Shown piece after piece: positions 1-64,000 of a DNA stretch of 64,000 nucleotides (positions within the stretch are counted from its first letter, which is position 1; the number at the start of each line of letters is the position of its first letter). This stretch comes from a virus (taxonomy: Duplodnaviria > Caudoviricetes). Under the pieces are notes generated by a model. The model ran no database searches, had not been told where the DNA came from, and saw only the letters and a list, made by a program, of their open reading frames with translations. The translations under genes were made by a program, and so were the position numbers. The stretch is from the IMG/VR virus record IMGVR_UViG_3300028454_001166, positions 1-64,000 of that record; one strand, written 5' to 3'.

Positions 1-807
1 TCACCCCCGGAATCCCCGCCAATGGTTTCGGTTTGTCAGGAAGCGGTCGGCAAGCAGGATCAGCGGGTAGAGAAAGAGGCGGGCACTTCCTCGTCCCCAC
101 CGGCTGTAGACCTTGAGCGGCGCTTCGTCCATGTCTATCGTCTGCTCCATGATCTGCACGAAGCCATAGCGCCCGAGGGCTGTAAGCTCCCGCTCCGTTT
201 CCTCCACGCTCAGCCCGCATTTCTTTGCGAGGGAGGCCGAGGTAAAGGCGGGGGGCTGCAGCTTGTCCGCAGGGCTTTCCGTCTCGATCAACACCCGCAC
301 AATATGGCGGAAGGTGGGGCGGGCAAGGGTGGCGAAGAAGTCGTCGAGCAGATCCTTGTCGAGCAGGGGAAGAACATCCTCATCCTTTTCATGCGATACG
401 CAGGCGAAATCCCGCCACAAAAGCACGGAGGCTCCCGAATCCGCCGCGACGCCCGAGTTCGTTTGGCCGTTTTCCCGGATCGCCCGGATCATGTCCGCCG
501 GAGCCGTGTTGTCCGACGAATCGGAGCACCAGCATTCCGCGTAGGTTTTGAGCAGGGCGTCGAAACACAGTTCGGGGAATTCCTCGAAGGAAACGTCTTT
601 TCTCCGTCCCTCCCGTCCGAACAGCCCGTCGATGGACGTCCCGAACACATCCGCCAGCACGGGGAGCAGGGAAATGTCCGGAGCCGTGTTGCTGTTCTCC
701 CATTTGCTTACGGTCTGCGCGGACACGCCGATGGTCTCCCCGAGCGCCTCCTGCGTCAGTCCCTTCTCCCGCCTCAGCTCCGCGATCCTTTCGCCGATCG
801 TCTTCAT
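1..807 (-). CDS. Host XRE-family HTH transcriptional regulator (268 aa)
   Basis: ATG at 807 with GAGG RBS; MKTIGERIAELRREKGLTQEALGETIGVSAQTVSKWE is a classic HTH_3; in frame with the upstream integrase ORF. Confidence 0.85.
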   Translation of the reverse strand: MKTIGERIAELRREKGLTQEALGETIGVSAQTVSKWENSNTAPDISLLPVLADVFGTSIDGLFGREGRRKDVSFEEFPELCFDALLKTYAECWCSDSSDNTAPADMIRAIRENGQTNSGVAADSGASVLLWRDFACVSHEKDEDVLPLLDKDLLDDFFATLARPTFRHIVRVLIETESPADKLQPPAFTSASLAKKCGLSVEETERELTALGRYGFVQIMEQTIDMDEAPLKVYSRWGRGSARLFLYPLILLADRFLTNRNHWRGFRG

Positions 808-935
808 ATCTTCAACCTCGTTCCTTTTGCGTCCGGTTTCCCGGTCTGCCTTTATTGTACCGGATCGCCGCGGAGAAATCCATCGACGAAACGGAGAGCG
901 TCTCCCGGATCCGGGGAGTTTTTGCCGGGGAAACG

Positions 936-973
936 AAAAAGGGAAGAAATCCCTGTTTCCAAGATTCCTTCCC
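936..973 (-). terminator. Intrinsic terminator just outside the prophage boundary
   Basis: Hairpin 941-973 (GGGAAGGAATCTTG-GAAA-CAGGGATTTCTTCCC on minus strand) followed by a U-tract. Confidence 0.75.
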
Positions 974-975
974 GA

Positions 976-2571
976 AGTCACTGGGAGTGACGCGCGGCAG
1001 TCGAAACATCCCCCGTTTTCAGGGACTATTGTATCGCCTTCAATCATTTCTCCGGCATCCGGTATGTCCTCGTCTTCAATTTCGTCGAGTCGAATCACTC
1101 GGCTGTCGGAGGAGTAGTTATAATTCAGAATCAGGTAATCGTCGTAAACGTAAACCGAGTTGATGAAGATTTTGATTAGCCGCTTCTGGCAGTCGTGGTC
1201 CTCGTAGTCCAAGCTCCTGAGACTATAAAGAAAAAACTCAATTTTTTCACGGGTCAGTCCGTTTTCAGCGTTAAGGTTTAGCTCCGCGAGAGAGGCCTCC
1301 AGCGCCGTTTTCTGCGCCTCTAACTCGGCCATGCGCACTTGCGTGGCCTCGCTGAAAAAGCCCGCCTCAACCGCCCGTAGAAGGTTTCTGATGGATGTCT
1401 GGACGCCGTTGATCTGCGATTGTAGCGCCCGTTGCTTAGAATCATCCCCGGCTTTGATTTTATAATACGCCCACGTCCGGTCGATCACCTCGTTCAGCAA
1501 CTCGTCGTCGTTCAGCAGGTCCAGTGTGAAGCGGACGATGAACGGTTCGATGAAGGACTGGCGTATTGCCTTGGCCTTGCAGTTGCCCCCGCGTTTGTGT
1601 TCGCGGCAGAGGTAATAGCTGTACCGACGCTGGGCGCGGCCAAACCCGCTCTCCCCGGTCATCGGGGATCCACAGCGCCCGCAGAAGATCTTGTCCGCCA
1701 GCAGGTAGTCAGTTTTATACCATGCTTTGGACGGGGTCTTCTGGTTGATGCGCATGAGGTCTTGGACTCTCTCAAAAACTTCTACACTGATTAACGGAGG
1801 GATAGCGCCCTCCGTTACTGCTTTGTCCGGGCCGTGTTCGTAAATGCCGATGTACTTTTTGTTAGATAGAATACTACGAAGGCTGTTCTTGTTGAACTCA
1901 CCGCCCTGAGCCGTGCGGACGCCTTTTTGATTCAAGTCCCGGCAGATTTCGGCGCAGGTGGCCCCGCTCAGATAGCTTTCAAAGATCCCCTGCACGATGG
2001 GAGCCGTATCCGGATCGATCTCGTAGGTTTTCTGCGGTGAGGCTCGGTATCCCAGCGGAAGTCGTCCGCCCATAATCTTCCCTTTTTTATAGTTCTCCCG
2101 GAGGCCGCGTTTCACGTTTTGAGACAGCTGGAGGCTGTAGTACTCCGCCATCCCTTCGAGCACGGATTCTAAGATCACACCTTCCGGGGATTCCGGGAGG
2201 TTTTCGGCCACATACTCCACACGGACCCCGTGACGCTTTGCGCGGTATTTATTAAAGGTGATTTCTTCGCGGTTCCGTCCGAAGCGGTCCACCTTCCAAA
2301 CAATGATCACTTGGAACTGTTTCTTGGCGCAGTCCGCCAACATCTGCTGGAAATCATCCCGGCAATCGTTCCGGCCCGTCTTAGCTCGGTCGATGTATTC
2401 GTGGATGATTGTGTATCCCTTCACCTCGGCGTAGGCGTGGGCAGCTGCAAGCTGGCCTTCGATGGATTGCTCGGTCTGGTTGTGTGAGGAGTATCGAGCA
2501 TACACTACGGCGATGTTGCCAGTGGATTCCGGGAGCTTGGACTTCTGGTTTTGATGGATGTCTACGTTCAT
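976..2571 (-). CDS. Large serine recombinase (prophage integrase); no stop codon at the att junction, 3' end approximate
   Basis: YARYSS catalytic Ser, VWKVDRFGRN, recombinase domain, CGRCG...C..C zinc ribbon, coiled coil; frame runs on to position 1. Confidence 0.92.
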
Positions 2572-2585
2572 GAAGACCTCCCGGA

Positions 2586-2969
2586 TTACTTGCTCCCGGC
2601 CTCGGCCAACAGCCCGATCATCAGGTTATCGACTCTTTCCCGGTCAACCGGGCGAAGGCGTTCATAACGGCTTATCAGCACCTTCGTGCGGATGTCCTCG
2701 TTGGACGCGGAGTACGATATGGGTGGTATTTTGTCGGTGTGGAGTTTCGAGTAGTCGGTCGGATCGTCCGTCCGGCCCAGCAGATAGTCGATGGACACGT
2801 TAAACACATCCGCGATAAGAATGAGGGTCTTGGCGTTCGGAACATAGCCGTGCTGTTTCCATTGTGTGACGTGGGCGCGTGAAATGCCAAGGGGCTTCGT
2901 GGTGCTGTCAGCTGCGGGCTTTATTCCCCGCGCTTCACACAGCGCGTTGTAACGATCAAAAAAGCTCAT
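2586..2969 (-). CDS. CI-like phage repressor (XRE HTH)
   Basis: HTH ...LGISRAHVTQWK...IADVFNVSIDYLLGRTD; divergent from cro, upstream of int. Confidence 0.85.
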   Translation of the reverse strand: MSFFDRYNALCEARGIKPAADSTTKPLGISRAHVTQWKQHGYVPNAKTLILIADVFNVSIDYLLGRTDDPTDYSKLHTDKIPPISYSASNEDIRTKVLISRYERLRPVDRERVDNLMIGLLAEAGSK

Positions 2970-3015
2970 GACAGTCTCCGGAAAAGTTTTTTAACAGGAA
3001 ATTGCCGGACCCCCC

Positions 3016-3044
3016 TTGACAAGTTAAAGTTCTTATGGTAATAT
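3016..3044 (+). promoter_or_regulatory. Early lytic sigma-A promoter (PR-like)
   Basis: TTGACA-17 bp-TAATAT with extended -10 TG; overlapped/followed by operator-like sites. Confidence 0.8.
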
Positions 3045-3051
3045 AAGGGCT

Positions 3052-3067
3052 GTAAAAGAACTTTAAC
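3052..3067. promoter_or_regulatory. Repressor operator, consensus GTTAAAG-NN-CTTTAAC (related sites 2980-2995, 3023-3038, 3157-3172, 19302-19317)
   Basis: GTAAAAGAACTTTAAC; perfect palindromic version at 19302. Confidence 0.7.
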
Positions 3068-3142
3068 TCACGCCTCTCTGGTCCCGGCTTTTGCGAGAAG
3101 CCGTCCGGAGGCGGTAAGCGGAAGGTGCGGTGAGGCAACCCC

Positions 3143-3171
3143 ATTATACCGCTAAGGTTAAAGAAATTCAA
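3143..3171 (-). promoter_or_regulatory. Repressor/integrase promoter (convergent with PR)
   Basis: TTGAAT-17 bp-TATAAT on minus strand, overlapped by operator GTTAAAGAAATTCAAC. Confidence 0.75.
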
Positions 3172-3225
3172 CCCTTTTTTACGAAATTTAGATTCTACGC
3201 CCCAAGAGCGAAAGGAGGGATGTGT

Positions 3226-3477
3226 TTGCTGCCTGATTGGATTGCCGACGTTGCGAGACGCCAGAAGCGTTCACGCATCACCGGTAAGGTCCTCGCAGAC
3301 CGATGCGGCTACTCCCCGACTTACCTGTCCATGGTTCTGTCAGGGGCAAAAGAAAGCCCTCAAGCGCGGGAGAGGATTCTCAATGCGCTTACCGATCTCG
3401 AGCTGGAGCTCGGGACCTACGAAGCGGAGGAAGCGGAAAATGGGGGTCAGGAAATCGGACGCAAGGCCGAAAATTGA
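3226..3477 (+). CDS. Cro-like HTH protein
   Basis: AGGAGG RBS then TTG; ITGKVLADRCGYSPTYLSMVLSG HTH; first gene of early operon. Confidence 0.75.
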   Translation: MLPDWIADVARRQKRSRITGKVLADRCGYSPTYLSMVLSGAKESPQARERILNALTDLELELGTYEAEEAENGGQEIGRKAEN

Positions 3478-3628
3478 CACAGCGCAAATAGAAGAGCTGG
3501 ATTGGAATGTCTTAACGTCTGCCCTTCTAACTGCGATAGAACGGTTTTACGATGATCCGGCTAACGTTGCACGTTTTAATTCGTGGAAAAAAGAAAATGG
3601 CACAAAAAAGGAGGCAAGCCATGATTGA
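3440..3628 (+). CDS. Small hypothetical phage protein
   Basis: GGAGG RBS, ATG 3440, overlaps neighbours. Confidence 0.65.
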   Translation: MGVRKSDARPKIDTAQIEELDWNVLTSALLTAIERFYDDPANVARFNSWKKENGTKKEASHD

Positions 3629-4034
3629 GGTCAAAGTCAGCATCACAGCCCCTGAGCTGTCCGAGGCGATAACGAGACTCGCCGCGGCGCTCGAAAAGCA
3701 TGGGATTTCCACGTTGCAGGATTCCATTGCGCAAAGCGCGGAACCTGTGAAAGCTCCGGAAGCACCCGCGCCGAAGACGGAGGCAACCCCGGAACCGGTA
3801 GCACCCGCCCCGGTGACGGAAACCGCTCCTGAGAAACCGAGCGTTACCTACACCCTTGACGAGCTGGGCCGGGCCGCGGCTCCGTTGGTAGATAACGGCA
3901 GGACCGCCGAGTTGATAGCCCTGCTCGAGACATTCGGTGTGAAAACGCTCATTGATCTGAAGGCATCGGACTATCCGGCGTTCGTTGCGGGATTAGCGGA
4001 TAGATTCGGCGTATCGGTTAGGGGGGCTGCGTAA
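3621..4034 (+). CDS. Conserved phage protein typically preceding DUF2800 (Pro/Ala linker, C-terminal helical domain)
   Basis: AGGAGG RBS; C-terminus LLETFGVKTLIDLKASDY; synteny. Confidence 0.75.
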   Translation: MIEVKVSITAPELSEAITRLAAALEKHGISTLQDSIAQSAEPVKAPEAPAPKTEATPEPVAPAPVTETAPEKPSVTYTLDELGRAAAPLVDNGRTAELIALLETFGVKTLIDLKASDYPAFVAGLADRFGVSVRGAA

Positions 4035-5230
4035 TGCCCCATGCGGAGCTGTGCTCCCCCTCAGCTTTTGAGCGGTGGAGCCACTGTACAGCGGCTCCCC
4101 ACTTCGAGCAGAACTTCCCTGAAGAGGCACCGAGCAGGTATGCAGAGGAGGGAACCTTAGCCCATCGTATCTGCGAACTGTACGGACGGAAAAAGTTTGA
4201 TTCCGGTTTCTCGGAAGCGGACTTTCAGGCCGGTATGGACGAGGCGAAAGCTAATCCGTTGTACGATCCGGAAATGTTGAGGACCGCGGAGTTCTACCTC
4301 CAGTACCTGAACGAGAAGTCGATTTCATTCCCGGCCAAACCCTATGTGGTTTTTGAAACCCAAGTAGATCTGAGCGAGTACATCCCGGGTTGCTTCGGAA
4401 CGTGCGACTGCATCATGATCGGCGGCGGTCGGCTCCACATAACCGACTATAAACACGGTCAGCACATTCGGGTCTCAGCTATAGGCAACGGGCAAATGCG
4501 GCTCTACGCACTCGGTGCGCTGAGACGATACGCGGCGCTGTTCGGTGGAACGATTGAACGGGTTTCTACCGCAATCGTGCAACCGAGGATCACGGACGAA
4601 ATCGTCGAAGACGATATGAGCGTAGATGAACTGCTCGGGTGGTGGGAGGAACTCAAACCGACTGCGCAGGAAGCCTACAACGGCCCGGGAACGTTCGTCC
4701 CCGGTAGTCACTGCCAGTTCTGCCGAGGGAAGAACATGTGCCGGGCACGCGCCGAGGGGGTTCTCAAAATTGAGGACTACAGGCAGAGGCCGGTAACACC
4801 TCCGAACAAGCTCCCGTCACTGACCTACGACGAGATCGCCGACATTCTCAGCCGGGGAGACGGTTTGATCGAGTGGTACAACGGTATAAAAGCCCATGCC
4901 ACTCAGCTTCTGTTACAAGGGGAGGAGATCCCCGGCTGGAAGGTCGTCGAAGGGAAGTTAGGAAACCGCTCCTTTACAAACGCGGATAAGGCGTTCGAGG
5001 TTCTCGCCGAACAAGGCGTGGAATCCGAAATGCTTTATAAGCGCGAACCGAAATCACTGGCCGAGATCGAGAAGATGGTCGGTAAGAAGAAGTTCGCAGA
5101 AATCGCGGGGCCATTCATAACCCGCGCTCCCGGAAAGCCCACGCTGGTAACAGCGGACGATCCGCGAGACAGAATCACGTCTACAGCCGCGGATGATTTC
5201 GCGGATATAGAAATACAGGAAGCATCCTGA
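4034..5230 (+). CDS. DUF2800 Cas4-like PD-(D/E)XK nuclease
   Basis: HAELCSPS..RW..C, EGTLAH, FGTCDC, ITDYKHG, QMRLYALG, CQFCR..C. Confidence 0.9.
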   Translation: MPHAELCSPSAFERWSHCTAAPHFEQNFPEEAPSRYAEEGTLAHRICELYGRKKFDSGFSEADFQAGMDEAKANPLYDPEMLRTAEFYLQYLNEKSISFPAKPYVVFETQVDLSEYIPGCFGTCDCIMIGGGRLHITDYKHGQHIRVSAIGNGQMRLYALGALRRYAALFGGTIERVSTAIVQPRITDEIVEDDMSVDELLGWWEELKPTAQEAYNGPGTFVPGSHCQFCRGKNMCRARAEGVLKIEDYRQRPVTPPNKLPSLTYDEIADILSRGDGLIEWYNGIKAHATQLLLQGEEIPGWKVVEGKLGNRSFTNADKAFEVLAEQGVESEMLYKREPKSLAEIEKMVGKKKFAEIAGPFITRAPGKPTLVTADDPRDRITSTAADDFADIEIQEAS

Positions 5231-5258
5231 AATTTGCACGGTAGAAAGGAAAACGCTT

Positions 5259-5882
5259 ATGTACGCTAACGATGCACAGAAAGTCAGAACGAGCGAGGTG
5301 CGGCTCTCCTACACGCACCTCAACGAGCCCTACGCAAACCCCACCCTCGTGGATTCCAAACCGAGGTATTCCACTTCGCTCTTGATTCCCAAGTCGGACA
5401 CGGCCCTGCTTGCCGAACTTCGCGCGGCGATCAGCGCGGCGGCGGATGCGGCCACCTCCACGGTTTGGGGCGGGTACAGACTCCCCGATGACGTGCTCTA
5501 CTCCCTTATTAAAGATGGAGACGGTGTAAAGCGCGACGGTAAGCCTTACGGCCCCGAAGCCAAGGGGTGCTGGGTGCTCTCCGCGGCGGCAACTCCCAGC
5601 CAGAAGCCCACGGTGGTTCATATCAGCAACGTGAAAACGCCGCTGGCCCCCGAGGACATCTATTCCGGGATGTACGCTCAGGTGATGCTCCGGTTTTACG
5701 GCACGGCAAAGGGCGGGAACAAGGTCTGCTGCGGGCTCGGAAACGTGTGCAAGACTCGGGATGGTGAACACCTCGATAACGGCAGAACGGACGCCAGCGA
5801 GGACTTCGCTGACATCGAAGCCGCGGTTGCGACATCGGCTCCGCAGGTGAATCCTCTGACCGGTCTTCCGATGGTAGGATAA
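5259..5882 (+). CDS. DUF2815 single-stranded DNA-binding protein
   Basis: VRLSY..L.EP, KDGD, IYSGMY, GLGNV.K..DGE, acidic tail; synteny. Confidence 0.88.
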   Translation: MYANDAQKVRTSEVRLSYTHLNEPYANPTLVDSKPRYSTSLLIPKSDTALLAELRAAISAAADAATSTVWGGYRLPDDVLYSLIKDGDGVKRDGKPYGPEAKGCWVLSAAATPSQKPTVVHISNVKTPLAPEDIYSGMYAQVMLRFYGTAKGGNKVCCGLGNVCKTRDGEHLDNGRTDASEDFADIEAAVATSAPQVNPLTGLPMVG

Positions 5883-5936
5883 CAGGCAAACGGGGGTCCC
5901 ACAGGCCCCCATTTGCATATACGAGAGGGGTTGGCT

Positions 5937-7928
5937 ATGCGACTATCAATCGACCTTGAAACCTACTCCAGCGTGGATCTTGGCGACGCGGGACTTTACA
6001 AGTATGTGGAGAGTCCGGATTTTGAAATCCTTCTTCTCGCATACGCTGTAGACGACAATCCCGTTGACATCATCGATCTCGCGCAGGGTGAAGAGGTTCC
6101 CGATTGGCTGATAAAAGCGTTGCACGACCCCTCTACCATTAAGTACGCCCACAATGCGGCCTTTGAGTTCGACTGCCTCTCCAAATACTACGGGGAAATG
6201 GTTCCCGAACAGTGGCGTTGCACGATGTTCCACGCCCTGTATTGTGGATACCCCGGAAAACTTGAAGCGGTCGGCGCGGCGGTGGGTTTCGACGAAGACA
6301 AGAAAAAGCTGGCAACGGGTAAAGAGCTGATCCGGTACTTCTGCAAGCCGGTGAACCCGACACAGAAGAACGGGGGCCGCACACGGAACTACCCTCACCA
6401 CGATCCCGCGAAGTGGAATCTGTTCAAGGAATACTGCAAGCAGGACGTGGTGGCGGAAATGGAGATCGAAAATCGGCTCTCCATACATCCGGTTCCGGAT
6501 TTCCTGCAGAAACAGTGGGAAACCGACCTTCGGATCAACCGGCGCGGTGTAGCAGTTGACCTCGATCTTACCTCGGGCGCTCAGGCAATCGACGCCAAGA
6601 TCCGCGAGAGCCTTCTGATGGAGGCCACAGAGATTTCCGGGTTGTCAAACCCAAACAGCGTGTCACAACTTGTCGGGTGGCTTAATCAAAACGGCCAAAC
6701 CGACATTACCGACCTGCGGAAGGAAACGGTCAATGACCTGCTTTCGGGGTGGAGCGGTACAGAGGAAGAGAAACGGATGCTCGAGATCCGACAGGAGCTT
6801 GGCAAGACATCCAACAAGAAGTACGACGCCATCAGCGAGTGCGTTTGCAACGATGGCCGGGTACGAGGCCTTCTCCAGTTCTACGGAGCCAACCGGACGG
6901 GCCGATGGGCTGGCCGACTGGTTCAGGTTCAGAACCTCCCGCGGACCTACATCGGGTCGCTCGACTTGGCTCGGGATCTTGTGAAAGGGCGGAAGGGCGA
7001 GGCCCTTCGAGTGATTTACGGATCGATCCCTGATACCCTTTCTCAGCTTATCCGCACGGCTTTTGTGGCATCACCCGGAAACGTGTTGATCGATGCCGAT
7101 TTCTCGGCAATCGAAGCCCGCGTGATTTCGTGGCTCGCGGGGGAGGAGTGGCGGTTGGAGATCTTCCGGACAACCGGTAAGATCTACGAGGCTTCGGCCT
7201 CCATGATCTACCACGTCCCCGTTGAAACCATAGCGAAGGGGCAACCGAACTACCACCTCCGACAGAGAGGAAAGGTGGCGGAGCTGGCTCTTGGCTATCA
7301 AGGTTCGGTAGGGGCCATGCGCAGAATGGACGCGGCTCACGCGCTCGATGACCTCTCAGACGACGATCTTTTGGGAATCGTGAAGGGATGGCGGCAGAGC
7401 AACAACAAGATCCAGCAGCTGTGGTACGACGCGGAGGGCGCGGCCATTCATACGGTCGAAACCGGAGAGGCTTCGATGGTGAAGTGCCTGACTTTCCGGA
7501 TGGAATACGACAGAGAACACGGGGGCTCGTGCCTTAGCATTGAACTGCCGTCAAAGCGGAAGTTGTTTTACAACAACCCCACGCTTACGCGGAACCGGTG
7601 GAACAAGGCGTCGCTCCAATTCTCAGGCGTAAACCAAACGACGAAAAAATGGGAGCACGCGGAAACCTACGGTGGTAAGATCATTGAGAACTGCACTCAG
7701 GCAATCGCCCGGGATTGCTTAGCCGAGGCAATTGAGCGCCTTGAGGCCGCGGGATTCCCTATCGTGTTCCACATACACGATGAAGTCGTAATTGACACGA
7801 GGCCCTTTGCGGACGATGAAAAAATGCTTCAGGCGGTGATTGACGTCATGAGACAACCGCCCGAATGGGCTCCCGGTCTTCCCTTAAACGGCGATGGCTG
7901 GGTGGGAACGTACTTCAAGAAGGATTAA
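5937..7928 (+). CDS. Family A DNA polymerase with 3'-5' exonuclease
   Basis: IDLETYS, AHNAAFE, RTGRWAGRLVQVQNLP, DFSAIEARV, RQRGKVAELALGY, HIHDEVV. Confidence 0.95.
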   Translation: MRLSIDLETYSSVDLGDAGLYKYVESPDFEILLLAYAVDDNPVDIIDLAQGEEVPDWLIKALHDPSTIKYAHNAAFEFDCLSKYYGEMVPEQWRCTMFHALYCGYPGKLEAVGAAVGFDEDKKKLATGKELIRYFCKPVNPTQKNGGRTRNYPHHDPAKWNLFKEYCKQDVVAEMEIENRLSIHPVPDFLQKQWETDLRINRRGVAVDLDLTSGAQAIDAKIRESLLMEATEISGLSNPNSVSQLVGWLNQNGQTDITDLRKETVNDLLSGWSGTEEEKRMLEIRQELGKTSNKKYDAISECVCNDGRVRGLLQFYGANRTGRWAGRLVQVQNLPRTYIGSLDLARDLVKGRKGEALRVIYGSIPDTLSQLIRTAFVASPGNVLIDADFSAIEARVISWLAGEEWRLEIFRTTGKIYEASASMIYHVPVETIAKGQPNYHLRQRGKVAELALGYQGSVGAMRRMDAAHALDDLSDDDLLGIVKGWRQSNNKIQQLWYDAEGAAIHTVETGEASMVKCLTFRMEYDREHGGSCLSIELPSKRKLFYNNPTLTRNRWNKASLQFSGVNQTTKKWEHAETYGGKIIENCTQAIARDCLAEAIERLEAAGFPIVFHIHDEVVIDTRPFADDEKMLQAVIDVMRQPPEWAPGLPLNGDGWVGTYFKKD

Positions 7929-7937
7929 GCAACATGG

Positions 7938-8014
7938 GCTGGTGTAGCTCAATTTGGCAGAGCGGGCGTCTTGTAATCGTCAGGTTTTTGCGGGTTCGAT
8001 TCCCGCCGCCAGCT
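7938..8014 (+). tRNA. tRNA-Thr(TGT), slightly atypical
   Basis: Cloverleaf GCTGGTG/CGCCAGC, loop CT-TGT-AA, T-loop TTCGATT; 8-nt variable region; no encoded CCA. Confidence 0.8.
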
Positions 8015-8017
8015 TTT

Positions 8018-8107
8018 GCCGGGGTAGCATAGTGGCCGAATGCGGCGGGCCTGAACCCCGTAGAGTGCTCGACAGAGGCTCCGTGAGTTCGAATCTCACC
8101 CCCGGCG
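8018..8107 (+). tRNA. tRNA-Ser(TGA), long variable arm, C33
   Basis: GCCGGGG/CCCCGGC acceptor, loop CC-TGA-AC, long V-arm, G73. Confidence 0.75.
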
Positions 8108-8109
8108 TC

Positions 8110-8242
8110 TTCCGGAGAAATCCGGTCGGTGCGGAGTGTCCGCGCAGCGATACCGAAATCGTGTCTTAAGCGGTGAACCGAAAATACTGTCCGGTATGAT
8201 TGGCTCGCATAGCAACCGATTAGGGCGCACAAAAATCGCTTC
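8110..8242 (+). ncRNA. Putative structured intergenic RNA
   Basis: CCGGA-GAAA-TCCGG hairpin, AGCGAT/ATCGCT and GTGTCTTAA/TTAGGGCGC nested stems. Confidence 0.35.
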
Positions 8243-8245
8243 TAT

Positions 8246-8319
8246 TCAGCCGTAGCTTTAGTAGGTCAGAGCACCGGGCCGTTAGCCCGGAGGATGCGGT
8301 TCGATTCCGCACAGCTGGC
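8246..8319 (+). tRNA. tRNA-Asn(GTT)-like, degenerate
   Basis: CCGGG-CC GTT AG-CCCGG anticodon arm, TTCGATT T-loop; C33 and acceptor mismatch. Confidence 0.65.
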
Positions 8320-8408
8320 CCTCTCTGGTATGCAGGGGGACATAAACGCATACTCGGTCGTGATGCAGGGCTGTAACGCGGGAAGGCCAACCGTGTCTGC
8401 ATCAACAA

Positions 8409-8481
8409 GGGACGTTACCTCAATTGGTAGAGACACCGGCTCATAACCGGTAAGTTGAAGGTTCGAGTCCTTCACGTCCCA
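8409..8481 (+). tRNA. tRNA-CAT (Ile2/lysidine type or elongator Met)
   Basis: GGGACGT/ACGTCCC-A, ACCGG-CT CAT AA-CCGGT, TTCGAGT. Confidence 0.85.
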
Positions 8482-8483
8482 TC

Positions 8484-8632
8484 GGCGAAGTGGCGGAAAA
8501 GGTAACGCTGATTTCACGGTGTCAAGAGGAATGCGAATAGGGGTTCGAGTCCCCCTGTCAACGGTGTTCGACTCCCGCTGGCGCATGGTGCAACAACATC
8601 CCCATGTGAGGTGCAAATCCTCACCTTCGCTG
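8484..8632 (+). ncRNA. tRNA-like RNA A (acceptor + D + T arms, ~95-nt insert instead of anticodon arm)
   Basis: GGCGAAG/CTTCGCT, TGGCGGAAAAGGTAACGC, GTGAGG-TGCAAAT-CCTCAC. Confidence 0.7.
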
Positions 8633-8637
8633 AAAAA

Positions 8638-8747
8638 TATGCGGTGGCGGAATAGGTAGACGCACATCCGGAGTTGAGCCTTTCATCGGTTAACGGTTGC
8701 TCAACTCAGAAAACCGATATGAGAGGTGCAAATCCTCTCCCGCATAA
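8638..8747 (+). ncRNA. tRNA-like RNA B
   Basis: TATGCGG/CCGCATA, TGGCGGAATAGGTAGACGC, GAGAGG-TGCAAAT-CCTCTC; insert with GAGTTGAGC/GCTCAACTC stem. Confidence 0.7.
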
Positions 8748-8752
8748 TCTGA

Positions 8753-8899
8753 ACTGGGGTGGCGGAATAGGTAGACGCAGAGACGGTCAGGTGACAGGGG
8801 TACGGATAAAAACGTAATCAGGTACTTCCCCTATGGGTTCGATTCCCTCCAATCCGGGCAGACGTCGGCCCATGTGAGGTGCAAATCCTCACCCCCGCC
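8753..8899 (+). ncRNA. tRNA-like RNA C
   Basis: TGGCGGAATAGGTAGACGC ... GTGAGG-TGCAAAT-CCTCAC; weaker acceptor stem. Confidence 0.65.
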
Positions 8900-8923
8900 T
8901 AAGTTGCAAAAATGGAGGAACAC

Positions 8924-9163
8924 ATGAATTTCAAGTGTAGTATAACAAGGCAGAAATGTCAAATCGATGATTTTGAATTTGACAATGTGTTATGCCCTTT
9001 TTATAAAAGTGGAAACTACCGGTACAAACCCACAGAAGGGAATTTCCATTACGATCCTTCCAAAGGCGAACAGAGAACGGTTTTCTGTTTTGATGATACT
9101 TGCAGGTTTTATGGGATAAAACGGTCAGAGGAAATCAAAGGCCGAGACTGGCTGGATAAATAA
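8924..9163 (+). CDS. Small Cys-rich hypothetical protein
   Basis: GGAGG RBS, ATG 8924; AT-rich ORF inside the tRNA island. Confidence 0.6.
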   Translation: MNFKCSITRQKCQIDDFEFDNVLCPFYKSGNYRYKPTEGNFHYDPSKGEQRTVFCFDDTCRFYGIKRSEEIKGRDWLDK

Positions 9164-9166
9164 TAT

Positions 9167-9239
9167 CGCGCGGTAGAGCAGAGGTCAGCTCGCCAGCTTC
9201 ATAAGCTGGAGGTCGCAGGTCCGAATCCTGCCCGCGCAA
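9167..9239 (+). tRNA. Initiator-like tRNA-Met(CAT)
   Basis: C1:A72 mismatch (CGCGCGG/CCGCGCA), CCAGC-TT CAT AA-GCTGG; lacks the 3 G-C anticodon-stem pairs; T-loop TCCGAAT. Confidence 0.8.
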
Positions 9240-9244
9240 TCAAA

Positions 9245-9535
9245 TTGATCCGGAAGCGATACAGGAGATACAGGATCGCCCATCTGGTCCGTTGCCATCA
9301 AAAGGGATGGAGGTAAATAGTTCCGTAGTCCTTACTGCGGAGCTTCCGTACAACGGCGTTATGACCCTACCGGCACGTAAGATCGGGGAACGTACATAGA
9401 GGGTTGATAATATACGACGGCTGGTTATAGAAGGTACGGAACGACGGTCCGCCAAGGGCTTTGTGCGAAGTCCGCGCTGGTGGCAACGTGCGTAGAAGCG
9501 ACTGTCGTTTTCGGGGAAGTCCTACCCGGCCCCAT
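9245..9535 (+). ncRNA. Putative ~290-nt structured ncRNA
   Basis: No credible ORF; TTCCGTAC/GTACGGAA, AACGACGGTC/GACTGTCGTT and several nested hairpins. Confidence 0.5.
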
Positions 9536-9554
9536 CTGAGAATGAGGAAAGAAA

Positions 9555-9986
9555 ATGAACACACTGAAAGTCGAAGCCCTACTTGCAAAGAAGTATGGCT
9601 ATAAACGTCTTCCCGGTGATTTGTCCGAAAAGTACCGGCAGTATTTTCATGAGAACATTCCGAGTTGGCTGAAGATTGAGGGAGAAACCAGACCTCTTTA
9701 TACCGTGAAGGGATCGAAAGTGTGCGATTTCTATGACAGGATCGTCATTGGAGATTACGGAGCGTTCATTGAGTTCTTTGCCGAACCGGAAGAAACGCAC
9801 TTCATTATCCAACCCGGTCAGGAATACAGGGTGAATGATCCGAGGTACAGCAACAACGTGAAGTATATCTGGATGACAGTTGATGATGGATCCGGAATCA
9901 AGATTTACAGACAGAGAAAAACCGTAACCTATGCAGACTACCTTCCGGACCGGTATTATGTGAGTGTGCATGAAGTAACGGCTTGA
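9555..9986 (+). CDS. Hypothetical phage protein
   Basis: 143-aa ORF with GAGG RBS; RIVIGDYGAFIEF motif. Confidence 0.75.
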   Translation: MNTLKVEALLAKKYGYKRLPGDLSEKYRQYFHENIPSWLKIEGETRPLYTVKGSKVCDFYDRIVIGDYGAFIEFFAEPEETHFIIQPGQEYRVNDPRYSNNVKYIWMTVDDGSGIKIYRQRKTVTYADYLPDRYYVSVHEVTA

Positions 9987-9991
9987 AATTC

Positions 9992-10010
9992 GGGGGATTA
10001 GCGTAATGGT
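9992..10010 (+). pseudogene. Orphaned original 5' end of tRNA-Gln
   Basis: GGGGGAT-TA-GCGT-AATGGT pairs with ATCCCCT at 10813-10819. Confidence 0.7.
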
Positions 10011-10764
10011 TGGAATTTATAAATTCACAAATGTAATTGATGGTAAGTCTTATATTGGAAAAAGCAAAAATATAACCAGAAGATATAATCACCATAAGCG
10101 TTTGGCTGGCGGTGAAGCAGATGGCTTTAATCTATATGTAGACTCTGTTATGCGAGAAGTGGGATTCCATAATTTTGAGTTTATGGTACTTGAAGAGTGC
10201 CATCCAGAAGAACTCGATGAGAAGGAAAAATATTATATAAAAAAGTTTAACACCTTAATTCCGAACGGATACAATATAAGTTTTGGGGGAAGAGGAGGAA
10301 GGTTTCAATCCATAAAATCATTTGAAGAAATAAAAGAAATCCAGAGGTTATTGAGCGATACAGTTTTATCGGAAGCAGAGATAGGGCGGAAATTTGGGGT
10401 TACAGATGTTACTATTTCATATATAAATGTTGGAAAAATATGGAAAAACGAAAATGTGAGTTATCCAATAAGAACCTTAAGCCTAAATCGTATAATCACT
10501 CCGGTACATTGTGAACGATGCGGGAAAGCAATACATAAAAGAAATAAATTCCATTTATGCCAGAGCTGTTATTCAAAAAAGAAAGGCGAGCACATTCCGC
10601 CGAAAGAGTTGTTATTTGAGGAACTGATGGGATCAAGTTTTGAAGCGGTCGGTAGAAAATATGGTGTGACGGGAAACGCTGTAAAAAAATGGTGCGAGAA
10701 GTATGGTTTACCGAATCACGCCTATGAATATCGAAAACTACGAGATTTGAGGGATAAACATTAA
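10006..10764 (+). CDS. Free-standing GIY-YIG homing endonuclease
   Basis: GIYKFTN...YIGKS...RR, E..YI..FNT..PNGYNI; C-terminal HTH and CxxC..CxxC; AT-rich. Confidence 0.9.
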   Translation: MVGIYKFTNVIDGKSYIGKSKNITRRYNHHKRLAGGEADGFNLYVDSVMREVGFHNFEFMVLEECHPEELDEKEKYYIKKFNTLIPNGYNISFGGRGGRFQSIKSFEEIKEIQRLLSDTVLSEAEIGRKFGVTDVTISYINVGKIWKNENVSYPIRTLSLNRIITPVHCERCGKAIHKRNKFHLCQSCYSKKKGEHIPPKELLFEELMGSSFEAVGRKYGVTGNAVKKWCEKYGLPNHAYEYRKLRDLRDKH

Positions 10765-10820
10765 TGGTAATGTGCATGACTTTGAATCATGAAAAGAAGG
10801 TTCGATTCCTTCATCCCCTG
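10749..10820 (+). tRNA. tRNA-Gln(TTG), 5' half supplied by the end of the GIY-YIG ORF
   Basis: GAGGGAT-AA-ACAT-TAATGGTA-ATGT-G-CATGA-CT TTG AA-TCATG-AAAA-GAAGG-TTCGATT-CCTTC-ATCCCCT-G. Confidence 0.75.
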
Positions 10821-10856
10821 TTTAACTTGCAACCAACTTGCAACTAACTTGCAACC

Positions 10857-11105
10857 TTGAAAGGGGGTGATCCTACTGTGGACGGAGCAGGTAACGAGTT
10901 TCCGTTGACTATATCGCCGCCCGGAATTGATGAAATCATCGAATCTCTAAAGGGAGTAGGGATTGAAGTTGTTCCGGGCGAATCAACAGAGTATGTTATC
11001 GCTGAAGAACCGGATGGTAAGCGGTACAAACTTCCGAAGGATTTCAATATCTTCACGAATCCGATTAAGATTCCGATTGAAGAAAATGGAGGTGGGAAGA
11101 TATGA
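10857..11105 (+). CDS. Hypothetical protein (start uncertain)
   Basis: ORF overlapping the start of the next gene. Confidence 0.45.
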   Translation: MKGGDPTVDGAGNEFPLTISPPGIDEIIESLKGVGIEVVPGESTEYVIAEEPDGKRYKLPKDFNIFTNPIKIPIEENGGGKI

Positions 11106-11539
11106 TCTATACAGAGATTAAGGAAGACCTGTTTGAGGTTCCGGATCATTATTATTTAGCGCATTGTATTAACGGCAACTATACGCTTGGCGCAGGAATC
11201 GCAAGATCATTCGCCGATAGAATGAACATGAGGTATCATCTTGTGTCACAGTATCCGATTAAGGCCGGGGAACAGTATAAGTATATTGGAAAAGCTCTTC
11301 TTGTGGGACGTGTATTTAATCTTGTTACAAAAGCATTCCATTATAACAAGCCAACCTATGAATCGCTCCGATCTGCATTGAATGATATGCACGATCAATG
11401 TGAGGAACTTGGAATCAAGTATCTTGCCATGCCAAAGATTGGTTGCGGCCTTGACAGGCTCGATTGGAGCAAGGTGGGCGTGATGATCCGAGAAATCTTC
11501 AGTGATTTGGATATTGAAATTCTGGTGTGTTATATATAA
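11102..11539 (+). CDS. Macrodomain protein (Poa1p/TARG1/DarG-like ADP-ribose hydrolase)
   Basis: LAHCI...LGAGIA..F, FNLVTK, LAMPKIGCGLDRLDW. Confidence 0.85.
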   Translation: MIYTEIKEDLFEVPDHYYLAHCINGNYTLGAGIARSFADRMNMRYHLVSQYPIKAGEQYKYIGKALLVGRVFNLVTKAFHYNKPTYESLRSALNDMHDQCEELGIKYLAMPKIGCGLDRLDWSKVGVMIREIFSDLDIEILVCYI

Positions 11540-11555
11540 GCGAATAATATGTGGT

Positions 11556-11656
11556 GTATGCCCATGCCGAAAAGCGACGATAGTTGCCGGAGAATCGATC
11601 AACCCGACAGAGAAAAGGCGGCATACGTTTACTGAGCGTGAGGGGGACTCAGTAAG
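11556..11656 (+). ncRNA. Putative structured intergenic RNA
   Basis: GTATGCC/GGCATAC closing a multi-stem junction, then TTACTGAG/CTCAGTAA hairpin. Confidence 0.35.
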
Positions 11657-11667
11657 CTAAAGAAATC

Positions 11668-11817
11668 ATGACATACTATACAAAACGCTATTTTCTCGGA
11701 ATACCTATATATTCTGTGATTCATTATCCTCGAAAATGTGTAATAACTTTCTTCGATAAATTTTTGATGGAACACGGAATTGATGTTCCCGAAGAATATG
11801 AACCGTGGATGAGTTAA
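11668..11817 (+). CDS. Small hypothetical protein (49 aa)
   Basis: MTYYTKRYFLGIPIY...; weak RBS; followed by 12-bp inverted repeat. Confidence 0.35.
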   Translation: MTYYTKRYFLGIPIYSVIHYPRKCVITFFDKFLMEHGIDVPEEYEPWMS

Positions 11818-11900
11818 AAAATCTTTAATTACATCCGGGATGACTGGCTGTAATTAAAGAAAAAGACCGATTTCTTTAATTAAGATGAAAGGTGAACCAC

Positions 11901-12128
11901 ATGGCTGTTCAGAGATTGTACGGGTATATAATCGTATGTAACCGGTGTGGCAAGCAATCTGAGTATATCGGGAGACAGCCTCTGACTGATGATGACATTC
12001 AGAAATTAAGTCCGGATTGGCAGTTTATAGAAGACAAGAGGTTCCCGGCGTATAAGAATATCTGCCCAGCTTGCCTTATTAAAGATAGAGGTCAAAATAG
12101 TGAAGAAAAGAATAACGGTCATCCTTGA
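11901..12128 (+). CDS. Small zinc-finger-like protein
   Basis: CNRC...CPAC; AAGGTG RBS. Confidence 0.65.
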   Translation: MAVQRLYGYIIVCNRCGKQSEYIGRQPLTDDDIQKLSPDWQFIEDKRFPAYKNICPACLIKDRGQNSEEKNNGHP

Positions 12129-12585
12129 ATATGAGAATGAAGATGAAACCGATCTTTTGAATTTGGATCGATTCATAATTGATGACCTTGAGACGGAATT
12201 AAACTGCTGTTCGCATTTCTTTGAGATCAAATCTATCGACATTGAGGAGGATAAAATGGCCGATTGGCACGAAGATTACAGCGACCGGTTTGACGAGCTT
12301 CGGAAACATCGGGTAGAACTGAGCCATTACAAATATGGATCAGTCCGAAAGAATTACCGTACTGGTAACATTGATGCTATCGCCACGATGAAGAAGTGCG
12401 TCGATAAGTACCGGGCCACGGGCAACACTGAGTACCTTTGCGATGGGGCGAATTACCTCATGTTCGAATTCATGTTTCCGCAAGTTCCGGGGGCCTACTT
12501 CCGGGCCACCGATTCAAGTGAGTCTGCTGGTATCGTTGGTATCAGCGAAAAAGAAATGGAAGAACTGAAGAAGGAGGATTTCTAA
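12100..12585 (+). CDS. Hypothetical phage protein; strong internal start at 12256
   Basis: GAGGAGG before MADWHEDY; SHYKYG...TGNTEYLCDGANYLMFEF motif. Confidence 0.7.
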   Translation: MKKRITVILEYENEDETDLLNLDRFIIDDLETELNCCSHFFEIKSIDIEEDKMADWHEDYSDRFDELRKHRVELSHYKYGSVRKNYRTGNIDAIATMKKCVDKYRATGNTEYLCDGANYLMFEFMFPQVPGAYFRATDSSESAGIVGISEKEMEELKKEDF

Positions 12586-12586
12586 A

Positions 12587-12838
12587 ATGAAACGCACAAG
12601 GATCTTTGCAGCGGCGTGTCTTGCCGCATTGATGCTCTCTGCTGCGTCGTGCAACCGGGGGATCACCGACTTCCACCAGAAGTTCGATTATGCCTTCATT
12701 TACTTCGGCGACAAGATCGTCGTTGAGGGTGAGGTCGAAAAATGGTGGGACTATGACAGCAGCGACATGGTTCAGGTTCAGATCGATGGGAAAGTTTATC
12801 TGACCCACTCCGCCAATGTTCTGCTCGTCCAGAAATAA
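12587..12838 (+). CDS. Putative lipoprotein
   Basis: Basic/hydrophobic signal ending LSAASC. Confidence 0.65.
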   Translation: MKRTRIFAAACLAALMLSAASCNRGITDFHQKFDYAFIYFGDKIVVEGEVEKWWDYDSSDMVQVQIDGKVYLTHSANVLLVQK

Positions 12839-12850
12839 GGGGAGGCGAGT

Positions 12851-13285
12851 GTGGGGCCGGAAAGAGATTACAGAGTCATTGCCATAGACTTTGACAACAC
12901 CCTGTTCATAACCGAGTATCCGGAAATCATCGCCCCGATTGACCCGATCATCGAAAGGGCGAAGAAACACAAAGAGGGTGGAGACAAGCTCATTCTATGG
13001 ACGTGCAGAGAAGGCCCAGAGCTTGAGGCCGCTATACAGGCTTGCCGGGAGCAGGGGTTGAAGTTTGATGCTGTGAACGACAACCTCCCTGAACTGAAAG
13101 AGTTCTGGGGGACTAACCCGAGGAAGATAGGGGCCGACGAATATTGGGACGATAAGAACCAATCTGCACTGGCTCTTATTTGGGATTGGGAAATCCGAAA
13201 AAGACTTGAATTTCCGCGAGGCGAATATGGAGAACGAAAGAAAGAAAAAGGTTTTAATCTCCCAGCCGATGGCTACGAAGACTGA
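12851..13285 (+). CDS. HAD-superfamily phosphatase
   Basis: IAIDFDNTL, ILWTCRE, RKIGADEYWDDK. Confidence 0.85.
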   Translation: MGPERDYRVIAIDFDNTLFITEYPEIIAPIDPIIERAKKHKEGGDKLILWTCREGPELEAAIQACREQGLKFDAVNDNLPELKEFWGTNPRKIGADEYWDDKNQSALALIWDWEIRKRLEFPRGEYGERKKEKGFNLPADGYED

Positions 13286-13568
13286 TTTTGAGATCGAAGA
13301 GGCGAGGGCAAGAGCTACCCGTGTTCTTGAAGAAAAAGGATATGAGGTGGCAAATACCTTATTTGACGGTGAATGGTATAATCCCACGAATATGCACAAC
13401 AGGGGCGTGGTCTTTATCCCGTTGTGTTTCCTCGCAAAATCCCTTGAAGCCATGAGTCAGTGTCATGCGGTTTATTTCTGTAAGGGGTGGGAGAACGCTC
13501 GTGGATGTAAAATCGAACATGAAGCCGCTGTCCAGTACGGACTGACGATTTTCTACGAGGAGGGCTGA
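13227..13568 (+). CDS. DUF4406-like (nucleoside deoxyribosyltransferase-fold) protein
   Basis: LISQPM...VYFCKGWENARGCKIEHEAA. Confidence 0.75.
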   Translation: MENERKKKVLISQPMATKTDFEIEEARARATRVLEEKGYEVANTLFDGEWYNPTNMHNRGVVFIPLCFLAKSLEAMSQCHAVYFCKGWENARGCKIEHEAAVQYGLTIFYEEG

Positions 13569-14307
13569 ATGCATTTTATTGCCTCTTGCTCATTCGGTAA
13601 AGACAGCCTCGCAATGGTTCTTCTTTTAATTGAAAAGAAATACCCGCTTAACGAAGTCGTATTTTTCGATACCGGGATGGAGTTTCAAGCGATCTACAAT
13701 AACAGGGACAAACTAAAACCGATTCTCATGGAACACGGTATTAAATTCACAGAAATAAAACCCCGAACCCCATTCCTGTACAATATGCTCGAGCGTCCGG
13801 TATGCGGCCCGAACGGCCCGCATACCGGGTATGGATGGTGCGGCGGGGTGTGCCGATGGGGGACCGAAGAGAAAACGCGTAGTCTCGATAAAGCGGTTAT
13901 CCCCCCCCCCAGAACGGCATTATATCGGTATCGCGGCGGATGAATCGCAACGACTGGCCCGCCTTGTCCTTCCGAAAGTGGCGCCTCTTGCCGATTGGGG
14001 TATAACAGAACAGGGCGCGCTTGCATATTGCTATGGTAACGGATGGAATTGGAACGAACCGTCCCCTGTTACCGAAACCGGGTACATCGATTTATACGCC
14101 ATTATGGATAGGGTGTCCTGCTGGTGTTGTGCAAACAAAAACCGGAAAGAGCTAAAAAATATCTGGCGGTATCTTCCCGATTATTGGCGAAAGTTAAAAT
14201 ACCTTCAAAGCCGAATTGAACGTCCTATGAAAAGCTATTGCAACAAGAAATACGGAAAGTACGGGAACCTTTTCGAGCTCGAAAAAGTATTTATAGAGGA
14301 GGACTAA
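13569..14307 (+). pseudogene. PAPS-reductase-family (PP-loop) protein, frameshifted at C10 tract 13901-13910
   Basis: SCSFGKDS, FFDTGME in frame 1; YIGIAADE..R, DRVSCWCC in frame 2; C9 restores the frame. Confidence 0.8.
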
Positions 14308-14444
14308 GTGGAAAAACGTGAAGAAGTGCTGGAAAAAGCCATGATTTCTCAGCCTATGGCCGGGCTGACAGACTTTGAAATCGAGGATGTAAAATCGAAC
14401 ATGAAGCGGCGGTGGCCTACGGGTTGGAGATCATCTACGAATAA
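14308..14444 (+). pseudogene. Internally deleted paralogue of the 13227-13568 gene
   Basis: ISQPMAGLTDFEIE joined out of frame to GCKIEHEAAVAYGLEIIYE. Confidence 0.75.
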
Positions 14445-14456
14445 AGGAGAGACGCT

Positions 14457-15158
14457 ATGAGCATCAAAATCGAAAACATTCTCGGCCCGTCCATTGATCA
14501 GTGGCAGTCAGCCATCAGAGGAATGCGGAACCCTCTGAACAGTTGGGCGAAGTCCGACACGACGTGGGACATGATCGAAGATCCAGAGCCCATCAATCCG
14601 GAGGACATGGTGTACATCAAGATCGGAGAAAACGATCTTGACCTCATGCGGCGGCTTGCAAAAGCCGGAAGCGACCACCGGAAGTACCTCCGGATGCTTC
14701 CCGTGATGATGGATGTAACGGCCCCCCTCTTCTGGTGGAAGGAATACGACACCTATAAAGTGGGAACCGTCGCCAACTCCTGCTCCACCATGCACACGAT
14801 CCACATGAGCGAGTTCACGCTTGACGATTTCAGCCTTGAAACCTGCCGGGATACGGAAAAGCAGGTTCAGGCGCATTTGTTCGGATTAAAGCCATACATT
14901 GGCATGATGGTAGACATGCTGAACAAGGCGCGTGAGGGCTATTTGAAAACGGGGGATGAAGTATTCTGGCGGTACATGATCGAGCTGCTTCCGGCTTCCT
15001 TCAATCAGAAGCGGACCCTGTTCCTGAATTATGAGGTCCTCTGGAACATGTATCAGGCCCGGAAGAACCACAAGTTGAAAGAGTGGCGTGAGTTCTGTTC
15101 AACGATATGGGAGCAGGTCCCGTATTTCCGCACCATCTTCGAGGAGGACTCGAAATGA
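14457..15158 (+). CDS. ThyX-like (flavin-dependent thymidylate synthase fold) phage protein
   Basis: DHRKYLRM, APLFWWKEYDTYKVGT..NSCSTMH, LLPASFNQKR, RKNHKLKEW. Confidence 0.6.
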   Translation: MSIKIENILGPSIDQWQSAIRGMRNPLNSWAKSDTTWDMIEDPEPINPEDMVYIKIGENDLDLMRRLAKAGSDHRKYLRMLPVMMDVTAPLFWWKEYDTYKVGTVANSCSTMHTIHMSEFTLDDFSLETCRDTEKQVQAHLFGLKPYIGMMVDMLNKAREGYLKTGDEVFWRYMIELLPASFNQKRTLFLNYEVLWNMYQARKNHKLKEWREFCSTIWEQVPYFRTIFEEDSK

Positions 15159-15409
15159 TCCTTGTTTCGCTCCTTTTATTTTCGGTAGGCGTCCTTGTGC
15201 TGACCGGGGCTGGGATGGCCTACACATACAAGGGAACCCGGTATAGCGGGATCGATTCAGTGCTCGACAGCGAAAGAAAAAAGTACGACGAAAAGGACCA
15301 TCGAATGTACGCTATTTTGTCCGGGTTATCTTACGCCGGGTTTTCGGTTGGCGCAGTTGCCATTTTCGTGGCGATGGTCATGTTTTTCCTCGCCATTTCA
15401 ACTAAGTGA
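15155..15409 (+). CDS. Small 2-TM membrane protein
   Basis: GAGGAGG RBS; two hydrophobic segments. Confidence 0.65.
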   Translation: MILVSLLLFSVGVLVLTGAGMAYTYKGTRYSGIDSVLDSERKKYDEKDHRMYAILSGLSYAGFSVGAVAIFVAMVMFFLAISTK

Positions 15410-15421
15410 GGAGGTGAGACT

Positions 15422-15664
15422 GTGGCGCTGATGTCTATCGTGTTCCTTGTCATTTCCGCGGTTTGCTTCATTTCCGCAATCGTGATAAGGGTCTACCGGG
15501 CGCGGCATTACCGGGACCTCTACGACCCACTTTTGATGCACAGGGTTACCCGTGACGACTTTATGAGGGACGCACGGCTGTGGGACTTGCAGACTAACCT
15601 AACCATGGCCGGGGGGTTCTTCCTCGTTTCGGCGGGACTTACACTCTTGGGGTGGGTCGCATGA
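15422..15664 (+). CDS. Small 2-TM membrane protein
   Basis: GAGGAGG RBS; two hydrophobic segments. Confidence 0.65.
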   Translation: MALMSIVFLVISAVCFISAIVIRVYRARHYRDLYDPLLMHRVTRDDFMRDARLWDLQTNLTMAGGFFLVSAGLTLLGWVA

Positions 15665-16086
15665 ACAAAGAGCCAGAGAAGACCATCCGTCTTACCATGA
15701 CGGAGGATGATGCAAGGCTCGTGGCGAAAGCCTGTGAGTTCTACGCCCGGATAGCCTACGGCCAGTTTACCGAGATCGCCTACAACTTCCTTGATCTGAG
15801 CTTGCCCGTGGACGAATTCTGCAAACGGCGCGATGAAATGGAAGACCTGCTTTTCCGCGCCCGCGCGATCCTGTACCCTGATTTGGGGCGGCACGTCGGA
15901 ACGTCCTACGGATACGGGAGATTCAAGTACGCGGACAAGGCCTTCGACGTGTACCAGCTTCTCCGGCTTGCCTACGGTGATAACCGGTATCCGCTTCTCA
16001 CTGCGCCTTACCCTAACGTGGAGTTGAAGGTCGGGAACGAGTGGAAGAAGCTCGCATTCGGTCCGCGCAGAATGCGGTGGGAATAA
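15661..16086 (+). CDS. Hypothetical phage protein
   Basis: ATGA overlap; ACEFYARIAYGQF motif. Confidence 0.7.
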   Translation: MNKEPEKTIRLTMTEDDARLVAKACEFYARIAYGQFTEIAYNFLDLSLPVDEFCKRRDEMEDLLFRARAILYPDLGRHVGTSYGYGRFKYADKAFDVYQLLRLAYGDNRYPLLTAPYPNVELKVGNEWKKLAFGPRRMRWE

Positions 16087-16097
16087 AAGGATAGATC

Positions 16098-16452
16098 ATG
16101 GATACTGAGCTTGAAGAAAAAGCCTGTCCGTTCTGTGGACAGTTGATAATGTGCGGGCCTGATGTAAAGCCAGAACGACTTTGCCGGTGCGCCGAGGCCG
16201 TGCGGTATGCGGCTGACGAGGAAACTCTTGAAGATATGCAGACCCTTCTCTATGAGCTTTTTGGAGACAAATGTCAGGATTGTTCCAAATCTTTTTATTC
16301 CTGTAGGAGAAGAAGAGCTGTCCGCTTTGAATCATGTGATCGTGCTGGTGTCCGCTGGTCTGTTCACCAAGGCAGTTATCACCCTTCAGGACGGTTCTCA
16401 GTGCATCGTAAAGAAGGATGCGGTTACGAGAAAGATTACAATTAAGGGGTGA
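16098..16452 (+). CDS. Zn-ribbon hypothetical protein, probably frameshifted near 16280
   Basis: CPFCGQ..CRC N-terminus; more protein-like continuation VPNLFIPVGEEEL... lies in another frame ending 16452. Confidence 0.5.
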
Positions 16453-16458
16453 AATAAA

Positions 16459-16758
16459 ATGTATCCCAATAAACAAAAAGAATCTTATGAGAAGCCTGAA
16501 ATGGAGGTACTTCTTCCTGAGAGAGGTTCGAGTGTTCTCCGGCCAGTTGAACCATGGGAAATCCCTATGCGTGGTCGTCCTTGCAAGATTACATATAAAG
16601 ATGAGACCACTTCAATGGGAAGGTTCATTGCGTTTGCGACTGATTTCATGGAACTGCAAGATGGTATAGGACAATACCCTGTCGCCATTGTTGAGCTTGA
16701 AGACGGAACCGTTCAAGTGGTCTATGTTGAACAGGTTCAGTTCATGGACCGGAGATAA
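16459..16758 (+). CDS. Hypothetical phage protein
   Basis: GQYPVAIVELEDGTV motif. Confidence 0.7.
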   Translation: MYPNKQKESYEKPEMEVLLPERGSSVLRPVEPWEIPMRGRPCKITYKDETTSMGRFIAFATDFMELQDGIGQYPVAIVELEDGTVQVVYVEQVQFMDRR

Positions 16759-16776
16759 AAATCGGAGGTAACGATA

Positions 16777-17232
16777 ATGTCGAGACTGATTATTGATCTT
16801 CCGGACGATCAGGAATTTGAGAAGTCCGTTCAGAACGCTTACGAGGCTATGGCAAAACAGATGGTTCGGAACGCTGTAGACAAGGCTATGGAGGAAGAGC
16901 TGGGGAGGGTGGTCAACGGTAGGATCAGCAAGTATCTTGAGGCGTTTGGAAACCCAAAGCTGGTCTCTATCATCGATAACGCTATGACGTCTGCCCTTCA
17001 TATCGAGGTCGAGAGAGCCATTGCGAAGTGCGCGGCAAACGAAGCGCTGATCCGCAGATCCGCGGAAAAAGTGTACGAGGATAATCTTGCATACGCCATG
17101 CGGTTCAACGGGGAGAGCGTTCAAGATTACCTCGCCCGCAAGATAAACGAGTACATCGAGGATGCCTTTGAAAAGAAGCTGAAAGCCCAGCTTCCGGGGG
17201 CCATCAAGGAAGCGTTCGGATCGCTGAAATAA
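16777..17232 (+). CDS. Hypothetical helical protein
   Basis: GGAGG RBS, 151 aa. Confidence 0.7.
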   Translation: MSRLIIDLPDDQEFEKSVQNAYEAMAKQMVRNAVDKAMEEELGRVVNGRISKYLEAFGNPKLVSIIDNAMTSALHIEVERAIAKCAANEALIRRSAEKVYEDNLAYAMRFNGESVQDYLARKINEYIEDAFEKKLKAQLPGAIKEAFGSLK

Positions 17233-17412
17233 GCCCGGTTTCCCGTCAAAACAGGGGGACCGGTTACAATGTAGGGACAAGGTAAACCACATTTACCTCG
17301 GCCTCGAAAGGAGGGGCAAACAAGTGAGCATTGAAAACCGCAAAAAGACACCACCGGGAGAACGTGGGAAGGGCCGCATGGCGACCCATTGGAACGGAGA
17401 ACGGAGGCTTGT

Positions 17413-17718
17413 ATGATCGGGTGGTTTCTGTTGTTTCTCGCAAGCGGCGCGGCCTCGTCCGTCATGGCGGCAGGGCTTATCAACTACCGGGATGCCCGGA
17501 CGGTGGTATCATGGACCGCGAAGAAAGGAAAGCGAAAGGCCAGAGAGGTACGGGCTCTCGTCGAAAGGTACTCCGATGACGAGGAACTGATGACCAAGGG
17601 CGTCCAACGGTACATCGTTATAACGGCCCTCATCGTTTCCTTCGTGGCTCTTACCGTGGTCTTGCTTACGACCGCGCTTATAACTTTTATTCTGTATATC
17701 TGTGGAGGTGCTACATGA
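17413..17718 (+). CDS. Small membrane protein
   Basis: GGAGG RBS, two hydrophobic segments. Confidence 0.6.
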   Translation: MIGWFLLFLASGAASSVMAAGLINYRDARTVVSWTAKKGKRKAREVRALVERYSDDEELMTKGVQRYIVITALIVSFVALTVVLLTTALITFILYICGGAT

Positions 17719-18014
17719 TCAACCTTGGAGGGGGCTATCTGGTTTGCCCCACGAGCTACGGCTACAACCTCGTCCTTGATAGGGGGCAAAAGAACAAGGA
17801 AACCGGGAAACCCGTTTACTACCCGGTTTCGTACCACGGTAACCTCGAATCCGCGGTAGCCGCGGCTATGCGTATCGCCCAGAGGGAAGAGTTGTCGAAG
17901 CAGGATTACTCGCTCAAGGAGGCCGTTGCAGTCATGGAACGGATCCAGAAAGAGTTCATCGAAACCCTGCACGAGGTAATCGGGAGAAAGGAAACGATCG
18001 AAGATGAAGACTGA
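17715..18014 (+). CDS. Hypothetical phage protein
   Basis: GGAGG RBS, coupled to neighbours. Confidence 0.7.
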   Translation: MINLGGGYLVCPTSYGYNLVLDRGQKNKETGKPVYYPVSYHGNLESAVAAAMRIAQREELSKQDYSLKEAVAVMERIQKEFIETLHEVIGRKETIEDED

Positions 18015-18525
18015 GTACCAGAACAACATCGAAGCGATGATGGAGGCGCAGACGGACAAAGGCCTCCACAAATACGGGGTGACCTTGGAGGATAACACCA
18101 CGCTCACGACGGAACAGCGCATCGAGCATTTCCAAGAAGAAGCCATTGATGCGCTGTTCTACGGGGAGCACCTTAAGGCGGCTCTACGGAATGAGGGCCT
18201 CACAGCGAACGACTACCAACGGGCGGCTATGCGCACGGCCCCGGATTCCATAGGAGCGGATGAAATGCTTCTGAACAGCTTCTTCGGGTTGCAAGGGGAG
18301 CTGGGTGAACTTTTCGACCTGTACAAGAAGCACCGGTATCAAGGGCATCCGCTCGACCCGGGGGCAATGAAACTGGAGCTGGGTGATCTGCTGTGGTACG
18401 CCGCGGAAATGGCTACGGCTCTTGGGTTTACCCTTTCCGAGGTAATGACCGCGAACATCGAAAAGCTCAAAGCCCGGTATCCCGAGGGGTTTGATAAGGC
18501 CAGAAGTATTCACAGGGAGGCGTGA
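18004..18525 (+). CDS. MazG-like NTP pyrophosphohydrolase with N-terminal extra helical domain
   Basis: GLQGELGE..D..KK..YQGH, ELGDLLWY, NIEKLKARYPEGF; N-terminal KGLHKYGVTL..EEAIDALFY. Confidence 0.88.
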   Translation: MKTEYQNNIEAMMEAQTDKGLHKYGVTLEDNTTLTTEQRIEHFQEEAIDALFYGEHLKAALRNEGLTANDYQRAAMRTAPDSIGADEMLLNSFFGLQGELGELFDLYKKHRYQGHPLDPGAMKLELGDLLWYAAEMATALGFTLSEVMTANIEKLKARYPEGFDKARSIHREA

Positions 18526-18526
18526 C

Positions 18527-18775
18527 ATGCCGGAGAACGAAGAACACAAGCCGTGCAGCTGGGGGGACGGTATAACCATCAAACCGGACGGCGAACACGA
18601 GCTCGACCCGTGTGTTTACCGGGACGTGCAGGAAATCAAGAACGTAACGATAGTGGTTTCCCGATGCGTCCGATGCGGGCGCATCGTTATCGGGTGGAAA
18701 CCGCAGCTGAACACTGAGGTCGTGTACGACGAGCTGAGCGGGGAAGGAAGCGAGGGTAACCATGACACTGTTTGA
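18527..18775 (+). CDS. Small Cys-containing hypothetical protein
   Basis: GGAGG RBS; ELDPC...CVRCG. Confidence 0.65.
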   Translation: MPENEEHKPCSWGDGITIKPDGEHELDPCVYRDVQEIKNVTIVVSRCVRCGRIVIGWKPQLNTEVVYDELSGEGSEGNHDTV

Positions 18776-19226
18776 AGGCGTATTGCGCGACGCTATTCAC
18801 ATCGACCCGACTCCTGTAATCCGCGCCGGGTTTGAACAGGTGACCTTCGGGGGCGATCCTTCGCTCCCAAGGTTAGAGCCGATCCCGGTTGCAACCATCA
18901 GCATAAAGCTGGTAGCGACCGAGGCCCTGAATCGGCTTGTAGACTTAATCAGGAGCGAAGAAGAGGAGGCACCGGACGACGGGGCGTGGTATGAGTTCTA
19001 CATCACTTTCAATGACTACACCCCGTCCGGTGTGGACGGGTGGATACAGGTTGTTGTTCGGGGAACCGCGGCAAGCGACGCCGGATTTACCCATAGAATT
19101 GAGCTTACGCGGCTCGAACAAAACATGGTCCGCGCCTACATTGACGATCAGTGCCGACAGCACATGGGGATCAGGCAGGGTATCACCGATCTGTTGCGTG
19201 CATCGAAAAATCGGATGCCGGTATAA
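18762..19226 (+). CDS. Hypothetical protein
   Basis: 154-aa ORF with RBS. Confidence 0.65.
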   Translation: MTLFEGVLRDAIHIDPTPVIRAGFEQVTFGGDPSLPRLEPIPVATISIKLVATEALNRLVDLIRSEEEEAPDDGAWYEFYITFNDYTPSGVDGWIQVVVRGTAASDAGFTHRIELTRLEQNMVRAYIDDQCRQHMGIRQGITDLLRASKNRMPV

Positions 19227-19262
19227 CCAAAAAACAGGGGGCAAAAATAGTCGAATTTGCCC

Positions 19263-19317
19263 TTGATTTTCAAGGAGTATTATGCTAACATAAGGGCTAC
19301 GGTTAAAGAACTTTAAC
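19263..19317 (+). promoter_or_regulatory. Promoter plus perfect operator upstream of primase
   Basis: TTGATT-17-TAACAT followed by GTTAAAGAACTTTAAC (19302-19317). Confidence 0.7.
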
Positions 19318-19340
19318 TGAAAAAGGAGACCTTGCAAACC

Positions 19341-21782
19341 ATGAGGTTAGAACACGACGCCCAACTCACGTTGTCGGTAGGCAACAGCCGAAAATCCCTG
19401 AGCTGGGTTAAAACGACGATGTCTCTCTCGGACTTGTACGAGAGGCTCTCAGCGCCGTTACGCGGAATGGAAACCATGGAGTCCTATCTCGCCGCGCCGA
19501 AGAAAAGGCAGGACGAGTTGAAGGATGTCGGCGGATTCGTCGGCGGGACTCTGGAAGGCGAGAGGCGGTTGAGTACGAAGGTAGTCAACCGCTGTTTAGT
19601 CACTCTCGATTTCGATACCATGCCTCCCTATTCGACGGATAACGTGATCCAGAAGGTAGCGAGCATCGGATTCAGCTACTGCGTTTACAGCACGCGCAAG
19701 CACCGCAAAGAAGCCCCGCGCTTGCGGATCCTCTTCCCGTTGGACAGGCCGGTCACCCCGGACGAGTACGACGCCATCGCGCGAAAACTCGCGGGGGCGA
19801 TTGGCATTGAAATGGCCGACCCTACCACCTTCGAGCCGCACCGGTTGATGTACTGGCCGTCCTGTTGCGTGGACGGCGAGTACATCTTCCGGTACGCAGA
19901 CCTTCCCATCATCGGGGCGGACTTTGTCCTTGGCCTCTACGACGATTGGCAGAATTGGGAGGCGCGACCGCAGGTCCCGGGGGAAGGGAACAAGTACAAA
20001 CGGCTCGCGGTGAAGGCAGGAAACCCCACCGAAAAGCCGGGGGTGGTAGGTGCGTTCTGCCGGGTCTACAACATCCATACGGCCATGGAGAAGTTCCTCC
20101 CGGGCATTTACGAGCCCGTGGGGAATAACGGAGATCGGTACACCTATCTGAACGGATCGACGACTGGCGGTGCCGTGGTGTACGAAGACGGGCTGTTCAT
20201 GTACTCCCATCACGCCACGGACCCCTGCTGCGACAAATTGGTGAACGCGTTCGACATGGTCCGGCTCCACCTCTTCGGGGATCTCGATGAAGACTGTGCA
20301 CCGGACACAGCGGTGAACCGGCTTCCGTCTTACACGAACATGTGCGAGAAGGCCATCGGGGACGAAGCGGTGATCCAGCTCATGACAGAGGAGCGGATGG
20401 CGGCAACGGCGACAGAGTTCGGGGATTTGACCCCACCTGCTCCGGAAATCGCCGATGGGGGCGGCGCGGAGGAAAACGATAAAGCATGGGCGTCCATGCT
20501 CTCCCGAAACGTGAAAACGGGAGCCGTGAAGCCGACCATCGAGAACGCGCTTATCATTTTCGAGAACGACCCAAACCTGAAAAACCGGTTTGCACTGAAC
20601 CAGTTTGCAGGGCGCGGCGAGGTGCTGGGGCAACTGCCATGGATGCATGAAGCCGAGCGGCGGATGTGGACGGACACCGATTCAAACGGCGTCTACTGGT
20701 ATTTGGAGAAGACCTACGGTTTCAACGGGCGGGGGGCCATCGATTCCGCGCTGGACCTTCACGCGGCAAAGTACGCGTTCAACGAGGTTCAGGAATACAT
20801 CAACCATCTGGAGTGGGACGGTGAGAACCGGCTTGATACGATGTTCACGGACTATCTGGGGGCGAACGACACCGCCTACACACGCGCGGTCTGCCGGAAG
20901 GCATTTACAGCCGCAATAGCCCGGGCCATGAACCCCGGATGCAAGTACGACCAGATGGTCATTCTCTGCGGGCCGCAGGGCCTCGGGAAAAGCACGCTCC
21001 TGTACAAGATGGCGCACGGATGGTTCAACGATTCCATTCGGACCTTTGAAGGGAAGGAGGCGTCGGAACTTCTGCAGGGGGTATGGCTGGTCGAAATCGC
21101 GGAGCTCGATGCGTTCCGCCGTACCGACGTCTCCCGAATCAAGCAGTTCCTCTCACTCCGTGCGGACCGATACCGCGCGGCGTACGCCCACAACGCCCGC
21201 GAGTTCCCCCGTAGGTGCGTCTTTTTCGGCACGTCCAATCAGGTGGACTTCCTTCAAGATACCACGGGAAATCGGCGCTTCTGGCCCGTTGACGTGGGCC
21301 TTGTTCAGCACGAGAAGAACGCCTTCACCGATCTGACACCGGAGGTGATCGATCAGATTTGGGCCGAGGCGAAGATGCGCTGGTCAATGGGGGAGCCGTT
21401 GTACCTGACCGACGAAACCATTGAAGAGGCAAAGCGTCAACAGGAGGATCATCGGGACGCGTCGTCACAGGAGGGCTTGGTAGCGGACTTCCTGTCGAAG
21501 GACATCCCTGCCGATTGGGACCGCTGGACGGTCGAAGAAAGACGTTCTTTCTGGAGCGGAGGGGGCGCGGGAAACGTCCCGCTGGTTCCCCGGAATAAGA
21601 TTACAGCTATTGAAGTTTGGTGCGAACTTTTCATGCGCGGACAGGCCGACATCAAGCGAAATGACTCCCGGGAAATCAACGCGATCATCGCCAGCATTCC
21701 AGAATGGCGGCGTCTCAGCGGCACATTTCGATGCGGTCCGTATGGCGTTCAGAGGGGCTTCGTCCGGTTCAACGGGGTGTAA
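19341..21782 (+). CDS. Virulence-associated protein E (VirE/VapE)-type primase-helicase (alternative TTG start 19332)
   Basis: KDVGGFVGG, YSTRKH..PRLR primase domain; GPQGLGKST Walker A; FLQDTTGNRRFWP. Confidence 0.92.
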   Translation: MRLEHDAQLTLSVGNSRKSLSWVKTTMSLSDLYERLSAPLRGMETMESYLAAPKKRQDELKDVGGFVGGTLEGERRLSTKVVNRCLVTLDFDTMPPYSTDNVIQKVASIGFSYCVYSTRKHRKEAPRLRILFPLDRPVTPDEYDAIARKLAGAIGIEMADPTTFEPHRLMYWPSCCVDGEYIFRYADLPIIGADFVLGLYDDWQNWEARPQVPGEGNKYKRLAVKAGNPTEKPGVVGAFCRVYNIHTAMEKFLPGIYEPVGNNGDRYTYLNGSTTGGAVVYEDGLFMYSHHATDPCCDKLVNAFDMVRLHLFGDLDEDCAPDTAVNRLPSYTNMCEKAIGDEAVIQLMTEERMAATATEFGDLTPPAPEIADGGGAEENDKAWASMLSRNVKTGAVKPTIENALIIFENDPNLKNRFALNQFAGRGEVLGQLPWMHEAERRMWTDTDSNGVYWYLEKTYGFNGRGAIDSALDLHAAKYAFNEVQEYINHLEWDGENRLDTMFTDYLGANDTAYTRAVCRKAFTAAIARAMNPGCKYDQMVILCGPQGLGKSTLLYKMAHGWFNDSIRTFEGKEASELLQGVWLVEIAELDAFRRTDVSRIKQFLSLRADRYRAAYAHNAREFPRRCVFFGTSNQVDFLQDTTGNRRFWPVDVGLVQHEKNAFTDLTPEVIDQIWAEAKMRWSMGEPLYLTDETIEEAKRQQEDHRDASSQEGLVADFLSKDIPADWDRWTVEERRSFWSGGGAGNVPLVPRNKITAIEVWCELFMRGQADIKRNDSREINAIIASIPEWRRLSGTFRCGPYGVQRGFVRFNGV

Positions 21783-22048
21783 CATTCCGAAGCGGCTGTT
21801 ACAAAATCGGGAGTTTGTTACAAAGAGAATTGTACGCAATGTAACATTAAAAAATTTGTTACAGGAATGTGACAAAAATTGTTTCACCCGAAAACCGTTA
21901 CAAGAAGCCCTTGGAACATATAAATGTAACATTGTAACATAAAACATAAGGATAATAGTATATAGGGGCTTAGGGGGGTATTTAGCCCCTATACCCTCTA
22001 ATCGTATAAATCTATTAGAAAAACATGTTTGTTACGTTTTTTGTTACA
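21778..22048. repeat. Iteron-like TGTTACA/TGTAACA cluster, putative replication origin
   Basis: About ten copies in both orientations flanking an AT-rich stretch directly after the primase gene. Confidence 0.7.
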
Positions 22049-22211
22049 AAGGTTGAGCACAACCGAAAATCGGCCCCAAAACGAAGAAGGGCTGAAATTG
22101 GCATTTTTTGGTAAAACGGCCTGTTTTTTGCGGGTAGTTTCGGTGGCGTGTTCGACCGGAAATCGAGTCGAAAATAGGTCCTCAAATCGGCATAACCTCG
22201 GAGGTGGCCGC

Positions 22212-22544
22212 GTGGAAAAATATAGTGAAAACTATTATGAGCAGAGATTGACCCGCGCTGTGAAAATGCTCGGCGGGCTCTGTTGGAAGTTCGTGTCGCC
22301 CGGTCACTCAGGTGTACCTGACCGAATCATCATCCTCCCGGGCGGCGCGGTACTGTTCGTCGAGCTGAAAGCGCCGGGAAAGAAGGAGCGACTTTTACAG
22401 CAGGTAATCCAAGACCGGATGCGCAAACTCGGTGTGACCGTCTTCTCGAGCGTGAACTCCACCGAGAAGATCGACGAGGTGATTGCCGAGTGTGTGAAGA
22501 GGACGCACCGAAAATCGGGAGACCAGAAGGGGGTGATTTCATGA
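22212..22544 (+). CDS. VRR-NUC domain nuclease
   Basis: KFVSPG.SGVPDRI...FVELKAPG. Confidence 0.9.
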   Translation: MEKYSENYYEQRLTRAVKMLGGLCWKFVSPGHSGVPDRIIILPGGAVLFVELKAPGKKERLLQQVIQDRMRKLGVTVFSSVNSTEKIDEVIAECVKRTHRKSGDQKGVIS

Positions 22545-23927
22545 AGTTCATACCGTATCCGTACCAGCAGTACTGCATCGACCGGATCACGAACGACCCC
22601 GCCGTGGGGTTGTTCCTCGATATGGGCTTGGGTTGACAAAACCGTTATCACGCTGACCGCGATTCGAGAGTTGAAGTACCTTCGGTTTTGCGTCAACAAG
22701 TGCCTCGTCGTTGCGCCGAAGAAGGTGGCCGAGGATACATGGCAGACGGAATCCCGAAAGTGGGACCACCTCGATTACCTCCGGATTTCCACGGTTCTCG
22801 GGACGCTGAAGGACCGGACCCGTGCTCTCGAACAGCCCGCGGACGTCTATGTGATCAACCGGGAAAACGTTCCGTGGCTCGTCACTTACTACGGCAGGGA
22901 TTGGCCCTTCGACATGGTGGTACTTGACGAAAGCAGCTCGTTTAAGAATCCACAGGCTAAGCGGTTCAAAGCGCTGAAAGCCGTCCGGCCCCGGATCCAC
23001 CGTATCGTTGAACTGACCGGCACACCCCAGCCAAACTCCCTGATGGACCTCTGGTCACAGATTTACCTGCTTGATGGCGGGGCGCGGCTCGGGAAGTTCA
23101 TCTCGCGCTACCGCGAGGCCTACTTCCGTCCGGACAAACGGAACCAGATGATCGTGTATTCCTACGCACCGTTGCCGGGAGCTATGGAGCAGATACAAAA
23201 TCAGATCTCCGACATTTGCGTGAGCATGAAGTCGGAAGACTACCTCGATCTCCCGGATCTGATTTACAACGATATTCCAGTGAAGCTCGATAGCCGGGCA
23301 AGGAAGCTGTACCGGGACATGGAGCGGCAGATGGTCCTGCGAATTCAGGATCAGACGGTAACCGCGGAAACGGCTGGTGTGCTTTCCGGTAAATTACTGC
23401 AACTCTGCTCCGGGGCGATTTACGACGAAGAGAAGAACGTGGTCGAGGTACACAGCTGCAAGATCGAGGCCTTCATGGAAACCGTGGAGCAGTTAAACGG
23501 GGAGCACGCGGTCGTGTGCTACTACTACCAGCACGACCTTGACCGGCTCCTAAAGGCGCTCGATGAGAGCGGCCTCCGGGTCCGGGTCTACCGTGATGCA
23601 CGGGATAAGGAGGCGTGGAACGCCGGAGAGGTGGACCTGCTCCTCGCACACCCGGCCTCGTGTGGTTACGGGCTGAATTTGCAGCAAGGAGGGCACCACA
23701 TCATCTGGTTTACGCTTACCCAGAGCCTCGAGGAATACCAGCAGATGAACAAACGGCTCCACCGGCAGGGTCAGCAGTTTCCGGTCGTAGTTCATCACTT
23801 GCTCGTGACGGACGGGCGGGATTGCGACGTGAAGAAAGCCCTGACCGGGAAAAGCGACGCACAAGAGAGTCTGCTTGAATCAATCAAAGCACGAATTGAG
23901 GAAGTGAGGAGGGAGAACGGCCAATGA
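22541..23927 (+). CDS. SNF2-family helicase interrupted by a 4-nt TGAC insertion in Walker A
   Basis: MKFIPYPYQ...LFLDMGLG-TGAC-KTVITL; downstream DESS, LTGTP, GYGLNLQ, RLHRQGQ intact. Confidence 0.85.
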
Positions 23928-24334
23928 CCAAAAAAGAGCTGTCGCAATGCTATTACCTGAAAAAGGAGATTCGAAACGACCGCGAACGGCTCGAGCGATT
24001 GCGGGCAGAGGCGAAGTACCCGCCCACCCCGAAGCTGTCGGACGAGCCTCCGGGACCGCATACAAACGAAGGGCGGACTGAAAGGCTCGCCCTCGAAATT
24101 GTAGACCTTGAGGCGATCATCGCTGCAAAGCAAATTCAGCGGATCCACGAGCTCGGGAAGCTGGAACGGTTCATCGCCGACATAGAGGACAGCATGACGA
24201 GGCAGATCTTTGAATACCGGCACGTCGATGGTATGCGGTGGAGCGAGATCGCCACTCGCATGGGCGGTAATAACACCCCAGACAGTGTTCGGATGGCGCA
24301 CGATAGATACCTGAAAAAATTCTCCGATACATGA
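23924..24334 (+). CDS. RinA/ArpU-like late transcriptional activator
   Basis: Coiled coil plus C-terminal sigma-70 region 4-like HTH (RQIFEYRHVDGMRWSEIA). Confidence 0.75.
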   Translation: MTKKELSQCYYLKKEIRNDRERLERLRAEAKYPPTPKLSDEPPGPHTNEGRTERLALEIVDLEAIIAAKQIQRIHELGKLERFIADIEDSMTRQIFEYRHVDGMRWSEIATRMGGNNTPDSVRMAHDRYLKKFSDT

Positions 24335-24338
24335 AAGT

Positions 24339-24370
24339 TGTTCGTTTTGTTCGTTTTTTTCTGCTATAAT
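24339..24370 (+). promoter_or_regulatory. Activator-dependent late promoter
   Basis: TGTTCGTTT direct repeats in place of -35, TG-C-TATAAT at 24362-24370, directly after the activator gene. Confidence 0.55.
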
Positions 24371-24536
24371 GGTAGCGTGGAGTTCTGTAAGGCCCTCTCG
24401 TTTTCCGTGCCTCCGGATTCGGTAGGGTCGAGCTTCATGGTGTCATTTTCGGTTGCCCCGGCGTTGTGCTGGGGCAGTTTCTTTTCATCAGCGTGGTGGT
24501 TGTGGGTTGAGACCGCCCGGCTGATTTTTTTATGTT

Positions 24537-25061
24537 ATGCCTGTAAAAAAGAAAGATGGCGCGGAAGTGAAGAAGGCTCCCGCGCGGAAGAAAACAACGA
24601 TGCCCGTAAAGATCGACGAAGCGAAAACGCCGGAGGATCTTTTTGCTGTGGACACCATCCCGCAGGACATTGGCGAAGTGATGCCGGAGCCGCATGAGTT
24701 TCTTTCCGAGACTCAGCGCGATGGGGAGAAGTTCGAAGCCGCAGACATATACCGGGAGACATGGGAGCAGCTGAAAAAGCTCGGCTGTGCTCCGCTGGTA
24801 TCCCGGGAGCTGCTCGAACGGTACGCCGTGAGTACCGCCCGGTGGCGTCAGTGTGAAGCGATGACCACGAAGCTCGGGTTCCTTTCCAAGCACCCGACTT
24901 CTGGTAAGCCGGTCACATCGCCATATGTGGAAATGGGGATTGACTACATGAACCAGTCGCTCCGGCTCTGGGATGAAATCAGCAAGATCATAAAAGCACA
25001 CGGTGAAGCTGACGCAGACGAGACGGGCTCATCCATGGACTTAATGGGCAAACGCCTGTAA
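24537..25061 (+). CDS. P27-family terminase small subunit (possibly relic)
   Basis: MPEP.EFLS..QRDG, ARWRQCE...GFLSKHPTSG...SPYV. Confidence 0.8.
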   Translation: MPVKKKDGAEVKKAPARKKTTMPVKIDEAKTPEDLFAVDTIPQDIGEVMPEPHEFLSETQRDGEKFEAADIYRETWEQLKKLGCAPLVSRELLERYAVSTARWRQCEAMTTKLGFLSKHPTSGKPVTSPYVEMGIDYMNQSLRLWDEISKIIKAHGEADADETGSSMDLMGKRL

Positions 25062-25078
25062 GTCAGAAAGGACAGTAA

Positions 25079-25864
25079 ATGTACGAGAAGGTCAACCCCG
25101 CGCATCCGGATAAGGTCGCAGACCGAATTGCGGGCGCGCTTGTCGATTTAGCTTACAGCCTCGACGACAATCCGAAGATTGCCGTCGAGGTTCTTCTTGG
25201 CCACGGCATTTGCCACATCATAGCAGAGACGTCGGTGATGCTCCCCCGTCTCGAGGTGCAGAATGCCGTGGCCCGCATTGCGGGAAATCTTACAACGGAC
25301 TACCGCGAGGTAAAGCAGGATGTTCATCTCGCCGAGAATCAGGCTGGGAAGATCCGGTGTGGTGACAACGGCATCTTCAAAGGTGTGCCGGTCACCGATG
25401 AACAGAAGAAACTCACCCAGATCGCAAAAGATCTCTTCGATCGGTATGGTACGGACGGGAAGTACATTCTTGACGGCGACCATCTGATCATCTGCCAGAG
25501 CAATGCGAAAACGGAAGCCCTGCTTCAAATGCATCCCGGCGCAACGGTTAATCCCCTCGGCGAGTGGACGGGTGGTTCGGAAGTGGACTGCGGCGCAACC
25601 AACCGGAAGCTGGGCAGCGATATGGGCGATTCGGTAACGGGAGGCGGTCTCCACGGCAAGGATCTCTCCAAGGCCGACGTCAGCGTGAACATCTACGCTT
25701 GGCTCCTCGCTCAGCACGAAGGGAAACCCGTGGAGCTGTGTTGCGCTATCGGCGACGATACGGTGAACGGGATCGAGTACCAGTTCATCGTTGGGCTGGC
25801 CCGTGCGTTCATCAAAAAGATCGGCGGATTTGAGAAGTTCGCGGAATGGGGGCTGATCCGATGA
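25079..25864 (+). CDS. metK: Compact phage S-adenosylmethionine synthetase-like protein
   Basis: HPDKVADRIAG, CGDNG, DCGATNRKL, GGGLHGKDLSKAD. Confidence 0.85.
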   Translation: MYEKVNPAHPDKVADRIAGALVDLAYSLDDNPKIAVEVLLGHGICHIIAETSVMLPRLEVQNAVARIAGNLTTDYREVKQDVHLAENQAGKIRCGDNGIFKGVPVTDEQKKLTQIAKDLFDRYGTDGKYILDGDHLIICQSNAKTEALLQMHPGATVNPLGEWTGGSEVDCGATNRKLGSDMGDSVTGGGLHGKDLSKADVSVNIYAWLLAQHEGKPVELCCAIGDDTVNGIEYQFIVGLARAFIKKIGGFEKFAEWGLIR

Positions 25865-27108
25865 AGACAACCACAGAAATGACCCTTGTCCCTATCGGTA
25901 AGCTGGTCCCTTACGCCAATAATGCCCGGACGCACTCGAAGGAGCAGATTCTGAAGCTTCGGTCTTCCCTGAGAGAGTTCGGCTTTATCAACCCGGTAAT
26001 CATCGACCGGGACTACAACATCATCGCCGGTCACGGGCGCGTTTTGGCCGCGCAGGAAGAAAACATCGCCGAGATTCCTTGTGTGTTCGTAGATTACTTG
26101 ACCGAAGCCCAGAAGAAGGCGTACATCCTCGCGGATAACCGCATGGCGCTGGACGCTGGGTGGGACGAGGAAATGCTCCGCGTGGAGATCGAAGCCTTGA
26201 AGGACATGGCGTTTGATCCGCTTCTTACCGGCTTCGATGAGAAGGAGCTGGATGCGCTCTTCGCCACGGACGAAGCAAAGGAAGATAACTTCGACGTTGA
26301 TGAAGAGCTGAAACAGCCTGTTTTTTCTCAGCTCGGCGACCTGTGGCTTCTCGGCAAGCACCGCGTTATCTGCGGCGACAGCACCGGGGAAGAAGTTTAC
26401 ACCCGGCTGATGGACGGCATGAAGGCCAACCTCGTTCTGACCGACCCCCCGTACAACGTGGATGTTGAGGAAACGGCAGGGAAGATCATGAACGACAACA
26501 TGGGCGACTCGGAGTTTTATAACTTCCTGCTTTCTGCCTACCGTTGCATGCACGCCAACCTCGCCGACGACGGGTCCATCTATGTGTTCCATGCGGATAC
26601 GGAAGGACTGAATTTCAGGAAGGCGTTTAAGGACGCCGGTTTCTATCTTTCTGGGTGTTGCATCTGGAAGAAGAACAGTCTGGTTCTGGGGCGAAGCCCC
26701 TACCAATGGATTCACGAGCCGTGCCTTTTCGGGTGGAAACAGAAAGGCAAGCACCAGTGGTACAGCGACCGTAAGCAAACGACCATCTGGGAATACGACA
26801 AACCTCGCTCCTCGAAAGACCACCCGACCATGAAGCCGATCCCTCTGATGAGCTATCCGATCAAGAACAGCACCATGACGAACGGCATCGTTCTCGACCC
26901 GTTCCTTGGGTCCGGGTCAACCCTGATCGCTTGTTGTGAGACCGGTCGGCTGTGCCGCGGGATCGAGCTTGACCCGAAGTTTGTGGACGTGATTGTGAAA
27001 CGGTACATCGAATGGAACAATGGTAAGTTCGACGACGTTTCGGTCATCCGAAATGGTGAAACCCTTCGTTTCGACGAGGTCGCTACATTCGAGGCCTTGG
27101 AAGACTGA
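25861..27108 (+). CDS. ParB-like domain + N4/N6 DNA methyltransferase
   Basis: PYANNARTH..IIAGHGR..ADNR; TDPPYN; HPTMKP; DPFLGSGST. Confidence 0.92.
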   Translation: MKTTTEMTLVPIGKLVPYANNARTHSKEQILKLRSSLREFGFINPVIIDRDYNIIAGHGRVLAAQEENIAEIPCVFVDYLTEAQKKAYILADNRMALDAGWDEEMLRVEIEALKDMAFDPLLTGFDEKELDALFATDEAKEDNFDVDEELKQPVFSQLGDLWLLGKHRVICGDSTGEEVYTRLMDGMKANLVLTDPPYNVDVEETAGKIMNDNMGDSEFYNFLLSAYRCMHANLADDGSIYVFHADTEGLNFRKAFKDAGFYLSGCCIWKKNSLVLGRSPYQWIHEPCLFGWKQKGKHQWYSDRKQTTIWEYDKPRSSKDHPTMKPIPLMSYPIKNSTMTNGIVLDPFLGSGSTLIACCETGRLCRGIELDPKFVDVIVKRYIEWNNGKFDDVSVIRNGETLRFDEVATFEALED

Positions 27109-27222
27109 CGCATTTTGCCGCGGTTTTTGATGGTACCCTGTGTTTCCGCTGATTGTGTACAGTTACCAAGTTGTCCTCTCGTAGGCGTTTTCATATTGTA
27201 CCCTCTAAATCTCCGAAACCCG

Positions 27223-27251
27223 TTGATTTATTACGGGTTCAGAGTTAATAT
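27223..27251 (+). promoter_or_regulatory. Sigma-A-like promoter
   Basis: TTGATT-17-TAATAT. Confidence 0.6.
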
Positions 27252-27279
27252 GAGTAAAACCTAAGCAGGAGGGTACAAT

Positions 27280-27789
27280 ATGCAAAACGAAATGATAGGG
27301 GCCACGGATCAGGGGACGACAGTCTTTGCGGTGAGCATCCCCCGAAGCTATTTCACTGAGACGGCTCTCAGCAATCTCCGTAAGATCATGGACAGCAAGG
27401 CCGCGCTTTTGAAGAAGGCGCTCGGGACGGATCGCCTTGACATCATTGAAACCGACGACGAGATTCAGTTCCCATGGTTCCCGGAACCGAATGCGGATGA
27501 GTTCGTCACCTACGCTTGGCTGATCGACGGTCTGTGCGAAATGGCACGAAAGGCAAAGCGTGTGGTGGCCACGGGAAGGCCTGTTGAAAGCGAGAAGTAC
27601 ACGATGCGATGCTTCCTGCTTCGGCTGGGCTTCACCGGGCCAGAGAATAAAAAGGCCCGGAAGATTCTTCTTCGGAATCTCACGGGAAGCGCGGCGTTCC
27701 AGAATCAGGAGAAAGCTAACGCCTTTAGCGAGAAACTCAAAGCTAAGCGCCGCGATGCGAAAGTGGCTCGATCCGAGGCCACGGAATGA
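27280..27789 (+). CDS. Phage protein sharing the amidoligase C-terminal domain
   Basis: FPWF; EKYTMRCFLLRLGF...LLRNLTGSAAF. Confidence 0.8.
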   Translation: MQNEMIGATDQGTTVFAVSIPRSYFTETALSNLRKIMDSKAALLKKALGTDRLDIIETDDEIQFPWFPEPNADEFVTYAWLIDGLCEMARKAKRVVATGRPVESEKYTMRCFLLRLGFTGPENKKARKILLRNLTGSAAFQNQEKANAFSEKLKAKRRDAKVARSEATE

Positions 27790-27822
27790 CGGTGTGTTTT
27801 CAACAAAACACACCCCGAAACA

Positions 27823-27878
27823 TTGTGTAAGTTATTATCGCAAATAGCGTTGATATTAGCCCCCGAGTATGGTAATAT
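27823..27878 (+). promoter_or_regulatory. Repeated promoter unit
   Basis: TTGTGTAA, then TTGATA-17-TAATAT (TG extended). Confidence 0.7.
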
Positions 27879-27925
27879 GGGCATACCGAAAAGGAAACAC
27901 CCCAAACCATACACGGAGGCGCACA

Positions 27926-28891
27926 ATGAGCAACAAGACCGAACTTCAGATCGCCGCGATGAAGGCCCAGACCTTTGGGGTCGAGATCGAGATGAACAAC
28001 ATCACCCGCTCCGATGCGGCTAAGTTGGCCGCCGAGTTTTTCGGAACCGGACGGTGGGAGAACACCGCGAGCCGGAACGGATACAGCGCATGGAGCGCTT
28101 GGGACGCCGAGGGACGCGAGTGGAAGTTCGAAAAGGACTCCAGCATCCAAGGCCCCGATGATGAAAAGTGCGAGATGGTTACCCCGATTCTCCACTACAA
28201 CGACATCGAAACCCTGCAGGAGCTTTGCAGACAGCTCCGCAAGGCTGGCGCGAAGAGCACCCCGCGCAGAGGATGCGGGATCCACATTCACGTCGGCGCA
28301 GAGGGCCACACGGCGCAGAGCCTCCGGAACCTTGCCAACATCATGGCAAGCCACGAAGACCTTCTCAGAGAGGCCCTTTACCTCGACGAAAGCCGCCTCG
28401 GGACCTACTGCAAGCCGGTCGATCCGAATTTCCTCAAAGAAGTAAACGGGAAGAAACCGCAGACCATGGCGAAGCTCGCAGACATCTGGTACGAAAGCCA
28501 AGGCGACGACTACATGAGAAGCGCCCATTACAACCCGAGCCGCTACCACATGCTTAACCTCCACGCGACCTTTACCAAAGGCACGGTTGAGTTCCGCCTC
28601 TTCCAGTTCGACAACCCGCACCACAACGAAAAAGGCGAGCAGATTCAGGGCGGCATCCACGCGGGGAAGCTCAAGGCTTACATCCAGCTGAGCCTCGCGC
28701 TGAGCCAGATGGCAAAAGAGGTCAAAACGGCCAGCCCCAAGGTTGCGCACACCGACAACAAGAAGTACGCCATGAGATGCTGGCTCCTCCGGTTGGGCTT
28801 CATCGGGCAGGAGTTCGCCACAGCCCGCGATGTCCTTACGAAGAACCTCCCCGGCGACGCGGCCTTCCGCCACGGCAGAAACGCCGCCTAA
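27926..28891 (+). CDS. Putative amidoligase (Amidoligase_2 / COOH-NH2 ligase)
   Basis: FGVEIEM, DSSI, CEMVTPIL, CGIHIHVG, RYHMLN, TVEFRLF. Confidence 0.9.
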   Translation: MSNKTELQIAAMKAQTFGVEIEMNNITRSDAAKLAAEFFGTGRWENTASRNGYSAWSAWDAEGREWKFEKDSSIQGPDDEKCEMVTPILHYNDIETLQELCRQLRKAGAKSTPRRGCGIHIHVGAEGHTAQSLRNLANIMASHEDLLREALYLDESRLGTYCKPVDPNFLKEVNGKKPQTMAKLADIWYESQGDDYMRSAHYNPSRYHMLNLHATFTKGTVEFRLFQFDNPHHNEKGEQIQGGIHAGKLKAYIQLSLALSQMAKEVKTASPKVAHTDNKKYAMRCWLLRLGFIGQEFATARDVLTKNLPGDAAFRHGRNAA

Positions 28892-28973
28892 GCCCCTCCA
28901 CGAGCGCCACACGCCGCCTTCGGGCGGCTTAAGGTGGTAGAAGGGTAAACCACCCTCGAAAGGAGAAAAGGCT

Positions 28974-29456
28974 ATGGCAGCGAAGAAACGAGTTTACTAC
29001 ATCGCATACGGAAGCAACCTGAATGTGGAGCAGATGTCGCGCAGATGCCCCGGCGCGAGACCGCTTGGGACCACCCTCCTCCAGAATTGGCAGTTGTCCT
29101 TTAAGGGAAGCAAAACGGGAGCATACCTTACCATCGACCCCGCTCCCCGCGCGCTTGTACCCGCGGTGGTGTGGGAGGTAACCCAATCCGACATCGAGGC
29201 CTTGGACCATTACGAAGGGTACCCGGTCTTCTACACGAAAAAAGAGATCGAGGTTACCTACCGGGGGATCCGGACGCACCGGGCAAGAACGGTGACGGCC
29301 TTTGTTTACACCATGACCGAGGGCAGACCGGTCGGGATTCCTACCAACAGCTACGTTCGCACCTGTGCGATTGGATACGACGAGTTCGGCTTCAACAAGC
29401 AGTTCCTCTGGAGCGCGTTGGACAGAGGTTACAAGGAGGCGATGAAGGATGCCTGA
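28974..29456 (+). CDS. Gamma-glutamylcyclotransferase-family protein
   Basis: YIAYGSNL..QM..RCP, LDHYEGYP..Y. Confidence 0.9.
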   Translation: MAAKKRVYYIAYGSNLNVEQMSRRCPGARPLGTTLLQNWQLSFKGSKTGAYLTIDPAPRALVPAVVWEVTQSDIEALDHYEGYPVFYTKKEIEVTYRGIRTHRARTVTAFVYTMTEGRPVGIPTNSYVRTCAIGYDEFGFNKQFLWSALDRGYKEAMKDA

Positions 29457-29670
29457 GATCAGACGAACCGCGGTTTGTCCGCGTTGCGGCACGACCTACC
29501 ACGGAGTTCCTGCGGTTTCCCGGACGGATAACAAGACGCCCATTTGCCCCGAGTGTGGGGCAAGGGAGGCGCTCGCAGCTCTCGGGATAGACGAAAAAGA
29601 GGTGGAGCAGATCATCACGACCATCCGGGAGCATTCCAGCGGATTTGATGGCCGGGAGGGAAAGGAGTAA
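29449..29670 (+). CDS. Small zinc-finger protein
   Basis: CPRCG...SRTDN..ICPECG.REAL. Confidence 0.8.
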   Translation: MPEIRRTAVCPRCGTTYHGVPAVSRTDNKTPICPECGAREALAALGIDEKEVEQIITTIREHSSGFDGREGKE

Positions 29671-29695
29671 AACACACAAGTAGTCCTCCGAATGA

Positions 29696-29751
29696 TTGTG
29701 TAATTTATTACGCCGGATTGGGTTGATAAATCGCCCGGGGTATGGTAATAT
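29696..29751 (+). promoter_or_regulatory. Repeated promoter unit
   Basis: TTGTGTAA, then TTGATA-17-TAATAT (TG extended). Confidence 0.7.
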
Positions 29752-29766
29752 GTTCCTACAAAAAGA

Positions 29767-30118
29767 GAACGGAGGCCAAACCCCATGAAGAACACAGTCA
29801 AGAAGACCACGCGCAGAACCCCGGTAAACTACCAAGGATTCCTTGCAATCAAGCGCACCGAAAGCTGGTGGGAAATTCCTTACGCTTGCGCAGGACGGTG
29901 CTACGGGGTGACGGTTTGGCAGTCAAGCATAAGCGGTGACTGGCTGGTTTCCTGCGGCGCGGTGGTTGAGGGCGCAAAGGATTTTGAAGACGGGATGCGG
30001 AAAGCTCTGAACTGGCACGGAGTTCAGGCCTACGCTTTTCCGGAGTCTAAAGAATACCTGCGGTGCATCCTCTACAATTACCGGTAAACGAACGGAGGCC
30101 AAACCCCATGAAGAACAC
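29767..30118 (+). repeat. 29-bp perfect direct repeat (29767-29795, 30090-30118) spanning RBS and first codons
   Basis: GAACGGAGGCCAAACCCCATGAAGAACAC twice. Confidence 0.9.
29785..30087 (+). CDS. Hypothetical protein
   Basis: GGAGG RBS; downstream of promoter. Confidence 0.7.
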   Translation: MKNTVKKTTRRTPVNYQGFLAIKRTESWWEIPYACAGRCYGVTVWQSSISGDWLVSCGAVVEGAKDFEDGMRKALNWHGVQAYAFPESKEYLRCILYNYR

Positions 30119-30284
30119 CATCTACACCTTCATTACCAAGGACGGGAAAAGATACAGCCACAGCGGGAACAACCGCTTCGAAGCACAACAAGCCATTGAG
30201 CTTGCCTTTCGCATCGACCTTACCGGCTCCACCTTCGAGGAAGTCTACAAACTCCGGGTGGTTAGAACCGGTACGGTCCGCTGA
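30108..30284 (+). CDS. Small hypothetical protein (58 aa)
   Basis: Same RBS/start as previous gene. Confidence 0.7.
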   Translation: MKNTIYTFITKDGKRYSHSGNNRFEAQQAIELAFRIDLTGSTFEEVYKLRVVRTGTVR

Positions 30285-30312
30285 ATTCTGCCCCGACAGG
30301 AGGTTACCTACC

Positions 30313-30573
30313 ATGACGTTCAACCCTTCCACCCTCGCCCACATCCGCACCCTCGCGGATCAAGGGGCCACCATTGGCGGCTCCACCCCGCTGACCGTTG
30401 GCTTCTGTGAAGAAGCACTAACCCGCATGCAACAGGACCCCGCGGTCGTCAGCTACAACTACGACATGGCGCTCCCCGGCATCGACGCAAAGTTCATGCT
30501 GGTAATCAACCGCAACGGTACGGTTGATTCCGGTTCGAAGGAACGCGTCGAGCAGGTACTGCGGATGCGGTAA
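30313..30573 (+). CDS. Hypothetical protein
   Basis: AGGAGG RBS, ATG 30313. Confidence 0.65.
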   Translation: MTFNPSTLAHIRTLADQGATIGGSTPLTVGFCEEALTRMQQDPAVVSYNYDMALPGIDAKFMLVINRNGTVDSGSKERVEQVLRMR

Positions 30574-30683
30574 GATCCGCACAAGCACGCCCAAGAAGAA
30601 CCCGAGGAAACGAGGGTTCTTTCCTTTTGCCAGCATGAAACGCAAAGAAAAAACCGGGTTGCCCCGGTTTCGGGTTCGGTTCC

Positions 30684-30941
30684 TCAGAAGAAGTCCCGCT
30701 CGCTCATGCCGACCTCGGCCAGCTTAGCCGTCATGTAGGGGACCCGCGCGGTGTAAGGCTCGGCGTCCTCGTCTTCGTCTTCGTAGAAGGGATCGCGGTC
30801 GTATCCGTTATCCTTGTAGTGCTTGTCCCTAATGTCCTGCCGTTCGAAATCGTCTATCGCCCAGCCTTCCGCTTCAAGGGCCGCAAGTTCAGCGGCGATT
30901 TCCTTCTCGATCTCCCGGACTGTTTTCTTCACGATTGTCAT
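30684..30941 (-). CDS. Small acidic hypothetical protein
   Basis: GGAGG RBS and own promoter on minus strand. Confidence 0.7.
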   Translation of the reverse strand: MTIVKKTVREIEKEIAAELAALEAEGWAIDDFERQDIRDKHYKDNGYDRDPFYEDEDEDAEPYTARVPYMTAKLAEVGMSERDFF

Positions 30942-30984
30942 TTTGTGCCCTCCGTTTATTCAGTGTGTTCCTTTTGGTAGGCAC

Positions 30985-31040
30985 ATATTACCTCTACTCC
31001 GGTAGATTATCAAGGGTTATTTGCGGAATACATTACACAA
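30985..31040 (-). promoter_or_regulatory. Repeated promoter unit (inverted)
   Basis: TTGTGTAA, then TTGATA-17-TAATAT on minus strand. Confidence 0.7.
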
Positions 31041-31257
31041 AGTTCTGCCCTTCCTTTTGTCTGAATTATTTGTTCCTCTTCCGGCCAGCGGAGGTTCCCG
31101 GGAAGCCGTTTGTACGCGGATTAACTTCCGGAGGAACAAGGATTCGTGGGCAAGCATAACTCTCGCCACAAGCGCTCCACGGCGCTCACAGGCGACGATT
31201 CAAACGGCCACAAAAAGGCGGCTCACCGAGCGCCTTTCTGTGGAGGCTTGAATTGAT

Positions 31258-31761
31258 ATGGCAACAAAACGACCTTATAAAAACTCCGGTGCGGGCAAGG
31301 GCAAAGGTGCTCGCAACGGTGGAACCTTAATCACGCTTGATAAGCGCACGCCGGAAGAACGGCGCAAGATTGCATCAATGGGCGGAAAGGCCTCGGCTGT
31401 GAAAGCCAAGCGAGAACGCGACCTGAAAAAGCTGGCGCAGGAGTTCTTGAACATGGATGTCGCCGCGACACAAGCAACCATCCGTAATAAGATGGCGGCT
31501 CTCGGTCTTGCGGAGGACGACATGTTCTATGCGAATGCGATCTTAGCGGCTATGATCGTTCGGGCTTCGAATGGCGACGTAAACGCCGCGAAGTTCGTCC
31601 GGGATACCGCTGGCTTCAACCCGGAAGAGAAGGTCAATCTGAACGCTGAGGTAAGCGAAAAGTCCGATGTGTTGATCTACCTGCCCGAGATCGAGAAGGA
31701 TGAGGATGAAGATGCCGACGAAGAAACCGGTGGAGACCCCGACCGAGACAACGAGCAGTGA
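31258..31761 (+). CDS. terS: Terminase small subunit
   Basis: RTPEERRKIASMGGKAS, A.NGDVNAAKFVRDTAG; directly upstream of TerL. Confidence 0.75.
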   Translation: MATKRPYKNSGAGKGKGARNGGTLITLDKRTPEERRKIASMGGKASAVKAKRERDLKKLAQEFLNMDVAATQATIRNKMAALGLAEDDMFYANAILAAMIVRASNGDVNAAKFVRDTAGFNPEEKVNLNAEVSEKSDVLIYLPEIEKDEDEDADEETGGDPDRDNEQ

Positions 31762-33580
31762 GAGCATAATCATTCGCCCGCAACCGGGGCCGCAGGAGCG
31801 GTTTCTCGCTACGAGCGCTGATATTGCAATCTATGGCGGGAGCGCGGGCGGTGGAAAGGCACAGCCCCTTGACGAGCCCGTTCTGACGCCTTATGGCTTC
31901 TGGCCGATGCGGAGTATCCGCGTCGGGGTTCAGGTTTTAGCTCCGGACGGCTCTCGTGCTACAGTTATTCAGGTCCATCCGCAGGGTGTGGTTCCGGTTT
32001 ATCGCGTCAGCTTGTACGGGAACGCCAGTACCCGGTGTACAGCGGAACACCTGTGGAAGGTTTACTACCGTTCGGATTGGGCGATAAAAACGACACGAGA
32101 GCTGATCAAACTTCTGGGTTCGGGGGAGCCTATCTACGTTCCGGTGTACAGTGGTTCCCGGTGGACTTCCCGGAGGCGGATAGAATCCATCGAGTCGTGC
32201 GGCGAGACCGAGTGCCAGTGCATCACGCTGGATTCCCCCGATGGATTGTATGTGACGAAGGATTTCATCGTCACGCATAACTCCTACGGATTGCTTCTGA
32301 CCTTTCTCCGGTACAAGAATGAGCCGGGTTTCACTGCTACGATATTCCGTCAGAACTACAATCAGATCTTCGCGCCCGGTGGTTTGTGGGATGAAGCCGA
32401 GAAAATCTACGGGCGCATCCCCGGAGCCGAGAAAAAGACAATGGATGGCGCTTGGCAGTTTCGTGGGAAAGACGGGCGGATTCTTAGTAAGATCAAGTTT
32501 GCGCACATCGAACGGGATGATGCTGTACATAAGTGGCAGGGCTCACAGATAGCCGAAATTGGCTGGGATGAGCTCACCCATTTTACAAAGGCAGAGTTCT
32601 TTTATATGCTCTCCCGTAACCGTAGTACCTGCGGTGTGAAGCCCTTCGTCCGTGCGACTTGCAACCCGGACGCAAACTCATGGGTGGCGGAGTTCATCGA
32701 TTGGTGGATCGACCCGGATACCGGGTATCCCATCCAAGAACGAAGCGGGGTCAAGCGGTGGTTCATTCGTCGTGATGAACAGCTTTTCTGGGCCGACCGG
32801 AAACAGGATTTGTGGGCGGAGTTTGATCTTCAAACCCCGGAGGAGAAGCAAGAGCCCAAGTCTGTCACGTTTATTGCGTCGTCCATCTATGACAACAAGG
32901 AGCTGTTGCGGGTCAACCCGAGCTACCTTGCAAACTTGAAAGCCCTATCCGTCGTGGAGCGCGAACGGCTCCTGTACGGCAACTGGAAGATCAAACCCTC
33001 CGCAGGGCTGTTCTTCAAACGGACGCAGCTCGGGTCCATACTCGAGGTTATCCCGGATGACATCCTTCAATGGGTGCGGTGCTGGGACTTAGCCGCGACC
33101 GAGAAAGAGGAAAACGGCGATGCAGCTTACACGGCGGGCGTGCTGATCGGGAAAAGGAAGAACGGCAGATACATAATCGCGGACGTCATAAACAAGCAGA
33201 TGAGTGCCGCGGATGTCCGGAAGACGATCTACCTGACAGCACAGGCAGACCGGGCGAAGTTCAAACGCATCCGGATCCGGTTACCTCAAGACCCGGGCCA
33301 AGCCGGGAAGGAACAGGCACAGTCCTATATAAAACTGCTCTCCGGTTTTGATGTGACCGCGGTTCCCGAGACCGGGAGCAAGGAGAGCCGGGCCGAGCCT
33401 ATGGCGGCTCAATGGCAAGCCGGAAACTTCGACATCGTACACGCGGATTGGAATGAACCATACCTTGAACAGCTTGAGAATTTCCCCGAGTGGAAGTTTA
33501 AGGACATGGTGGACGCTTCGGCTAACGGCTTCGCGGAAGTCGAGCTGAAAGCGATGTTTAATATCGATACACTACTTTGA
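31712..33580 (+). CDS. terL: Terminase large subunit containing a mini-intein
   Basis: PQPGPQERF, YGGSAGGGK|S, WDELTHF, RATCNP, WDLAAT, KDMVDAS. Confidence 0.93.
   Translation: MPTKKPVETPTETTSSESIIIRPQPGPQERFLATSADIAIYGGSAGGGKAQPLDEPVLTPYGFWPMRSIRVGVQVLAPDGSRATVIQVHPQGVVPVYRVSLYGNASTRCTAEHLWKVYYRSDWAIKTTRELIKLLGSGEPIYVPVYSGSRWTSRRRIESIESCGETECQCITLDSPDGLYVTKDFIVTHNSYGLLLTFLRYKNEPGFTATIFRQNYNQIFAPGGLWDEAEKIYGRIPGAEKKTMDGAWQFRGKDGRILSKIKFAHIERDDAVHKWQGSQIAEIGWDELTHFTKAEFFYMLSRNRSTCGVKPFVRATCNPDANSWVAEFIDWWIDPDTGYPIQERSGVKRWFIRRDEQLFWADRKQDLWAEFDLQTPEEKQEPKSVTFIASSIYDNKELLRVNPSYLANLKALSVVERERLLYGNWKIKPSAGLFFKRTQLGSILEVIPDDILQWVRCWDLAATEKEENGDAAYTAGVLIGKRKNGRYIIADVINKQMSAADVRKTIYLTAQADRAKFKRIRIRLPQDPGQAGKEQAQSYIKLLSGFDVTAVPETGSKESRAEPMAAQWQAGNFDIVHADWNEPYLEQLENFPEWKFKDMVDASANGFAEVELKAMFNIDTLL
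31859..32281 (+). mobile_element. 141-aa mini-intein (Ala-start, class 3-like) in the TerL Walker A
   Basis: GK|AQPLD...CTAEHLW...ECQCI...VTHN|S; no endonuclease domain. Confidence 0.9.
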
Positions 33581-33629
33581 TTTGATCACGGGCGGGAGCC
33601 CGTTTTATCGTTGGTGAGGTGATGAAACT

Positions 33630-36485
33630 ATGGCGATGGACACGCGCGGGTATAAAAATCTCCTGCGGAAACAAACGGGAAAAGCTGTGCGTCCTGTCCG
33701 TTATGATGGGTATGTAAACCTCATCAACCGTTACGGGACCTCAAAAGATATAGACGAGCAGTACTTCTTTTCTCCGGAGCCGGATGTGCCGGATGATGAA
33801 CTGGAGCTGTTTTACGAAGGAAACGGGCTGTTCGCAAAGATCATCGATACCCCCGCTGAGGAAGCCGTGAAGCACGGCTTTGAGTTGGAAGATCTGAACG
33901 ACGATGAAATCAAAAACTTCTACGAATCCGCTCTGGATGAGCTGGATTGGGAAGAAGTGTGCATGACCTGCATTAAATGGGCGCGTCTTTATGGCGGGAG
34001 CCTCGCGGTCATGCTGATCAACGATGGCCGCGGGCTTGAAGAACCGCTCGATTGGGATTCTATCGAGTCCATCGACGATATTGTTGTCTACGACCGGTCG
34101 CTGATCGTTCCGGACCAGTCCAGCATCTATAAGTACGAGAAGGACAACCCGTTCGGCACAAGAGGCAGTCGCCTCGGAACACCCGAATGGTACGAGATAA
34201 ACAGCACAAACGGGAACTTCCGGGTTCACGACAGCCGGGTTCTCGCGTTCCGAAATGGCGTGCTTCCGCAGAGAGCAACACACCAGAACTACCAGCTCTG
34301 GGGCATTCCGGAATATGTGCGGATCAACCGAGCGATCCGAAATGCGGAGGTTGCGCACGAGAGCGCTCCGAAGATGCTCTCGAAGTCCGTCCAGCCCGTG
34401 TACAAGATGAAGAATCTGTCTGAGCTGCTGGCGACCACGGATGGCGAGGACAAGGTTCTGCGGAGGCTCCGTTTGATCGATATGGCGCGGAGCTTCCTGA
34501 ATTCCATTACCATCGACCAAGAAGGCGAAGACTACAGTTTCGCCTCCTTTGCGTTTAACGGAGTCGATCAGGTTATCACCTCCTCGTGCAACTGGCTTTC
34601 CGCGCTGACGTCCATTCCGCAGACTATCCTGTTTGGGCGGTCGCCCGCGGGCATGAATGCGACCGGAGACGCCGACCTCGAAAACTACTACAACTATGTG
34701 GAACGGATTCAGAAGCGGATGGTTCGGTCGAATCTCCGGTATCTGTTGTCCGTGATATTTACCGCGGGTCTGCATACCGGCGAGATCGATCATATTCCCG
34801 AGTTCAGCATCAAGTTCTCCCCGTTGTGGTCCATGACTGAATCCGAGCAGGTTGCGCTTGATTTGCAGAAAGCTCAGGTTGAGTCCGCGCGTGCGCAGAC
34901 GGCGTCCACATACATTCAAAATCAGGTTATCGATCCCGGCGAAGTCCGGAAGAGCCTCGCGGAATCGGACGAGTTCGACATCGAGACGATGCTGGACGAT
35001 TACACCGAGGAGGAACTTGAAGAGAACGCTCCAAAGGGCGAAGAGGGCGGGATGCCCGGTGAAGGTGGTTTGCCCGGTATGCCTCCCATGGGTGGTGCGC
35101 CGGACGGTGGCGGTATGCTTCCCATGGGTGGTGATCCCGGGTCGGGGCAGGAGGCCCCGGCACAGCCCGCACAGGCCGCTTCTGAGCCCGTTTCCGAGAG
35201 CGGGGAAGAAGGATACGCCCTGCAAGGAAACAGCCCTGAAACCGCCCCTGAAGCGACCAAGCTGCCTCAAGACCAGCTCGAGGAAGACCCGGATCATGAA
35301 GATGCGGAAAACATGGATGATGAGGACGAAGGGGCAGATAAAATCATATCTCGCCACGGCAAACCGGACTACGAGGCTCCGGTTCCCGCGGGAGAGGCTT
35401 CTTCATGGCTCGTCCAAGACCTCGACCCTCTCATGACGAACAACCCGGACACATCTTCTCCCGATTGGACCGATGATGAGATCAAACGCAGAATCCGTTC
35501 TGTGGGTGTTCTGGTAGTTGATCAGTTCGGGAAGATCCTCACTGGTGTGCGTAAGGGCGGAAGCGGTGAGAACTACGGACTGCTTGGCGGTCCCGGTGGC
35601 CACGTTGAGCCGGGGGAATCCCTCGAAGACGCGGCTATCCGTGAAACCTATGAGGAGTTCGGGATCGTCCCGAAAGATCTGATGTTCATTTCCCTCGGTC
35701 GCTACGAAGAGGACAGTGGGATGATCCCTGCCATCTTTCTTTGCACGGAGTGGGCCGGAAGGATCTACCCGGTAGACGGGGAGATGGAGAATATCCGGTT
35801 CCGGACTATAGACGACATCGAAACACACAAGTTGTTCGGGCCGTTCGAATCTTCTCTGGAAATACTCGAAAAAGAGTTGACTTCCGAGGATGAAGATGGT
35901 AATATAGTGATGGATGAATTCGTGGAGAGCGACCATCCCAGAGATGAAGACGGACGGTTTTCCAAGAATTCCACATCCGGTGCTAAGAGCGCTTCACCAA
36001 GCGGCGGGAAGAGCTCGACGAAATATGCTGAAATTGACGATGATGATGAAGAATATAATCCAGATCTTGATGGACCGGGGGAAGAGGCCAAACGAGAGAA
36101 AGAGCATGCAATAAGCTACTATAAAGCCGTTAGGCGTCGGCACGGTGATGTCAAGAAGATCGCAAGGAATACCGGATTTCCCGAGCAAGTGATCGATAGA
36201 ATTCGTGAACATGTTTTCATGAAGAAGCACGATCTGGGAGACGATAAAATGAAACGCTTTTCCCCGGATTATGATATGGCACAGTCATGGCAGCGGTTAG
36301 TGAAGGGAAAAAACATTCAACCCCATGACGTCACCCTTTTGAAGCATGAACAAAAAGAGTACGAGCTGATGGATTCGGGACTATCTCAGGATAAAGCCCA
36401 CGCGTTAGCGACCCGAGAATTTGATTATCAAGGAGAGGTGGAAAAATACAATGGTAAAAGTCAAAAACATAACAAAGACACCTGA
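33630..36485 (+). CDS. Portal protein (DUF1073-like) fused to a Nudix hydrolase and a C-terminal toxin-like domain
   Basis: WARLYGG, IPQTILFGRSPAGMNATGD.DLENYY; Nudix box 35598-35666 GHVEPGESLEDAAIRETYEEFG; HPRDEDGRF; C-terminal PDYDMAQSWQRL...HEQKE...AH. Confidence 0.88.
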   Translation: MAMDTRGYKNLLRKQTGKAVRPVRYDGYVNLINRYGTSKDIDEQYFFSPEPDVPDDELELFYEGNGLFAKIIDTPAEEAVKHGFELEDLNDDEIKNFYESALDELDWEEVCMTCIKWARLYGGSLAVMLINDGRGLEEPLDWDSIESIDDIVVYDRSLIVPDQSSIYKYEKDNPFGTRGSRLGTPEWYEINSTNGNFRVHDSRVLAFRNGVLPQRATHQNYQLWGIPEYVRINRAIRNAEVAHESAPKMLSKSVQPVYKMKNLSELLATTDGEDKVLRRLRLIDMARSFLNSITIDQEGEDYSFASFAFNGVDQVITSSCNWLSALTSIPQTILFGRSPAGMNATGDADLENYYNYVERIQKRMVRSNLRYLLSVIFTAGLHTGEIDHIPEFSIKFSPLWSMTESEQVALDLQKAQVESARAQTASTYIQNQVIDPGEVRKSLAESDEFDIETMLDDYTEEELEENAPKGEEGGMPGEGGLPGMPPMGGAPDGGGMLPMGGDPGSGQEAPAQPAQAASEPVSESGEEGYALQGNSPETAPEATKLPQDQLEEDPDHEDAENMDDEDEGADKIISRHGKPDYEAPVPAGEASSWLVQDLDPLMTNNPDTSSPDWTDDEIKRRIRSVGVLVVDQFGKILTGVRKGGSGENYGLLGGPGGHVEPGESLEDAAIRETYEEFGIVPKDLMFISLGRYEEDSGMIPAIFLCTEWAGRIYPVDGEMENIRFRTIDDIETHKLFGPFESSLEILEKELTSEDEDGNIVMDEFVESDHPRDEDGRFSKNSTSGAKSASPSGGKSSTKYAEIDDDDEEYNPDLDGPGEEAKREKEHAISYYKAVRRRHGDVKKIARNTGFPEQVIDRIREHVFMKKHDLGDDKMKRFSPDYDMAQSWQRLVKGKNIQPHDVTLLKHEQKEYELMDSGLSQDKAHALATREFDYQGEVEKYNGKSQKHNKDT
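35877..35905 (+). promoter_or_regulatory. Promoter embedded in portal CDS ahead of the toxin domain
   Basis: TTGACT-17-TAATAT with TG extension. Confidence 0.7.
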
Positions 36486-36687
36486 TTTCATTTCTGGGGA
36501 AGCGTATGTTGAAGACTGTCCTACGGCCATTAAGATTTCCGTTGATTCCGAGGGCGGCATTCGCGCGGACCCGCTTCCCGAAGGGTACGATTGGTGTAAA
36601 AAACATCTTCGGTATGCGATTGGGGTTCTCCGACAAGCGCGTAAAATGGAGGATCCTCCTACCGAACGAACGATAATGTGGTATTGA
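36451..36687 (+). CDS. Putative immunity protein for the portal C-terminal domain
   Basis: 78 aa, overlaps toxin 3' end, GAGGTG RBS, followed by terminator. Confidence 0.65.
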   Translation: MVKVKNITKTPDFISGEAYVEDCPTAIKISVDSEGGIRADPLPEGYDWCKKHLRYAIGVLRQARKMEDPPTERTIMWY

Positions 36688-36706
36688 TATAGCAGATCTG
36701 ACAATG

Positions 36707-36734
36707 AAAAAAGGACGGGGGCCCGTCCTTTTTT
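36707..36734. terminator. Bidirectional terminator
   Basis: AAAAAAGGACGGG-GG-CCCGTCCTTTTTT. Confidence 0.8.
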
Positions 36735-36753
36735 CATGCCTTCGGAGGACATT

Positions 36754-37341
36754 GTGGGAAAAGTCGATGAATATATAAAGCGGAGGAGAATCCGGCTTCT
36801 TTCCCGGAACGGAGAAACACCTTCATTCTCAGATCGAGTAACGGCTTTCAAGGCCCGTCGCGCAGCTCGGCTCGACGTACGGAATAAAGAACTTGAAATG
36901 CTGAAAAATGGGTTGACTTTCTCCAAATATAATGGTAACATTGCAATGGATGAATTCGTGGAAGGCGACCATCCACGGGATGAGAACGGGCAATTCGCTA
37001 AAGCGAATAGCTCCGAGGCTTCAAGCGAGTCGGGAGCTGAAACGGTAAAACCGCAACCCACGACCCCATCTGCAAAAGAGATCCGGTCCCGTTTGATCGG
37101 GCAAAAAACGCAGGACGGGCAAACGGTAAAGTCGGTGAGCGACCACGCAGTACAAAGGGTTCAGGAACGGAAGATCGGTTTTGATACAATCGAGAATTTG
37201 TTCCAATCCGGTAACGTTCGGCCCGGACACACACCGAACACGATTTGCTATGAAACCGATAAGCACAGAGTTGTTTTCGACAAAAACAACGGCAAAATAG
37301 TAACCGTGATGCACCGGGGCAATAGAGGAGGCAAGAAATAA
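36754..37341 (+). CDS. Leader-bearing protein with C-terminal DUF4258/BECR-like putative RNase toxin
   Basis: GGAGG then GTG; two RRxxRL leaders; HPRDENGQF; SDHAVQRVQERKI...VVFDKNNGKIVTV. Confidence 0.7.
   Translation: MGKVDEYIKRRRIRLLSRNGETPSFSDRVTAFKARRAARLDVRNKELEMLKNGLTFSKYNGNIAMDEFVEGDHPRDENGQFAKANSSEASSESGAETVKPQPTTPSAKEIRSRLIGQKTQDGQTVKSVSDHAVQRVQERKIGFDTIENLFQSGNVRPGHTPNTICYETDKHRVVFDKNNGKIVTVMHRGNRGGKK
36913..36941 (+). promoter_or_regulatory. Promoter embedded in CDS ahead of the toxin domain
   Basis: TTGACT-17-TAACAT with TG extension. Confidence 0.65.
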
Positions 37342-37601
37342 TGGACACGAAGGGCTTTCTTGATCTGCTGAATCAAGAACAAAATGATTTCATCCTCGAT
37401 GAGTTTTCCATGACGCAGGATCAGCTCCTCGGCCTTTCCGATGAAGGCCTCGACGAGCTCTACGAAGAGCTGGCAGACATTGAGGTTGAGGAGACGATGA
37501 AAGCCGAAGAAACGGGCGCAGCTCTTTCGGACAGAGGCCGGATTGCTTCTGAGATCGTCACTGTTTGGGGCAACGCCTACGCCGAGATAGACGAGGAGTG
37601 A
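37341..37601 (+). CDS. Acidic putative immunity protein
   Basis: TAATG coupling to a basic toxin; very acidic 86 aa; terminator follows. Confidence 0.7.
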   Translation: MDTKGFLDLLNQEQNDFILDEFSMTQDQLLGLSDEGLDELYEELADIEVEETMKAEETGAALSDRGRIASEIVTVWGNAYAEIDEE

Positions 37602-37621
37602 ACCCGAAAACAAAATACCTG

Positions 37622-37645
37622 AAGGACGGATCCCCGTCCTTTTTT
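37622..37645 (+). terminator. Intrinsic terminator
   Basis: AAGGACGG-ATCC-CCGTCCTT-TTTT, same stem as 36707. Confidence 0.8.
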
Positions 37646-37695
37646 CGTGCCCATGTTTGAGAGCCGCGTAGGGGCTTATATGGAGGCGTTTTAAC

Positions 37696-38652
37696 GTGAA
37701 CGAAAAGATACCCGCCCAACTGAAAAACGCGACTGACAAAGCCCCCACGAAGGTCAGAAGCCGCGTCCGGGCAAAAGGGACGCTCCTGTACCCGGATTCA
37801 TCCGAACGGGAGTACGCTTCGCTGGCTTTGAAGCACGCCCGGATGTACGGCGACCTGTTAAAAGAATACCTGCCGGAGATCGAAACGATTCTCCGTGAAA
37901 CCGCGAGGACGGATTCCAAGGATTACCACGATGATGCGAAAATCCTTGATTTCTCCGAGCGGTTTTCTCGTACCATCCGGAAGATGGAAAAAGAGCTGGC
38001 CGAAAAGCTGGACGATTTCGACACGGAGTACTTCATCAAGAAGGTGGCGAAACGGGCAAACGGGAGCAACACCCGCCAGTGGTTGCAGCTGATAAAGAAA
38101 ACCTACGGGATCGATCTTGACGGTCACTACTACAACAAAGGAACGTGGGCGGATATGATCGACAGATGGGCCGCGGAAAACGTCGGCTATGTGAAGTCAA
38201 TTCCGCAGGATTCTCTGGCTACACTTCGCCAGATCGTCCAGAACGGGTACTACGACGGCTGGGGGGTCATTAAGACCCGGAACGAGATCATGAAGGCTTT
38301 CGGGGTTTCCAAGAAAAAAGCAAAGATGCTGGCCGCGGATCAAATGGGTTCCTTGTGTGCGCAAATAACCCGGAAGAAGCAAACGGACGCCGGGTGCAAA
38401 CGGTATCGATGGAAAGCCCGAAACGACAACCGTGTTCGGGATGCGCACAGGCAGTACAACGGGAAAATCTTCTCATGGGACAACCCGCCGCCCGCGTGGT
38501 ACATGACCAAGACGAAGGGGAAGGTCTTCACCGGGAGGCATTGTCATCCCGGCGAGGATTACTGTTGCCGGTGCATAGCGATACCGATCTTCGATTCGGA
38601 CACGCTTCAACTGCCCGTGAAGAGCGGATACGAGGAGACCGGACAAACGTGA
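37696..38652 (+). CDS. Head morphogenesis protein (MuF / SPP1 gp7 family), short form
   Basis: A.DQMG...YRW...DNRVRDAH...GKIFSWD.PP...HPGEDYCCRC. Confidence 0.92.
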   Translation: MNEKIPAQLKNATDKAPTKVRSRVRAKGTLLYPDSSEREYASLALKHARMYGDLLKEYLPEIETILRETARTDSKDYHDDAKILDFSERFSRTIRKMEKELAEKLDDFDTEYFIKKVAKRANGSNTRQWLQLIKKTYGIDLDGHYYNKGTWADMIDRWAAENVGYVKSIPQDSLATLRQIVQNGYYDGWGVIKTRNEIMKAFGVSKKKAKMLAADQMGSLCAQITRKKQTDAGCKRYRWKARNDNRVRDAHRQYNGKIFSWDNPPPAWYMTKTKGKVFTGRHCHPGEDYCCRCIAIPIFDSDTLQLPVKSGYEETGQT

Positions 38653-38669
38653 GGAAGGGAGCAATTGGA

Positions 38670-39515
38670 ATGAATAAAGTACGCGCTTTCCAAGGGCGTC
38701 GATATAAGCGGCTCCTCGCAAGGATGGATGCCAACACTGACAAAGGAAAATGGATCACAACCGAAAACAATCACAAAGTCCATCTGAACGAGAACGGACA
38801 ACCAGATATGGGCAACCCTCACGTGATCGCTGCGATGGGTGGTAGCGAGTCCTCAGTACAGGTAAGTGATCTCAGTAAGCGGGTTGAGGGACTTAAGAAG
38901 ATGAAAAAGACCGAACGGCAACAGGAGCTTGCGAGTATTCTCGGTGATATGCCGGTGGGTTCTCAGATTACAGTTAAGAACCCGGGGCTTCCTGATCAAG
39001 TCATAACGAAAAAGGACGCGGAAACCTTCGAGCTTAAGACCACGATGTTTGGTGCACCATCCGTTCACGATTCTTCACTCTTCGCATTGTCTCACGGTTT
39101 GTCTAATGATAAGAGCAATGCGTATTCGTTCGAAGGCTCCGGCACAATGCAATCTCAGGCGAAGGCGGAAAGTGGCGTTAATCCCAACGCTAAAACCCCC
39201 TCCAATGTATCATCTTCAAGTTCAAGTGGGGGTGGGTCTACAGTGCCCCCCGATGCAGATGCTCTTGCTAAGACAAAGGCTCAAAAAGCCGCTGAAAAAG
39301 CTAAGACTGCGGCCATGCTCAAAAAAGCACAAGCCGCGGTAGCTAAAAAAGAAAAGATCTCACAGATTGATAAGGAAATCGAGCAGCTGGAACACGAGAT
39401 GTATAAGGCCCAGCATTACGGGAATACCGAGATCGGGGATTGGGATCTGTCCCACGAACTTGAAATGAAAATCCATAATCTTGAGGAGCAGAAAAAGAAG
39501 CTCACAGGGAAGTAA
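38670..39515 (+). CDS. Leader-bearing putative capsid-cargo protein with C-terminal coiled coil
   Basis: MNKVRAFQGRRYKRLLARMD..GKWITT..HLNENGQPDMGNP. Confidence 0.8.
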   Translation: MNKVRAFQGRRYKRLLARMDANTDKGKWITTENNHKVHLNENGQPDMGNPHVIAAMGGSESSVQVSDLSKRVEGLKKMKKTERQQELASILGDMPVGSQITVKNPGLPDQVITKKDAETFELKTTMFGAPSVHDSSLFALSHGLSNDKSNAYSFEGSGTMQSQAKAESGVNPNAKTPSNVSSSSSSGGGSTVPPDADALAKTKAQKAAEKAKTAAMLKKAQAAVAKKEKISQIDKEIEQLEHEMYKAQHYGNTEIGDWDLSHELEMKIHNLEEQKKKLTGK

Positions 39516-39537
39516 AAGTTAAAGCGAGGCATTTTTG

Positions 39538-42500
39538 ATGAATAAAACGGATGCGTACCGTAACCGCCGGTATAAGCGGCTTCTCGCAAGAATGGATGAA
39601 GTGGATGGCCATTTCGACGACGAGGGGCATTGGGTCACAACCCACGAAACGAAACGGCACATACACATAAACGAGAACGGGGTTCCTGATAAGGGCAACC
39701 CCTATATTATTGCCAAGATGACCGGGACGAAACCGAAACTCAGCGGCGAATACCGGAAAAAATCGCTGCAGGAGAGTTTCGGTAAAGGGAATACCGGTAA
39801 GGCAGTGCATTCGTTGAAGAGCCTTCCCGAAGGATCGACGATCAAGATGGCAAACGGAACGGAGTACACAAAGACCGGAAGCGGCTTTGTCAGTTCCAAG
39901 AGTAAAACGGGTGGTAAACAGACCCCGCAAGCTCTGGCGAAAATCCTTGATGGTCATACGAAGGCCGGTAAGAACTTCGAGGTCAATCCTTCCGACATTG
40001 GCGGGGCTGTCGAAGCGGGGAAAAACACGGGAGCCCCGAAGCCCGGACAGGGTGCTGAGTCCGAGGCTCCGAGTGCTTCTACGTCAGAATCGGTGCCGGA
40101 AACCGCATCAGCATCGTCCCCGGAGATCGATGCGCTTAACACGGTAATCGATCAATGGGGCGCGGGCAATCAGGTCCCCGCAGTAACCACATTGCAAGCT
40201 CTCACGGGTTTAGAAGACGGGACGAAAATCTTAGTTGACGGGTTTACCTTTGAAAAGCAGTCTGAAATCAGCGCGCTTGGGGCAGGGAAGGTCACTTCCT
40301 TTAAGAACACGGACACGGGCGAGGTCTTTAGTAAGGGTACGTTTAAGGCAATCCTGAAAAGCTATGCAGAGGAAGGTCAGCACGATATAGAGGTGCAAGC
40401 GCCCGGTCAATCGACGCCCGCCTCGGCTGAGGCCGCACCTGCTCCGGATGAGGTGGCCCCGGTTGAAACGGCTTCGACTTCTCCTGAAGTAACCAAATTC
40501 AACGACATTCTTTCAGGGTGGGCTGGCCACTACAGCGATGGGACACTTACAGAGGACGATATTGCCGCCGCAAATGCTTTGAAGGATGGCACGATTATCT
40601 CCGTTAACGGAAAAGATACCTACAAAAAGGTTACCGAACACTCCATGTACGGCGACTATCCGTGGTTTGAAAACTTAGAAACCGGGAAATGGTCGAATGT
40701 ACCCGCGCTGAAAAAAATCGTGGGCGGGGATGACGTACAGGCTGTACAGGTGAAAGATCCCGCAAATGATACAACAGTTTCTGCGCCAGCTTCTGAACAA
40801 GAGCCTACGCCGACGTCGAGTGCCGAGCCTTCTGCCGAGCAACCGAGTTCTTCTTCCGGTGGTAAGACGATGAAGGACCTGACAGAGTCCTTGAAAAAGT
40901 ATCCCCCGACCATGGAGGGGGCGAATAAGTTCTGGAATGAAGTCAATAGCACCTTCGATAACGCCCCTGACGGAACTGAGATAACCTTTCCTGATGAAGA
41001 CGATGGAAAATGGATCAAGGAAACCCACGGGAGCCTGACGCAATGGGTAAACCTCGCTTCCGGCGATACGATGGATAACAGTGAGATGTCGGCGGCTTTC
41101 TTGGATTCCGACTTTGGCAAGGATCTCGATAACATTTCTGCCGGAATAACCTATAAAGAACCTACCGGCGCGGGGACGCCGGGTTCAAGCTCGAGCGGTT
41201 CAAGTGGTTTAGCCTCGCAGGATTATTCGGGCCAAAAAGAAGCCCTTAGCGATCTGATCAAAAACGTGCCCGATGCGAGCATTGCCGCCTATGAAACGGT
41301 GTTGGATGAATTCCCAGAGGGCACCATCATCAAGGTTGGCGGAAAAACGTATGAAAAAATTCCGTCCGGGGATTGGGGTGATCCAGATACAGGGTTGCCG
41401 CTTGGCGAGTCTTGGGATGTGGGCTACGAGCTGAAGCACTATAACCCTCAACACACCTTAGACATTTCGATACCCGGAGAAAACACCGCCGCGTCTTCCA
41501 CCGGCAATGCGAATACACCTACTACGAGTTCTGACCCGGCGCAGTATTCGGCGTCTCTTTCAGGGGTAAAAAGCGCTGTAGATAAACTGAAACAAGGGAA
41601 ATTCGTCCATCCGGCAGAGTTCAAAAAGGCGTGTAAGTCAATGAAAGACGGCGATGGAATCGTCACGAACGGAAAAACCTATATCAAGGGTACAGATTCG
41701 TCCGGAAATCCGGTGTTCCACCCTTCTGATTCCCCACAGCACACTTACAGTTCTACCGGCATGGTGGACATCATGGCATACCAGATCGGTTTGCAAAAAG
41801 CCGGTCTCTCAAACGGGGTTTCGTTCAAATCCGGATCGGATCAATCCAGCTCAGGAAGTACAGCCGGTGCTTCACCCAGCACGGCAGCTCCCACGGCAAC
41901 ACCGAGCGTGGCCGCAAAAGACACGCAGAAATCAATCAAAAATGCTAAGACCAAAGCCGCCGTCGCTTCGGCTCTGGACGCGCTTCCCGTGGGAACGAAG
42001 ATCCACATGAAGAACCAAGGGGAAACCGTGTTCACAAAAACGGAGCACGGTTTCTCAAAAGAGTCTAAGTTCTGGGGCGGGACCATTCACACCCTTACCG
42101 ATGACGTGGTGAAATATGTTCACGGGAAGAATAAATACGCCGCGCCCTTTGCTATCGAAGATACTTCTGGCGGAACAACCGATTTCTCGGACGGTTCAAG
42201 CTATAAAGCCCCGGCGCATTCGTCTACCGCGTCTTTGCAAAGCCAGTCTTCCTCCTCCGCCTCGTCCGCTTCATCTTCCGCATCAAGCCCGAAACCGAGT
42301 GCTTGGAACGGGCTAAAAGCAAAAGTCCAACATGCCGCCGAAGCGTTCACCCAAGCCCGGAAGAACGCGGCCCATTGGGATAAAGGGGGCGGAATGGCAA
42401 CCGATAAACTGCTGAGACCGGTTACAGGAGCAGTATGGAAAAAACTAACTGAGGGGCAGAAGAAGAGTCTGGTTGCCTATACCGGGAGCGCTTATGCGAG

Positions 42501-43023
42501 CATAAATGACGCATTGAGAAACGGAACCGGTAAACGAGCTGCAGACATAAACAACATGACAACGGCTATCGATCAGTGCGAAGCGCCCACCGATATATGG
42601 CTTCAGAGAGGATGTTCGACATACGCATTGAGTAAGCTGTTCAACACCGATACGATGACCCTTGAAAAAGCGCGTTCAAAAGGATCCCAAGCTATTCTTG
42701 ACCTTTTGTCCACCTCGGCAAACTACGGTCAGGATAAGGGTTTCATGTCATGCGGGTCTTCGAAAGGGAAGGGCTTTTCCTCTAACGATGTGATTTTGAA
42801 CGTGTACTGTCCGAAAGGCACGAAGATGATGTATGCGGAACCGTTCTCCCACTATGGCGCGACAAGTGCCGGAGCTACGTGGAACGGCTCGTCTGGTACA
42901 ACTCATGTTTCAGGCGAACACGAAACAATCCTGCAAAGGGGGACAATGCTCCGTCCCACAAAGGTCACGGTGTCTAACGGTAAGATATACGTGGATGTAG
43001 ACGTAATCGGTCAAAACTACTAA
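39538..43023 (+). CDS. Large leader-bearing protein with 7 internal repeats and a C-terminal VIP2/Alt-like ADP-ribosyltransferase
   Basis: Leader as above; YTGSAYASINDALR, WLQRG, KGFMSCGS, VYCPKGTK, GEHETILQRGT (R-S-ExE). Confidence 0.88.
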   Translation: MNKTDAYRNRRYKRLLARMDEVDGHFDDEGHWVTTHETKRHIHINENGVPDKGNPYIIAKMTGTKPKLSGEYRKKSLQESFGKGNTGKAVHSLKSLPEGSTIKMANGTEYTKTGSGFVSSKSKTGGKQTPQALAKILDGHTKAGKNFEVNPSDIGGAVEAGKNTGAPKPGQGAESEAPSASTSESVPETASASSPEIDALNTVIDQWGAGNQVPAVTTLQALTGLEDGTKILVDGFTFEKQSEISALGAGKVTSFKNTDTGEVFSKGTFKAILKSYAEEGQHDIEVQAPGQSTPASAEAAPAPDEVAPVETASTSPEVTKFNDILSGWAGHYSDGTLTEDDIAAANALKDGTIISVNGKDTYKKVTEHSMYGDYPWFENLETGKWSNVPALKKIVGGDDVQAVQVKDPANDTTVSAPASEQEPTPTSSAEPSAEQPSSSSGGKTMKDLTESLKKYPPTMEGANKFWNEVNSTFDNAPDGTEITFPDEDDGKWIKETHGSLTQWVNLASGDTMDNSEMSAAFLDSDFGKDLDNISAGITYKEPTGAGTPGSSSSGSSGLASQDYSGQKEALSDLIKNVPDASIAAYETVLDEFPEGTIIKVGGKTYEKIPSGDWGDPDTGLPLGESWDVGYELKHYNPQHTLDISIPGENTAASSTGNANTPTTSSDPAQYSASLSGVKSAVDKLKQGKFVHPAEFKKACKSMKDGDGIVTNGKTYIKGTDSSGNPVFHPSDSPQHTYSSTGMVDIMAYQIGLQKAGLSNGVSFKSGSDQSSSGSTAGASPSTAAPTATPSVAAKDTQKSIKNAKTKAAVASALDALPVGTKIHMKNQGETVFTKTEHGFSKESKFWGGTIHTLTDDVVKYVHGKNKYAAPFAIEDTSGGTTDFSDGSSYKAPAHSSTASLQSQSSSSASSASSSASSPKPSAWNGLKAKVQHAAEAFTQARKNAAHWDKGGGMATDKLLRPVTGAVWKKLTEGQKKSLVAYTGSAYASINDALRNGTGKRAADINNMTTAIDQCEAPTDIWLQRGCSTYALSKLFNTDTMTLEKARSKGSQAILDLLSTSANYGQDKGFMSCGSSKGKGFSSNDVILNVYCPKGTKMMYAEPFSHYGATSAGATWNGSSGTTHVSGEHETILQRGTMLRPTKVTVSNGKIYVDVDVIGQNY

Positions 43024-43050
43024 CCTCGAAATTAAACCGGTTATTACTGC

Positions 43051-43079
43051 TTGACTTTTTTCATGCTTTATGGTAATAT
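43051..43079 (+). promoter_or_regulatory. Promoter for the antidote genes
   Basis: TTGACT-17-TAATAT with TG extension. Confidence 0.8.
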
Positions 43080-43110
43080 GGGTTTACCTAATATGAGGGG
43101 GTAACATTTC

Positions 43111-43365
43111 ATGGCGAAAGAAGGAAAGATGAAGCCTCGTGATTGGGATGAGGGATTCGGTGATAACGCTGAACACGGCGCGGAAGAAACGCCTTGCACC
43201 GATTGCGTTTTTCGTCGAATTGTCACAAGCGCAGATGGTAGGGTGATAGATACCGGAAAAGGATCTACCTGCAAGGCCTATCCCGAGCTCAAACCGCTCG
43301 AGGTGATGATGTATGGGGCCGAGTGCCCGAAATATCAGAAGGATAAACACGAAAAGAACCTCTGA
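43111..43365 (+). CDS. Small Cys-rich protein, possible immunity/partner of the ART
   Basis: CTDC...CKAYP.LKP...CPKY; between ART and ARH. Confidence 0.7.
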   Translation: MAKEGKMKPRDWDEGFGDNAEHGAEETPCTDCVFRRIVTSADGRVIDTGKGSTCKAYPELKPLEVMMYGAECPKYQKDKHEKNL

Positions 43366-43410
43366 GGCAAAGAGGATACCGAAAATGAACCCAAACAGGG
43401 AGGCAAACGC

Positions 43411-44331
43411 ATGATAGGAGCCATCATCGGTGACATCGTCGGCTCGGTCTACGAGTTCGACAATCATCGATCAAAGATTTTTCCGCTTTTTGATTCTCGC
43501 TGTGCGCTGACAGACGACAGCATAATGACGCTGGCCATCGCAAGAGCGCTCACGATCTACGGGCAGCAGGGGACGTATGAAAACCTGCAATCTGAGACGA
43601 TCCGGCAGATGCAGAGGGTCGGTCGATGCTACCCCGATTGCGGTTGGGGCGGGCGTTTCGGAAGGTGGATCTTCTCAGACGATCCGAAGCCATACAACAG
43701 CTTCGGGAATGGCGCGGCTATGCGGGTCAGCGCGATTGTCGCCGCGGCTCCAAACCTCGAAACGGCGAAGCTGTGGACGAAGCTGGTAACCGAGATTTCG
43801 CACAACCACCCGGAAGGGATCAAAGGCGCACTTGCGACGGTTGAGCTTGCGTGGATAGCAAAAGAGGCCAGAAAACGCACGAATCCAAAATGCAAAGATC
43901 GCATTTTCAAAGCCGCTTTGAAATACTACCCGGAAAAAGACTTCGCCGGAGATTTCAACCTTGATGCGATCCGCCCCAAATACCGATTCAACGAAACCTG
44001 CCAAGAGACGGTTCCGCAAGCCATCGAAGCGTTCCTTGAATCGAGAGATTTTGAGGACGCTATTCGAAATGCGATCTCAATCGGCGGGGACAGCGACACG
44101 TTAGCCGCAATTACAGGGACTATCGCCGAGGCCTTCTACGGGGTGAAGCAGGAGCATAAAGCAAAAGCGCTCAAATACTTCGACAGCCTCCAATACGGAA
44201 TCTACAGTGAGTTTTCAGCTATGTACAACGATCTGCCCGTATTCGGAGAGCTGTCCGGAGAAATCGCATTCCGAACAACCGAAGACGGATCCATCGGCGG
44301 GATTTCTACGATGGGAGACGTCATTGGGTAA
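43411..44331 (+). CDS. ADP-ribosylglycohydrolase (DraG/ARH family)
   Basis: GAIIGDIVGS.YEF, TDDS, SFGNGAAMR, SHNHPEG, GGDSDTLAAI. Confidence 0.93.
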   Translation: MIGAIIGDIVGSVYEFDNHRSKIFPLFDSRCALTDDSIMTLAIARALTIYGQQGTYENLQSETIRQMQRVGRCYPDCGWGGRFGRWIFSDDPKPYNSFGNGAAMRVSAIVAAAPNLETAKLWTKLVTEISHNHPEGIKGALATVELAWIAKEARKRTNPKCKDRIFKAALKYYPEKDFAGDFNLDAIRPKYRFNETCQETVPQAIEAFLESRDFEDAIRNAISIGGDSDTLAAITGTIAEAFYGVKQEHKAKALKYFDSLQYGIYSEFSAMYNDLPVFGELSGEIAFRTTEDGSIGGISTMGDVIG

Positions 44332-44350
44332 TCCCGCGAACTGAATACCG

Positions 44351-44379
44351 AAGACGCAGAAATGCGTCTTTTCTTATTT
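44351..44379 (+). terminator. Intrinsic terminator
   Basis: AAGACGCA-GAAA-TGCGTCTT-TTCTTATTT. Confidence 0.75.
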
Positions 44380-44402
44380 CCCCGTTGAAAGGAGGGGTCG
44401 GC

Positions 44403-46070
44403 ATAAAAGGCAACAACATAAGTCGTTTCAAACAGCGACGCGCTGAACGTCTAATACAAAGAGCGTTTAATGCGGATGCCCGTTTTGACGAGGACAAGGG
44501 AAAATGGGTGACGACCCACGAAAAGAAGCGTCGAATCCACATAAACGAAAACGGAATCCCGGATAAAGGGAACCCCTTTGTCATAGCCAAGATGACCGGG
44601 TCTAAGCCCAAGGTCAGCACTGGCTACAAAAAGAAGAATCTTCACGATCTTCTTGTAAAGGGCAAATCCGACAAAGCTGTAAAAGCTCTGAAAGCCTTGG
44701 AAGAAGGTTCCACTATCACGCTGGAAAACGGCACACAGTACACGAAGACGGGGAGCGGCTTTGTCAGCTCGAAGGGAAAAACTGGCGGCAAACAAACCCC
44801 GCAAGCCATAGCGAAGATCCTCCATGGTCACTCCGGAGGCGGGAAGGACTTTACGGTTGGTGATCCCAAACCCGATGCAGTTCCCGAGGCAAAAGCGCCT
44901 AAAACGTCAACCGTCCCAACCTACCCGAAGACATACAGCAAGGGTCAGCTTGGCGCGTCCCATAGTTCTCATATGGGAGACGATCCGGTAGACATTCCGA
45001 AAGGTCCGCCTAAAACCTATAAATCCGACTCCGGCCACGAATTCGTGGACGCGGGTAATATTCTATCAAGCGTCAAATCAACCGATACGACGAAAGACAT
45101 CATCGAGAAGCAGGGATTCAGCGGTTTGCCTCGACGGGTATCAAAAGAGGAATTTCAAAAGATTGCAAAACAGAGTGGTTTCGTTTCGAAGCGAACATAT
45201 AGCGCGGCCTCTCAGGAGCTCGCAGACGAATATCGAAAACAGCTCTACGAAGGGGACTTTTTCGTGGACTGCACCGTAGGCGGTGCACAATACGGGCAAG
45301 GAATGTATTGTGCCGCCGATTACACCGGCAACGGATACAACGCGGGCATCGACGAAGAGATGAAGCACTACCAAAAATTGAATGTCGCGCGGCAAGCAGA
45401 TAACGCTTTCATCTTAGGGGCTTCAACCGAAGATCTGAACAAGGCCATAGACGAGTGTAAGGCCGCGGGTAAGTACAGCTGGAACGGAATGGGTTACAAG
45501 CACATGACCCCTGCCGAGCATGAGGCGTTTAAGAAGTTTGTAACGCATCAGAAGCTCAGCCCAAAAGAAGAAGAGGCCATGGCAAAGCACGGCGGTTTTT
45601 CGGATGTTCAGTTCGTGCTGTCCACTGATGTCGGGTGGAGCAACTATGGAACGGTTTCCGTAGGAAGCACTAAGAGCGCTACCAAGAACAAGTTCCTCTC
45701 GACATATAAGGGGTACAAAAAGACCGAAGTGGTCACGTTGGACCCGAGCGCGAAGATTATTAGTTTCAATGCTCTAAAGGCGAAATACAAGGCCTATAAA
45801 GGTACGAAACCGAAAGATCTGGGTGCCTTCGCCGCGGCTATGGGCTACGATGCGATCAACGCCTACGGCCATGGTAAATCCGGGTCCTACACCGTTATTC
45901 TCAACCGGACAAAATGTGTATTTATGGATCGGCCTATCAATGGCGACTCGGTAGATGAGCCGAAGGAATCCCGTATCAAGTTCATCCCCGGCAAGCATGG
46001 CCGGTTCCACGCATATCGGGACGGTCAATATCTGGGGTGGGTGGACACCTACGTCGGCGGTCAGAACTGA
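44403..46070 (+). CDS. Leader-bearing protein with C-terminal PARP-like/ART-PolyVal-like domain; ATA start
   Basis: AAAGGAGG 7 nt before ATA; ~130-aa N-terminus similar to the 39538 protein; YGQGMYCA...GYDAI...YTVILNR. Confidence 0.7.
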   Translation: MKGNNISRFKQRRAERLIQRAFNADARFDEDKGKWVTTHEKKRRIHINENGIPDKGNPFVIAKMTGSKPKVSTGYKKKNLHDLLVKGKSDKAVKALKALEEGSTITLENGTQYTKTGSGFVSSKGKTGGKQTPQAIAKILHGHSGGGKDFTVGDPKPDAVPEAKAPKTSTVPTYPKTYSKGQLGASHSSHMGDDPVDIPKGPPKTYKSDSGHEFVDAGNILSSVKSTDTTKDIIEKQGFSGLPRRVSKEEFQKIAKQSGFVSKRTYSAASQELADEYRKQLYEGDFFVDCTVGGAQYGQGMYCAADYTGNGYNAGIDEEMKHYQKLNVARQADNAFILGASTEDLNKAIDECKAAGKYSWNGMGYKHMTPAEHEAFKKFVTHQKLSPKEEEAMAKHGGFSDVQFVLSTDVGWSNYGTVSVGSTKSATKNKFLSTYKGYKKTEVVTLDPSAKIISFNALKAKYKAYKGTKPKDLGAFAAAMGYDAINAYGHGKSGSYTVILNRTKCVFMDRPINGDSVDEPKESRIKFIPGKHGRFHAYRDGQYLGWVDTYVGGQN

Positions 46071-46148
46071 TAGAATCGCCTCTTCCGATGAAAAATAAAA
46101 TGCGCGGAAACGCGCTTTTTTAGTTCCTCACGATAGGAGGCGTTTCCG

Positions 46149-46316
46149 TTGAAAGAATACATTCGTGTTTTCATTCGTTTCAAAGAAGGGAGAACCGTGT
46201 GCATCTGCATGAGGGACAACCCGAAATGCAAGAAGCACTGCATCCCAGAACTGGTAGAGCGGGACAAGATGAGAGATTGGCAAGAGGCCTTCAAGGTCAA
46301 TAAATACGGAAAGTAA
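46149..46316 (+). CDS. Small Cys-rich protein (55 aa)
   Basis: AGGAGG RBS, TTG start, CIC...C..HC. Confidence 0.6.
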   Translation: MKEYIRVFIRFKEGRTVCICMRDNPKCKKHCIPELVERDKMRDWQEAFKVNKYGK

Positions 46317-46419
46317 AGCGGGGTATATCGCATATGAAACGCGTCGTAAAATCGGTTCACGATCCGCCCATCGAAAGCTATTATTTTGACGGCAAAGAAA
46401 GAGAAGGGAGGTGGTACGG

Positions 46420-46749
46420 ATGCCGGAGAAAGAAATGAGCGTCATTGAAACCATCTGCCAGCAGATGATTAAGTCTGCGGGGGATGTCATCGCGCTCGAG
46501 CAGGTTATATCTCGGCTGGAAGACCACAATAACGATAAGGTGTTGGAGCTGTTTGAACACCTGCAAATCTCCAATCTGGAAGCCCTGCAAACCTTGACAG
46601 TCGCCTTAACGGGTGAAATGCTGGAATCCCGGAAGACCGAAAACGATGATTCGGATGATGGCGGCGTCTTTGCGCCGGGGGAGCTCGATTGGAAAAAGAA
46701 AGCCGAGGTGATCGGCCACGGTGAAACGGAGGAAGAAGCCGATGAATAA
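46420..46749 (+). CDS. Hypothetical head-module protein
   Basis: GGAGG RBS; overlaps start of the DUF2213 gene. Confidence 0.7.
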   Translation: MPEKEMSVIETICQQMIKSAGDVIALEQVISRLEDHNNDKVLELFEHLQISNLEALQTLTVALTGEMLESRKTENDDSDDGGVFAPGELDWKKKAEVIGHGETEEEADE

Positions 46750-48583
46750 GACCATGCCTAAGCTGGTTCACGTCACACGGCTTGACAGTTTCCCCGTAAC
46801 CCGTGCAACGTACACGGATGAAGGTTATCTGTCCGACCGACCGATTCTGACGTCAACCGGAATCTTCGAGTACAAAAACAAAGATGGCTCGATCAGACGG
46901 GAGCTGAGGCTCCCGGAGGAAGTTTTTGACCCTGAAAGTCTTGAATCCTATAAAGGGAAGCCCATCGTGATAACACACGATGCCGGGCTTATTAACCGTG
47001 ACAATGTTCAGGAAAATCAGATAGGGACGATCCTCAGCGCCGGTGAGCGCGACGGGGATGATGTTCGGGCTGACATCATGATTCATGATACAAAGGCCCT
47101 GAAAAACTGTCGATTCAAGGAACTGTCGCTCGGTTACAACCTCGACCTTGAAGAGGAACCGGGAGAATGGGAAGGGCAGAAATATGATGCCATCCAGCGG
47201 AACATCCGCGTGAACCATCTTGCCGTTGTCAGGGAGGCAAGGGCGGGAGATCAGGCGCGGCTGAACATAGATAGCCGTTCCGATAACACAATCTTAACAG
47301 GAGGACATAGGACTATGGCCAAGAAGAAGACCCGCCGTAAATACAACAACGACGGCATCCTCAGCCCTGAACAGCTGCAGGAAGCAATCGCAAAGTATAA
47401 GGCGGAACAGGCGGCGCTTGCCGCTGAAAATCAGGACGAAGATCCTGATGAAGAGGCCGAGGAACTCGCAAAGACCGAGGTTGTAAACCCCGAGGCCGAT
47501 GTGCAGAAGAATGAGCTGAACAAGGATACGGACAAGCCGGTTCCTGCTCCGCAGAATACCGCGCCGCAGGTGCTCCCCCCGAAGAAGCCCGTGGCTCCGA
47601 GCATCCCGCTCCCGAGTCAGGACAGGCCCATTGAGGAGAAGCTCGACGCGGTGAAGCACAGACGCGATCTCCGCGACGAGAAGGGTGACCCCAAGGACCT
47701 TAATGAGGCCATGGAAAGCATCGCTGAATACGACGAGGAGCACGATTATTATCGTGACATCATCGACACCCTTCTCGCTGAACGTGACTTCGAAAAGGGT
47801 AAGAAGGCCGACTCTGCGCAGGAGCCCATCCCCGACACCGAGACCGCTGAAATCGGTGACAAGGGCAAGGAGAAAGACGAGGACTGTGTGGACAACAAGC
47901 TCGACTCCGAAGACGCTGACACCCCCTTCACCGATGAAGAAGAGGTAAAGGAAGACGACGAGGAAGACACCGACCCGTTTGGTGACGAGGACTTCGCTGA
48001 CGAAGATCTCACCGAAAACGAGGGTGAGGAAGAGGATCCGGCTTTTGCCGATTCTGACCTCGGCGACCCGGACTCCGCTGATCCCGATAACGAGGACGAC
48101 GATGACGAAGAGGCACTTCCCGACTACGATCTCACCGATCCCGACATCGACGATGCAGATGAGGAGGAGGAATCCTACCCGCGTCTGAATCAGGATTCTA
48201 TCGACCGGGCTGTTCGGAAAGAAGTGCAAAGACGGCTCGCCATCGCCAAGGTAGGCCAGCGGCTCAACATGGACGGTCTGGAAACCATGAGCCTCCGCAA
48301 AGCGAAGCGCATGGTCATTAAGAAGGTTTATCCTTCTGTCCGGCTCGACGGTAAGAGTGACGCCTACATCAACGGTATGTACAACTGCTGCGTAAAAGAG
48401 CTGAAGAAACACCCCCGGAAGGATACCGCCTACCAGAAGCGGCAGATGTTCAATAAGGTGTTCAACAAGGACTCTCAGGACTTCGATAACACCGATTCCG
48501 CGGCAACCGCGCGTGACAAGATGATCGAACGGCAGCTGGATCGCAAGCCGGAACGTCATAGCGTTCGTGCGGAAAAGAAATAA
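46742..48583 (+). CDS. DUF2213 putative prohead protease with acidic scaffold region
   Basis: GIFEY, ELRLPEEVF..SL.S..GKPI..H, ELSLGY, YDAIQRNIRVNHLAVV..ARAG. Confidence 0.9.
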   Translation: MNKTMPKLVHVTRLDSFPVTRATYTDEGYLSDRPILTSTGIFEYKNKDGSIRRELRLPEEVFDPESLESYKGKPIVITHDAGLINRDNVQENQIGTILSAGERDGDDVRADIMIHDTKALKNCRFKELSLGYNLDLEEEPGEWEGQKYDAIQRNIRVNHLAVVREARAGDQARLNIDSRSDNTILTGGHRTMAKKKTRRKYNNDGILSPEQLQEAIAKYKAEQAALAAENQDEDPDEEAEELAKTEVVNPEADVQKNELNKDTDKPVPAPQNTAPQVLPPKKPVAPSIPLPSQDRPIEEKLDAVKHRRDLRDEKGDPKDLNEAMESIAEYDEEHDYYRDIIDTLLAERDFEKGKKADSAQEPIPDTETAEIGDKGKEKDEDCVDNKLDSEDADTPFTDEEEVKEDDEEDTDPFGDEDFADEDLTENEGEEEDPAFADSDLGDPDSADPDNEDDDDEEALPDYDLTDPDIDDADEEEESYPRLNQDSIDRAVRKEVQRRLAIAKVGQRLNMDGLETMSLRKAKRMVIKKVYPSVRLDGKSDAYINGMYNCCVKELKKHPRKDTAYQKRQMFNKVFNKDSQDFDNTDSAATARDKMIERQLDRKPERHSVRAEKK

Positions 48584-48606
48584 TCACACTCACAGGAGGA
48601 AACAAA

Positions 48607-49098
48607 ATGCAGACTGCTTATAAGTACTTCGCAGGTAGGGGCATCGCGGGCGGCCTCGTGGATCTCGCTCCCTACGCAATCGACAGCTTCATCAATGAGG
48701 AAGAGAACGGTGTTCTGAAGCCGGGTCTCGCCGCGATGTCCGGCACGAACGCCGGAACCCAGATCAAGCTCTACACCGGCGCTGACGCCACCTTCGAGGG
48801 CGTTATCAACAACAACCGGAACACCGAGTACGATCTTGACGGCCACCTCCGGATTCTGAAAGGCGCGGGCGTCGGTGTGGTCCGTTGGGGCCGCGTTTAC
48901 GTTCGTGTGGCCGAAGGTGTAGAAGTGGCCTACGACGATCCGCTGTATGTCGTGAAGACCGGCGACGAAACCGGTTTCTTCACTAACACCGCTGGCACGG
49001 CTGGCAGTGAAACCGGTGTCGCCGTCAGGGGTCGTTTCCTTGGCCCGGTGGAGAACGGCATCGCCCCCGTCGAACTGTTCAATCAGGCCGACGCCTAA
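48607..49098 (+). CDS. Capsid decoration/cement protein
   Basis: Position before MCP; V.RWGRVYV motif. Confidence 0.7.
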   Translation: MQTAYKYFAGRGIAGGLVDLAPYAIDSFINEEENGVLKPGLAAMSGTNAGTQIKLYTGADATFEGVINNNRNTEYDLDGHLRILKGAGVGVVRWGRVYVRVAEGVEVAYDDPLYVVKTGDETGFFTNTAGTAGSETGVAVRGRFLGPVENGIAPVELFNQADA

Positions 49099-49135
49099 TT
49101 GAACAAGAACTGATTCAAAACAGGAGGAAATACAC

Positions 49136-50170
49136 ATGGCAAACAAGCACAGATCCTATGAGAAGGACGAGGCGAGAGCTCTTCGGGACTCTGGTATTGC
49201 GAAAGCGATCATCGCCTCTGAAGGCACTCGTTTCGACAGCGCTGAGGAAGCATCTGTTTTCTTCGCCCGTGAGCTGGATTTCGTCAAGAGCCAGTCCTAC
49301 GACGTTGAATACCCCGAACTGACCGCGCTGAACATCTTCCCGATCAGCACCGAAGCTGATGAGGGCGCGGAAACCATCACCTACTACACCTACGACAAGA
49401 AGGGCGTCGCCAAGATCATCGACAGCTATTCTACGGACCTTCCGAGAGCTGACGTGGATGGTACCCCCTCTGTCGCCAAGATCAAGTCTCTCGGTGCTTC
49501 CTACGGTTACTCCGCTCAGGAAATGAGAGCGTCCCGTCTCGCCGGTAAGGGGCTGGATGCCCGGAAAGCCGAGTCCGCAAGATGGGCTATCGACTCCGCG
49601 AACAACAAGATCGCGTGGGCCGGTGATACCGCTTCCGGTCTGATGGGCGTTCTTTCTGCGGGTCAGTCTATCCCGCTGTACACCATCCTCGCTGATGGTT
49701 CCGGTAAGACCAAGTGGACCGAAAAGGACCCCGACGCCATCCTTGACGACATCAACGGCATGGCGAAGCAGGTGGCCAGAACCACGAAGAACGTGGAACG
49801 CCCCGATACCCTCTGCGTCCCTGCCGATGTGTATATGCACATCGCAACCAAGAGAATCCCGCAGACCGCTACCTCCGTGCTGAACTACCTCCTCGAGAAC
49901 GCTCCGTACATCAAGGAGATCGTCAGCGCGGCTGAGCTGGATGCCGATTCCGTTGAGACCAACCCCTACGCCGCGGCTTCCGGTGGTCAGGGCGTCGCCT
50001 TCCTGTTCAAGAAGGACAAGAAGAAGCTCTCCCTCGAGAACCCGATGCCCTTCAACCAGTACACCGCCCAGACCAGAAATCTGGAAACCATCATCCCCTG
50101 CGAAGCCAGAACTGCGGGCGTCATCGTGTACTACCCCCTGTCCTGCCTGATCGCTATCGGCGTTTCCTAA
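49136..50170 (+). CDS. Major capsid protein (DUF2184 family)
   Basis: FFARELD, DLPRADV, YGYSAQE, GVIVYYPL; strong codon bias. Confidence 0.92.
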   Translation: MANKHRSYEKDEARALRDSGIAKAIIASEGTRFDSAEEASVFFARELDFVKSQSYDVEYPELTALNIFPISTEADEGAETITYYTYDKKGVAKIIDSYSTDLPRADVDGTPSVAKIKSLGASYGYSAQEMRASRLAGKGLDARKAESARWAIDSANNKIAWAGDTASGLMGVLSAGQSIPLYTILADGSGKTKWTEKDPDAILDDINGMAKQVARTTKNVERPDTLCVPADVYMHIATKRIPQTATSVLNYLLENAPYIKEIVSAAELDADSVETNPYAAASGGQGVAFLFKKDKKKLSLENPMPFNQYTAQTRNLETIIPCEARTAGVIVYYPLSCLIAIGVS

Positions 50171-50259
50171 GATCCGAACAAGCCAAAAACGGGGGACGGG
50201 AACAGGGAACCCGCCCCCCGTCCCATTCGTGAAAACGACACATCTTTTGGAGGTTAAAA

Positions 50260-50604
50260 ATGCTTTTCATCAAAAATTGCAGCTCAAAAGTGATTCACAT
50301 CGGTAATCAGATGGTTCTTCCGGACGAAAGAATCGAAGATTCCATCGTTGACGGTCTCAAGCTCTCAGATAACGCGGCGGTCGGGACGCTTCTTGATCTC
50401 GGGTATCTGGAACTGGTAGACGTCGTTGAAGTTCCGAAGAAAACCGGAAGCCGCGAGGCCAGAGTGGAAACGGTAGAGGTTGACGTCCCTGCCGATGAAC
50501 CCGAACCTGCCCCCGAACAGCCCGCCCCTGAACAGCCCAAAGCGGAAACCACGCCAGAGACAAAAACCACGACAAAGACCGGCGCGAGAGGCAAACGGGG
50601 CTAA
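50260..50604 (+). CDS. Hypothetical virion-associated protein
   Basis: GGAGG RBS; position after MCP. Confidence 0.7.
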   Translation: MLFIKNCSSKVIHIGNQMVLPDERIEDSIVDGLKLSDNAAVGTLLDLGYLELVDVVEVPKKTGSREARVETVEVDVPADEPEPAPEQPAPEQPKAETTPETKTTTKTGARGKRG

Positions 50605-50626
50605 AAATCTTCTATGAGGTGATAGC

Positions 50627-51040
50627 ATGACCGCCCTTGAAATAATCAGAGTCGTAGGCACGGAGTTCAAAGACATAAGCGATGAAGTCCTTGAACAGTG
50701 GATCGAAATCGTGAAGCCGATGGTCTCCAAGAAGCAATTCGGGAACTTGTATGAACAGGGCCTTGCCTTTCTCGTGTGCCACAAATTGAAAATGGCCGGG
50801 GAAGGGAATAACCCCCTCGGCGACGAGTTTAATACCGCCAGCCTCGGCTTCGGTGTATCCAGTGTTTCCGAGGGCGGTAGTTCTATCAGTTTCAGCGCCT
50901 CACAATCTTCTAATCTTGCAAACGATGCGGAGCTGGCACTGACCGCGTATGGCTTGCAATATCTCAGCATCCGGAGAATGGTGATCGTTCCGATCCATAT
51001 TAGCGGGGAAGGTGAGAACTATGTCCATCGGCTTCCATGA
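50627..51040 (+). CDS. Head-tail adaptor (DUF4054-like)
   Basis: EF.D..D, CHKL, SSVSEG..SISF, TAYGLQY. Confidence 0.85.
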
Positions 51041-51482
51041 TTTGAAAATGTCTCCGAAGGGCGCAAAGTTCATGGCAGAACTGAACTGGCTGGCAAACCG
51101 AACGATTCATGTCGGCTTCCAGCGGGGAAAGGGTGTCTATGAAAATGGAGCCGATGTTGCCGATGTTGCTATGTACAACGAATTCGGCACTTCCAAGATT
51201 CCGCCAAGACCCTTTATGGAGCAATCCTTCAAACGGCACGAAGTGGAGTATGTTGAGGAATGTGAGAACATCTTCAACGCCATGATTAAAGGTCAGAAGA
51301 CCGACAGCCTGATCCGGAAGTTTGGCGCAAAAGTCAAACAGGATATTGTGGACGAAATAGAGCTGGGGCAATTCGTACCGAACGCCCCATCCACGGTTGC
51401 AAAGAAGGGGTTCAACAAGCCCTTGTACGAAACCGGCTTGATGGAGAAATCTATCTCCTACTACACGGAGAAAGTGAAGTGA
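51021..51482 (+). CDS. Neck/tail-completion protein
   Basis: [30 protein letters not shown]. Confidence 0.85.
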
Positions 51483-51486
51483 TGGC

Positions 51487-51891
51487 ATGAATATCCGACT
51501 GTTCAACCGGAAATATACCCTCCGGTCGTTCGGCCCGCCTACAATCAGGAATGGGTATGCTATTCCTTCTGGATACACCGACAAAACGGTGAGCATCCAT
51601 GTACATCCGTCTGGTGGGGATCAGGTACAGGATAAGGATGGAGCGGGCGAGGGCGTGGCAAGACGCCTCGAAGGACATGGAGAGGTAGAAATAAAAATCT
51701 CGGACAGAGAGGCCGGAACAAAAGCAGATATGCTATTTTTTGACGGCCATTGGTACGAGTGCGTTTCGTGTGAGCACTGGTTTCATACCATCCTCACGCA
51801 TTACAACTACCGATTTGCCCTTGTCCCCGAACATGCAGAAGGAAAGAAAAGTGAGTTTAATGCTCCGATGACGTATGGAGGTGGATTGTGA
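51487..51891 (+). CDS. Head-closure protein
   Basis: Synteny; KAD..FFDG.WYEC. Confidence 0.7.
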   Translation: MNIRLFNRKYTLRSFGPPTIRNGYAIPSGYTDKTVSIHVHPSGGDQVQDKDGAGEGVARRLEGHGEVEIKISDREAGTKADMLFFDGHWYECVSCEHWFHTILTHYNYRFALVPEHAEGKKSEFNAPMTYGGGL

Positions 51892-52856
51892 GGATAAAGG
51901 ACGTCAGAAAACTTTTTTGTTCTCTGACTGAAGAATATTTCTCAAATGCAATTGTGCTTCTTTCGCGTCAAAGCAGGATTGCAAAACCAGAACTTCCTCT
52001 CGTTTTGCTGACATTCGGGACTGTGACCCGACCTTCCCGCCCGAATCTTCAAGTGTTCGACGGCGTGAATGTGGAGCAATATGCGTCTAATGTCCAGCTT
52101 GATATAGATCTGTTTACCCACGGCATACCAATCGTAGATCAAGAGATTGGGGTTGTCGGTTATGAGGATTCCGCCGTTGAGGATTTGACGGCTTTTGATG
52201 ATTTCCTTAACTCCGAATATGTTCTGGAATGGTGCGATATTCATTCCTTGACGATTCAGCGGGAGGGAGATATAGAATCCTTATCCGGTATTATCGGCGA
52301 AACGTCTTATGAATACCGGGCCAGAATGCGGCTCATTCTGTCATTCGTTTCCTTGGCAGTAGAACACGCCGCAGTAAACGATGAGAGCAGTATTGTTTAT
52401 CCCACGGGAAGATTCGATGGGGATGAGGAAATCTTTGAACCGGGTGCGCCCGTAAGGAAAACGAGTACAACCGGAGGGTTTGGAAGTCCGGAAGAGGAAA
52501 AAGAAAAACGGGCGACCGTCGTTCCTCATTACACACCCACGAGCAGTGGAGGCGGATCCGAAATCCTCGCTATGTTCAATACCGGGTACTTCACCGAAGC
52601 CGAGGTGGAGTTTGTTCCTTATACCCGCGAGGGAGAATATGTATCCCATGGCTTTGCGGTCAGAGGCCATCTCGACGCCACGGCAAGACGGCTTCTTGAT
52701 TACCTGCAAGAGTTAGGATTTTACCCGGTTACAGCCGACTTTGACCTGAAGCATTCCGTGACCTATGTCAGCGACGATGATTTGATCGTTGAGGTTGACG
52801 AGGAAAACAAAGCTCTTATCATCAAGCGGGGAAAGAAGACTTCCGATCCCGTATAA
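51888..52856 (+). CDS. Neck/tail terminator-like protein with C-terminal extension
   Basis: Synteny upstream of sheath. Confidence 0.6.
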   Translation: MRIKDVRKLFCSLTEEYFSNAIVLLSRQSRIAKPELPLVLLTFGTVTRPSRPNLQVFDGVNVEQYASNVQLDIDLFTHGIPIVDQEIGVVGYEDSAVEDLTAFDDFLNSEYVLEWCDIHSLTIQREGDIESLSGIIGETSYEYRARMRLILSFVSLAVEHAAVNDESSIVYPTGRFDGDEEIFEPGAPVRKTSTTGGFGSPEEEKEKRATVVPHYTPTSSGGGSEILAMFNTGYFTEAEVEFVPYTREGEYVSHGFAVRGHLDATARRLLDYLQELGFYPVTADFDLKHSVTYVSDDDLIVEVDEENKALIIKRGKKTSDPV

Positions 52857-52902
52857 GTGAGCCGCAATATCCCATAAATCATAGAAACGGAGGAAAATCC
52901 GA

Positions 52903-54042
52903 ATGAGCAAGAAAAATTACGACCTGATCGCAACCGTCGATATTGATATTGTCTCCCCTATCGTGGATGATACCAGTTTCGACAATATGCTGATCGTCGG
53001 TCCTGCTCCGTCCGTTGCGCCTGAAACCGCTCCGCCCGACTTCGGTGCTTACCGATCTCTGGATGAGGTTCTGGATACCGGGTGGAGCCTTGAAGCGCAT
53101 GATCCTATCGCCGAGGCCGCACAAGTTGCGTTCTCCCAGACTCCTCGTCCGACCGTTCTGTATATCGCTCCCATCAAGGATACCGACACCGTTCAGCAGG
53201 GCGAAGGTCAGGATGCTGTAATGGTCGTGTCTCCGCTGAAAGCCATCGAGCGGGCCATCGACAGCGTGAAGTGGTACGTTCTCTGCACCGCTGGCGTGGA
53301 TTCGACTTGGTATGAGGAAATCGCCGAGTTCATCGAAGCCTACGACAAGATGTTCGTTTACACGGAGACTGAATATCTCCGCAACAACAAGACCGCTTCT
53401 ACCGGAGCTGTGTATAACAGAACCGTGGGCGTGTTTGGCCCCGAAAACGGGACTCAGGTTGTTGCGGATATGCCTCGTGCCAACAAGTACATGAACGTGG
53501 CGTTTACCGCTGACTGGCTGAACTACCAGCCCGGATCCGAAACCACGGCGTTCAAGCAGCTCACCGCTGTGTATCCTTCCGAGCTGACTTCCACTCAGCT
53601 TGCAAACCTCGCGGAAGATGGCCTGTGCTACTTCATCACGGTTGGGAACCGCAACATTACCATGAGCGGCAAGACCCGTTCTGGCGAGTGGGCCGACGTG
53701 ATCCGGTTCCGCGACTGGCTTAAGAACGATATGCAGATTCGTGTTGTGAATCTTTTCATCATGAACGCGAAGATTCCGTACACCGATGAAGGTATCGCTC
53801 TGATCCACAACGCCATGATCGCTTCTCTGAAACGCGGTCAGGTTATGGGCGGTATCGCTCGGGACGAGTTCGACGAATACGGGATTCGTATTCCCGGTTT
53901 CGCCACTTCTGTCCCGCTTGCCTCCAGCCTCACCGCTTCGGAGAAAGCGTCTCGTATTCTGCGCGGATGCAAGTTCAGGGCGAGACTTGCCGGGGCGATC
54001 CATTTCGCCGAGATCAAGGGCAGCTTGACCTACGAGCTGTAA
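52903..54042 (+). CDS. Tail sheath protein (DUF3383-like)
   Basis: [41 protein letters not shown]. Confidence 0.9.
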
Positions 54043-54060
54043 GAGAGGAAGGTGAAATAA

Positions 54061-54492
54061 ATGGCCGCTGGAAGAATCAAAACCTACAACCCCCGTGAAA
54101 TCACTTGCACCCTCGGCTCCCACATCGTTGAAGGGTATGCAGAGGACAGTTTCATTCAGATCGAGCCGAACGGGGACGGCATCACGAAGAAGGTCGGCTG
54201 CGACGGCGAAATCGTCCGTTCCGTCAGCCCCGATAGAACCTACAACATTCGGATCGTTCTGCTGAGATCTTCTGCTTCTGCGAAGTTCCTTCAGGACAAG
54301 TTCGATGAAGATGTGGAAACCGGAAATGCCCTGTTCCCGATCCTGATTAAGGATTTGAAGGGCGGCATGGTCTTTGCCTCCGACGCTTGCTGGGTTGTGC
54401 GTTCTGCGCCTCGGCAGTTCGGACGTCAGGCCCCCGACCTTGAATGGGAACTTTCCACTGGTGAGGCTGATCTCACCGAAGAGGGCGAATAA
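54061..54492 (+). CDS. Tail tube protein (DUF3277-like)
   Basis: TYNP...GY.EDSFI...VGCDGE. Confidence 0.85.
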   Translation: MAAGRIKTYNPREITCTLGSHIVEGYAEDSFIQIEPNGDGITKKVGCDGEIVRSVSPDRTYNIRIVLLRSSASAKFLQDKFDEDVETGNALFPILIKDLKGGMVFASDACWVVRSAPRQFGRQAPDLEWELSTGEADLTEEGE

Positions 54493-54557
54493 GCTGAACG
54501 AAAGGGGGAGGATCAAGGGGATGGTTCTCCCCCGTTTCTTTGAATGGAGGTAAAAAT

Positions 54558-55085
54558 ATGTACGCGCTGAAAAGAACGGAATCCACCCAATTCGATATTG
54601 GTGAGTATTCCTTTTACGTTACGCCTTTTCCGGCAATGAAGAGCGCCGGTATCGCCGCGGATGTGGCAAAGGTAATCGGTCCCGCTCTTGGCGGTTTCAT
54701 TTCACTCGTTGGGGGAAACGGAACCGAAGAGGCTAATGCGGATAATTTACTGGCTGGCATCGATTCCCAGAAAGCTGTATCTGTTATCGGAGAAGCGCTG
54801 TCTTCTCTGAATGGGGATGAGATGGAGCGAATTATCAGCCGTTTGTTGCTCGATAACAACAATGTATCCGTCAGCGGTCCGTACACCGACTTCAAAGCTG
54901 TGCGAATGAACCGCGAAGCCTTTGATGAGGTTTTCTGCTGTGAAGCTCAAAACATATTCGTCCTCTGCTGGGATGTAATCAATCTGAACTACAAGAGTTT
55001 TTTCAAGAACATCGCTCTCCAATTTGGAAACCAAACCGAGTCTACGGAGAGTTTGACTACGAGCGCTATGGAGAGCTTGACTTAA
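54558..55085 (+). CDS. Tail assembly chaperone (gpG-like)
   Basis: Between tube and TMP; slippery TTTTTTC at 54998-55004. Confidence 0.8.
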   Translation: MYALKRTESTQFDIGEYSFYVTPFPAMKSAGIAADVAKVIGPALGGFISLVGGNGTEEANADNLLAGIDSQKAVSVIGEALSSLNGDEMERIISRLLLDNNNVSVSGPYTDFKAVRMNREAFDEVFCCEAQNIFVLCWDVINLNYKSFFKNIALQFGNQTESTESLTTSAMESLT

Positions 55086-55276
55086 CAGCGTTCAATGATC
55101 TGGAAATGCGGATGTACACGCTGATCAAAGCGCGTCTCGCATCCAAATTCGAACTGGAAACTTGCTATACACTTGAAGAGGCATTGAAACTGTATGCCTT
55201 GTATCAGATGGAGCTTGATATAGAAGCCGCTAAATCGGAAGAGATGAAGCGGGAACACGAAACAGGAAGACACTAA
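55004..55276 (+). CDS. -1 frameshift extension of the tail chaperone (gpGT-like)
   Basis: -1 frame open from the slippery site to TAA 55276 (..RLASKFELETCYTLEEALKLY..). Confidence 0.7.
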   Translation, partial: QEHRSPIWKPNRVYGEFDYERYGELDLTAFNDLEMRMYTLIKARLASKFELETCYTLEEALKLYALYQMELDIEAAKSEEMKREHETGRH

Positions 55277-55293
55277 CCGAGGGAGGTGAGATT

Positions 55294-57768
55294 GTGCCGG
55301 AATTTACGCTTGAGTCCATGATACAGTTTATCTGTGACCCGAAAAGCATTCAACAGGTAAACAATACCGTCAGCGGATTAAAAAGCATGATCGGGAAAGC
55401 CCTCGGTACAATCGGGATCGGATTCAGCCTCAAGGCGATGAACGACGCCGTTGAGCAGGTTCGGTCCGTAAATCGCGCTTTGGAAAGCGCGGTCGGGCAA
55501 TTCGGAAATATAGATGATATTCAGGAAAAAATCCTGAAAACTTCTAAAGATCTCGTCGGGAATTACGAGGACGTGTCAAAAAATGTGTCCGACCTCGTAA
55601 AGAACAACAAGACCCTGTTTGATGTGGATAAGGCTATCCGGTTCACCGATATTATGACCAAGCTCACTAAATTGAGCGGCGGCAGTAATTCGGATGCTTC
55701 CGGGCTTGTCTCGAGTATGGCGTCAGCCATGAAGAATGGCCGATTTGACAGCGGTTCGCTGGACGCTTTGTTTGCGAAGGCACCACAGGCAATAAAGATC
55801 CTTACGGATTATTACGGCGTTTCCGAGAGGAAGCTCCGTACTATGGCACAGGCCGGAATCATTAAGGCGAAGGATATTCAAAAGGCATTCATGGATGCGG
55901 GGGAGGCTGTAGATAAATCCTTCTCTGAGATGGGGCCGAGAATATCCGATGTGCTTTCATCCGCGCGGAGCCAGCTCAAATATTTCATCGAGGAAACCGA
56001 TGAAATGTTCGGCATTACGAAATCCATAGCAAAATTTCTACAGAGCGGATTTCAGACCGTGATGGGCTGGCTTCAGAAAGCGCGTTCAAGTGTGATGTTC
56101 CTTTCGGAGAAGCTGGGCGGGATGGAAAATACCCTCAAACTTCTCGCGGTTGTCGCGGCTTCATTCGCTGTTGCCATGAACTTCGGAAAAATCGTATCAG
56201 GGGTAAAAGGTCTGGTTGGCATATTCGGCAAGCTGGGGATAAAAGGAACCTTAATCGTTGCGGCAATCGCCATGATCATATTGGCGATAGAGGACTTCAT
56301 CCACTTTATGAAAGGGAATAACTCCCTGCTGGGGGTGATGTTCGAGAAGGCCGGTATAGATGCTGACGAGGCAAGAGAAAAGATAATCTCCGCTTGGAAC
56401 ACGGTCAAGAAATTCCTTCTTGCAGCTTGGGGTGCGATCAAACAAGCTGGCACGGCTGTTTGGGGTCAACTTACAGCGTTTTGGCAAAGAAACGGAGAGC
56501 GGATTGTTCAGGTAACGACCAAAATCTTCACGGCTGTCGGTACTATCGTCAAGGCTGTAGCAGGACAAATCGCTGGCTCGTGGGACAACATGGGCGGGTC
56601 GCTCATGAGCATAATTTCAAAGGCGTGGGATTATATAAAATCTACGTTCCAATTTGCCCTTGACTTCATCTTAGATCTGCTTGCCGTAGTTTGTGACATC
56701 ATCAATGGCGATTGGAGTGCGCTTTGGGAAGATGTAAAAACATTGTTCGTCAACATTTGGAACAACATGATAAACTCCCTTAAGGAGTGGGCTAAGTTGT
56801 TCGCTTCGTTTATAGAACTTATCGGACAAGCCATCCTTTACAGTTTCACATGGACGCGCGACCAGATCAAAAAGATTTGGGATAGTATCGGCCCCTACAT
56901 CACGGGCGCTTTGAAAGCCGTATGGGATAAGATCAAATCCATCGGTCAGGCAATTGCCGATTTCTTCGTCGGGTTGTGGGGATCCATTACAGAAACGGTC
57001 GGCGGAATCAAAGATACAATCGTTGAGAAATTCCAAGAGGCTGTCGATTGGATCGTTGCGCTCCCCGGACAGGCCCTCGCATGGGGTTCTGATATAATCA
57101 ACAAAATCATCGAAGGGATTCTCGGGGTCGGAACGTCTCTGAAAGAAACGGTTGAGGGAATCTTTGATGATCCCATCGGATTCATAAAAGGGCTTCCCGA
57201 AAAAGCCGTCGAATGGGGTAAAGATATAGCGGGCGGTTTGAAGTCTGGAATTGAGAGCGGCGCGGGGGCTGTGAAAAAAGCGGCTTCGTGGGTTGCCGGT
57301 AAGGTTAGCGGTGTTCTTCACTTCTCCGAACCGGACGAAGGCCCGTTATCTGATTTTCACACCTATATGCCTGATATGATAAAGATGATGGTCCAAGGCA
57401 TAGAGGCCGGGATCCCTGCCATCCGTCAGGTAGTTGGAACTTTGACCGGTGCAATGTCTTCTGATTTTGCATCCGGGTTAGGCTCTCTTTCATCTGTCGT
57501 TGAAGCGATAAAAGAATCCATGGTTTCTGATTTTGCTTCGGGCATCGATAAGCTGTCAGCACTTGCGGATTCCCGATTCGTTTTCCAGAAAACTGCTGGC
57601 GCTGTAACCAACAGCAACAACATTTCCCGCAATGTAGTTCAGAATGTGGAAATTTCCAACACGTTCAACGGAGACCGGGCGGGACAGCAGAAAGCATCCG
57701 CGGCTATGAAATCCGCGGCTCAGGACAGCACGGCTCAGATGGGCCGCGCACTTCTGTTTGCGAGGTGA
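55294..57768 (+). CDS. Tape measure protein
   Basis: 824 aa helical, Trp-periodic repeats, HFSEPDEGPLSD. Confidence 0.9.
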   Translation: MPEFTLESMIQFICDPKSIQQVNNTVSGLKSMIGKALGTIGIGFSLKAMNDAVEQVRSVNRALESAVGQFGNIDDIQEKILKTSKDLVGNYEDVSKNVSDLVKNNKTLFDVDKAIRFTDIMTKLTKLSGGSNSDASGLVSSMASAMKNGRFDSGSLDALFAKAPQAIKILTDYYGVSERKLRTMAQAGIIKAKDIQKAFMDAGEAVDKSFSEMGPRISDVLSSARSQLKYFIEETDEMFGITKSIAKFLQSGFQTVMGWLQKARSSVMFLSEKLGGMENTLKLLAVVAASFAVAMNFGKIVSGVKGLVGIFGKLGIKGTLIVAAIAMIILAIEDFIHFMKGNNSLLGVMFEKAGIDADEAREKIISAWNTVKKFLLAAWGAIKQAGTAVWGQLTAFWQRNGERIVQVTTKIFTAVGTIVKAVAGQIAGSWDNMGGSLMSIISKAWDYIKSTFQFALDFILDLLAVVCDIINGDWSALWEDVKTLFVNIWNNMINSLKEWAKLFASFIELIGQAILYSFTWTRDQIKKIWDSIGPYITGALKAVWDKIKSIGQAIADFFVGLWGSITETVGGIKDTIVEKFQEAVDWIVALPGQALAWGSDIINKIIEGILGVGTSLKETVEGIFDDPIGFIKGLPEKAVEWGKDIAGGLKSGIESGAGAVKKAASWVAGKVSGVLHFSEPDEGPLSDFHTYMPDMIKMMVQGIEAGIPAIRQVVGTLTGAMSSDFASGLGSLSSVVEAIKESMVSDFASGIDKLSALADSRFVFQKTAGAVTNSNNISRNVVQNVEISNTFNGDRAGQQKASAAMKSAAQDSTAQMGRALLFAR

Positions 57769-57772
57769 TTGA

Positions 57773-58471
57773 ATGGCACGGGCAATACAACCGGTTCAGG
57801 TTGCTGGAATTGAATTCGATGCTCTCATCGAAGAAACGAGGCAGCTCGACGCGGAGATCCCTCAATATTCGACCGAAGAAGGGTTCCAAATTTCTGATGC
57901 GATCATCATTGACGCGGAAACCATCAGCATGACGCTTTTCGTGACGGACACTCCTGTAACTTGGCGTGACCGTCACGGGGGCGCACATATGGGAGACGTT
58001 TGCAGTCGCCTCGAAGCGATCTATTTCAACAAGGAACCCATCACGATTTCAACCACGGATGCCAACTATACAGATATGGGCATCCAGTCCATCACGTTTT
58101 CAAAGTCGTTTGAAGTAGGGTATTCCAGAGAAATACCGATCACCTTCAAAAAGATTCGAAAGACGAGGACCAGAACGATAGCGGCCCCGTCTTCTATATA
58201 CCCAAGCGGAGGTATGACCGGACAGACCACCGGGCAAGTTTCTACCGAAGCGAAAAACACGGCTGAACCCGGAAGCATTATGTACGGAGTGTATTCCGGA
58301 TTAACAGGCGGATCCGAGAATACTTCCACTCCGGCTTACACGGGACAGGGAACCGCGGCGGGAGCAAGGAAAAGGACTTCACAAACTGTCCAAGGCACAA
58401 TAAACAACCACAATTCCGGTGGCGGGTATAATCCGTCCAAAAACTTGACCCGGCTTAATCAGATCAACTGA
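57773..58471 (+). CDS. Dit-like baseplate/tube-initiator protein
   Basis: FDALIEE..EEGFQISD; synteny. Confidence 0.75.
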   Translation: MARAIQPVQVAGIEFDALIEETRQLDAEIPQYSTEEGFQISDAIIIDAETISMTLFVTDTPVTWRDRHGGAHMGDVCSRLEAIYFNKEPITISTTDANYTDMGIQSITFSKSFEVGYSREIPITFKKIRKTRTRTIAAPSSIYPSGGMTGQTTGQVSTEAKNTAEPGSIMYGVYSGLTGGSENTSTPAYTGQGTAAGARKRTSQTVQGTINNHNSGGGYNPSKNLTRLNQIN

Positions 58472-58493
58472 CGAAAGGAGGCGGCGCTGAAAG

Positions 58494-58826
58494 GTGGATA
58501 CCGGAGTAGATTATACCGTGATAACGGTTCCCAAATACAACGACAGTTTCTCCCGAATTACCCTTGACGGGACTCTGTATCAAATTCGGTTTTCCTACAA
58601 CATGGCGACAGATTGCTGGAAATTCGGTTTATTCACGGCTTGGTACGAGCCGATATTCCAAGACGTGAAAATCGTACCCGGCGCACCGCTGAACCATTCG
58701 TTTTGCCAGAAGCCGTACCCCCGCGTCTGGTTTGGCGTAAAGACCAAACTGGATCGTGTCGGCTACCGGGATTTCTGGGACGGGAACGCAGAGTTCTTCT
58801 ACATGGAGTTGGCAGACAATGGCTGA
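58494..58826 (+). CDS. Baseplate plug-like protein
   Basis: ITLDG..Y..RF.YN...W; synteny. Confidence 0.7.
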   Translation: MDTGVDYTVITVPKYNDSFSRITLDGTLYQIRFSYNMATDCWKFGLFTAWYEPIFQDVKIVPGAPLNHSFCQKPYPRVWFGVKTKLDRVGYRDFWDGNAEFFYMELADNG

Positions 58827-59685
58827 GAATTACGAAAACTTTGAACGGCAGTACAAGGTCACGATAACCGGAGCCGGGGGAGGGTTTGAGTTTGGAGGAG
58901 AGGAGTTTCCCCTCCATATCAGCTTTTCGTTCCAGAAAACGGATTTGTACTCTCCGAACAACGGAAACCTGACCGTTTGGAATCTCGCCCCCGAACATAC
59001 CGCTATGCTGATCGAGAATGAGGAAAATGCGCATCTGACGCTTGAAGCGGGATATCGGGATCATATCACCCGTATCTTTTCGGGAGTTGTCAGTTTTTCT
59101 TCTACCTCGATGGATGGAGCAGATTGGCGTACCGAAATCGAAGTCATAGACACCCTCGAGGAGCAGCGCGATTCATACGTTTCGTTGTCCTTTGCCCCCG
59201 GTACAAACTGGAGAGACATAACGGATGAGGCGGCAGGACAGCTCGGCATTGATATTGATTACGGCCATAATGTAGAGTTCAAGGCCATAGATACAGGATT
59301 CCAGTTTGTCGGGCTTGCAGACGATGTTTTTACCAAAGCCTGTGACAGCAACGGCCTTTCGTGGAGCGTTCAGGATGGAAGGATCCAGATGAAGAAGAAC
59401 GCAGATACGATGCCGCCCGGTGTGATCTACGTTATATCCGCTGATACTGGTATGATTGAAATGCCTGTTCGTGTTTGCATTGCCGGGAGCGCAGAAACTG
59501 GGGATAAGATCATAGGATATGATGTTACCTGCCTTTTGAATGGAGACATAAAAATAGATGATTACGTCTATTTGGATTCAAAGATCGTCAAAGGGGCATT
59601 CCGGGTTTACTCCATCGAATACACGGGTGACAGTCAGTCCGGCGACTGGACCACAAAAATGCGTCTGCTCGAAAAAGGGCTGTGA
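58819..59685 (+). CDS. Baseplate hub protein
   Basis: VWNL, LEAGY...IFSG, WSVQDG, TGMI..P. Confidence 0.8.
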   Translation: MAENYENFERQYKVTITGAGGGFEFGGEEFPLHISFSFQKTDLYSPNNGNLTVWNLAPEHTAMLIENEENAHLTLEAGYRDHITRIFSGVVSFSSTSMDGADWRTEIEVIDTLEEQRDSYVSLSFAPGTNWRDITDEAAGQLGIDIDYGHNVEFKAIDTGFQFVGLADDVFTKACDSNGLSWSVQDGRIQMKKNADTMPPGVIYVISADTGMIEMPVRVCIAGSAETGDKIIGYDVTCLLNGDIKIDDYVYLDSKIVKGAFRVYSIEYTGDSQSGDWTTKMRLLEKGL

Positions 59686-59697
59686 TCGGAGGAATCC

Positions 59698-60495
59698 ATG
59701 CTTCAAGAACTGGTCAACATGACACAGGAGCTGATCCGAAAGCATCTGAAAAAGATGCACACAGCGGTTCCTGGAAAGGTCGTAAAGTACGACCCTGATA
59801 GGGGGATGTGCGACGTCCAGCCCGTCATGCAATACAAAAAACCGAATGGTGAATGGATCGATTATCCGGAGCTGAAAGACGTCCCTGTTTGGTGGCCGCA
59901 GACTTACGGGCAGGAATCGACCATCGTTTACCCCATCAAGAAAGATGATGAGGTGCTTGTCCTTCTGATGGAACGTCCCATCGACTACTGGCTTTTCGGA
60001 CAGCAGACGAAACAGGATCTGATGTTCGATCTGTCGGAGGCTATCTGCATCCCCGGCCTTTTTGCAAAGCCGAACAAACTGGCGAAAACCGCTCAGGATG
60101 AGAAGGCAATCATCATCCAGCGAAAGGATACCTTCGTAAAGATCAAAGAAAAGGAAATCGAGCTGAACTCCAAAGAAACCGTGGTCGTGAATGCCAAGAA
60201 AGAAGTCACGGTCAACACGGATACGGATGTGATTGTCAACGCCAAAAAGGACGTTACGGTGAATGCAGATGGAGATATAGCCCTTAATGCAGAAAACACC
60301 ATAGAGCTGAACGCGGAGGAAATCCTCATCAATGGTTCTGAAATGAACGCCACGGCGTCCCTGTCCTTTGACGGAGATATGACCGTCGCCGGAGGCATTA
60401 CCGCTTCGGGTGATGTGGTCGCCGATGGAATCAGCCTGAAGGAACATACCCACAAAGATGGGGACGATGCTGAAACGACGCCCCCGAACGCTTAA
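59698..60495 (+). CDS. Baseplate central spike (Gp138/gpV-like)
   Basis: HTAVPGKVVKYD, DLSEAI.IPG, beta-repeat region, ISLKEHTH. Confidence 0.88.
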   Translation: MLQELVNMTQELIRKHLKKMHTAVPGKVVKYDPDRGMCDVQPVMQYKKPNGEWIDYPELKDVPVWWPQTYGQESTIVYPIKKDDEVLVLLMERPIDYWLFGQQTKQDLMFDLSEAICIPGLFAKPNKLAKTAQDEKAIIIQRKDTFVKIKEKEIELNSKETVVVNAKKEVTVNTDTDVIVNAKKDVTVNADGDIALNAENTIELNAEEILINGSEMNATASLSFDGDMTVAGGITASGDVVADGISLKEHTHKDGDDAETTPPNA

Positions 60496-60549
60496 CGCAC
60501 ACAGCAGCGAAAGCTGTGAAAATATATTTTTGATGGAGGTCAAACCATT

Positions 60550-61080
60550 ATGGAAAAGATCAATCTGAATCTTTCTACCCCTTGGTACACTTTTCAGAGA
60601 AAGGTTCACGCCCTGTTCCGGAACGATCCGGATATTCAGGTCGGGGAAATCTTCGAAACCAATGATCCGGTTGCGCAGTATGCTTTCGATATTGAGGTGA
60701 AGAACCACGAGAAGTACATCGCCCTCGACCGCGTTCTCCCTAAGATCCGGAGATTCGGCAATGTGGCCGTCGCCATTTTCCTGTACGATGAAGAAAACGG
60801 AGAGGAACAGGATACCGAAACCCTGTTCAAAACCATCTTTGACGGGAATCCGCTCATGGATGAGATCGTCTCTGCCGAAGATTTCACAGGCACGAAGCAT
60901 ACCTACGTCATGTTCCTGCCGAGAGTTATCCAGTTCTTCAACGATGATATTTCCGACCTGAACGGAAACTGGAGCGGCATCGCGCAGGAAATCGCCCGTG
61001 AGGTTTTTGAGGATGCAAGGGGCGTCCATTTCTGCACTTCTCCGTTCATCGGTGAACCAGAAGCCAAAGAGGAAGAGTAA
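60550..61080 (+). CDS. Hypothetical protein within the baseplate module
   Basis: GGAGG RBS, 176 aa, flanked by non-coding spacers. Confidence 0.75.
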   Translation: MEKINLNLSTPWYTFQRKVHALFRNDPDIQVGEIFETNDPVAQYAFDIEVKNHEKYIALDRVLPKIRRFGNVAVAIFLYDEENGEEQDTETLFKTIFDGNPLMDEIVSAEDFTGTKHTYVMFLPRVIQFFNDDISDLNGNWSGIAQEIAREVFEDARGVHFCTSPFIGEPEAKEEE

Positions 61081-61219
61081 AACCGTTTGTCTGCCCCGTG
61101 TGGCGTTTGTACGCTGATTTTTCTTGAAAGAGGTATTTCCATCCATCCGAAAGAAACGAGGCGTATAAACGGCTCCACGGGGCTGTAATATAGTCCAAAG
61201 AAAACGGAGGCCGACTGAC

Positions 61220-61582
61220 ATGATGGACAGGCTGGATATACGGCTGTCGCGGGACGGAGATATAGTCCTGTCGGACAGTGGGGATATACAGATCACCAAC
61301 AGCATACAACAGGCAATCTTGATCCACCTCCGGTGGATTTTTTCTGAGTGGAGGCTCGGCCCGGATTACGGTTTCCCGTACTTTGAAGACGTGTTCATCA
61401 AGAATCCCGACATTGAGCGGATCAAGCGGGATATACGAATGGAGATCATGAAGGTTGAAGGGGTCCGCCGTGCAACAGTAGACAGCGTGACCTATGACCC
61501 TGCCGGAAGATCTGCGACGTTCGTATATACCGCCGTGACCGACGAGGAAACTTTCAAGGAAGAGGTGACTTTGTATGCCTGA
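61220..61582 (+). CDS. Baseplate wedge / sheath initiator (gp25-like)
   Basis: QAI.I.L....EW.L...G.PY. Confidence 0.8.
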   Translation: MMDRLDIRLSRDGDIVLSDSGDIQITNSIQQAILIHLRWIFSEWRLGPDYGFPYFEDVFIKNPDIERIKRDIRMEIMKVEGVRRATVDSVTYDPAGRSATFVYTAVTDEETFKEEVTLYA

Positions 61583-63029
61583 TTATGGATTGACCCCTAC
61601 CGGTCCGAACACAAAACGGCTGGACGTCATCCTCGACGAAATGCACACCCAGCTTTCGGAGGCGTGGGGGGTTAATACCCGGAAGGATCCTCAGTCCTTC
61701 TTGAACCATCTGCTGACGAATATAGCCGACCAGCTTGCCGACCTTTGGGCGTTCGGTGAGGACGTCTACTACTCGCAGTACCCTACCTCGGCGGAAGGGG
61801 CGAGTCTTGATTACTCCGCAGAGTATGGAGGAATTGTCCGGGAGGCCGCTGCAAAGTCCTACTACCGGGTTCTTTGCACGGGCAAAGACGGAACGATCAT
61901 CCCGGCCCGGACCATCATTGCATCGAATACGACTCCGGCAACCCAGCTCTCGATCACGGAAAACGCACAGATCACGAGCGCGGATTTCAATACGGCAAAG
62001 ATCATCATAGCCGAACCCGGAACGAAATCCGTTCTTGCTGTTGAGTTGAATAGCGAGCTTTATCAGTTTGAGCCGGATTCCACGAAAACGGACGCAGAAA
62101 ACCTCGCCGGACTCGCTGGGGTTTTGAATGCCGCACCGGGATTCACCGCGAAAGTCGAGGAGAGGGCGATTGTCCTTGCCGCAGAGGACGAGATCAGCAG
62201 TAACACCCTGATTATGTCGGAAAACCTGACAACGGAATCAGTCGGATCCGTTATTACATTTTCAACTGTTGAGGATGGCGATATTCTGATTCCTCCCGGC
62301 GTGGTTACGAAGATCCAGATGGCTGTTGCGGGGCTTGAATCGGTTACGAACGTCGGCGGCTATATCGCTGGCCGGAAGGCTGAAACCGATACCGAACTGC
62401 GGCAGTCCTACATCGATAAAATCTATAACCGGTCTTCGTCCATGGCAGAGAGCATCCGGTCGGCGATTCTTGAACAGGTTCAGGGTGTCTCTACTTGTAC
62501 CGTCTATGAGAACTACACCAACCTTGTGGATGAGTATGGTCGATACCCTCATTCGGTTGAAGTGGTTGCGGATGGAGAGTTTGACGAGATCCTTCTGGCT
62601 CAGGTGATTTTGAATACTAAAGCTGGTGGCATAAATACATATGGCTCCCGCGAAATCGATCTTCCCGGATTATATGGAGAGCCGATTACGATTCGATATA
62701 ACAAGCCTGTTCCGGTTTACATATGGTTTAAGGTGGTCGTTTTCATGAATGGATCGACGAATGCGCCGACCAACTATGTGGATTTGATCGAAGGGATCAT
62801 TACGGAATGGATGGATGGCCTGAGCGCGGGCGACGATGTTGCGCCTCAGACGATCATTCATAAGTTGTATGCCATGATCCCGGGCGTGGATTATTTCGAT
62901 ATTTACCTGTCTTCCACGGAAGATGAAGTCGCGTTGCCCAGCGAATACCCGGATCGCAGAGTTGAAATAACCGACCGTCAGAAAGCCTATACAAGTCCCG
63001 GCAGGATTGAGGTGACGCTCGGTGGCTGA
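61575..63029 (+). CDS. Baseplate J-like protein
   Basis: YGLT.TG, AEG.SLD, G...ETD.ELR, YEN, PHS.EVV, AGGI.TYG. Confidence 0.9.
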   Translation: MPDYGLTPTGPNTKRLDVILDEMHTQLSEAWGVNTRKDPQSFLNHLLTNIADQLADLWAFGEDVYYSQYPTSAEGASLDYSAEYGGIVREAAAKSYYRVLCTGKDGTIIPARTIIASNTTPATQLSITENAQITSADFNTAKIIIAEPGTKSVLAVELNSELYQFEPDSTKTDAENLAGLAGVLNAAPGFTAKVEERAIVLAAEDEISSNTLIMSENLTTESVGSVITFSTVEDGDILIPPGVVTKIQMAVAGLESVTNVGGYIAGRKAETDTELRQSYIDKIYNRSSSMAESIRSAILEQVQGVSTCTVYENYTNLVDEYGRYPHSVEVVADGEFDEILLAQVILNTKAGGINTYGSREIDLPGLYGEPITIRYNKPVPVYIWFKVVVFMNGSTNAPTNYVDLIEGIITEWMDGLSAGDDVAPQTIIHKLYAMIPGVDYFDIYLSSTEDEVALPSEYPDRRVEITDRQKAYTSPGRIEVTLGG

Positions 63030-63894
63030 ACTGGAATACAGCATTGACCTGAAAAAAGATCTGGTAACACAGTTTACGGATCAGCCCAACATATCCGTGC
63101 TGGCAGAGGTTATCCAGAAACAGTTTGCGGATGTGTGCGATTTCTTTGCGCAGCTCAAAGTCAGGCGATGGCTCGATCTGGCTGAAGGAGTTCAGCTTGA
63201 CCGGATCGGAGATATTGTCTGCCTGACCCGAGGCGAAGCCGGGTATCTGGCTTGTATAGACCAATCTGTTGAGGTGCTCCCGGATGATGAATACCGGAAG
63301 TACCTCATTTTCAAGATTTGGAAGAACACGAACAACTGCACCTACTATGATGTTCTGAAAGCGTTCAGGATGTTTTGGCCCAGACCGTTGTACTACCACG
63401 AGGATCCTGAAAGACCCGCAACTATGCTCTTCGAGACGGAGATCCTGAAGCCGGGTGAGATGGATGTACAGCAACTTTTCAAAGCCCCGATCATCCGGGC
63501 GGCTGGCGTGGGGATCTGGATTACGGCAATCACTCAAGCGGACGAACAGACCTCGCAGCTCTACACATATTCGCATCTCGGCAGGGGATTGAGTATAACC
63601 CCGATACCAGAGGTGTTCCCTGAATGGCCCAGCGACATTAGCCTGTGGCTTTCCGGTATGATGCCCCGGTGGTACAAGACGATCATCGAACGGGACGAAA
63701 CCAGAACCGGTTTGGTCGTTCATCCCGTGCCGGAAACATGGACCCTTGAGATCTGGGAATATCTTGAAATCCTCGGAAACCACAAACTGCGTTCCCGCGC
63801 TGACGAAGAAAATCTTACCGTCGTGATAGAAAACGCGGGGCTTGCCGTGGATGAGCACAACCCCACGAAATCGCTCATTATTACAGGAGGTTAA
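63022..63894 (+). CDS. Baseplate wedge protein (DUF2612-like)
   Basis: AEGVQLDRIGDIV...L.DDEYR. Confidence 0.8.
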   Translation: MAELEYSIDLKKDLVTQFTDQPNISVLAEVIQKQFADVCDFFAQLKVRRWLDLAEGVQLDRIGDIVCLTRGEAGYLACIDQSVEVLPDDEYRKYLIFKIWKNTNNCTYYDVLKAFRMFWPRPLYYHEDPERPATMLFETEILKPGEMDVQQLFKAPIIRAAGVGIWITAITQADEQTSQLYTYSHLGRGLSITPIPEVFPEWPSDISLWLSGMMPRWYKTIIERDETRTGLVVHPVPETWTLEIWEYLEILGNHKLRSRADEENLTVVIENAGLAVDEHNPTKSLIITGG

Positions 63895-63898
63895 ATAA

Positions 63899-64000
63899 AT
63901 GGATTATGGATTCGCCGTAACCGATGCAGGGCGTTATTTGATCGCGCGTCTGTTAACAGGGGAGACCATGCACATCACCAAGATCATGGTAGGATCCGGA
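63899..64000 (+). CDS. Tail fibre/collar protein, N-terminus only (partial)
   Basis: AGGAGG RBS; MDYGFAVTDAGRYLIA...ITKIMVG. Confidence 0.65.
   Translation, partial: MDYGFAVTDAGRYLIARLLTGETMHITKIMVGSG

Follow-up and report, generated by a model that had tools for sequence, protein, structure and literature searches.

A free-standing GIY-YIG homing endonuclease gene splits a tRNA-Gln gene in its D-loop in a 64,000-nucleotide stretch of DNA from a virus of the class Caudoviricetes (the whole stretch is referred to as the window), and the complete tRNA-Gln(UUG) that closes the locus begins inside the endonuclease reading frame. We propose that this arrangement was probably produced by one-sided homing, in which a cassette made up of an endonuclease gene and the front end of a tRNA entered a resident tRNA-Gln gene. 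The carrier of the element is a prophage, that is, a temperate gut phage. Its window forms part of a low-GC island (approximately 0.52 versus approximately 0.60) on a 543-kb contig of a 4.3-Mb draft genome of 128 contigs. An att repeat shared by the far end of the prophage, at a host tRNA-Gln(ttg) (contig C45, 339211-339283), and the integrase end was also looked for; none was found and the idea was dropped.

The features of the locus are collected in Table 1. Five tRNAs lie upstream, at 7937-9241 (ARAGORN default settings, in the window), and the tRNA-Gln lies downstream of the endonuclease gene. The open reading frame (ORF) starts with an ATG at 10006-10008 and finishes with the codons TTG AGG GAT AAA CAT TAA, the stop occupying 10762-10764. 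Its ATG and its stop thus fall within the two copies of a 7-bp direct repeat, TAATGGT, at exactly the coordinates given in an initial annotation of this DNA. That annotation had also described an original tRNA 5' end, GGGGGAT-TA-GCGT, left stranded upstream from position 9992, which we confirm and which aligns with an intact tRNA-Gln on a related contig. It was equally right about the last codons of the ORF (LRDKH and the stop), which pair with the downstream acceptor strand with a single mismatch (A2xC71) and form a perfect ACAT/ATGT D-stem. Downstream of the ORF follow the 3' strand of the D-stem, an anticodon arm with the loop CTTTGAA (anticodon UUG) and a 4-nt variable loop, then the T arm and the acceptor 3' strand ATCCCCT, with the tRNA-Gln ending at 10820.

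Table 1. Features of the interrupted tRNA-Gln locus (window coordinates; L005 is the viral contig with the uninterrupted allele).
Feature	Position	Strand	Remarks
Upstream phage ORF, 143 aa, no family; synteny anchor to L005	9555-9986	+	
Stranded resident tRNA-Gln 5' fragment, 19 nt	9992-10010	+	GGGGGAT acceptor 5' strand, U8 A9, D-stem GCGT, D-loop start
Left TAATGGT copy (D-loop sequence), the left junction, with the ORF start codon	10004-10010	+	
Free-standing GIY-YIG homing endonuclease gene, 252 aa	10006-10764	+	
Segment without counterpart in the empty allele: endonuclease gene and 5' two-thirds of a different, AT-rich tRNA-Gln (right edge probable)	10011-10794	+	blastn against L005
16-nt overlap: ORF end (LRDKH and stop) is also tRNA positions 1-16	10749-10764	+	
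Complete, apparently chimeric tRNA-Gln(UUG)	10749/10750-10820	+	Rfam RF00005
Right TAATGGT copy (D-loop of the probably incoming tRNA), with the TAA stop	10762-10768	+	
T arm, 3' acceptor strand and discriminator; L005 homology restarts here	10795-10820	+	

Direct-repeat families of at least 7 nt number 25 in the 911 AT-rich nucleotides around the insert, so the TAATGGT repeat by itself is not beyond chance. The tRNA context of the ORF tail is another matter: 13-mers capable of at least 6/7 pairs with the 3' strand of the acceptor stem and 4/4 with that of the D-stem occur 16 times among 127,974 in the window (1.25e-4 per position), a rarity that places this context beyond chance. The segment at 10011-10794 has a GC content of 0.355 versus 0.48 and 0.42 in its flanks. 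Within the stranded tRNA fragment, a run of G at 9992-9996 is placed 9 nt before the ATG and is similar to the AAAGGAG ribosome-binding sites of related genes; the scar may provide a Shine-Dalgarno-like site for the endonuclease ORF.

Comparison with a 100-kb viral contig (L005) provided the empty allele, a related phage with an uninterrupted tRNA-Gln, which the initial annotation had suggested looking for. The ORF immediately upstream of the locus has an 87%-identical protein on L005, where an intact tRNA-Gln(ttg) scoring 57.6 Rfam bits lies in the same place, 7 nt past the orthologous ORF, and the first 19 nt of this tRNA align with the stranded fragment. L005 lacks the endonuclease gene at the otherwise homologous locus, and the gene thus shows a presence/absence polymorphism. 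In a blastn comparison of the window with L005, homology extends through the upstream ORF up to 10010 and restarts at 10795, with 85% and 92% identity; positions 10795-10910 of the window are 92% identical to L005:4483-4598.

The initial annotation had taken the insert to be purely the ORF. Because homology to L005 stops at 10010 and restarts only at 10795, the foreign segment seems to reach past the ORF, and that part of the description is not borne out. When the stranded fragment is joined in silico to the tRNA sequence downstream of the insert (9992-10010 plus 10769-10820), the product matches the L005 tRNA-Gln at 16/20 sites in positions 1-21, at 10/26 in positions 22-48 and at 23/25 from the T arm to the 3' end. 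This pattern suggests that the incoming DNA probably took in the D-stem 3' strand, the anticodon arm and the variable loop. An incoming origin of the D-stem 3' strand also fits its pairing behavior, since this strand (ATGT) is perfectly complementary to the incoming ACAT but would form two G.U pairs with the stranded GCGT. Between the window and L005, the D and anticodon arms are also where the tRNA-Met and tRNA-Ser genes chiefly diverge, and no endonuclease is involved there, which makes the right boundary uncertain; the resident tRNA-Gln may already have carried the present anticodon arm. We therefore place the right edge of the unmatched segment at 10794 as the probable position, with 10768 as the alternative. 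Exact-pattern scans of viral contigs for the 3' part and for the D/anticodon part of the tRNA found none, and a 19-mer of the anticodon arm has one match, in an unrelated tRNA-like sequence (L163). From these comparisons, the tRNA appears to be a chimera in which the 5' part travels with the endonuclease gene and the T arm and 3' acceptor strand are resident-like.

The ORF product matches the Pfam GIY-YIG domain (Pfam accession PF01541) at 1.2e-10 and a PHROG annotated as homing endonuclease. Its residues GIY 3-5, YIG 16-18, R26, H30, E74 and N90 align with I-TevI GIY, YVG, R27, H31, E75 and N90, and the N-terminal domain of an AlphaFold (AF2) model with a pLDDT of 87 matches the I-TevI catalytic domain (1ln0_A; E 8.8e-6, target TM 0.83, rmsd 2.3). 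The protein appears to be built from an I-TevI-like catalytic domain, a linker, a helix-turn-helix (HTH), a CxxC...CxxC zinc ribbon and a second, C-terminal HTH, in this order; in the model, pLDDT is low over the linker (93-101), and residues 106-141 and 186-251 form helical modules. A protein search returned 169 homologues, among which C169 and C188 are invariant and C172 and C185 nearly invariant. A comparison of the model with the I-TevI DNA-binding domain gave no significant structural match. Because all the I-TevI catalytic residues are present in a matching fold, the endonuclease gene looks intact. Neither the neighboring ORF nor the endonuclease turned up in 200 same-family and 400 same-order genomes, and blastn of 9300-11600 against GenBank phages gave no match.

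We next examined where relatives of this gene reside. Among 24 full-length relative loci, from rumen and gut viral and metagenomic contigs and with up to 47% identity, nearly all lie in tRNA arrays and on the tRNA strand. The gene is 7-19 nt upstream of a tRNA-Thr(tgt) in half of them (12/24); others lie upstream of a tRNA-Pro, one upstream of a tRNA-Ile (gap of 3 nt) and one upstream of a tRNA-Gly (gap of 0 nt). The homologue in Enterococcus phage phiSHEF13 is also inside a tRNA cluster. This is a family of I-TevI-like free-standing endonucleases that usually lie 0-23 nt upstream of a tRNA. Scans of metagenome and genome contigs found no relative closer than 47%, a 65%-identical relative (P0003) being absent from those collections, and the conserved leader of the tRNA-Thr-linked relatives matched no Rfam family. 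Several loci contain tRNA fragments. The closest parallel to the window is L021, in which the ATG is preceded, at a distance of 16 nt, by a stranded tRNA-Thr fragment (positions 1-23); in L013 a second copy of a tRNA-Pro T arm adjoins the gene, and in L084 a T arm directly follows the stop.

The end of the protein is where this habit becomes visible in the reading frame. Beyond a conserved YYR motif, C-termini differ in length and sequence across the family. The 90% cluster of the window protein contains a second allele (P0121; 261 aa, 97% identical, seven substitutions), encoded on a 44.9-kb contig. P0121 ends in LGDKHNGNVHDFES followed by a stop, and the window sequence, translated after removal of one T at 10761/10762, gives LRDKHNGNVHDFES followed by a stop. 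The match between the two tails indicates that the tRNA sequence at the P0121 locus should be that of the window minus one T, and the P0121 substitution R249G fits a change of AGG to GGG. Judged from its protein tail, the P0121 ORF would read nine codons further, approximately 44 nt into the tRNA, up to the anticodon stem (the equivalent of 10792). The corresponding tRNA 5' half would be GGGGGAT-AA-ACAT-AATGGTA, giving a 7-nt D-loop, A14 and full pairing of the acceptor stem (7/7); A8 would be its one unusual feature.

The next relatives, P0002 and P0003 (65% identity), both end in KGD and a stop; by the same reasoning this ending would fit GGG GAT TAR, with the stop at U8-A9-R10 of an abutting tRNA-Gln. 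A further relative, P0123, has an N-terminal extension, WVRVP, that corresponds to TGG GTT CGA GTC CC, a tRNA T arm read through, which places this gene in a tRNA array as well. The link between the endonuclease family and tRNA-Gln thus appears to predate the insertion in the window. Since C-termini vary and the P0121 tail is longer, the tail is not constrained as protein, and the end of the ORF is best seen as tRNA sequence that the frame has entered, probably not as a conserved protein end.

The reconstituted tRNA-Gln(UUG), whose presence had been proposed from the sequence, is recognized by the Rfam tRNA model (RF00005) at 10750-10820 over its full length (model positions 1-71) with 46 bits against a gathering score of 29, and its first 15-16 nt are also ORF codons. 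Other tRNAs of the window score 40-64 bits, a range that includes this value. ARAGORN at default settings makes no call at 10749-10820 and reports the tRNA only at a lowered threshold (-ps), whereas it calls the in-silico joined version a tRNA-Gln(ttg) by default. The joined tRNA was judged by ARAGORN and ViennaRNA, and the minimum free energy (MFE) fold is a cloverleaf for both the contiguous and the joined versions. The T arm, anticodon loop and D-stem of the chimeric tRNA are intact. Its odd features are A8, U14, an 8-nt D-loop and the A2xC71 mismatch (2:71), so that U8, A14 and a fully paired acceptor stem, which along with default ARAGORN detection are canonical for an elongator tRNA, are all absent. 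In a set of 146 distinct phage tRNAs taken from the loci compared, 2% have A8, 3% have U14 and 0% have an acceptor mismatch. From comparison with P0121, P0002 and P0003, A2 looks derived, and the extra T that gives U14 and the TAA stop is probably derived too. With a derived acceptor mismatch and a probable D-loop insertion, this atypical tRNA may be weakened or possibly decaying, and we put the chances that it functions at slightly below even.

Taken together, these observations suggest the following origin. The donor would have had its endonuclease gene directly against, or overlapping, a tRNA-Gln(UUG). One-sided homing from this donor, in which the resident tRNA-Gln was cut and then repaired, is the most likely event. 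To the right, tRNA homology would have guided the repair, the crossover lying no later than the T arm; to the left, where there would have been no homology, the ends would have been joined at the microhomology TAATGGT, found both in the resident D-loop and at the beginning of the endonuclease gene. Such an event would strand the first 19 nt of the resident tRNA, with a G-run and an ATG that would now serve as ribosome-binding site and start codon, next to an intact endonuclease gene and a complete chimeric tRNA-Gln with a 5' part brought by the endonuclease. Having no stop of its own, the ORF would read into the tRNA up to the first in-frame stop, here the D-loop TAA. A frame that simply runs to the next stop would make the dual coding passive. 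Maturation of the tRNA by RNase P, which would cut the endonuclease mRNA before its stop codon, could then keep the nuclease level low.

Besides the uncertain right boundary, other points weigh against parts of this proposal. That the microhomology coincides with the start codon would need either luck or selection for an expressible gene, and a functional chimera is disfavored by A8, U14 and the 2:71 mismatch, each at no more than 3% among the phage tRNAs, and by the ARAGORN default rejection. A stronger version of the proposal, in which the overlap is itself functional, strikes us as unlikely. Here the carried tRNA front end would be a patch that restores the tRNA and destroys the enzyme's own target site, allowing invasion without an intron, and RNase P cutting upstream of the stop would give a non-stop nuclease message. 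If true, tRNA and nuclease production would be mutually exclusive fates of one transcript, throttling a toxic nuclease.

Alternative readings account for parts of the same anatomy. The insertion could have consisted of the ORF only, placed between 7-bp target repeats, with its last codons evolved or selected as a substitute tRNA 5' half, a dual-coding self-repair of the target. The positions of ATG and TAA exactly within the two TAATGGT copies, a reconstituted tRNA that passes Rfam and tail pairing far beyond chance would all be expected from such an insertion. We nevertheless hold it to be rather improbable: the tail shows no protein constraint and differs in length between alleles, homology to the empty site restarts at 10795 and not at 10769, and GIY-YIG cuts give 2-nt overhangs and no 7-bp target duplications (PMC2330249). 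In addition, a family that normally abuts tRNAs makes the tRNA front end a passenger and not an invention. The earlier idea of a tRNA repaired by the codons of the endonuclease itself is accordingly not supported, given variable C-termini, an allele that reads nine codons further and the family's habit of adjoining tRNAs. A second possibility, splicing of the 758-nt insert from 10010 to 10769 as a group I, group II or archaeal-type intron, has in its favor that the joined halves make the most canonical tRNA. It is very improbable, because a full-length protein gene fills the insert end to end and leaves no room for a ribozyme core, no intron family was found at E up to 10 on either strand of 9400-11400, and bacteria are not known to possess the bulge-helix-bulge endonuclease. 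In bacterial tRNA genes, moreover, the anticodon loop is where group I introns sit (PMC3984707). The Pfam and PHROG assignments and the lack of a group I or II signal uphold the original description of a GIY-YIG gene that splits the tRNA-Gln in its D-loop without an intron.

A third reading holds that the tRNA-Gln was destroyed, that neither 5' half works and that the tRNA-like end of the ORF is a remnant in decay, which does no harm since the host has its own tRNA-Gln(UUG). The unusual nucleotides, D-loop length and acceptor mismatch described above agree with such a dead scar, as do a change of G2 to A that is derived relative to P0121, P0002 and P0003 and a host genome with both tRNA-Gln(ttg) and tRNA-Gln(ctg). 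An Rfam score within the range of the other phage tRNAs here, a cloverleaf MFE fold, intact T arm, anticodon loop and D-stem, and the near-canonical 5' half of the sister allele P0121 speak against it, and we consider this outcome unlikely. An assembly chimera or metagenomic misjoin could be suspected in a draft of so many contigs, but records of the identical protein come from 4 contigs of several different sources, the 97% allele is on yet another contig, and the junctions lie inside the 543-kb contig with syntenic flanks; this explanation has a negligible chance of being correct. One-sided homing of the endonuclease and tRNA-front cassette thus remains our preferred reading.

Each step of one-sided homing has a published precedent, and the locus represents a known way of invasion in its natural form, not a new mechanism. 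The nearest biological counterpart is SegB of phages T4 and T6, which is likewise encoded by a GIY-YIG gene that sits among phage tRNA genes, in their orientation and close in front of one of them; in T4, 5 nt separate the segB stop from a tRNA-Arg. SegB is present or absent between related phages and cuts tRNA genes, with co-conversion of the flanks (PMC2330249). SegB homologues are enriched near tRNAs, and in T6 a microhomology of the segB 3' end with the tRNA-Tyr 5' end underlies rearrangements (PMC13096335). The window protein was rejected as a SegB orthologue, as BLASTP gives only 30% identity over 97 aa of the catalytic domain (E 5e-5), and the two proteins have different DNA-binding modules. 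The segB gene is flanked by intact tRNAs in a T-even phage, whereas the gene described here occupies a split tRNA in a temperate gut phage, with a 5' scar and a 16-nt ORF/tRNA overlap (approximately 44 nt in P0121).

I-TevI, from the T4 td intron, shares the catalytic fold and residues and apparently also a modular organization of catalytic domain, flexible linker, zinc finger and HTH, but resides inside a self-splicing group I intron, whereas no intron is present here. A similar layout is provided by mobile-ORF gene hybrids of fungal mitochondria, which combine an endonuclease ORF, a foreign replacement segment and a displaced native duplicate as scar. The window contains each of these elements: a scar at 9992-10010, the ORF and a replacement 5' half at 10749-10768, possibly reaching to 10794. 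Such hybrids are known from Allomyces atp6 and from Glomus atp6, atp9, cox2 and nad3, some with the ORF in frame with the host gene (PMC3630166). Fungal hybrids replace the 3' (C-terminal) end of protein genes, whereas the phage case concerns the 5' end of a tRNA gene and an overlap between a protein frame and an RNA gene.

The repair route that we invoke, one-sided illegitimate double-strand-break repair at microhomologies, which permits the invasion of ectopic sites, comes from a td intron experiment (Parker 1999, reviewed in PMC2988022); it is experimental in that system, whereas here it is inferred from a natural product. Intron-less endonuclease genes within functional genes are also exemplified by mobE in Aeh1 nrdA and mobA in T4 gene 39/60 (PMC2988022). 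There, the two halves are both expressed and come together again at the protein level, whereas here one half would be replaced by a carried copy. Relative to the published descriptions that we found, the new elements are a tRNA gene target split in the D-loop, a carried patch that is a tRNA 5' end and an overlap between protein frame and tRNA of 16 to approximately 44 nt.

L005 and the window can thus be viewed as a natural before/after pair, in which an intron-less endonuclease would have entered an essential-type RNA gene without killing it, by means of a replacement end. The theme set by SegB, of endonucleases in tRNA arrays that were recently tied to anti-defence tRNA amplification, now also covers temperate phages of gut and rumen and another family, which is I-TevI-like. 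The occurrence of the ORF/tRNA overlap in two alleles makes a competition between RNase P processing and nuclease translation a testable idea. For genome annotation, the locus provides an example of a tRNA (10749-10820) that ARAGORN misses and of a stranded tRNA fragment that could be mistaken for an intron boundary.

The tRNA-Thr-linked relatives of the window endonuclease, whose genes lie directly upstream of tRNA-Thr, share a conserved leader of ~60 nt located 5' of the ATG and marked by the motifs ...AGGACAAGGAGTAGCT...GATTACTG... (alignment A3). RNAalifold analysis of this alignment predicts a three-way junction, with compensatory changes in 12 of its 16 pairs, and a search of the leader against Rfam matched no family. 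The leader may be a regulatory RNA of the tRNA-Thr-linked nuclease genes.

At five loci, a tetraloop hairpin (GCCC-GAAA-GGGC or ACCC-GCAA-GGGT) separates the endonuclease stop codon from tRNA-Thr, where it may shield the mRNA 3' end once RNase P has cut. No hairpin of either type occurs in the window.

Pieces of tRNA also occur beside related endonuclease genes. The contig with a tRNA-Pro T-arm copy (L013) additionally contains a tRNA-like gene (~2831-2962) that has a T arm and matching acceptor strands but in which ~70 inserted nt separate the T arm from the anticodon region. This gene is not called by ARAGORN.

Features near related endonuclease genes and in the two compared tRNA regions
Feature	Location	Context
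Conserved leader (A3)	L012:2893-3003; L014:2164-2273; L016:2894-3003; L017:805-914; six further	tRNA-Thr-linked relatives
Tetraloop hairpin	L011:950-967; L012:3757-3774; L014:3075-3093; L016:3781-3798; L017:1653-1670	
tRNA-Thr fragment (positions 1-23)	L021:1273-1295	flanks related endonuclease gene
tRNA-Pro T-arm copy	L013:2938-2957	flanks related endonuclease gene
T arm	L084:3755-3769	immediately 3' of related endonuclease stop
Macro-domain ORF	window 11102-11539	within 10911-11823; Pfam 1.3e-7; PHROG 335
tRNA-Leu(caa)	L005:3851-3934	within the ~775 nt missing from window

A comparison of the window with L005, a related viral contig with an uninterrupted tRNA-Gln, revealed that the tRNA array is highly mosaic. 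Near window positions 9526-9540, L005 carries ~775 nt (3198-3972) missing from the window, and in the position of its tRNA-Ile(tat) the window has tRNA-Asn(gtt). A second mosaic point immediately adjoins the endonuclease: a ~900-nt window segment (10911-11823) is without counterpart in L005. The short ORF starting at the equivalent of window position 10857 is interrupted by a stop codon in L005.

Immediately 3' of the window tRNA-Gln, the 11-nt sequence (T/C)AACTTGCAAC is repeated three times in tandem (10823-10856). These repeats, which are kept in L005 (4512-4545), may constitute a protein-binding array or operator ahead of the next ORF. An imperfect 16-nt direct repeat (9958-9973 and 10764-10779; 13/16 identical, with TGTGCATGA common to both copies) connects the 3' end of the upstream ORF with the tRNA D/anticodon region and probably reflects chance, since ~1.5 shared 9-mers are expected for a region of that size.

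The draft genome that includes the window (G000) has an assembly of 4.3 Mb, whereas the three genomes listed for its genus measure ~1.9-2.3 Mb. The bin may be mixed, or the strain may be unusually large.

Follow-up and report, generated by a model that had tools for sequence, protein, structure and literature searches.

The interval between the portal and prohead protease genes of a Clostridia myophage appears to be a hypervariable cargo compartment of the head module that codes for polymorphic effectors, a reading to which we assign a probability of roughly 60%. The window analysed, 64,000 nucleotides in length, comprises positions 1 to 64,000 of the IMG/VR virus record IMGVR_UViG_3300028454_001166. 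Its carrier is a temperate myophage or prophage in a gut-type Clostridia (Oscillospiraceae-like) genome; we consider the element temperate because it encodes a large serine recombinase (window 1-2571). All ORFs of the cargo region, from the portal gene to ORF9, are on the + strand at the places given in a first-pass annotation of the sequence, and comparison with relatives supports its view that the effectors are polymorphic, belong to the head module and are separate from MuF. Close relatives differ widely in what they carry between portal and protease, from nothing to more than 13 kb.

Effector-type domains and candidate partner genes

The portal protein (33630..36485, +; 951 aa; Phage_portal_3, PF06381, E 4e-72) has a core (residues 1-480) followed by a low-complexity linker. 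Its NUDIX domain (residues 621-732, nt 35490-35825; PF00293, E 3e-15, 57 bits) carries at residue 657 the intact Nudix box G-x5-E-x7-R-E-x2-E-E-x-G that defines NUDIX hydrolases. Next come a junction motif, MDEFVE.DHPRD (the HPRD motif; residues 761-772, with MDEFVE at nt 35910 and HPRD at nt 35934), and an all-alpha tip (residues 795-951, nt 36012-36485). The HExxE..H domain originally read in this C-terminal extension was confirmed, as H112, E113, E116 and H130 of the tip (H-E-x-x-E...H) are invariant in 17 homologues; Atlas structures match the tip with TM 0.77-0.81, and its homologues are fused to MuF in 11 of 19 cases and to Phage_min_cap2 in six. With portal, NUDIX and tip in one polypeptide, the portal alone has the make-up of a polyvalent protein (at least two effector-type domains in one virion-associated polypeptide), the stand-alone cargo ORFs having one effector domain apiece. 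An 88-aa open frame overlaps the portal stop (36421..36687, +). It gave no family match and no homologue in the related loci, and as a candidate partner of the tip it is unsupported.

ORF2 (36736..37341, +; 201 aa) is composed of two Arg-rich helices, an HPRD motif that aligns with that of the portal (MDEFVE.DHPRD, nt 36946-37005), a Ser-rich linker and a DUF4258/BECR-type RNase domain (residues 135-192). The domain passes the gathering score of PF14076 marginally (25.1 bits, cut-off 25), and the assignment is backed by its basic character (pI 9.9) and by a conserved acidic downstream partner. The DUF4258/BECR-like RNase with an HPRD motif that had been noted in an ORF placed at 36754 therefore stands, with a score at threshold. 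The partner, ORF3 (37341..37601, +; 86 aa, pI 4.05), has a GGAGG ribosome-binding site and a start that overlaps the ORF2 stop. Its homologues are found directly downstream of a DUF4258 domain in 6 related loci, and DUF4258 is the last domain of the portal polyprotein in relatives L119-L121, L128, L136 and L152. We regard ORF3 as a candidate DUF4258 immunity protein, which would act against the RNase. A repeat search revealed that the ORF2-ORF3 cassette is bracketed by a 30-nt direct repeat, the first copy of which (36711..36740, +) is a hairpin with a T-run and the second, 3' of ORF3 (37622..37651, +; 87% identical to the first), a terminator-like hairpin.

The following gene encodes a MuF (SPP1 gp7-type) minor head protein of 318 aa (37696..38652, +; PF04233, E 6e-16; TIGR01641; PHROG 324). 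A Pfam search found no C-terminal extension, in keeping with its description as short and toxin-less. ORF5 (38670..39515, +; 281 aa) begins with the leader discussed below, in the form of an Arg helix and WITT..HLNENG.PD.GNP, and continues with one small repeat domain, a Ser/Gly linker and a Lys/Ala-rich coiled coil, which corresponds to the coiled-coil C-terminus previously ascribed to one cargo ORF. No enzyme domain was detected, and no match to ORF5 in Pfam, PHROG or NCBIfam.

ORF6 (39535..43023, +; 1162 aa) is made up of a leader (nt 39535-39759), seven repeats of ~100 aa separated by S/T/A/P linkers, which the first-pass annotation had missed, and a C-terminal R-S-ExE ADP-ribosyltransferase (ART; residues 968-1153, nt 42436-42993). 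The last matches ADPrib_exo_Tox (PF03496, E 2e-17; 63.9 bits, cut-off 23.4), PHROG 16625 (Bxa ART; E 1e-21) and PHROG 802 (Alt-like; E 4e-7). Its catalytic residues R1026, S1072-x-S and E1128-x-E1130 supply the R, S-x-S and E-x-E elements of an Alt/VIP2-type arginine ADP-ribosyltransferase, and the R-S-E ART predicted here is thereby substantiated. Downstream lie ORF7 (43111..43365, +; 84 aa), which is Cys-rich (CxxC...C...C), and an ADP-ribosylglycohydrolase (ARH; 43411..44331, +; 306 aa; PF03747, E 3e-29). Homologues of ORF7 adjoin ARTs in L001, L089 and L104, small CxxC ORFs are found between ART and ARH in L127, L137 and L140, and an ART adjoins an ARH in 10 related loci. The gene order ART, small ORF, ARH, known from Bxa-Bsi-BAH, is thus present here and recurs in relatives. 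ORF7 and ARH are candidates for immunity against the ORF6 ART, the former predicted to act by binding and the latter enzymatically.

A sigma-70-like site (TTGACT, 17 nt, TAATAT, with TG; 43051..43079, +) occupies the intergenic DNA that precedes ORF7 and ARH. Of three similar sites it alone is outside conserved coding DNA, the other two being within the stretches that encode HPRD motifs, and promoter-like sites are no commoner than in shuffles (9 versus 10.4). Terminator-like hairpins follow the 88-aa ORF (36711), ORF3 (37622), ARH (44350-44371, +) and ORF9 (46102). The idea that the partner genes have their own transcription signals is supported for terminator-like hairpins but not for promoters.

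ORF9 (44385..46070, +; 561 aa from TTG, with a possible ATA start at 44403 behind AAAGGAGG) consists of a leader, one repeat domain, a linker and a C-terminal domain of 370 aa (nt 44955-46070). It is paralogous to ORF6, with which it has ~130 N-terminal residues in common. The C-terminal domain has 818 homologues, mostly fused to MuF (31/51 aligned); a search with 51 homologues gave no Pfam match, and Foldseek returned no structural match. The top VIA matches of its AF2 model (pLDDT 80) are nearly all ART folds, although weak (Z 2.5-4.6), and an Atlas lead scored 0.80. The modelled structure suggests a possible second ART-like domain, perhaps of a split fold. The PARP-like ART named at the outset therefore retains consistent but weak fold matches (Z at most 4.6) and gains no support from Pfam.

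Beyond ORF9 lie core head genes. The Cys-rich ORF10 (46149..46316, +; 55 aa) gave tblastn matches directly after MuF in ~30 related loci, which rules it out as an antidote. ORF11 (46411..46749, +; 112 aa), acidic, conserved and directly upstream of the protease, holds a degenerate copy of a capsid-protein N-arm-like motif; it too is a core head gene in relatives and was rejected as a possible cargo partner. Of the antidote-like genes initially envisaged, the ORF3 and ORF7/ARH pairings recur (in 6 and 10 loci), whereas the small ORF at the portal tip finds no support and ORF10 and ORF11 are core genes. The DUF2213 prohead protease (46721..48583, +; PF09979, E 2e-34) continues into a fused scaffold-like region, in which residues 319-502 are extremely acidic, and is a candidate for both the processing enzyme and the docking partner of the cargo.

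A shared leader and its junction motifs

The leader, ~60 aa long, joins an Arg-rich amphipathic helix, [FY]xxRRxxRL, to the motif W[IV]TT..H[IL]NE.G.PD.GNP. Alignment of ORF5, ORF6 and ORF9 revealed 27 invariant columns, with the helix and W[IV]TT..H[IL]NENG.PD.GNP common to all three. The Arg-rich leader and shared motifs were thus recovered as first proposed, in the ORFs starting at 38670, 39535 and 44385, with HPRD in the portal and ORF2. Searched against 1.84 billion representatives, a leader profile matched 231 clusters with E<=1e-3, or 132 if E<=1e-10 is required. The match lies mostly within residues 1-70, and the proteins range in length from 55 to 2042 aa. Across these 231 clusters, at 50% identity or less, the W, T, G, D, G and N residues of the leader never vary, whereas the tails bear no relation to one another (52 sequence clusters for 122 proteins). 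Pfam analysis of 150 representatives detected ART in 22, as well as ATLF peptidase, Zeta toxin and Gln deamidase domains, and MuF in none. No domain could be recognised in about 100 of the 111 shorter leader proteins, and ORF5 has a coiled coil only, so not every leader protein need be a toxin. Since the leader matched nothing in 50,697 sequenced phage records or among solved structures, we infer its role from context alone. Pfam, PHROGs and NCBIfam gave no match either, and no signal peptide or Tat-like hydrophobic region was found in it.

In 14 of 14 IMG/VR loci and in 4 of the 8 metagenome loci analysed, the leader is encoded downstream of the portal-NUDIX gene and upstream of the DUF2213 protease; the other four metagenome loci are short or cover the module incompletely. 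ORFs with the N-terminal Arg-helix motif number 24/109 inside the portal-protease interval and 1/124 outside, a difference that a Fisher test overstates and that could reflect shared ancestry, because all loci with context belong to a single myophage lineage with the arrangement portal to DUF2213 protease. The expectation that the leader is confined to head loci with variable C-termini agrees with the profile check, which places it between portal and protease wherever context is readable and ahead of 52 tail clusters. The WVTT leader is absent from most of the relatives that are close in protease sequence, and is therefore dispensable.

Three junction motifs, W[IV]TT..H[IL]NE.G.PD.GNP, DHPRD..G.F and, in relatives, DGGPGSGNFGH.G.PG, share one slot, which immediately follows NUDIX and, in the stand-alone cargo ORFs, lies close to the N-terminus. 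WVTT, HPRD and GGPGSGNFGH are also found at internal junctions of portal fusions. Because WVTT and HPRD occur there directly after NUDIX, where no address is needed, they are not the sole address. The notion of a shared addressing leader consequently survives in part: the family is real and, where context is readable, confined to the head module, but WVTT/HPRD does not serve as an address by itself. The Arg helix is the better candidate, and the junction motifs resemble pre-toxin domains or sites of processing. Recombination at the constant parts is suggested by DNA repeats shared between the two HPRD sites (98 nt) and between two leaders (34 nt), by the hairpin repeats on either side of ORF2-ORF3 and by the hybrid ORF5/ORF6 leader of relative P0002.

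Proposed head packaging, known systems and other explanations

In close relatives DUF4258, ART and the ORF9-type domain form the end of the portal polyprotein, and elsewhere these cargo domains occur in fusions with portal, MuF or minor-capsid-2 (min_cap2) proteins. We consider this swapping of carriers the strongest support for capsid loading: because related phages fuse these enzymes to capsid-interior proteins, it is probable that the head is loaded with them and that they are injected along with the phage DNA. Portal C-termini point into the capsid, where SPP1 gp7 (MuF) is bound to the portal; T4 Alt is a head-packaged protein (PMC5512222, PMC5576092).

There would be two routes into the procapsid: some effectors, namely NUDIX and the HExxE..H tip, are fused to the portal at its end within the capsid, and others would enter as stand-alone proteins with a two-part N-terminal module. 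The Arg-rich helix is the likely docking element and perhaps binds the scaffold portion of the DUF2213 protease, which is very acidic; the interchangeable junction motif would be the constant boundary at which cassettes recombine and probably the site at which the prohead protease frees the cargo. The DUF4258 RNase, the arginine-type ART, the possible second ART-like domain and NUDIX would then be ejected with the DNA into the newly infected cell, and the producing or lysogenic cell would be protected by ORF3 from the RNase and by ORF7 and ARH from the ART. As a whole, this scheme has in our estimate a somewhat better than even chance. A further step is tentative, and we think it the less probable outcome: that helix and junction motif make up a compact, portable loading-and-release code for a Mu-like/DUF2213 head, in which the helix docks any passenger to the acidic scaffold-protease and the motif is that protease's cut site. 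Effectors of any kind could then be exchanged within the lineage, either encoded on their own or strung on the portal like beads. In some relatives a third route is possible, with cargo that mimics the capsid-protein N-arm (DSVFFAGELD..YE..YP).

If packaged, a changeable set of enzymes (RNase, ADP-ribosyltransferases, Nudix hydrolase) would be delivered by a short common tag and interchangeable junction motifs, with no fusion to MuF or portal. This would provide a testable rule for spotting the effectors that uncultured phages of gut and rumen inject, extend the Bxa-type arrangement of ART, small ORF and ARH to Clostridia phages, and reveal, in another type of head, a natural equivalent of the T4 capsid targeting sequence. 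In that case the tag might also serve as a means of putting proteins into phage heads.

In T4, an N-terminal capsid targeting sequence of ~10 residues takes non-structural proteins, including an ART, into the prohead; it is removed by the gp21 prohead protease and the proteins are ejected with the DNA. The proposed role of the N-terminal tag here would be similar, and ORF6 has a weak match to an Alt-like PHROG, but our leader is ~60 residues long and unrelated in sequence, and its putative cleavage would fall to a DUF2213-type protease. MuF polymorphic toxins (Jamet et al. 2017, PMC5576092; Zhang et al. 2012, PMC3482391) resemble the present array in having a constant N-terminus, a variable C-terminal toxin and a small downstream partner ORF in a temperate-phage head module, as do our ART and DUF4258 proteins with their partners; moreover, other phages carry the ORF9 C-terminal domain and the portal tip as C-terminal extensions of MuF itself. 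They differ in that PF04233 is confined here to the separate 318-aa gene and is absent from all four stand-alone cargo proteins, and in that the constant part here is the leader. Pre-toxin domains such as PT-VENN of CdiA (PMC3482391) are likewise short conserved modules N-terminal of a variable toxin, at a recombination boundary and proposed processing site, although they are unrelated in sequence to the junction motifs and belong to a secretion system rather than a phage head.

Head packaging of ART, Nudix and MuF toxins is, as a concept, already published (PMC5512222, PMC9503650, PMC5576092). Iyer et al. (2017, PMC5512222; 2022, PMC9503650) describe polyvalent proteins and head-fused NAD/ADP-ribose enzymes, in which ART, Nudix and BECR RNases are fused to portal or MuF or located among terminase and portal genes; packaging and injection are predicted for them. 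The portal-NUDIX-tip protein is of this kind, whereas most effectors here are separate genes with a dedicated common leader. No account of the leader or of the three junction motifs was found in the passages of these papers that were consulted, and the new element would be this N-terminal tag on separate effectors.

The closest characterised ART, Bxa of a Bacteroides stercoris prophage, is neutralised by binding (Bsi) and reversal (BAH); reportedly it acts once it has left the cell rather than by being injected (PMC11699363). This points to a different explanation, which we hold to be unlikely: that the proteins are late-made toxins or host-acting factors, released at lysis or exported, that act from outside on competitors or an animal host, the leader being a folding, solubility or release module. 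ORF6 has an ExE-type ART of the Bxa PHROG in the same layout with a small ORF and ARH, partner genes would be needed for external action too, and the delivery route of MuF toxins is unproven (PMC5576092). The resemblance has limits: Bxa has a MuF N-terminal domain where ORF6 has a leader and seven repeats, the host phyla differ, and ORF7 and ARH are likened to Bsi and BAH by gene position. External action also sits poorly with a leader that lacks a signal peptide or Tat-like hydrophobic region and is found only between portal and protease, and with the covalent fusion of the same cargo domains to portal, MuF and min_cap2 proteins inside the head.

We give a still smaller chance to the leader proteins serving chiefly in particle structure or assembly, whether as internal core, scaffold-like, DNA-condensing or decoration proteins, with the enzymes acting late in the producing cell and the small neighbours being ordinary head genes. 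Such a role would suit the coiled coil of ORF5, the spacer- or binding-module-like repeats of ORF6, Arg-rich helices that could bind DNA and the many family members lacking a known enzyme domain, and ORF10 and ORF11 did turn out to be core genes. Content that ranges from nothing to more than 13 kb is, however, unexpected of essential structural parts, and the ART, DUF4258, Zeta, Gln deamidase and ATLF domains, with conserved toxin-partner pairs, argue for effectors. That the shared motifs are functionless products of recent duplication in one prophage, and the array a chance accumulation of morons, seems very improbable: the kinship of ORF6 and ORF9 and the DNA-level repeats agree with duplication, but the motif has been kept, with the same invariant residues, across clusters at 50% identity or less whose tails are unrelated.

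A leader family in the portal-to-protease interval

Three ORFs of the variable block, ORF5 (38670-39515), ORF6 (39535-43023) and ORF9 (44385-46070), all on the + strand, have in common the pattern [FY]xxRRxxRLxxR followed by W[IV]TT..H[IL]NENG.PD.GNP (the WVTT motif). A profile of 76 positions built from these three leaders and searched against 1.84 billion cluster representatives returned 231 proteins with E<=1e-3, 132 of them reaching E<=1e-10, with the match mostly at residues 1-70 of proteins ranging from 55 to 2042 aa. The W, T, G, D, G and N residues were invariant (83 to 111 aligned members), and the sequences following the leader in 122 proteins fell into 52 clusters, 38 of them singletons. 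Among 150 leader proteins Pfam identified ADPrib_exo_Tox in 22, an ATLF-type peptidase in 3, a portal domain in 2, and Zeta toxin, Gln deamidase and DnaJ in one each; MuF was never found, in agreement with the proposal of the first-pass annotation that this cargo is not fused to MuF. No Pfam domain was assigned to about 100 of 111 shorter leader proteins, and the leader itself has no model in Pfam, PHROGs or NCBIfam. Its AF2 model (pLDDT 85) comprises a long helix, a three-stranded sheet and a short helix, followed by a repeat domain; we assign no fold because the VIA-align neighbours were mixed, at Z 5.4 or lower, and all fell on the repeat domain. PDB sequence searches with the leader profile gave nothing meaningful. 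The RR motif was considered as a Tat/Sec signal and rejected, as no hydrophobic segment follows it.

We analysed 14 IMG/VR and 8 metagenome loci bearing the leader. It lay between the portal-NUDIX gene and the DUF2213 protease/cement/capsid genes in all 14 of the former and in 4 of the 8 latter, the remaining four being short or holding part of the module only. Wherever the module was readable, then, the leader sat in a portal-to-DUF2213 head locus with variable tails, the outcome expected if the first reading was right. Identity to the window in these loci was 57-67% for the portal and 55-74% for the capsid protein, and up to five leader genes occurred in tandem (L102). An Arg-helix motif near the N-terminus was present in 24 of 109 ORFs within the portal-to-protease interval vs 1 of 124 outside it (Fisher p = 4e-8, a figure that overstates independence because the loci are related). 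TBLASTN with the leader found no match in 50,697 sequenced phage records, nor did the profile in 300 other genomes sampled from the same order, and a pattern scan of species-representative genomes likewise revealed no relative. Most of the 43 relatives fetched by means of the protease lack the WVTT leader, which is therefore lineage-specific and dispensable.

The head module itself occupies 31.2-50.2 kb on the + strand and runs from a probable small terminase through the large terminase (Terminase_6N/6C) and portal (PF06381) to the variable block, and on to a DUF2213 prohead protease whose long scaffold-like tail is acidic, then a cement protein and, last, the major capsid protein (PF09950). 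The genes for tail sheath, tape measure and baseplate come next (52.9-63 kb), replication genes lie upstream of the head, and a large serine recombinase (Resolvase domain, 856-aa frame; 1-2571, − strand) is probably the prophage integrase; by these features the element is a temperate myophage. It is embedded in a contig of >300 kb from a 4.3-Mb genome. One flanking gene has its closest relatives among Oscillospiraceae-like Clostridia, a host call that is approximate because the gene may itself be phage-borne. Megablast of the region against the 50,697 phage records gave no match. The phage region also contains a cluster of five tRNAs (Thr, Ser, Asn, Met, Met; 7937-9241); beyond it, GC falls to 39% over a stretch that holds a GIY-YIG/HNH homing endonuclease gene (10006-10764).

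Cargo-like units and their candidate partner genes

The five cargo-like units described earlier were present as claimed, around a MuF that is indeed the short, toxin-less form. The portal (33630-36485, +; 951 aa) consists of the core, a Gly/Pro-rich linker, a NUDIX domain (Nudix box intact), the motif GNIVMDEFVESDHPRDEDGRF and an all-alpha tip of 157 aa bearing HExxE..H. PDB searches with the tip (sequence and profile) gave nothing meaningful, a Pfam scan under relaxed settings matched neither the tip nor any of the small ORFs, repeats or coiled coil, and no support was found for the small ORF after the tip as a partner gene. ORF2 (36736-37341, +) encodes two Arg-rich helices, GNIAMDEFVEGDHPRDENGQF, near-identical to the portal motif, a Ser-rich linker and a DUF4258 domain called at threshold (25.1 vs 25 bits); a word-indexed search with its leader found one close homologue only. 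ORF3 (37341-37601, +), which overlaps the ORF2 stop, is acidic (pI 4.05 vs 9.9 for the RNase domain) and accompanies DUF4258 in six loci. The pair is bracketed exactly, in the manner of a cassette, by two 30-nt hairpin-plus-T-run repeats (36711-36740 and 37622-37651; 87% identical).

The C-terminal domain of ORF6 is an ADPrib_exo_Tox with R, S-x-S and E-x-E in place; among PHROGs it matches a family named for Bxa and, weakly, one named for Alt. Seven tandem domains of ~100 aa (39715-42175; pattern ..LP[ED]G[ST]xI...G..Y.K..), separated by S/T/A/P linkers, were missed by the first-pass annotation; the same domain, which has no family match, occurs once each in ORF5 and ORF9. Downstream of ORF6 lie ORF7 (43111-43365, +) and an ADP-ribosylglycohydrolase gene, ARH (43411-44331, +). 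This is the layout of Bxa-Bsi-BAH, where Bxa is neutralised in two ways, by binding and by enzymatic reversal (PMC11699363).

The C-terminal domain of ORF9 may have an ART-like fold with a helical insert, a plausible assignment that falls short of being established. Its model (pLDDT 80) had no Foldseek match in the PDB, and PDB sequence searches gave nothing meaningful; exhaustive alignment placed ART folds, including diphtheria toxin, SAIP, MbcT, cholix, PARPs, ParT and RES, in nearly all top positions, with Z only 2.5-4.6. No ATG lies near the ORF9 leader. In the stretch 44385-44405, a perfect AAAGGAGG precedes an ATA (44403) by 7 nt, and a TTG at 44385 falls within this Shine-Dalgarno-like string. 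Homologues as called by gene callers begin further downstream, so that the Arg helix is lost. In simple relatives the gene order is MuF, ORF10, ORF11, protease, and the ORF5-ORF9 block (38670-46070) is therefore an insertion in the window. ORF10 (46149-46316, +) and ORF11 (46411-46749, +) were rejected as antidotes of ORF9, being core genes that adjoin MuF and the protease in relatives.

The antidote-like genes had been credited with their own promoters and terminators. Hairpins of terminator type do lie downstream of three units, but promoter-like sites are not enriched (9 vs 10.4 +/- 3.3 in shuffles), and the only intergenic one is at 43051. Transcripts of the immunity genes alone, started at internal promoters, may exist but gained no support from these results. 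Those at 35877-35912 and 36913-36948 lie within conserved coding DNA; they have an extended -10 arrangement (TTGACT, 17 nt, TAATAT or TAACAT, with TG) and stop 4 nt short of the conserved MDEFVE's ATG. In the related locus L104, TGATACAAT similarly lies 4 nt before its MDEW. Such sites could be a coding coincidence, or else an internal, possibly leaderless start for the HPRD-plus-toxin part.

Carrier swapping and the head interior

The key evidence for the head-loading reading is that the same domains change carriers. For the C-terminal domain of ORF9 there are 818 homologues. Of the best 120, the majority extend a MuF protein at its C-terminus (31 of 51 aligned), and others are joined to NUDIX/portal fragments or to Phage_min_cap2. 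Among 19 longer homologues of the portal tip (40-50% identity), 11 are fused to MuF and 6 to Phage_min_cap2, and an Atlas structure search with the tip gave the same pattern plus WXG100-type secreted toxins. In close relatives the portal gene continues for 1000-2000 codons, its last domain being one that the window encodes as a gene of its own: DUF4258 followed by an ORF3 homologue (L119-121, L128, L136, L152), an ART with a small CxxC ORF and ARH behind it (L117, L126, L127, L137, L138, L140-143, L151), or an ORF9-type domain (L127). Portal C-termini and MuF lie inside the phage head. The fusions therefore give strong, though indirect, evidence that the stand-alone cargo reaches its interior too. 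PMC5576092 places SPP1 gp7, a MuF protein, inside the head.

Head-packaged effectors fused to MuF or portal have been predicted previously, as have ART and Nudix genes among head genes and MuF polymorphic toxins with immunity genes (PMC5512222, PMC9503650, PMC5576092 and PMC3482391). In the sections of these papers that were covered there appears to be no description of a MuF-independent leader family, of the equivalence of three junction motifs, or of the alternation between portal bead and separate gene.

Proposed junction motifs and a likely docking element

Three motif types, W[IV]TT..H[IL]NE.G.PD.GNP, DHPRD..G.F and, in relatives, DGGPGSGNFGH.G.PG..GGS, are found in the same two settings. 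In portal polyproteins they come straight after NUDIX (residues ~680-770) and once more ahead of every further domain; in stand-alone cargo ORFs they lie behind a basic helix, at a distance of 25-100 residues from the N-terminus. The leader family postulated by the first-pass annotation is real, but the WVTT and HPRD motifs cannot be its address on their own, since they also occur within portal fusions, where an address would be pointless; we regard them as junction modules that resemble the pre-toxin domains known from polymorphic toxins (PMC3482391). They would provide constant boundaries for cassette exchange and are probable cleavage sites. Exchange at these boundaries is visible in a 98-nt repeat common to both HPRD sites, a 34-nt repeat common to two leaders, the 30-nt hairpin repeats, and a relative (P0002) in which the start of the ORF5 leader is joined to an ORF6 body. 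The Arg helix is more likely than the junction motifs to be the docking element. Residues 319-502 of the protease (46721-48583, +) form a ~180-residue stretch of about 40-50% Asp/Glu, a plausible electrostatic partner for the Arg-rich leaders.

The Gly-rich motif, as DGGPGSGNFGH.G.PG..GGS.PG, marks every domain boundary of the giant portal polyproteins in L117, L119, L137, L138 and L142, and is also found near the N-termini of separate cargo genes there and, in many homologues from the databases, ahead of the ORF9-type domain; a literature search for it returned nothing relevant.

Large cargo proteins of relatives (1200-1460 aa) start with a helix and then carry DSVFFAGELD..(5-8 residues)..YE..YP, which copies the N-terminal segment SVFFARELD..SYDVEYPE of the capsid protein (49136-50170, +). 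Cargo proteins of this type (L091:7436-11791, L092:8201-11803, L094:5683-10068, L096:9626-10114) were matched by an HMM built on the capsid segment, with E 2e-4 to 5e-3 in a small database, and the copy may offer a second way into the shell. ORF11 also contains a degenerate copy of the capsid N-terminal segment.

Follow-up and report, generated by a model that had tools for sequence, protein, structure and literature searches.

MuF polymorphic toxins are known from temperate phages (Zhang et al. 2012, PMC3482391; Jamet et al. 2017, PMC5576092), those characterised including Apk2 (PMC10083569) and Bxa (PMC11699363); whether such toxins are carried in virions and injected is still open in print (PMC10083569). 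Polyvalent and head-fused effector proteins have likewise been described (Iyer et al. 2017, PMC5512222), as have fusions of Nudix domains with MuF, with the portal or with the head protease (Iyer et al. 2022, PMC9503650), and portal-PBECR, portal-2H, portal-InPase and portal-Nudix fusions are explicitly named in these two papers. Fusions of effectors to portal or MuF, and of Nudix to the portal, have been published before (Iyer 2017, 2022; Jamet 2017), and the locus analysed here is a portal-borne variant of the MuF polymorphic toxins. It lies in a stretch of 64,000 nt, analysed as a whole and called the window below, from a temperate phage that is a prophage of a gut bacterium and is related to Faecalibacterium phage FP_Brigit.

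Like MuF toxins, the locus combines a conserved head-protein carrier, a variable, toxin-like C-terminal domain and a small, putatively cognate ORF in the packaging module of a temperate Firmicute phage, and the same C-terminal tip occurs on MuF1 and MuF2 proteins, such as gp4 of Clostridium phage CDMH1, which Jamet et al. left unclassified as 'Cter-Unk' (PMC5576092). Unlike in MuF toxins, the carrier is the portal (the 951-aa protein has no MuF match, and the phage has a separate MuF gene), a constant Nudix enzyme stands between carrier and tip, and each virion would contain 12 copies, compared with 1-2 of SPP1 gp7. As in the polyvalent proteins of Iyer et al., at least two effector domains share one portal-fused polypeptide for which packaging and injection are predicted; here Nudix and tip sit on a portal encoded between terminase and head protease. 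The three-part family of portal, Nudix and polymorphic tip, the pair of tip and partner, the role of the HPRD and GNFGHxGRPG junction motifs as sites of exchange and the predicted promoter at the cassette border are absent from the Iyer papers. The closest cultured relative is the FP_Brigit portal (AUV56649.1, in MG711465.1), 55.6% identical over the portal part and annotated in GenBank as 'portal protein' only. It shares the order of portal, linker, NUDIX, MDFNEADHPRDENGQF junction, tip and small ORF, but has another tip (~110 aa) and another small ORF (Cys_rich_CPCC).

Colicins and the CDI and Rhs modules express immunity separately and have exchangeable C-terminal cassettes. The present cassette resembles theirs in being bounded by a conserved junction motif, with an immunity-like gene directly downstream and solitary copies of such genes elsewhere, and a promoter within the toxin gene could drive immunity on its own; it differs in that a phage capsid, not a secretion system, would deliver it, and the sequences are unrelated. 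The initial annotation of this DNA had noted neither the partial prior description in print nor the wide spread of the system in public data, nor the embedded promoter and terminator.

The portal-Nudix fusion

The features of the locus are collected in Table 1. The initial annotation had read the long frame as a portal protein fused to a Nudix hydrolase, and this holds: the fusion is genuine, conserved and widespread in public data. Its N-terminal part matches the portal family PF06381 (Phage_portal_3 or DUF1073; TIGR01555) over profile positions 2-353 of 357 (E 4e-72, 243 bits against a cut-off of 33.8), it also matches phrog_15528 'portal protein' (5e-174), and the solved dodecameric portals 9jlf, 9l01 and 8hds, all 12-chain rings, are sequence relatives of the portal domain. 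The gene starts directly after TerL (31700-33580) and provides the single PF06381 match in the whole genome, with no second portal ORF in the window. The exact 951-aa sequence is present on three public contigs (NCBI, JGI, Logan and ENA records) and has 5674 relatives; of the 120 listed, almost every one is annotated as portal plus NUDIX, and the Nudix box is in frame with the portal in 118 of 121 proteins (the 951-aa protein and these 120 nearest relatives). Because the same protein recurs on three contigs and its relatives keep the frame into the Nudix box, the fusion is real and not due to chance or assembly error. An earlier remark that portals of this family are sometimes auto-annotated as anti-CBASS Acb1 was not borne out, since the 40 annotated phage records sampled say 'portal' or 'DUF1073' only; Acb1 is likewise absent from the Pfam, NCBIfam and PHROG matches of the 951-aa protein.

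Table 1. Position of the portal-Nudix-tip locus and associated features in the window
Feature	Position (nt)	Strand	Remarks
Portal-linker-Nudix-junction-tip ORF (P0001)	33630-36485	+	951 aa, single open frame without stop
Portal domain (Phage_portal_3 / DUF1073)	33798-34877	+	aa 57-416; Pfam
Low-complexity Gly/Pro/Met/acidic linker	35022-35429	+	aa ~465-600, ~135 aa; internal 36-nt tandem repeat
Nudix hydrolase domain	35490-35825	+	aa 621-732; Pfam NUDIX (PF00293)
Sigma-70-type promoter-like element, TTGACT-17 nt-TGgTAATAT	35877-35905	+	inside coding sequence, peptide LTSEDEDGNI
Junction motif MDEFVESDHPRDEDGRF	35910-35960	+	aa 761-777; homology to other portal-Nudix proteins stops here
C-terminal tip domain	36078-36476	+	aa ~817-949, ~130 aa; unnamed, mostly helical
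Partner (immunity-like) gene	36451-36687	+	78 aa; overlaps end of portal ORF by 35 nt
Intrinsic-terminator-like hairpin and U-run	36707-36734	+	-24 kcal/mol, z -4.0; closes cassette
MuF gene	37696-38652		318 aa; separate, short, without toxin
DUF2213 head-maturation protease	46721-48583		downstream of portal

Beyond the portal, the linker differs in length between relatives and leads into a well-supported NUDIX match (Pfam, E 2.6e-15, 57 bits against a cut-off of 21.1). Its Nudix box, G-x5-E-x7-RE-xx-EE-x-G, is intact at aa 657-679 (35598-35666), where it had been claimed, with all catalytic Glu present. In sequence searches, the best match to solved MutT/ADPR-type Nudix enzymes has an E-value of 9e-8, the others being weaker, and a substrate class is not assignable from them. 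The Nudix domain is constant across the portal-Nudix lineage and the tips are variable. The ORF adjoins two ADP-ribosyltransferase-type cargo genes and an ADP-ribosylglycohydrolase.

Exchangeable tips and their partner gene

Homology among portal-Nudix proteins ends at a short junction with the consensus MDEFVExDHPRDxxGxF (HPRD motif), a second copy of which lies in the following gene, inside a 98-nt repeat (35856-35953 and 36892-36989, 73% identical). One relative, P0014, is 54% identical over portal and Nudix and unrelated beyond. Such divergence into different tips just after a shared portal and Nudix domain is the pattern of polymorphic toxins, in agreement with the polymorphic-toxin-like tip proposed initially: relatives carry other tips at the same junction, among them the named families Ntox50, ADPrib_exo_Tox, DUF4258 and PRTase, and those with named toxin tips bring their own small ORFs. 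Among the 121 proteins compared, the tip of the 951-aa protein is found in that protein only. Outside the lineage it belongs to a family of 1573 representative clusters (50% identity), always at the extreme C-terminus and mostly on MuF proteins, the carriers being MuF1 (PF04233), MuF2 (PF06152) and VG15 (PF25310) head proteins together with carriers lacking a Pfam family. Of the MuF/Rhs-type resemblance suggested earlier, the MuF half thus stands, with the tip on MuF1, MuF2 and VG15, and the Rhs half is not supported, with no Rhs carrier among the ~270 matches listed. No secretion-system carrier was seen either; a 549-aa non-MuF carrier, LXG-like by eye, has no such Pfam match.

The tip matches no Pfam family even at E up to 10, and NCBIfam, PHROGs and PDB sequence and profile searches return nothing. 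Its structure model is confident (pLDDT 89.9), and the Foldseek check that the initial annotation had called for yielded no recognisable fold for it, with a best E-value of 0.7 against the PDB. VIA-align against 48,161 chains reached a best Z of 5.7, for the last helical hairpin only, and a BFVD search was empty. The ESM Atlas returned unnamed clusters and one cluster (score 0.91) with Pyocin_S on 37% of its members, which we note as an unconfirmed lead. Two named domains were considered and rejected. Ntox50 (PF15542), which is carried by the nearest relatives with a named tip, aligned with a probability of 0.4% when Ntox50-bearing relatives were compared by hhalign, again with no Pfam match; the Ct_MAD of Jamet et al. 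is a proteobacterial profile of 251 positions, and tip-bearing CDMH1 is listed separately there.

Across the family, H867, D900, H906, E907, E910 and H924 are invariant and H826 nearly so, giving the pattern H..H..D..HExxE..H. It is solely these invariant His, Glu and Asp residues that point to an enzyme; by this reading the tip would be a toxic or host-modifying enzyme and is probably metal-dependent. A comparison with zincin-like metallopeptidases, prompted by the HExxE...H motif, finds HExxE in the tip and not HExxH, and no zincin is among the fold matches listed, which are filled by helical hairpins.

Downstream, the overlapping 78-aa gene had been described as immunity-like. It is a strictly linked partner of the tip: in 78 of 80 viral loci the tip is succeeded by a homologous ORF of ~79 aa, usually with a 31-nt overlap. 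The 78-aa gene has its own ribosome-binding site (GGAGAGGTGG, 36431-36441, 9 nt upstream). A word-based homologue search with the 78-aa protein finds only itself; against a profile of the partner family, gathered from the gene neighbourhoods of tip loci and built without it, it scores E 6e-19. The partner evolves faster than the tip (mean identity 30% against 52%) and co-varies with it (r 0.49; Mantel 0/2000), and partner homologues without a tip exist beside unrelated genes. Its structure model is confident (pLDDT 95); the best fold match (Z 5.5) is to generic alpha/beta domains, and the ESM Atlas holds no named match. We infer that the 78-aa protein is a cognate inhibitor, or immunity protein, of the tip. 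Judged from sequence, the system combines hallmarks of polymorphic toxins: a conserved carrier with unrelated exchangeable C-termini, a tip common to several carrier families and a co-varying small downstream ORF.

Predicted transcription signals at the cassette borders

The promoter-like element within the portal-Nudix-tip frame ends 4 nt ahead of the ATG of MDEF, at the start of the junction, and has near-identical copies at 36913 and 43051. The window's own copy scores 9.75 of 12.75, and across the entire region promoter-like matches are no more frequent than expected by chance (8 observed, 9.8 expected). In FP_Brigit and in locus L087 the same element precedes the junction motif by 53-59 nt (59 nt in FP_Brigit); the sub-lineage L088-L093 is without such a promoter. 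In MuF-borne cassettes, 33 of 48 loci reach a promoter score of at least 10.5 at -420 to -437 nt relative to the small gene, compared with 0.3% of background windows. Codon choice preserves the -10 box: all 29 of the Ile codons concerned are ATA, a codon with a share of 36% elsewhere.

With a predicted promoter at its 5' border and a terminator-like hairpin after the small gene, the cassette appears to form its own transcription unit. Counting against such a unit, a terminator at this place would interrupt the late head operon, whose downstream head genes would then depend on read-through or antitermination. A leaderless mRNA starting from the MDEF ATG was judged less likely, as the ATG is 4 nt past the -10 box and most transcription starts would fall at or beyond it; an immunity-only transcript from the embedded promoter seems the more likely product. 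A bolder, tentative proposal, to which we give somewhat less than an even chance, is as follows. The tip and the 79-aa protein would constitute a new family of enzyme toxin and immunity protein, with a fold absent from the PDB. Its promoter would travel in the toxin frame, and the conserved G-I-I peptide at the domain border would exist because it spells the -10 box (GGT ATA AT), so that a prophage could make the antidote alone and keep the toxin under late control. The cassette would plug into portal, MuF1, MuF2 or VG15 at short junction motifs.

Proposed function, head delivery and alternatives

We consider it fairly likely that the portal gene of this temperate phage has been extended into a carrier of two head-borne enzymes, the Nudix domain and a swappable toxin-like tip with its cognate partner. 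Because the portal is a dodecamer whose C-terminus points into the capsid, each head would contain Nudix and tip in up to 12 copies. The DUF2213 head-maturation protease would free them, and the freed domains would exit with the DNA at infection, as proposed for MuF toxins. In lysogens, the embedded promoter would drive synthesis of the 78-aa inhibitor; in the late phase of expression, translational coupling would provide it.

The function of the tip can also be read differently. Its N-terminal part is HTH-like, with three helices (18-36, 40-48 and 52-64) and the motif IAxNTGxSxxxIxxI, and MerR/DtxR-type and homeodomain proteins are among the best, though weak, Foldseek matches of the tip. In a toxin, this half may direct the enzyme to nucleic acid; it would also suit a nucleic-acid-binding or structural head accessory, for instance one holding or piloting the DNA end like SPP1 gp7, the founding MuF member, which binds DNA and portal (PMC5576092, PMC10083569), with the 78-aa protein as assembly chaperone or plug. 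Tip carriers being MuF proteins, and the tip matching no toxin family, agree with such a role. We nevertheless regard it as rather unlikely: a chaperone needs no promoter and terminator of its own outside the late operon, solitary partner copies beside unrelated genes are not expected of one, bona fide toxin families with small ORFs occupy the same junction in relatives, and the invariant H, HExxE and H residues would point to catalysis over binding.

Delivery itself faces the difficulty that a portal-tethered domain leaves the capsid only if cut, and there is no known cleavage site, the xxD sites suggested initially being conjectural, and no obvious exit route. Nudix and tip might instead act in the producing cell, as late cytosolic enzymes on free or assembling portal subunits that clear nucleotide signals or shut down the host, for example, with nothing ejected into the next host. 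The constancy of the Nudix domain beside varying tips is as expected for a housekeeping role in infection, and the question of injection, open for MuF toxins (PMC10083569), leaves room for it. We think this scenario distinctly unlikely, as fusion to an obligate virion protein is an odd route to a cytosolic enzyme, the long flexible linker and the nearby prohead protease suit cargo better, and an immunity-type partner with lysogen-style expression signals fits guarding against an incoming toxin. That the long frame is an artefact, whether a frameshift or misassembly joining the portal to downstream genes or a decaying pseudogene, is hardly credible: we found nothing in its favour beyond a low-complexity linker that could in principle hide an indel, and the product is identical on three contigs in several archives, thousands of homologues, including that of a cultured phage, stay in frame across the linker as far as an intact Nudix box, and the genome has no other PF06381-type portal.

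On the reading of a portal that carries two head-borne enzymes, the fusion of a toxin to the portal makes the question of virion carriage easy to test, as the portal is in every particle, in 12 copies, and FP_Brigit, with the same layout, is in culture. The constant Nudix domain, the ADP-ribosyltransferase-type genes and the ADP-ribosylglycohydrolase suggest a head-delivered ADP-ribose or nucleotide toolkit. The tip and its 79-aa partner define a large, so far unannotated two-gene family that is common in gut Firmicute phages, and the in-frame promoter, for which the comparison of loci provides evidence, would explain how lysogens are protected and offer a clear example of a coding sequence constrained by a transcription signal.

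A portal–Nudix frame with exchangeable C-termini

The region under study is a prophage packaging and head module located on contig C45 of a bacterial genome of 4.3 Mb in 128 contigs, and its 951-aa ORF is the only PF06381 portal encoded in that genome. The coordinates given by the initial annotation for this ORF, its parts and the 78-aa gene all proved correct, and the portal–Nudix fusion it described is real: an identical 951-aa sequence is on record from three contigs (NCBI, JGI, Logan, ENA), and the Nudix box is kept in 118 of 121 proteins, comprising the 951-aa protein and its 120 nearest relatives. A word-indexed search returned 5674 relatives of the portal ORF, and nearly all of the best 120 contain both PF06381 and PF00293, with lengths of 725–1534 aa. 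Among cultured phages the nearest is Faecalibacterium phage FP_Brigit, which encodes an 828-aa protein with the same portal and NUDIX layout, named merely 'portal protein' in the deposited record; its portal part is 55.6% identical to that of the 951-aa protein. For the portal part of the 951-aa protein, sequence relatives with solved structures were deposited as 12-chain rings. Among solved structures the Nudix domain comes closest to generic enzymes of the MutT, ADP-ribose and ApnA types, and its sequence assigns no substrate; a role in ADP-ribose or NAD-related chemistry, suggested by two neighboring ART-type cargo proteins and an ADP-ribosylglycohydrolase (ARH), is speculation.

Features of the packaging and head module and of the 951-aa product
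Feature	Position	Remarks
Small terminase		First in gene order, before large terminase
Large terminase	31700-33580	Gene split by a mini-intein
951-aa portal–Nudix–tip ORF	33630-36485	
Phage_portal_3	aa 57-416	E 4e-72
Low-complexity Gly/Pro/Met/acidic linker	aa about 465-600	
NUDIX	aa 621-732	E 2.6e-15; Nudix box complete, aa 657-679
Junction motif MDEFVESDHPRDEDGRF	aa 761-777	
Ser/Gly/acidic spacer		Between junction motif and C-terminal domain
C-terminal domain (tip)	aa about 817-949	
78-aa gene	36451-36687	
DUF4258 protein	36736-37341	Acidic 86-aa ORF (37341-37601) behind
Short MuF	37696-38652	
Further cargo-like proteins		Downstream of MuF; one is a 1162-aa ADP-ribosyltransferase
ADP-ribosylglycohydrolase	43411-44331	
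DUF2213 head-maturation protease	46721-48583	

Several further features of the module were recorded. The mini-intein (~140 aa, first residue Ala) lies in the Walker A loop of the large terminase (insert about 31865-32280; borders GGSAGGGK / AQPLDEPV…FIVTHN / SYGLLL) and has matches to both the gp41-1 intein (6riz, E 5e-5) and DnaB mini-inteins; the Pfam terminase match picks up again only at aa 209. The cargo-like products of 38670-39515 and 39535-43023 have in common an N-terminal leader, RRYKRLLARMD…H(I/V)x(I/L)NENGxPDxGNP, with a 34-nt repeat (88% identical); the latter ends in an ADPrib_exo_Tox domain and is followed by the ADP-ribosylglycohydrolase gene. Elsewhere in the window (7937-9241, 10000-12000), five tRNA genes (Thr, Ser, Asn, Met, Met) adjoin a low-GC stretch (39% vs 51–57% elsewhere), which may mark a prophage end or another island.

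Homology between relatives ends at a single junction. The relative P0014 is 54% identical to the 951-aa protein up to and including the Nudix domain and unrelated past about aa 760. The break point falls directly after the last Nudix helix (…LFGPF..SLEIL…) and is marked by either of two interchangeable motifs, MDEFxExDHPRDxxGxF or DGGPGSGNFGHxGRPGxxGGS. Beyond it, relatives have Ntox50, ADPrib_exo_Tox, DUF4258, a PRTase or unannotated domains, bearing out the view of the tip as a polymorphic-toxin-like C-terminus; the tip of the 951-aa protein is absent from all 120 nearest portal–Nudix relatives. FP_Brigit (MG711465.1, 5301-6129) has the same HPRD junction followed by a tip of its own (about 110 aa), unlike that of the 951-aa protein, which yielded no Pfam match, and a 62-aa Cys_rich_CPCC (PF14206) ORF overlaps its portal stop.

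The junction occurs twice in the window: 35856-35953 and 36892-36989 form a direct repeat of 98 nt with 73% identity, the footprint expected of cassette exchange. The DUF4258 gene, one gene past the portal ORF, encodes a separate protein with its own leader and a C-terminal DUF4258 (RNase-type) domain, and repeats both the promoter-like element and the MDEFVEGDHPRDENGQF junction; behind it come the acidic ORF and a terminator 87% identical to that at 36707. Because four related phages (L089-L092) fuse portal–Nudix to a DUF4258-type tip followed by an acidic small ORF, the window copy appears to be a cassette that was displaced or is loaded on its own.

The tip domain and its overlapping partner gene

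HMMER, run in full over 1.84 billion cluster representatives, defined a tip family of 1573 clusters at E <= 1e-3. In the best 150 of these matches the domain sits at the extreme C-terminus, in proteins of 135–1080 aa, and its carriers include MuF1 (PF04233), MuF2 (PF06152), VG15 (PF25310) and unannotated proteins, in agreement with the MuF-type resemblance noted initially. Clostridium phage CDMH1 gp4 is one example, and many Streptococcus prophages supply others; since Jamet et al. (PMC5576092) list the CDMH1 MuF as 'Cter-Unk', the domain has already been seen but never named. It has no matches in Pfam, NCBIfam, PHROGs or PDB sequences, and its AlphaFold model (pLDDT 89.9; seven helices and a small hairpin) found no fold match (Foldseek E >= 0.7, VIA Z <= 5.7, nothing in BFVD). 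Identity with Ntox50 was rejected by comparison with Ntox50-bearing relatives. Across 40 diverse members, Y831, R835, D840, H867, S886, W887, R889, D900, H906, E907, E910 and H924 are invariant and H826 nearly so, and the first three helices contain an HTH-like signature, IAxNTGxSxxxIxxI. Our guess from this residue pattern is that the tip could be a metal-dependent enzyme, possibly acting on nucleic acids. At another locus (L133, G520:C1:160016-163336), a divergent copy ends a 549-aa protein that has neither MuF nor portal domain and whose N-terminus gave no Pfam match; this may be a non-phage carrier.

The ATG of the 78-aa gene (36451) has a strong RBS before it, and the gene shares 35 nt with the end of the portal ORF. 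Among 80 viral contigs gathered via the tip domain, 78 encode a homologue of about 79 aa in the equivalent position, usually with an overlap of 31 nt, and one of the two exceptions is a contig end; the small gene is a linked partner of the tip. The window protein matches a family profile built without it at E 6e-19. Partners diverge more than tips (mean pairwise identity 30% vs 52%), and the two co-vary (r 0.49, reached by 0 of 2000 permutations), a correlation that co-inheritance alone would also yield. The pairing is strict: across 400 sampled genomes from the same class, the two genes are adjacent wherever both occur. Solitary partner genes with no detectable tip domain also occur in that sample, at L134 (G371:C12), L140 (G516:C1) and L136 (G221:C1), one of them beside an AraC-family regulator and one beside a Schlafen/HATPase_c_4 gene. 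Such a solitary pattern is typical of orphan immunity genes in other toxin systems. In the partner model (pLDDT 95), one helix packs against a sheet of five strands, and fold searches gave it no informative match.

A promoter-like element within the portal reading frame

Inside the portal ORF, 57 nt upstream of the HPRD codons, lies a promoter-like TTGACT-17 nt-TGgTAATAT (35877-35905), with further copies at 36913 and 43051. The total of such matches in the region as a whole is not above chance, so the case for a promoter depends on its relatives. In FP_Brigit, TTGACA-17-TGcTAAGAT lies 59 nt upstream of the junction and is the only match on that strand, over 10.5 kb, to score at least 10.5; a related locus (L087) has a perfect TTGACA-17-TGGTATAAT 53 nt upstream of its junction. 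Where the tip is borne by MuF proteins, a promoter with a score of at least 10.5 (maximum 12.75) is present in 33 of 48 non-redundant loci, fixed at -420 to -437 nt relative to the small gene, the 5′ border of the tip; this score is reached in only 0.3% of 960 background windows. A conserved peptide, x-I-I, encodes the -10 box, and its Ile is ATA in 29/29 cases vs 36% elsewhere in the carriers, a statistic whose p-value is only indicative because the relatives are not independent. The preceding codon always ends in T, and the -35 box persists through changes of amino acid and codon phase (LTN, (L)DK, VAN, VEK).

Only 4 nt separate the -10 box from the ATG of MDEF, so most transcripts from the putative promoter would probably start at or beyond that ATG and give the small protein alone. 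Downstream of the small gene is a strong hairpin with a U-run (36707-36734, -24 kcal/mol, z -4.0), and a near-identical terminator-like hairpin lies 3′ of the next cassette. With its own promoter-like element, payload and terminator, the cassette looks, from its sequence, like a 'moron'-type unit.

Proposed function and relation to MuF toxins

The data show the architecture, its conserved reading frame, polymorphism at one junction, strict tip–partner pairing, a conserved embedded promoter-like element and a terminator. We propose that the tip would be toxic and the 78-aa protein its immunity. As the portal C-terminus would face the capsid interior, up to 12 copies of Nudix and tip could be built into each head, freed by the DUF2213 protease and ejected along with the DNA, while immunity made from the embedded promoter would protect the lysogen. 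The initial interpretation is supported in part, as regards the fusion, the polymorphic-toxin-like tip and the paired small gene; packaging of Nudix and tip would be expected from the portal's place in the head.

The 951-aa protein has its logic and the very tip in common with MuF polymorphic toxins (Zhang 2012 PMC3482391; Jamet 2017 PMC5576092), whose characterised members include Apk2 (PMC10083569) and Bxa (PMC11699363). Unlike these it has no MuF domain, and so would work like a MuF toxin yet is not one. Effector domains (PBECR, 2H, InPase) on portals and 'polyvalent' proteins were described by Iyer et al. 2017 (PMC5512222), and the portal–Nudix idea is already in print, as Iyer et al. 2022 (PMC9503650) name T4-NudE-like Nudix domains fused to MuF, portal and head protease. 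Neither paper was found to contain the three-part portal–Nudix–polymorphic-tip family, the family of this tip and its partner, the idea that the junction motifs serve as exchange points, or a promoter embedded in the reading frame. Our analysis defines an unnamed toxin/immunity-like family and provides comparative evidence for a promoter encoded within a toxin reading frame, and the cultured FP_Brigit offers a tractable test of whether such toxins ride in virions.

Follow-up and report, generated by a model that had tools for sequence, protein, structure and literature searches.

The 64,000-nucleotide stretch of DNA analyzed here (the window; positions 1 to 64,000 of IMG/VR record IMGVR_UViG_3300028454_001166, Caudoviricetes) carries four toxin-like cargo ORFs, A to D, which sit among prophage head genes, all on the plus strand. 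The portal gene, with Nudix and tip domains (33630-36485), is followed by ORF A (36754-37341, or from 36736), which encodes two arginine-rich leaders, an HPRD-type junction motif and a DUF4258 toxin-like domain (Pfam), then by a MuF-like head protein gene, separate and unfused to cargo (37696..38652, Pfam PF04233), ORF B (38670-39515), ORF C (39538-43023), which ends in an ADP-ribosyltransferase (ART) domain (Pfam PF03496), an antidote-like ADP-ribosylglycohydrolase gene (43411..44331, Pfam PF03747) and ORF D (from 44385 or 44403 to 46070). Beyond these lie a DUF2213 prohead protease fused to the scaffold (46721..48583; Pfam and PHROG) and the major capsid protein (49136-50170). Each cargo ORF has at most one cargo domain recognizable by Pfam; in ORF D none was recognized, AF2 modelled its cargo domain at pLDDT 48, and a word-indexed homologue search returned only six close relatives of this ORF. 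Two neighbors are placed as immunity genes would be: the ADP-ribosylglycohydrolase after the ART, and an overlapping acidic ORF of 86 aa immediately 3′ of the DUF4258 ORF. An insert in TerL had no Pfam match, and megablast of the region against cultured phages matched nothing.

The preliminary description of this DNA had reported five copies of an arginine-rich leader in the four ORFs, and a motif scan found all five at the positions given: two in ORF A (36763..36807, scoring 29 bits with a leader PSSM, and 36838..36882, ending in R-L-D) and one each in ORF B (38679..38729, ending in R-M-D, 46 bits), ORF C (39547..39597, ending in R-M-D, 44 bits) and ORF D (44418..44462, 22 bits, with R-F-D 8 residues beyond). 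The block GxW[VI]TT...NENG.PD.GNP..IA.M that it placed downstream of the motif in three ORFs is likewise there, in ORFs B, C and D. The original motif pattern has no match beyond the five copies in the six frames of the window, and just six matches in the 4.3-Mb genome (all open frames of at least 80 aa, 4.86 million residues), the sixth falling in an Arg-rich, antisense-looking frame that is likely non-coding. Given the best-supported starts (ORF A, GTG at 36754 after GGAGG; ORF B, ATG at 38670; ORF C, ATG at 39538; ORF D, either ATA at 44403 after AGGAGG or TTG at 44385), the helix begins at residue 3-5 in all four proteins. The leaders carry a charge of +5 to +7 and are followed by an acidic linker. 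Leader positions −3, 0, 1, 3, 4, 7, 8 and 11 fall within a 160-degree arc, that is, on one conserved helix face, with Arg conserved at 96-100% at positions 3, 4 and 7.

The leader is the first element of a module that runs from the Arg helix through an Arg-hydrophobic-Asp triplet (R-Φ-D) and the acidic linker to a small beta-meander (GxWxTT...GNP). Searched against 1.84 billion proteins, a profile built from three N-termini matched 230 representative clusters at E<=1e-3. The module is thereby shared by at least 230 protein clusters whose C-termini are unrelated. The proteins range from 55 to 2042 aa, and in 118 of the 150 top matches the module lies no more than 45 residues from the N-terminus. 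Cargo domains in the family include ADP-ribosyltransferase, Zeta toxin, Gln deamidase, ATLF-like peptidase, DnaJ and DUF4258. The module has no model in Pfam (including the LPD domains), PHROGs or NCBIfam, and no usable match in the ESM Atlas; it was not detected in 300 genomes of the host's family or 398 of the host's class, and a scan of genome contigs found no relative. Among IMG/VR loci, the one source of genomic context used, 19 of 21 placed it among the TerL, portal, protease-scaffold and capsid genes of a single lineage, defined by a T1-like capsid protein and a DUF2213 protease-scaffold, whose nearest cultured relative is Faecalibacterium phage FP_Brigit. This exclusive head-module context and the unrelated cargo domains agree, circumstantially, with the earlier proposal that the leader serves capsid loading.

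The R-Φ-D triplet at the leader end recurs in the capsid protein. That of the window has R-F-D|S at its predicted maturation cleavage site (49229..49240), and the invariant Asp there aligns with the capsid cleavage site of phage TLS. The mature TLS capsid protein begins directly after the aligned Asp by Edman sequencing (PMC11447400), and the first modelled residue of T1 gp47 lies at the same aligned place (PMC11945409). Among 15 head proteins, R-[LMFIV]-D occurs seven times, exclusively in the four cargo proteins (once each, at the end of the leader region), in the scaffold (twice, at conserved positions; R-L-D at residues 20 and 541) and in the capsid protein (once, at the site just named). 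Seven occurrences in 5,968 residues is about the chance expectation; the triplets are telling only by their positions. It had been proposed that the leader is cut off at the Asp that follows it; the alignment with the TLS site favors that proposal, circumstantially.

A likely origin of the leader came from the scaffold. In 26 of the 42 cargo-less relatives, a helix following the protease domain scores 26-34 bits with the cargo-leader PSSM (median 28; for shuffled sequences the 99th percentile is 2.8 and the highest score 11.2), and the leader match falls on the same scaffold alignment column in two of the loci (L005 and L006) and in FP_Brigit. The same helix has a median of 4.4 bits in the 23 cargo-bearing loci. 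The window's own scaffold does not match the leader (helix −0.9 bits, whole protein −2.6), the arginines of its post-protease helix (at about residue 222) having been lost. Comparing module and scaffold profile to profile with hhalign gave no significant match (P 0.077), and the N-terminal propeptide of the capsid protein, considered as a source of the leader, was rejected (PSSM −12). Judged by these scores, the leader helix copies a helix in the scaffolds of cargo-less relatives, one that cargo-bearing phages, with their hyper-acidic scaffolds, have lost. The most acidic 60-residue stretch of the window's scaffold (47933..48112) holds 36 Asp/Glu; the medians are 38 per 60 aa for cargo-bearing and 24 for cargo-less phages (17 in cargo-less FP_Brigit), and 20 of 23 cargo-bearing scaffolds vs. 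1 of 42 cargo-less ones reach at least 33, associations that are not phylogenetically independent, with only three well-supported contrasts and sign-test p values of 0.5-1. Docking of the leader on the acidic scaffold, as first suggested, is favored circumstantially by the company that cargo keeps with hyper-acidic scaffolds, on too few independent contrasts.

The reading we prefer, at a probability of roughly 0.6, is that the leader is a MuF-independent capsid-loading tag, like the capsid-targeting sequence (CTS) of T4, which imitates the scaffold and is cleaved away at R-Φ-D. The Arg helix, copied from the post-protease scaffold helix, would act as an address tag by which cargo joins the scaffold core as the procapsid assembles, most likely through contact with the hyper-acidic scaffold stretch in phages whose scaffold no longer has an Arg helix. 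Cleavage by the DUF2213 prohead protease would follow, after the Asp of R-Φ-D and at the kind of site found in the capsid protein, and the released effector, now headed by the acidic linker and beta-meander, would be trapped in the head and leave it together with the DNA at ejection. For the four toxin-like proteins of the window, the helix is probably a tag of this sort, removed once it has brought them into the capsid for injection. From the conservation, context and associations reported above, all of them computational, we infer the binding partner, cleavage, packaging and injection of the tagged cargo. The scaffold-helix match, the alignment of R-Φ-D with the TLS site and the absence of the helix from portal-fused copies (below) are new here, as read from sequence; the preliminary description foresaw neither the scaffold-helix copy nor the at least four different downstream domains that the leader precedes.

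One of these domains is the HPRD-type junction motif, which in ORF A (36946..36996) takes the place of the beta-meander, also follows leaders in ORFs of two other loci (L011 and L013), and aligns with a motif in the C-terminal extension of the window's portal (35910..35960), where no Arg leader lies upstream. The Arg helix was found in 0 of 7 portal-fused junction modules vs. 4 of 6 free-standing HPRD ORFs. Relatives often have two leaders in tandem, and 17 leaders are internal; since copies of the leader stand in tandem and within polyvalent relatives, it need not be N-terminal, and the idea of a shared N-terminal leader holds for ORFs A-D, where the helix lies near the N-terminus, without being strictly true of the relatives. 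From its varied downstream domains, tandem copies and absence from portal-fused modules, the tag is separable from what follows it. Of 156 strong cores, 51 have neither an RR-type leader nor either named alternative helix, a point against the loading-tag reading. MuF was considered as an obligatory carrier and rejected, being undetected in two cargo-bearing contigs; by Pfam, no MuF domain occurs in ORFs A-D or in 9 internal-module relatives.

These arrangements bear on what we regard as an unlikely competitor, namely that the module is a junction-processing cassette in which R-Φ-D and the beta-meander or HPRD motif let the prohead protease part effectors from each other or from the portal, with the Arg helix an accessory and loading achieved by other means. 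Such a cassette would account for the up to six modules found between domains of a single polypeptide in polyvalent relatives, for modules in portal C-terminal extensions, where targeting is unneeded, and for the near invariance of R-Φ-D even where other helices replace the Arg helix. It leaves unexplained why free-standing single-domain proteins should need the helix, and likewise the copying of the scaffold helix, its absence from portal-tethered copies and its tandem duplication.

The beta-meander is the module's most conserved part, its W, T, G and GN positions not varying among 87 sequences; it lies at 38745..38837 in ORF B, 39625..39720 in ORF C and 44499..44594 in ORF D, and AF2 gives the ORF C module copy three strands and a short helix (pLDDT 80). 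That this best-conserved element has no part in the loading-tag model counts against the model. An improbable alternative, to which this conservation speaks directly, would make the core (or its substitutes) the true capsid-docking or ejection domain and the Arg helix a propeptide that, by autoinhibition or by masking charge, would keep the toxins inactive or in solution until maturation; the core is kept in portal-fused and internal copies, and the positively charged leader could fold back on the acidic linker. The leader, however, also heads three other unrelated downstream domains and copies a scaffold helix, and nothing detectably related to the core, in structure or in sequence, suggests binding: its fold found no credible match (Foldseek on the PDB, VIA-align wide; best Z 2.9). 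A WW-like meander and FlhB-type N-P autocleavage were considered for the core, and nothing supports either.

The conserved face of the helix, with four Arg and an aromatic residue, invites comparison with nucleic-acid-binding peptides; arginine-rich motifs of the lambda N and Rev type present such an Arg-laden face. A helix of this kind might tether cargo to the packaged DNA, so that the cargo would exit the head with the genome, and SPP1 gp7, a head protein, is mentioned as DNA-binding in a passage of PMC5576092. We think this very unlikely, in that cargo must enter the procapsid before DNA does, the probable protease site at the tag end would remove the tag before packaging, and a protein partner is indicated by the complementary acidity of the scaffold and the disappearance of the scaffold helix. 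Hardly credible is a shared 5′ end that is a mere recombination handle or the trace of recent duplication, without function of its own: the DNA likeness reported between 38703 and 39571 was borne out as 28 nucleotides in the leaders of ORFs B and C, exact save two synonymous positions (0 hits expected by chance), and ORFs C and D share about 165 N-terminal residues, but the amino-acid pattern is kept across clusters with less than 50% identity to one another and purifying selection on the leader peptide is already seen.

A loading tag of the kind we favor would have its closest parallel in T4, whose CTS is found on the internal proteins IPII and IPIII, from which the prohead protease gp21 removes it (PMC9958956). 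In each case a short N-terminal peptide is common to otherwise unrelated proteins, non-essential and head-internal in T4, encoded among or near head genes here; the T4 head-internal proteins include an ADP-ribosyltransferase, Alt, the leader ends in a motif found also at the capsid-protein maturation site, and injection of the cargo along with the DNA is presumed. The differences are that the protease here is DUF2213, in a T1-like head; that the candidate cut follows an Asp, against a Glu for T4 gp21; and that the tag of about 18 residues is helical, is a recognizable copy of a scaffold helix, and occurs also in tandem and internally, followed by conserved adaptor domains. Sufficiency for targeting is experimentally shown in T4 only, the leader here being known from sequence.

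The family has a conserved N-terminal region and diverse C-terminal toxin domains, the general mark of polymorphic toxins. As in the MuF polymorphic toxins of temperate phages (Jamet et al. 2017, PMC5576092), variable C-terminal toxin domains have antidote-like neighbors and are encoded in head modules of Firmicutes (pro)phages, with the capsid as their presumed vehicle; the N-terminal region conserved here is distinct from MuF, which is a separate, unfused gene. Like phage-type polyvalent proteins (Iyer et al. 2017, PMC5512222), relatives have 2-6 effector units strung along one polypeptide, encoded beside virion genes, some with a zincin-like (ATLF) peptidase. Unlike them, each unit is headed by a defined junction module outside all Pfam families, the proposed processing enzyme is the prohead protease and not an internal metallopeptidase, and the window's own proteins are mostly single-cargo. 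The C-terminus of the P22 scaffold, that of the HK97 protease and encapsulin cargo-loading peptides are all C-terminal and bind coat protein. They share with the candidate tag the principle that a short peptide with affinity for the assembling shell or core is enough to bring a passenger inside, and differ in that the tag here is N-terminal and copied from an internal scaffold helix.

More tentatively, and with the odds in our view against it, the whole may form a programmable cargo rack, in which a scaffold self-association helix was copied to swappable effectors, the scaffold's own copy was lost and its acidic stretch expanded to hold them, with release by the prohead protease at R-Φ-D. If so, an 18-residue tag and a cleavage site would suffice to load any protein into the heads of these phages of gut Clostridia, and the beta-meander, HPRD and other adaptors would be a second layer, acting for example in ejection through the tail.

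The mechanisms by which non-structural proteins enter T4 heads are described as still mysterious (PMC9958956), and the loading of such proteins into phage heads is understood in very few phages. What we describe is a sequence-defined candidate tag with a scaffold origin, a candidate partner and a candidate cut site tied to one measured in a relative, carried by hundreds of unannotated effector families in phages of the gut and rumen. Confirmation would establish a family of polymorphic effectors that capsids deliver independently of MuF, make injected anti-host proteins annotatable from sequence, and provide a tool for loading proteins into capsids.

For the Arg-rich N-terminal leader, reported in the preliminary description as five copies in four ORFs, a six-frame search of the window with its pattern gave exactly five matches, which fall in four toxin-like head-module proteins: ORFs A (from 36754 or 36736 to 37341), B (38670–39515), C (39538–43023) and D (from 44385 or 44403 to 46070). 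Six matches were found genome-wide, the sixth in an Arg-rich frame of non-coding appearance. Given the starts best backed by ribosome-binding sites, the helix is the extreme N-terminus of each of ORFs A–D, and we confirm that they share this leader. The downstream block said to be common to B, C and D is likewise real, as is the DNA similarity between B and C, a near-identical 28-nt stretch. ORFs C and D have ~165 N-terminal residues in common, extending past the module. In ORF D a perfect AGGAGG lies 7 nt 5′ of an in-frame ATA at 44403 (window 44385–44410); its sole canonical start, TTG at 44385, has no ribosome-binding site and stands immediately 3′ of a terminator-like hairpin. GC-rich hairpins with T-runs occur within the head operon immediately 5′ of ORF A (36707–36735) and ORF D (44350–44378).

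These genes lie in a prophage head-morphogenesis block within a contig of >500 kb. The block starts with the small and large terminase subunits, followed by the portal (33630–36485; 951 aa, PF06381, extended by a Nudix domain, PF00293, and a tip domain) and then ORF A. An overlapping acidic 86-aa ORF and an unfused MuF gene separate ORFs A and B; ORF C (1161 aa, with a C-terminal ADP-ribosyltransferase, PF03496) comes directly after B, and a Cys-rich 84-aa ORF and an ADP-ribosylglycohydrolase lie between C and D. The next gene encodes the protease-scaffold, a 620-aa DUF2213 fusion (46721..48583, + strand), followed by the cement protein and the T1-like major capsid protein (PF09950; 49136–50170). 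The Nudix domain fused to the portal is intact and the tip domain is C-terminal, a layout also found in the portal of the myophage FP_Brigit. Directly behind the glycine-lysine of its Walker A motif, the large terminase (31700–33580) carries an insert of ~140 residues; it ends in THN, with Ser as the next residue, looks like a mini-intein and has no match in Pfam. A small domain, L..LP.GT.I...G..Y.K, occurs in about seven copies in ORF C (39750–42400), with Ser/Thr/Pro/Ala-rich linkers between them, and once in ORF B (38950–39050). The assembly containing the window measures 4.3 Mb, compared to 1.9–2.6 Mb in five sampled genomes of the same genus, and may be mixed, or the genome unusually large.

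A profile built from three of the N-termini and searched against 1.84 billion representative proteins recovered 230 clusters at E ≤ 1e–3 and 135 at E ≤ 1e–10. Of the best 150, 118 had a core that started at most 45 residues from the N-terminus; module proteins in this set ranged from 55 to 2042 aa, 18 of them with two to six module copies. The module has four parts: the helix, an x-Asp, an acidic linker, and a core in which W, T, G and GN positions are invariant. The helix consensus is [VI]xx[YF][RK]xRRxxR[LIM]x[AS][RK], with its conserved positions all on one face, and AlphaFold2 (87 sequences, pLDDT 80) predicted a helix at residues 3–24, a linker, a three-stranded meander and a short helix. 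Structure comparison found no solved structure resembling this fold, and no model in Pfam, PHROG or NCBIfam covers the module. The beta-meander is its best-conserved element, kept in internal and portal-fused copies; internal leaders number 17. Most of the cargo falls outside any known family; the nameable domains (ADP-ribosyltransferases, Zeta toxin, glutamine deamidase, ATLF-like peptidase, DnaJ and DUF4258) are toxin-like or effector-like. In 19 of 21 IMG/VR loci the neighbours of the module genes are terminase, portal, protease-scaffold, cement and capsid genes closely homologous to their window counterparts. None of 698 genomes searched from the family and class of the host yielded the module, and the nearest cultured phage, the Faecalibacterium myophage FP_Brigit, has the same head genes and no module.

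Among IMG/VR relatives of the protease-scaffold gene, the strict leader pattern repeatedly matched the protease-scaffold itself, at the helix directly behind the protease domain. We scored this helix with a PSSM built from 88 of 89 cargo leaders, those with four upstream residues. It reached 26–34 bits in 26 of the 42 cargo-less relatives (those with no leader- or module-bearing gene upstream of the scaffold), median 28, against 1000 shuffles whose 99th percentile was 2.8 and whose maximum was 11.2; the median in 23 cargo-bearing loci was 4.4, and the window's own scaffold helix scored –0.9. By the strict pattern, the helix was kept in 29 of 42 cargo-less versus 1 of 23 cargo-bearing scaffolds. 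Acidity ran the opposite way, with acidic scaffolds accompanying cargo and helix-keeping scaffolds its absence: a 60-residue stretch with 33 or more Asp/Glu was present in 20 of 23 cargo-bearing versus 1 of 42 cargo-less scaffolds (medians 38 and 24; FP_Brigit, 17). Raw counts give strong associations of cargo with helix and acidity (Mann–Whitney P values of 1e–7 to 1e–10), from observations that are not independent: on the protease-domain tree the cargo trait needs only 3–7 changes, and independent-pair tests are powerless. The match between leader and scaffold helix is independent of the tree. The leader's binding partner we infer solely from charge and co-variation.

The helix behaves as an independent unit: in related loci the next element is the beta-meander, the HPRD motif ([DE][FW].E..HPRDENG.F), which also comes next in ORF A, or one of two further conserved N-terminal domains; two helices in tandem are frequent there, and also present in ORF A. 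The Arg helix was found on none of seven portal-fused junction motifs (two meander-type and five HPRD-type, the window and FP_Brigit portals included) and on four of six free-standing HPRD proteins, as a loading tag predicts; the portal is a head component in any case. The HPRD motif, which stands in for the beta-meander behind some leaders and marks, in portal extensions, where the portal-Nudix part meets the tip domain, occurs in the window at 35910–35960 (portal) and 36946–36996 (ORF A), and elsewhere at L011:13963–14847, L013:14128–15174, L013:15693–16643 and in the FP_Brigit portal (L028:10725–13211). The two other domains, behind a leader that is often doubled, carry GHGNT.LP.GLC and ARLAYGIAK..GI.TEGM, respectively (L005:4610–6085, L014:5119–6753, L093:3559–4860, L095:3400–5058 and others). 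MuF was rejected as the carrier: it is unfused in the window, and none was detected in two contigs rich in cargo; the ORF A–D system is not a MuF toxin.

A candidate site for removal of the leader is the Arg-hydrophobic-Asp (R-Φ-D) at its end. The mature N-terminus of the phage TLS capsid protein, determined by Edman degradation, follows an Asp of the genome-encoded sequence (PMC11447400), and the T1 capsid protein model begins at the equivalent residue (PMC11945409). This Asp, which does not vary in the alignment, is that of R-F-D|S, residues 32–35 of the window capsid protein. The 15 head-module proteins, 5,968 residues in all, contain just seven instances of R-[LMFIV]-D. Each of ORFs A–D has one, located where the leader ends or immediately ahead of the core; the protease-scaffold has two, both conserved in position, and the last is that of the capsid-protein site. 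Roughly this many are expected by chance, so that the information lies in their placement alone. Throughout the family the Arg and Asp hardly vary, even with another helix in the leader's place. A separate motif, DS-A-FFAGEL-[ND]...YPE, precedes many internal leader-plus-core modules in polyvalent relatives (L005:8879–11833, L017:9626–10114, P0039, P0040, P0052, P0055, P0066, P0077 and P0139) and is not present in ORFs A–D; it closely resembles the lineage's capsid-protein N-arm just past the predicted cleavage site (window 49256–49333, residues 41–66), and may either mimic the N-arm or be a processing element common to the two.

The capsid-targeting reading of the preliminary description, with its analogy to the T4 capsid-targeting sequence, is supported in part. 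Membership of the T4 family is not established; what the analogy retains is a proposed similarity in the way of working. In its sharper form, the leader would be a copy of the scaffold helix that serves as a capsid-loading tag and is probably removed at R-Φ-D.
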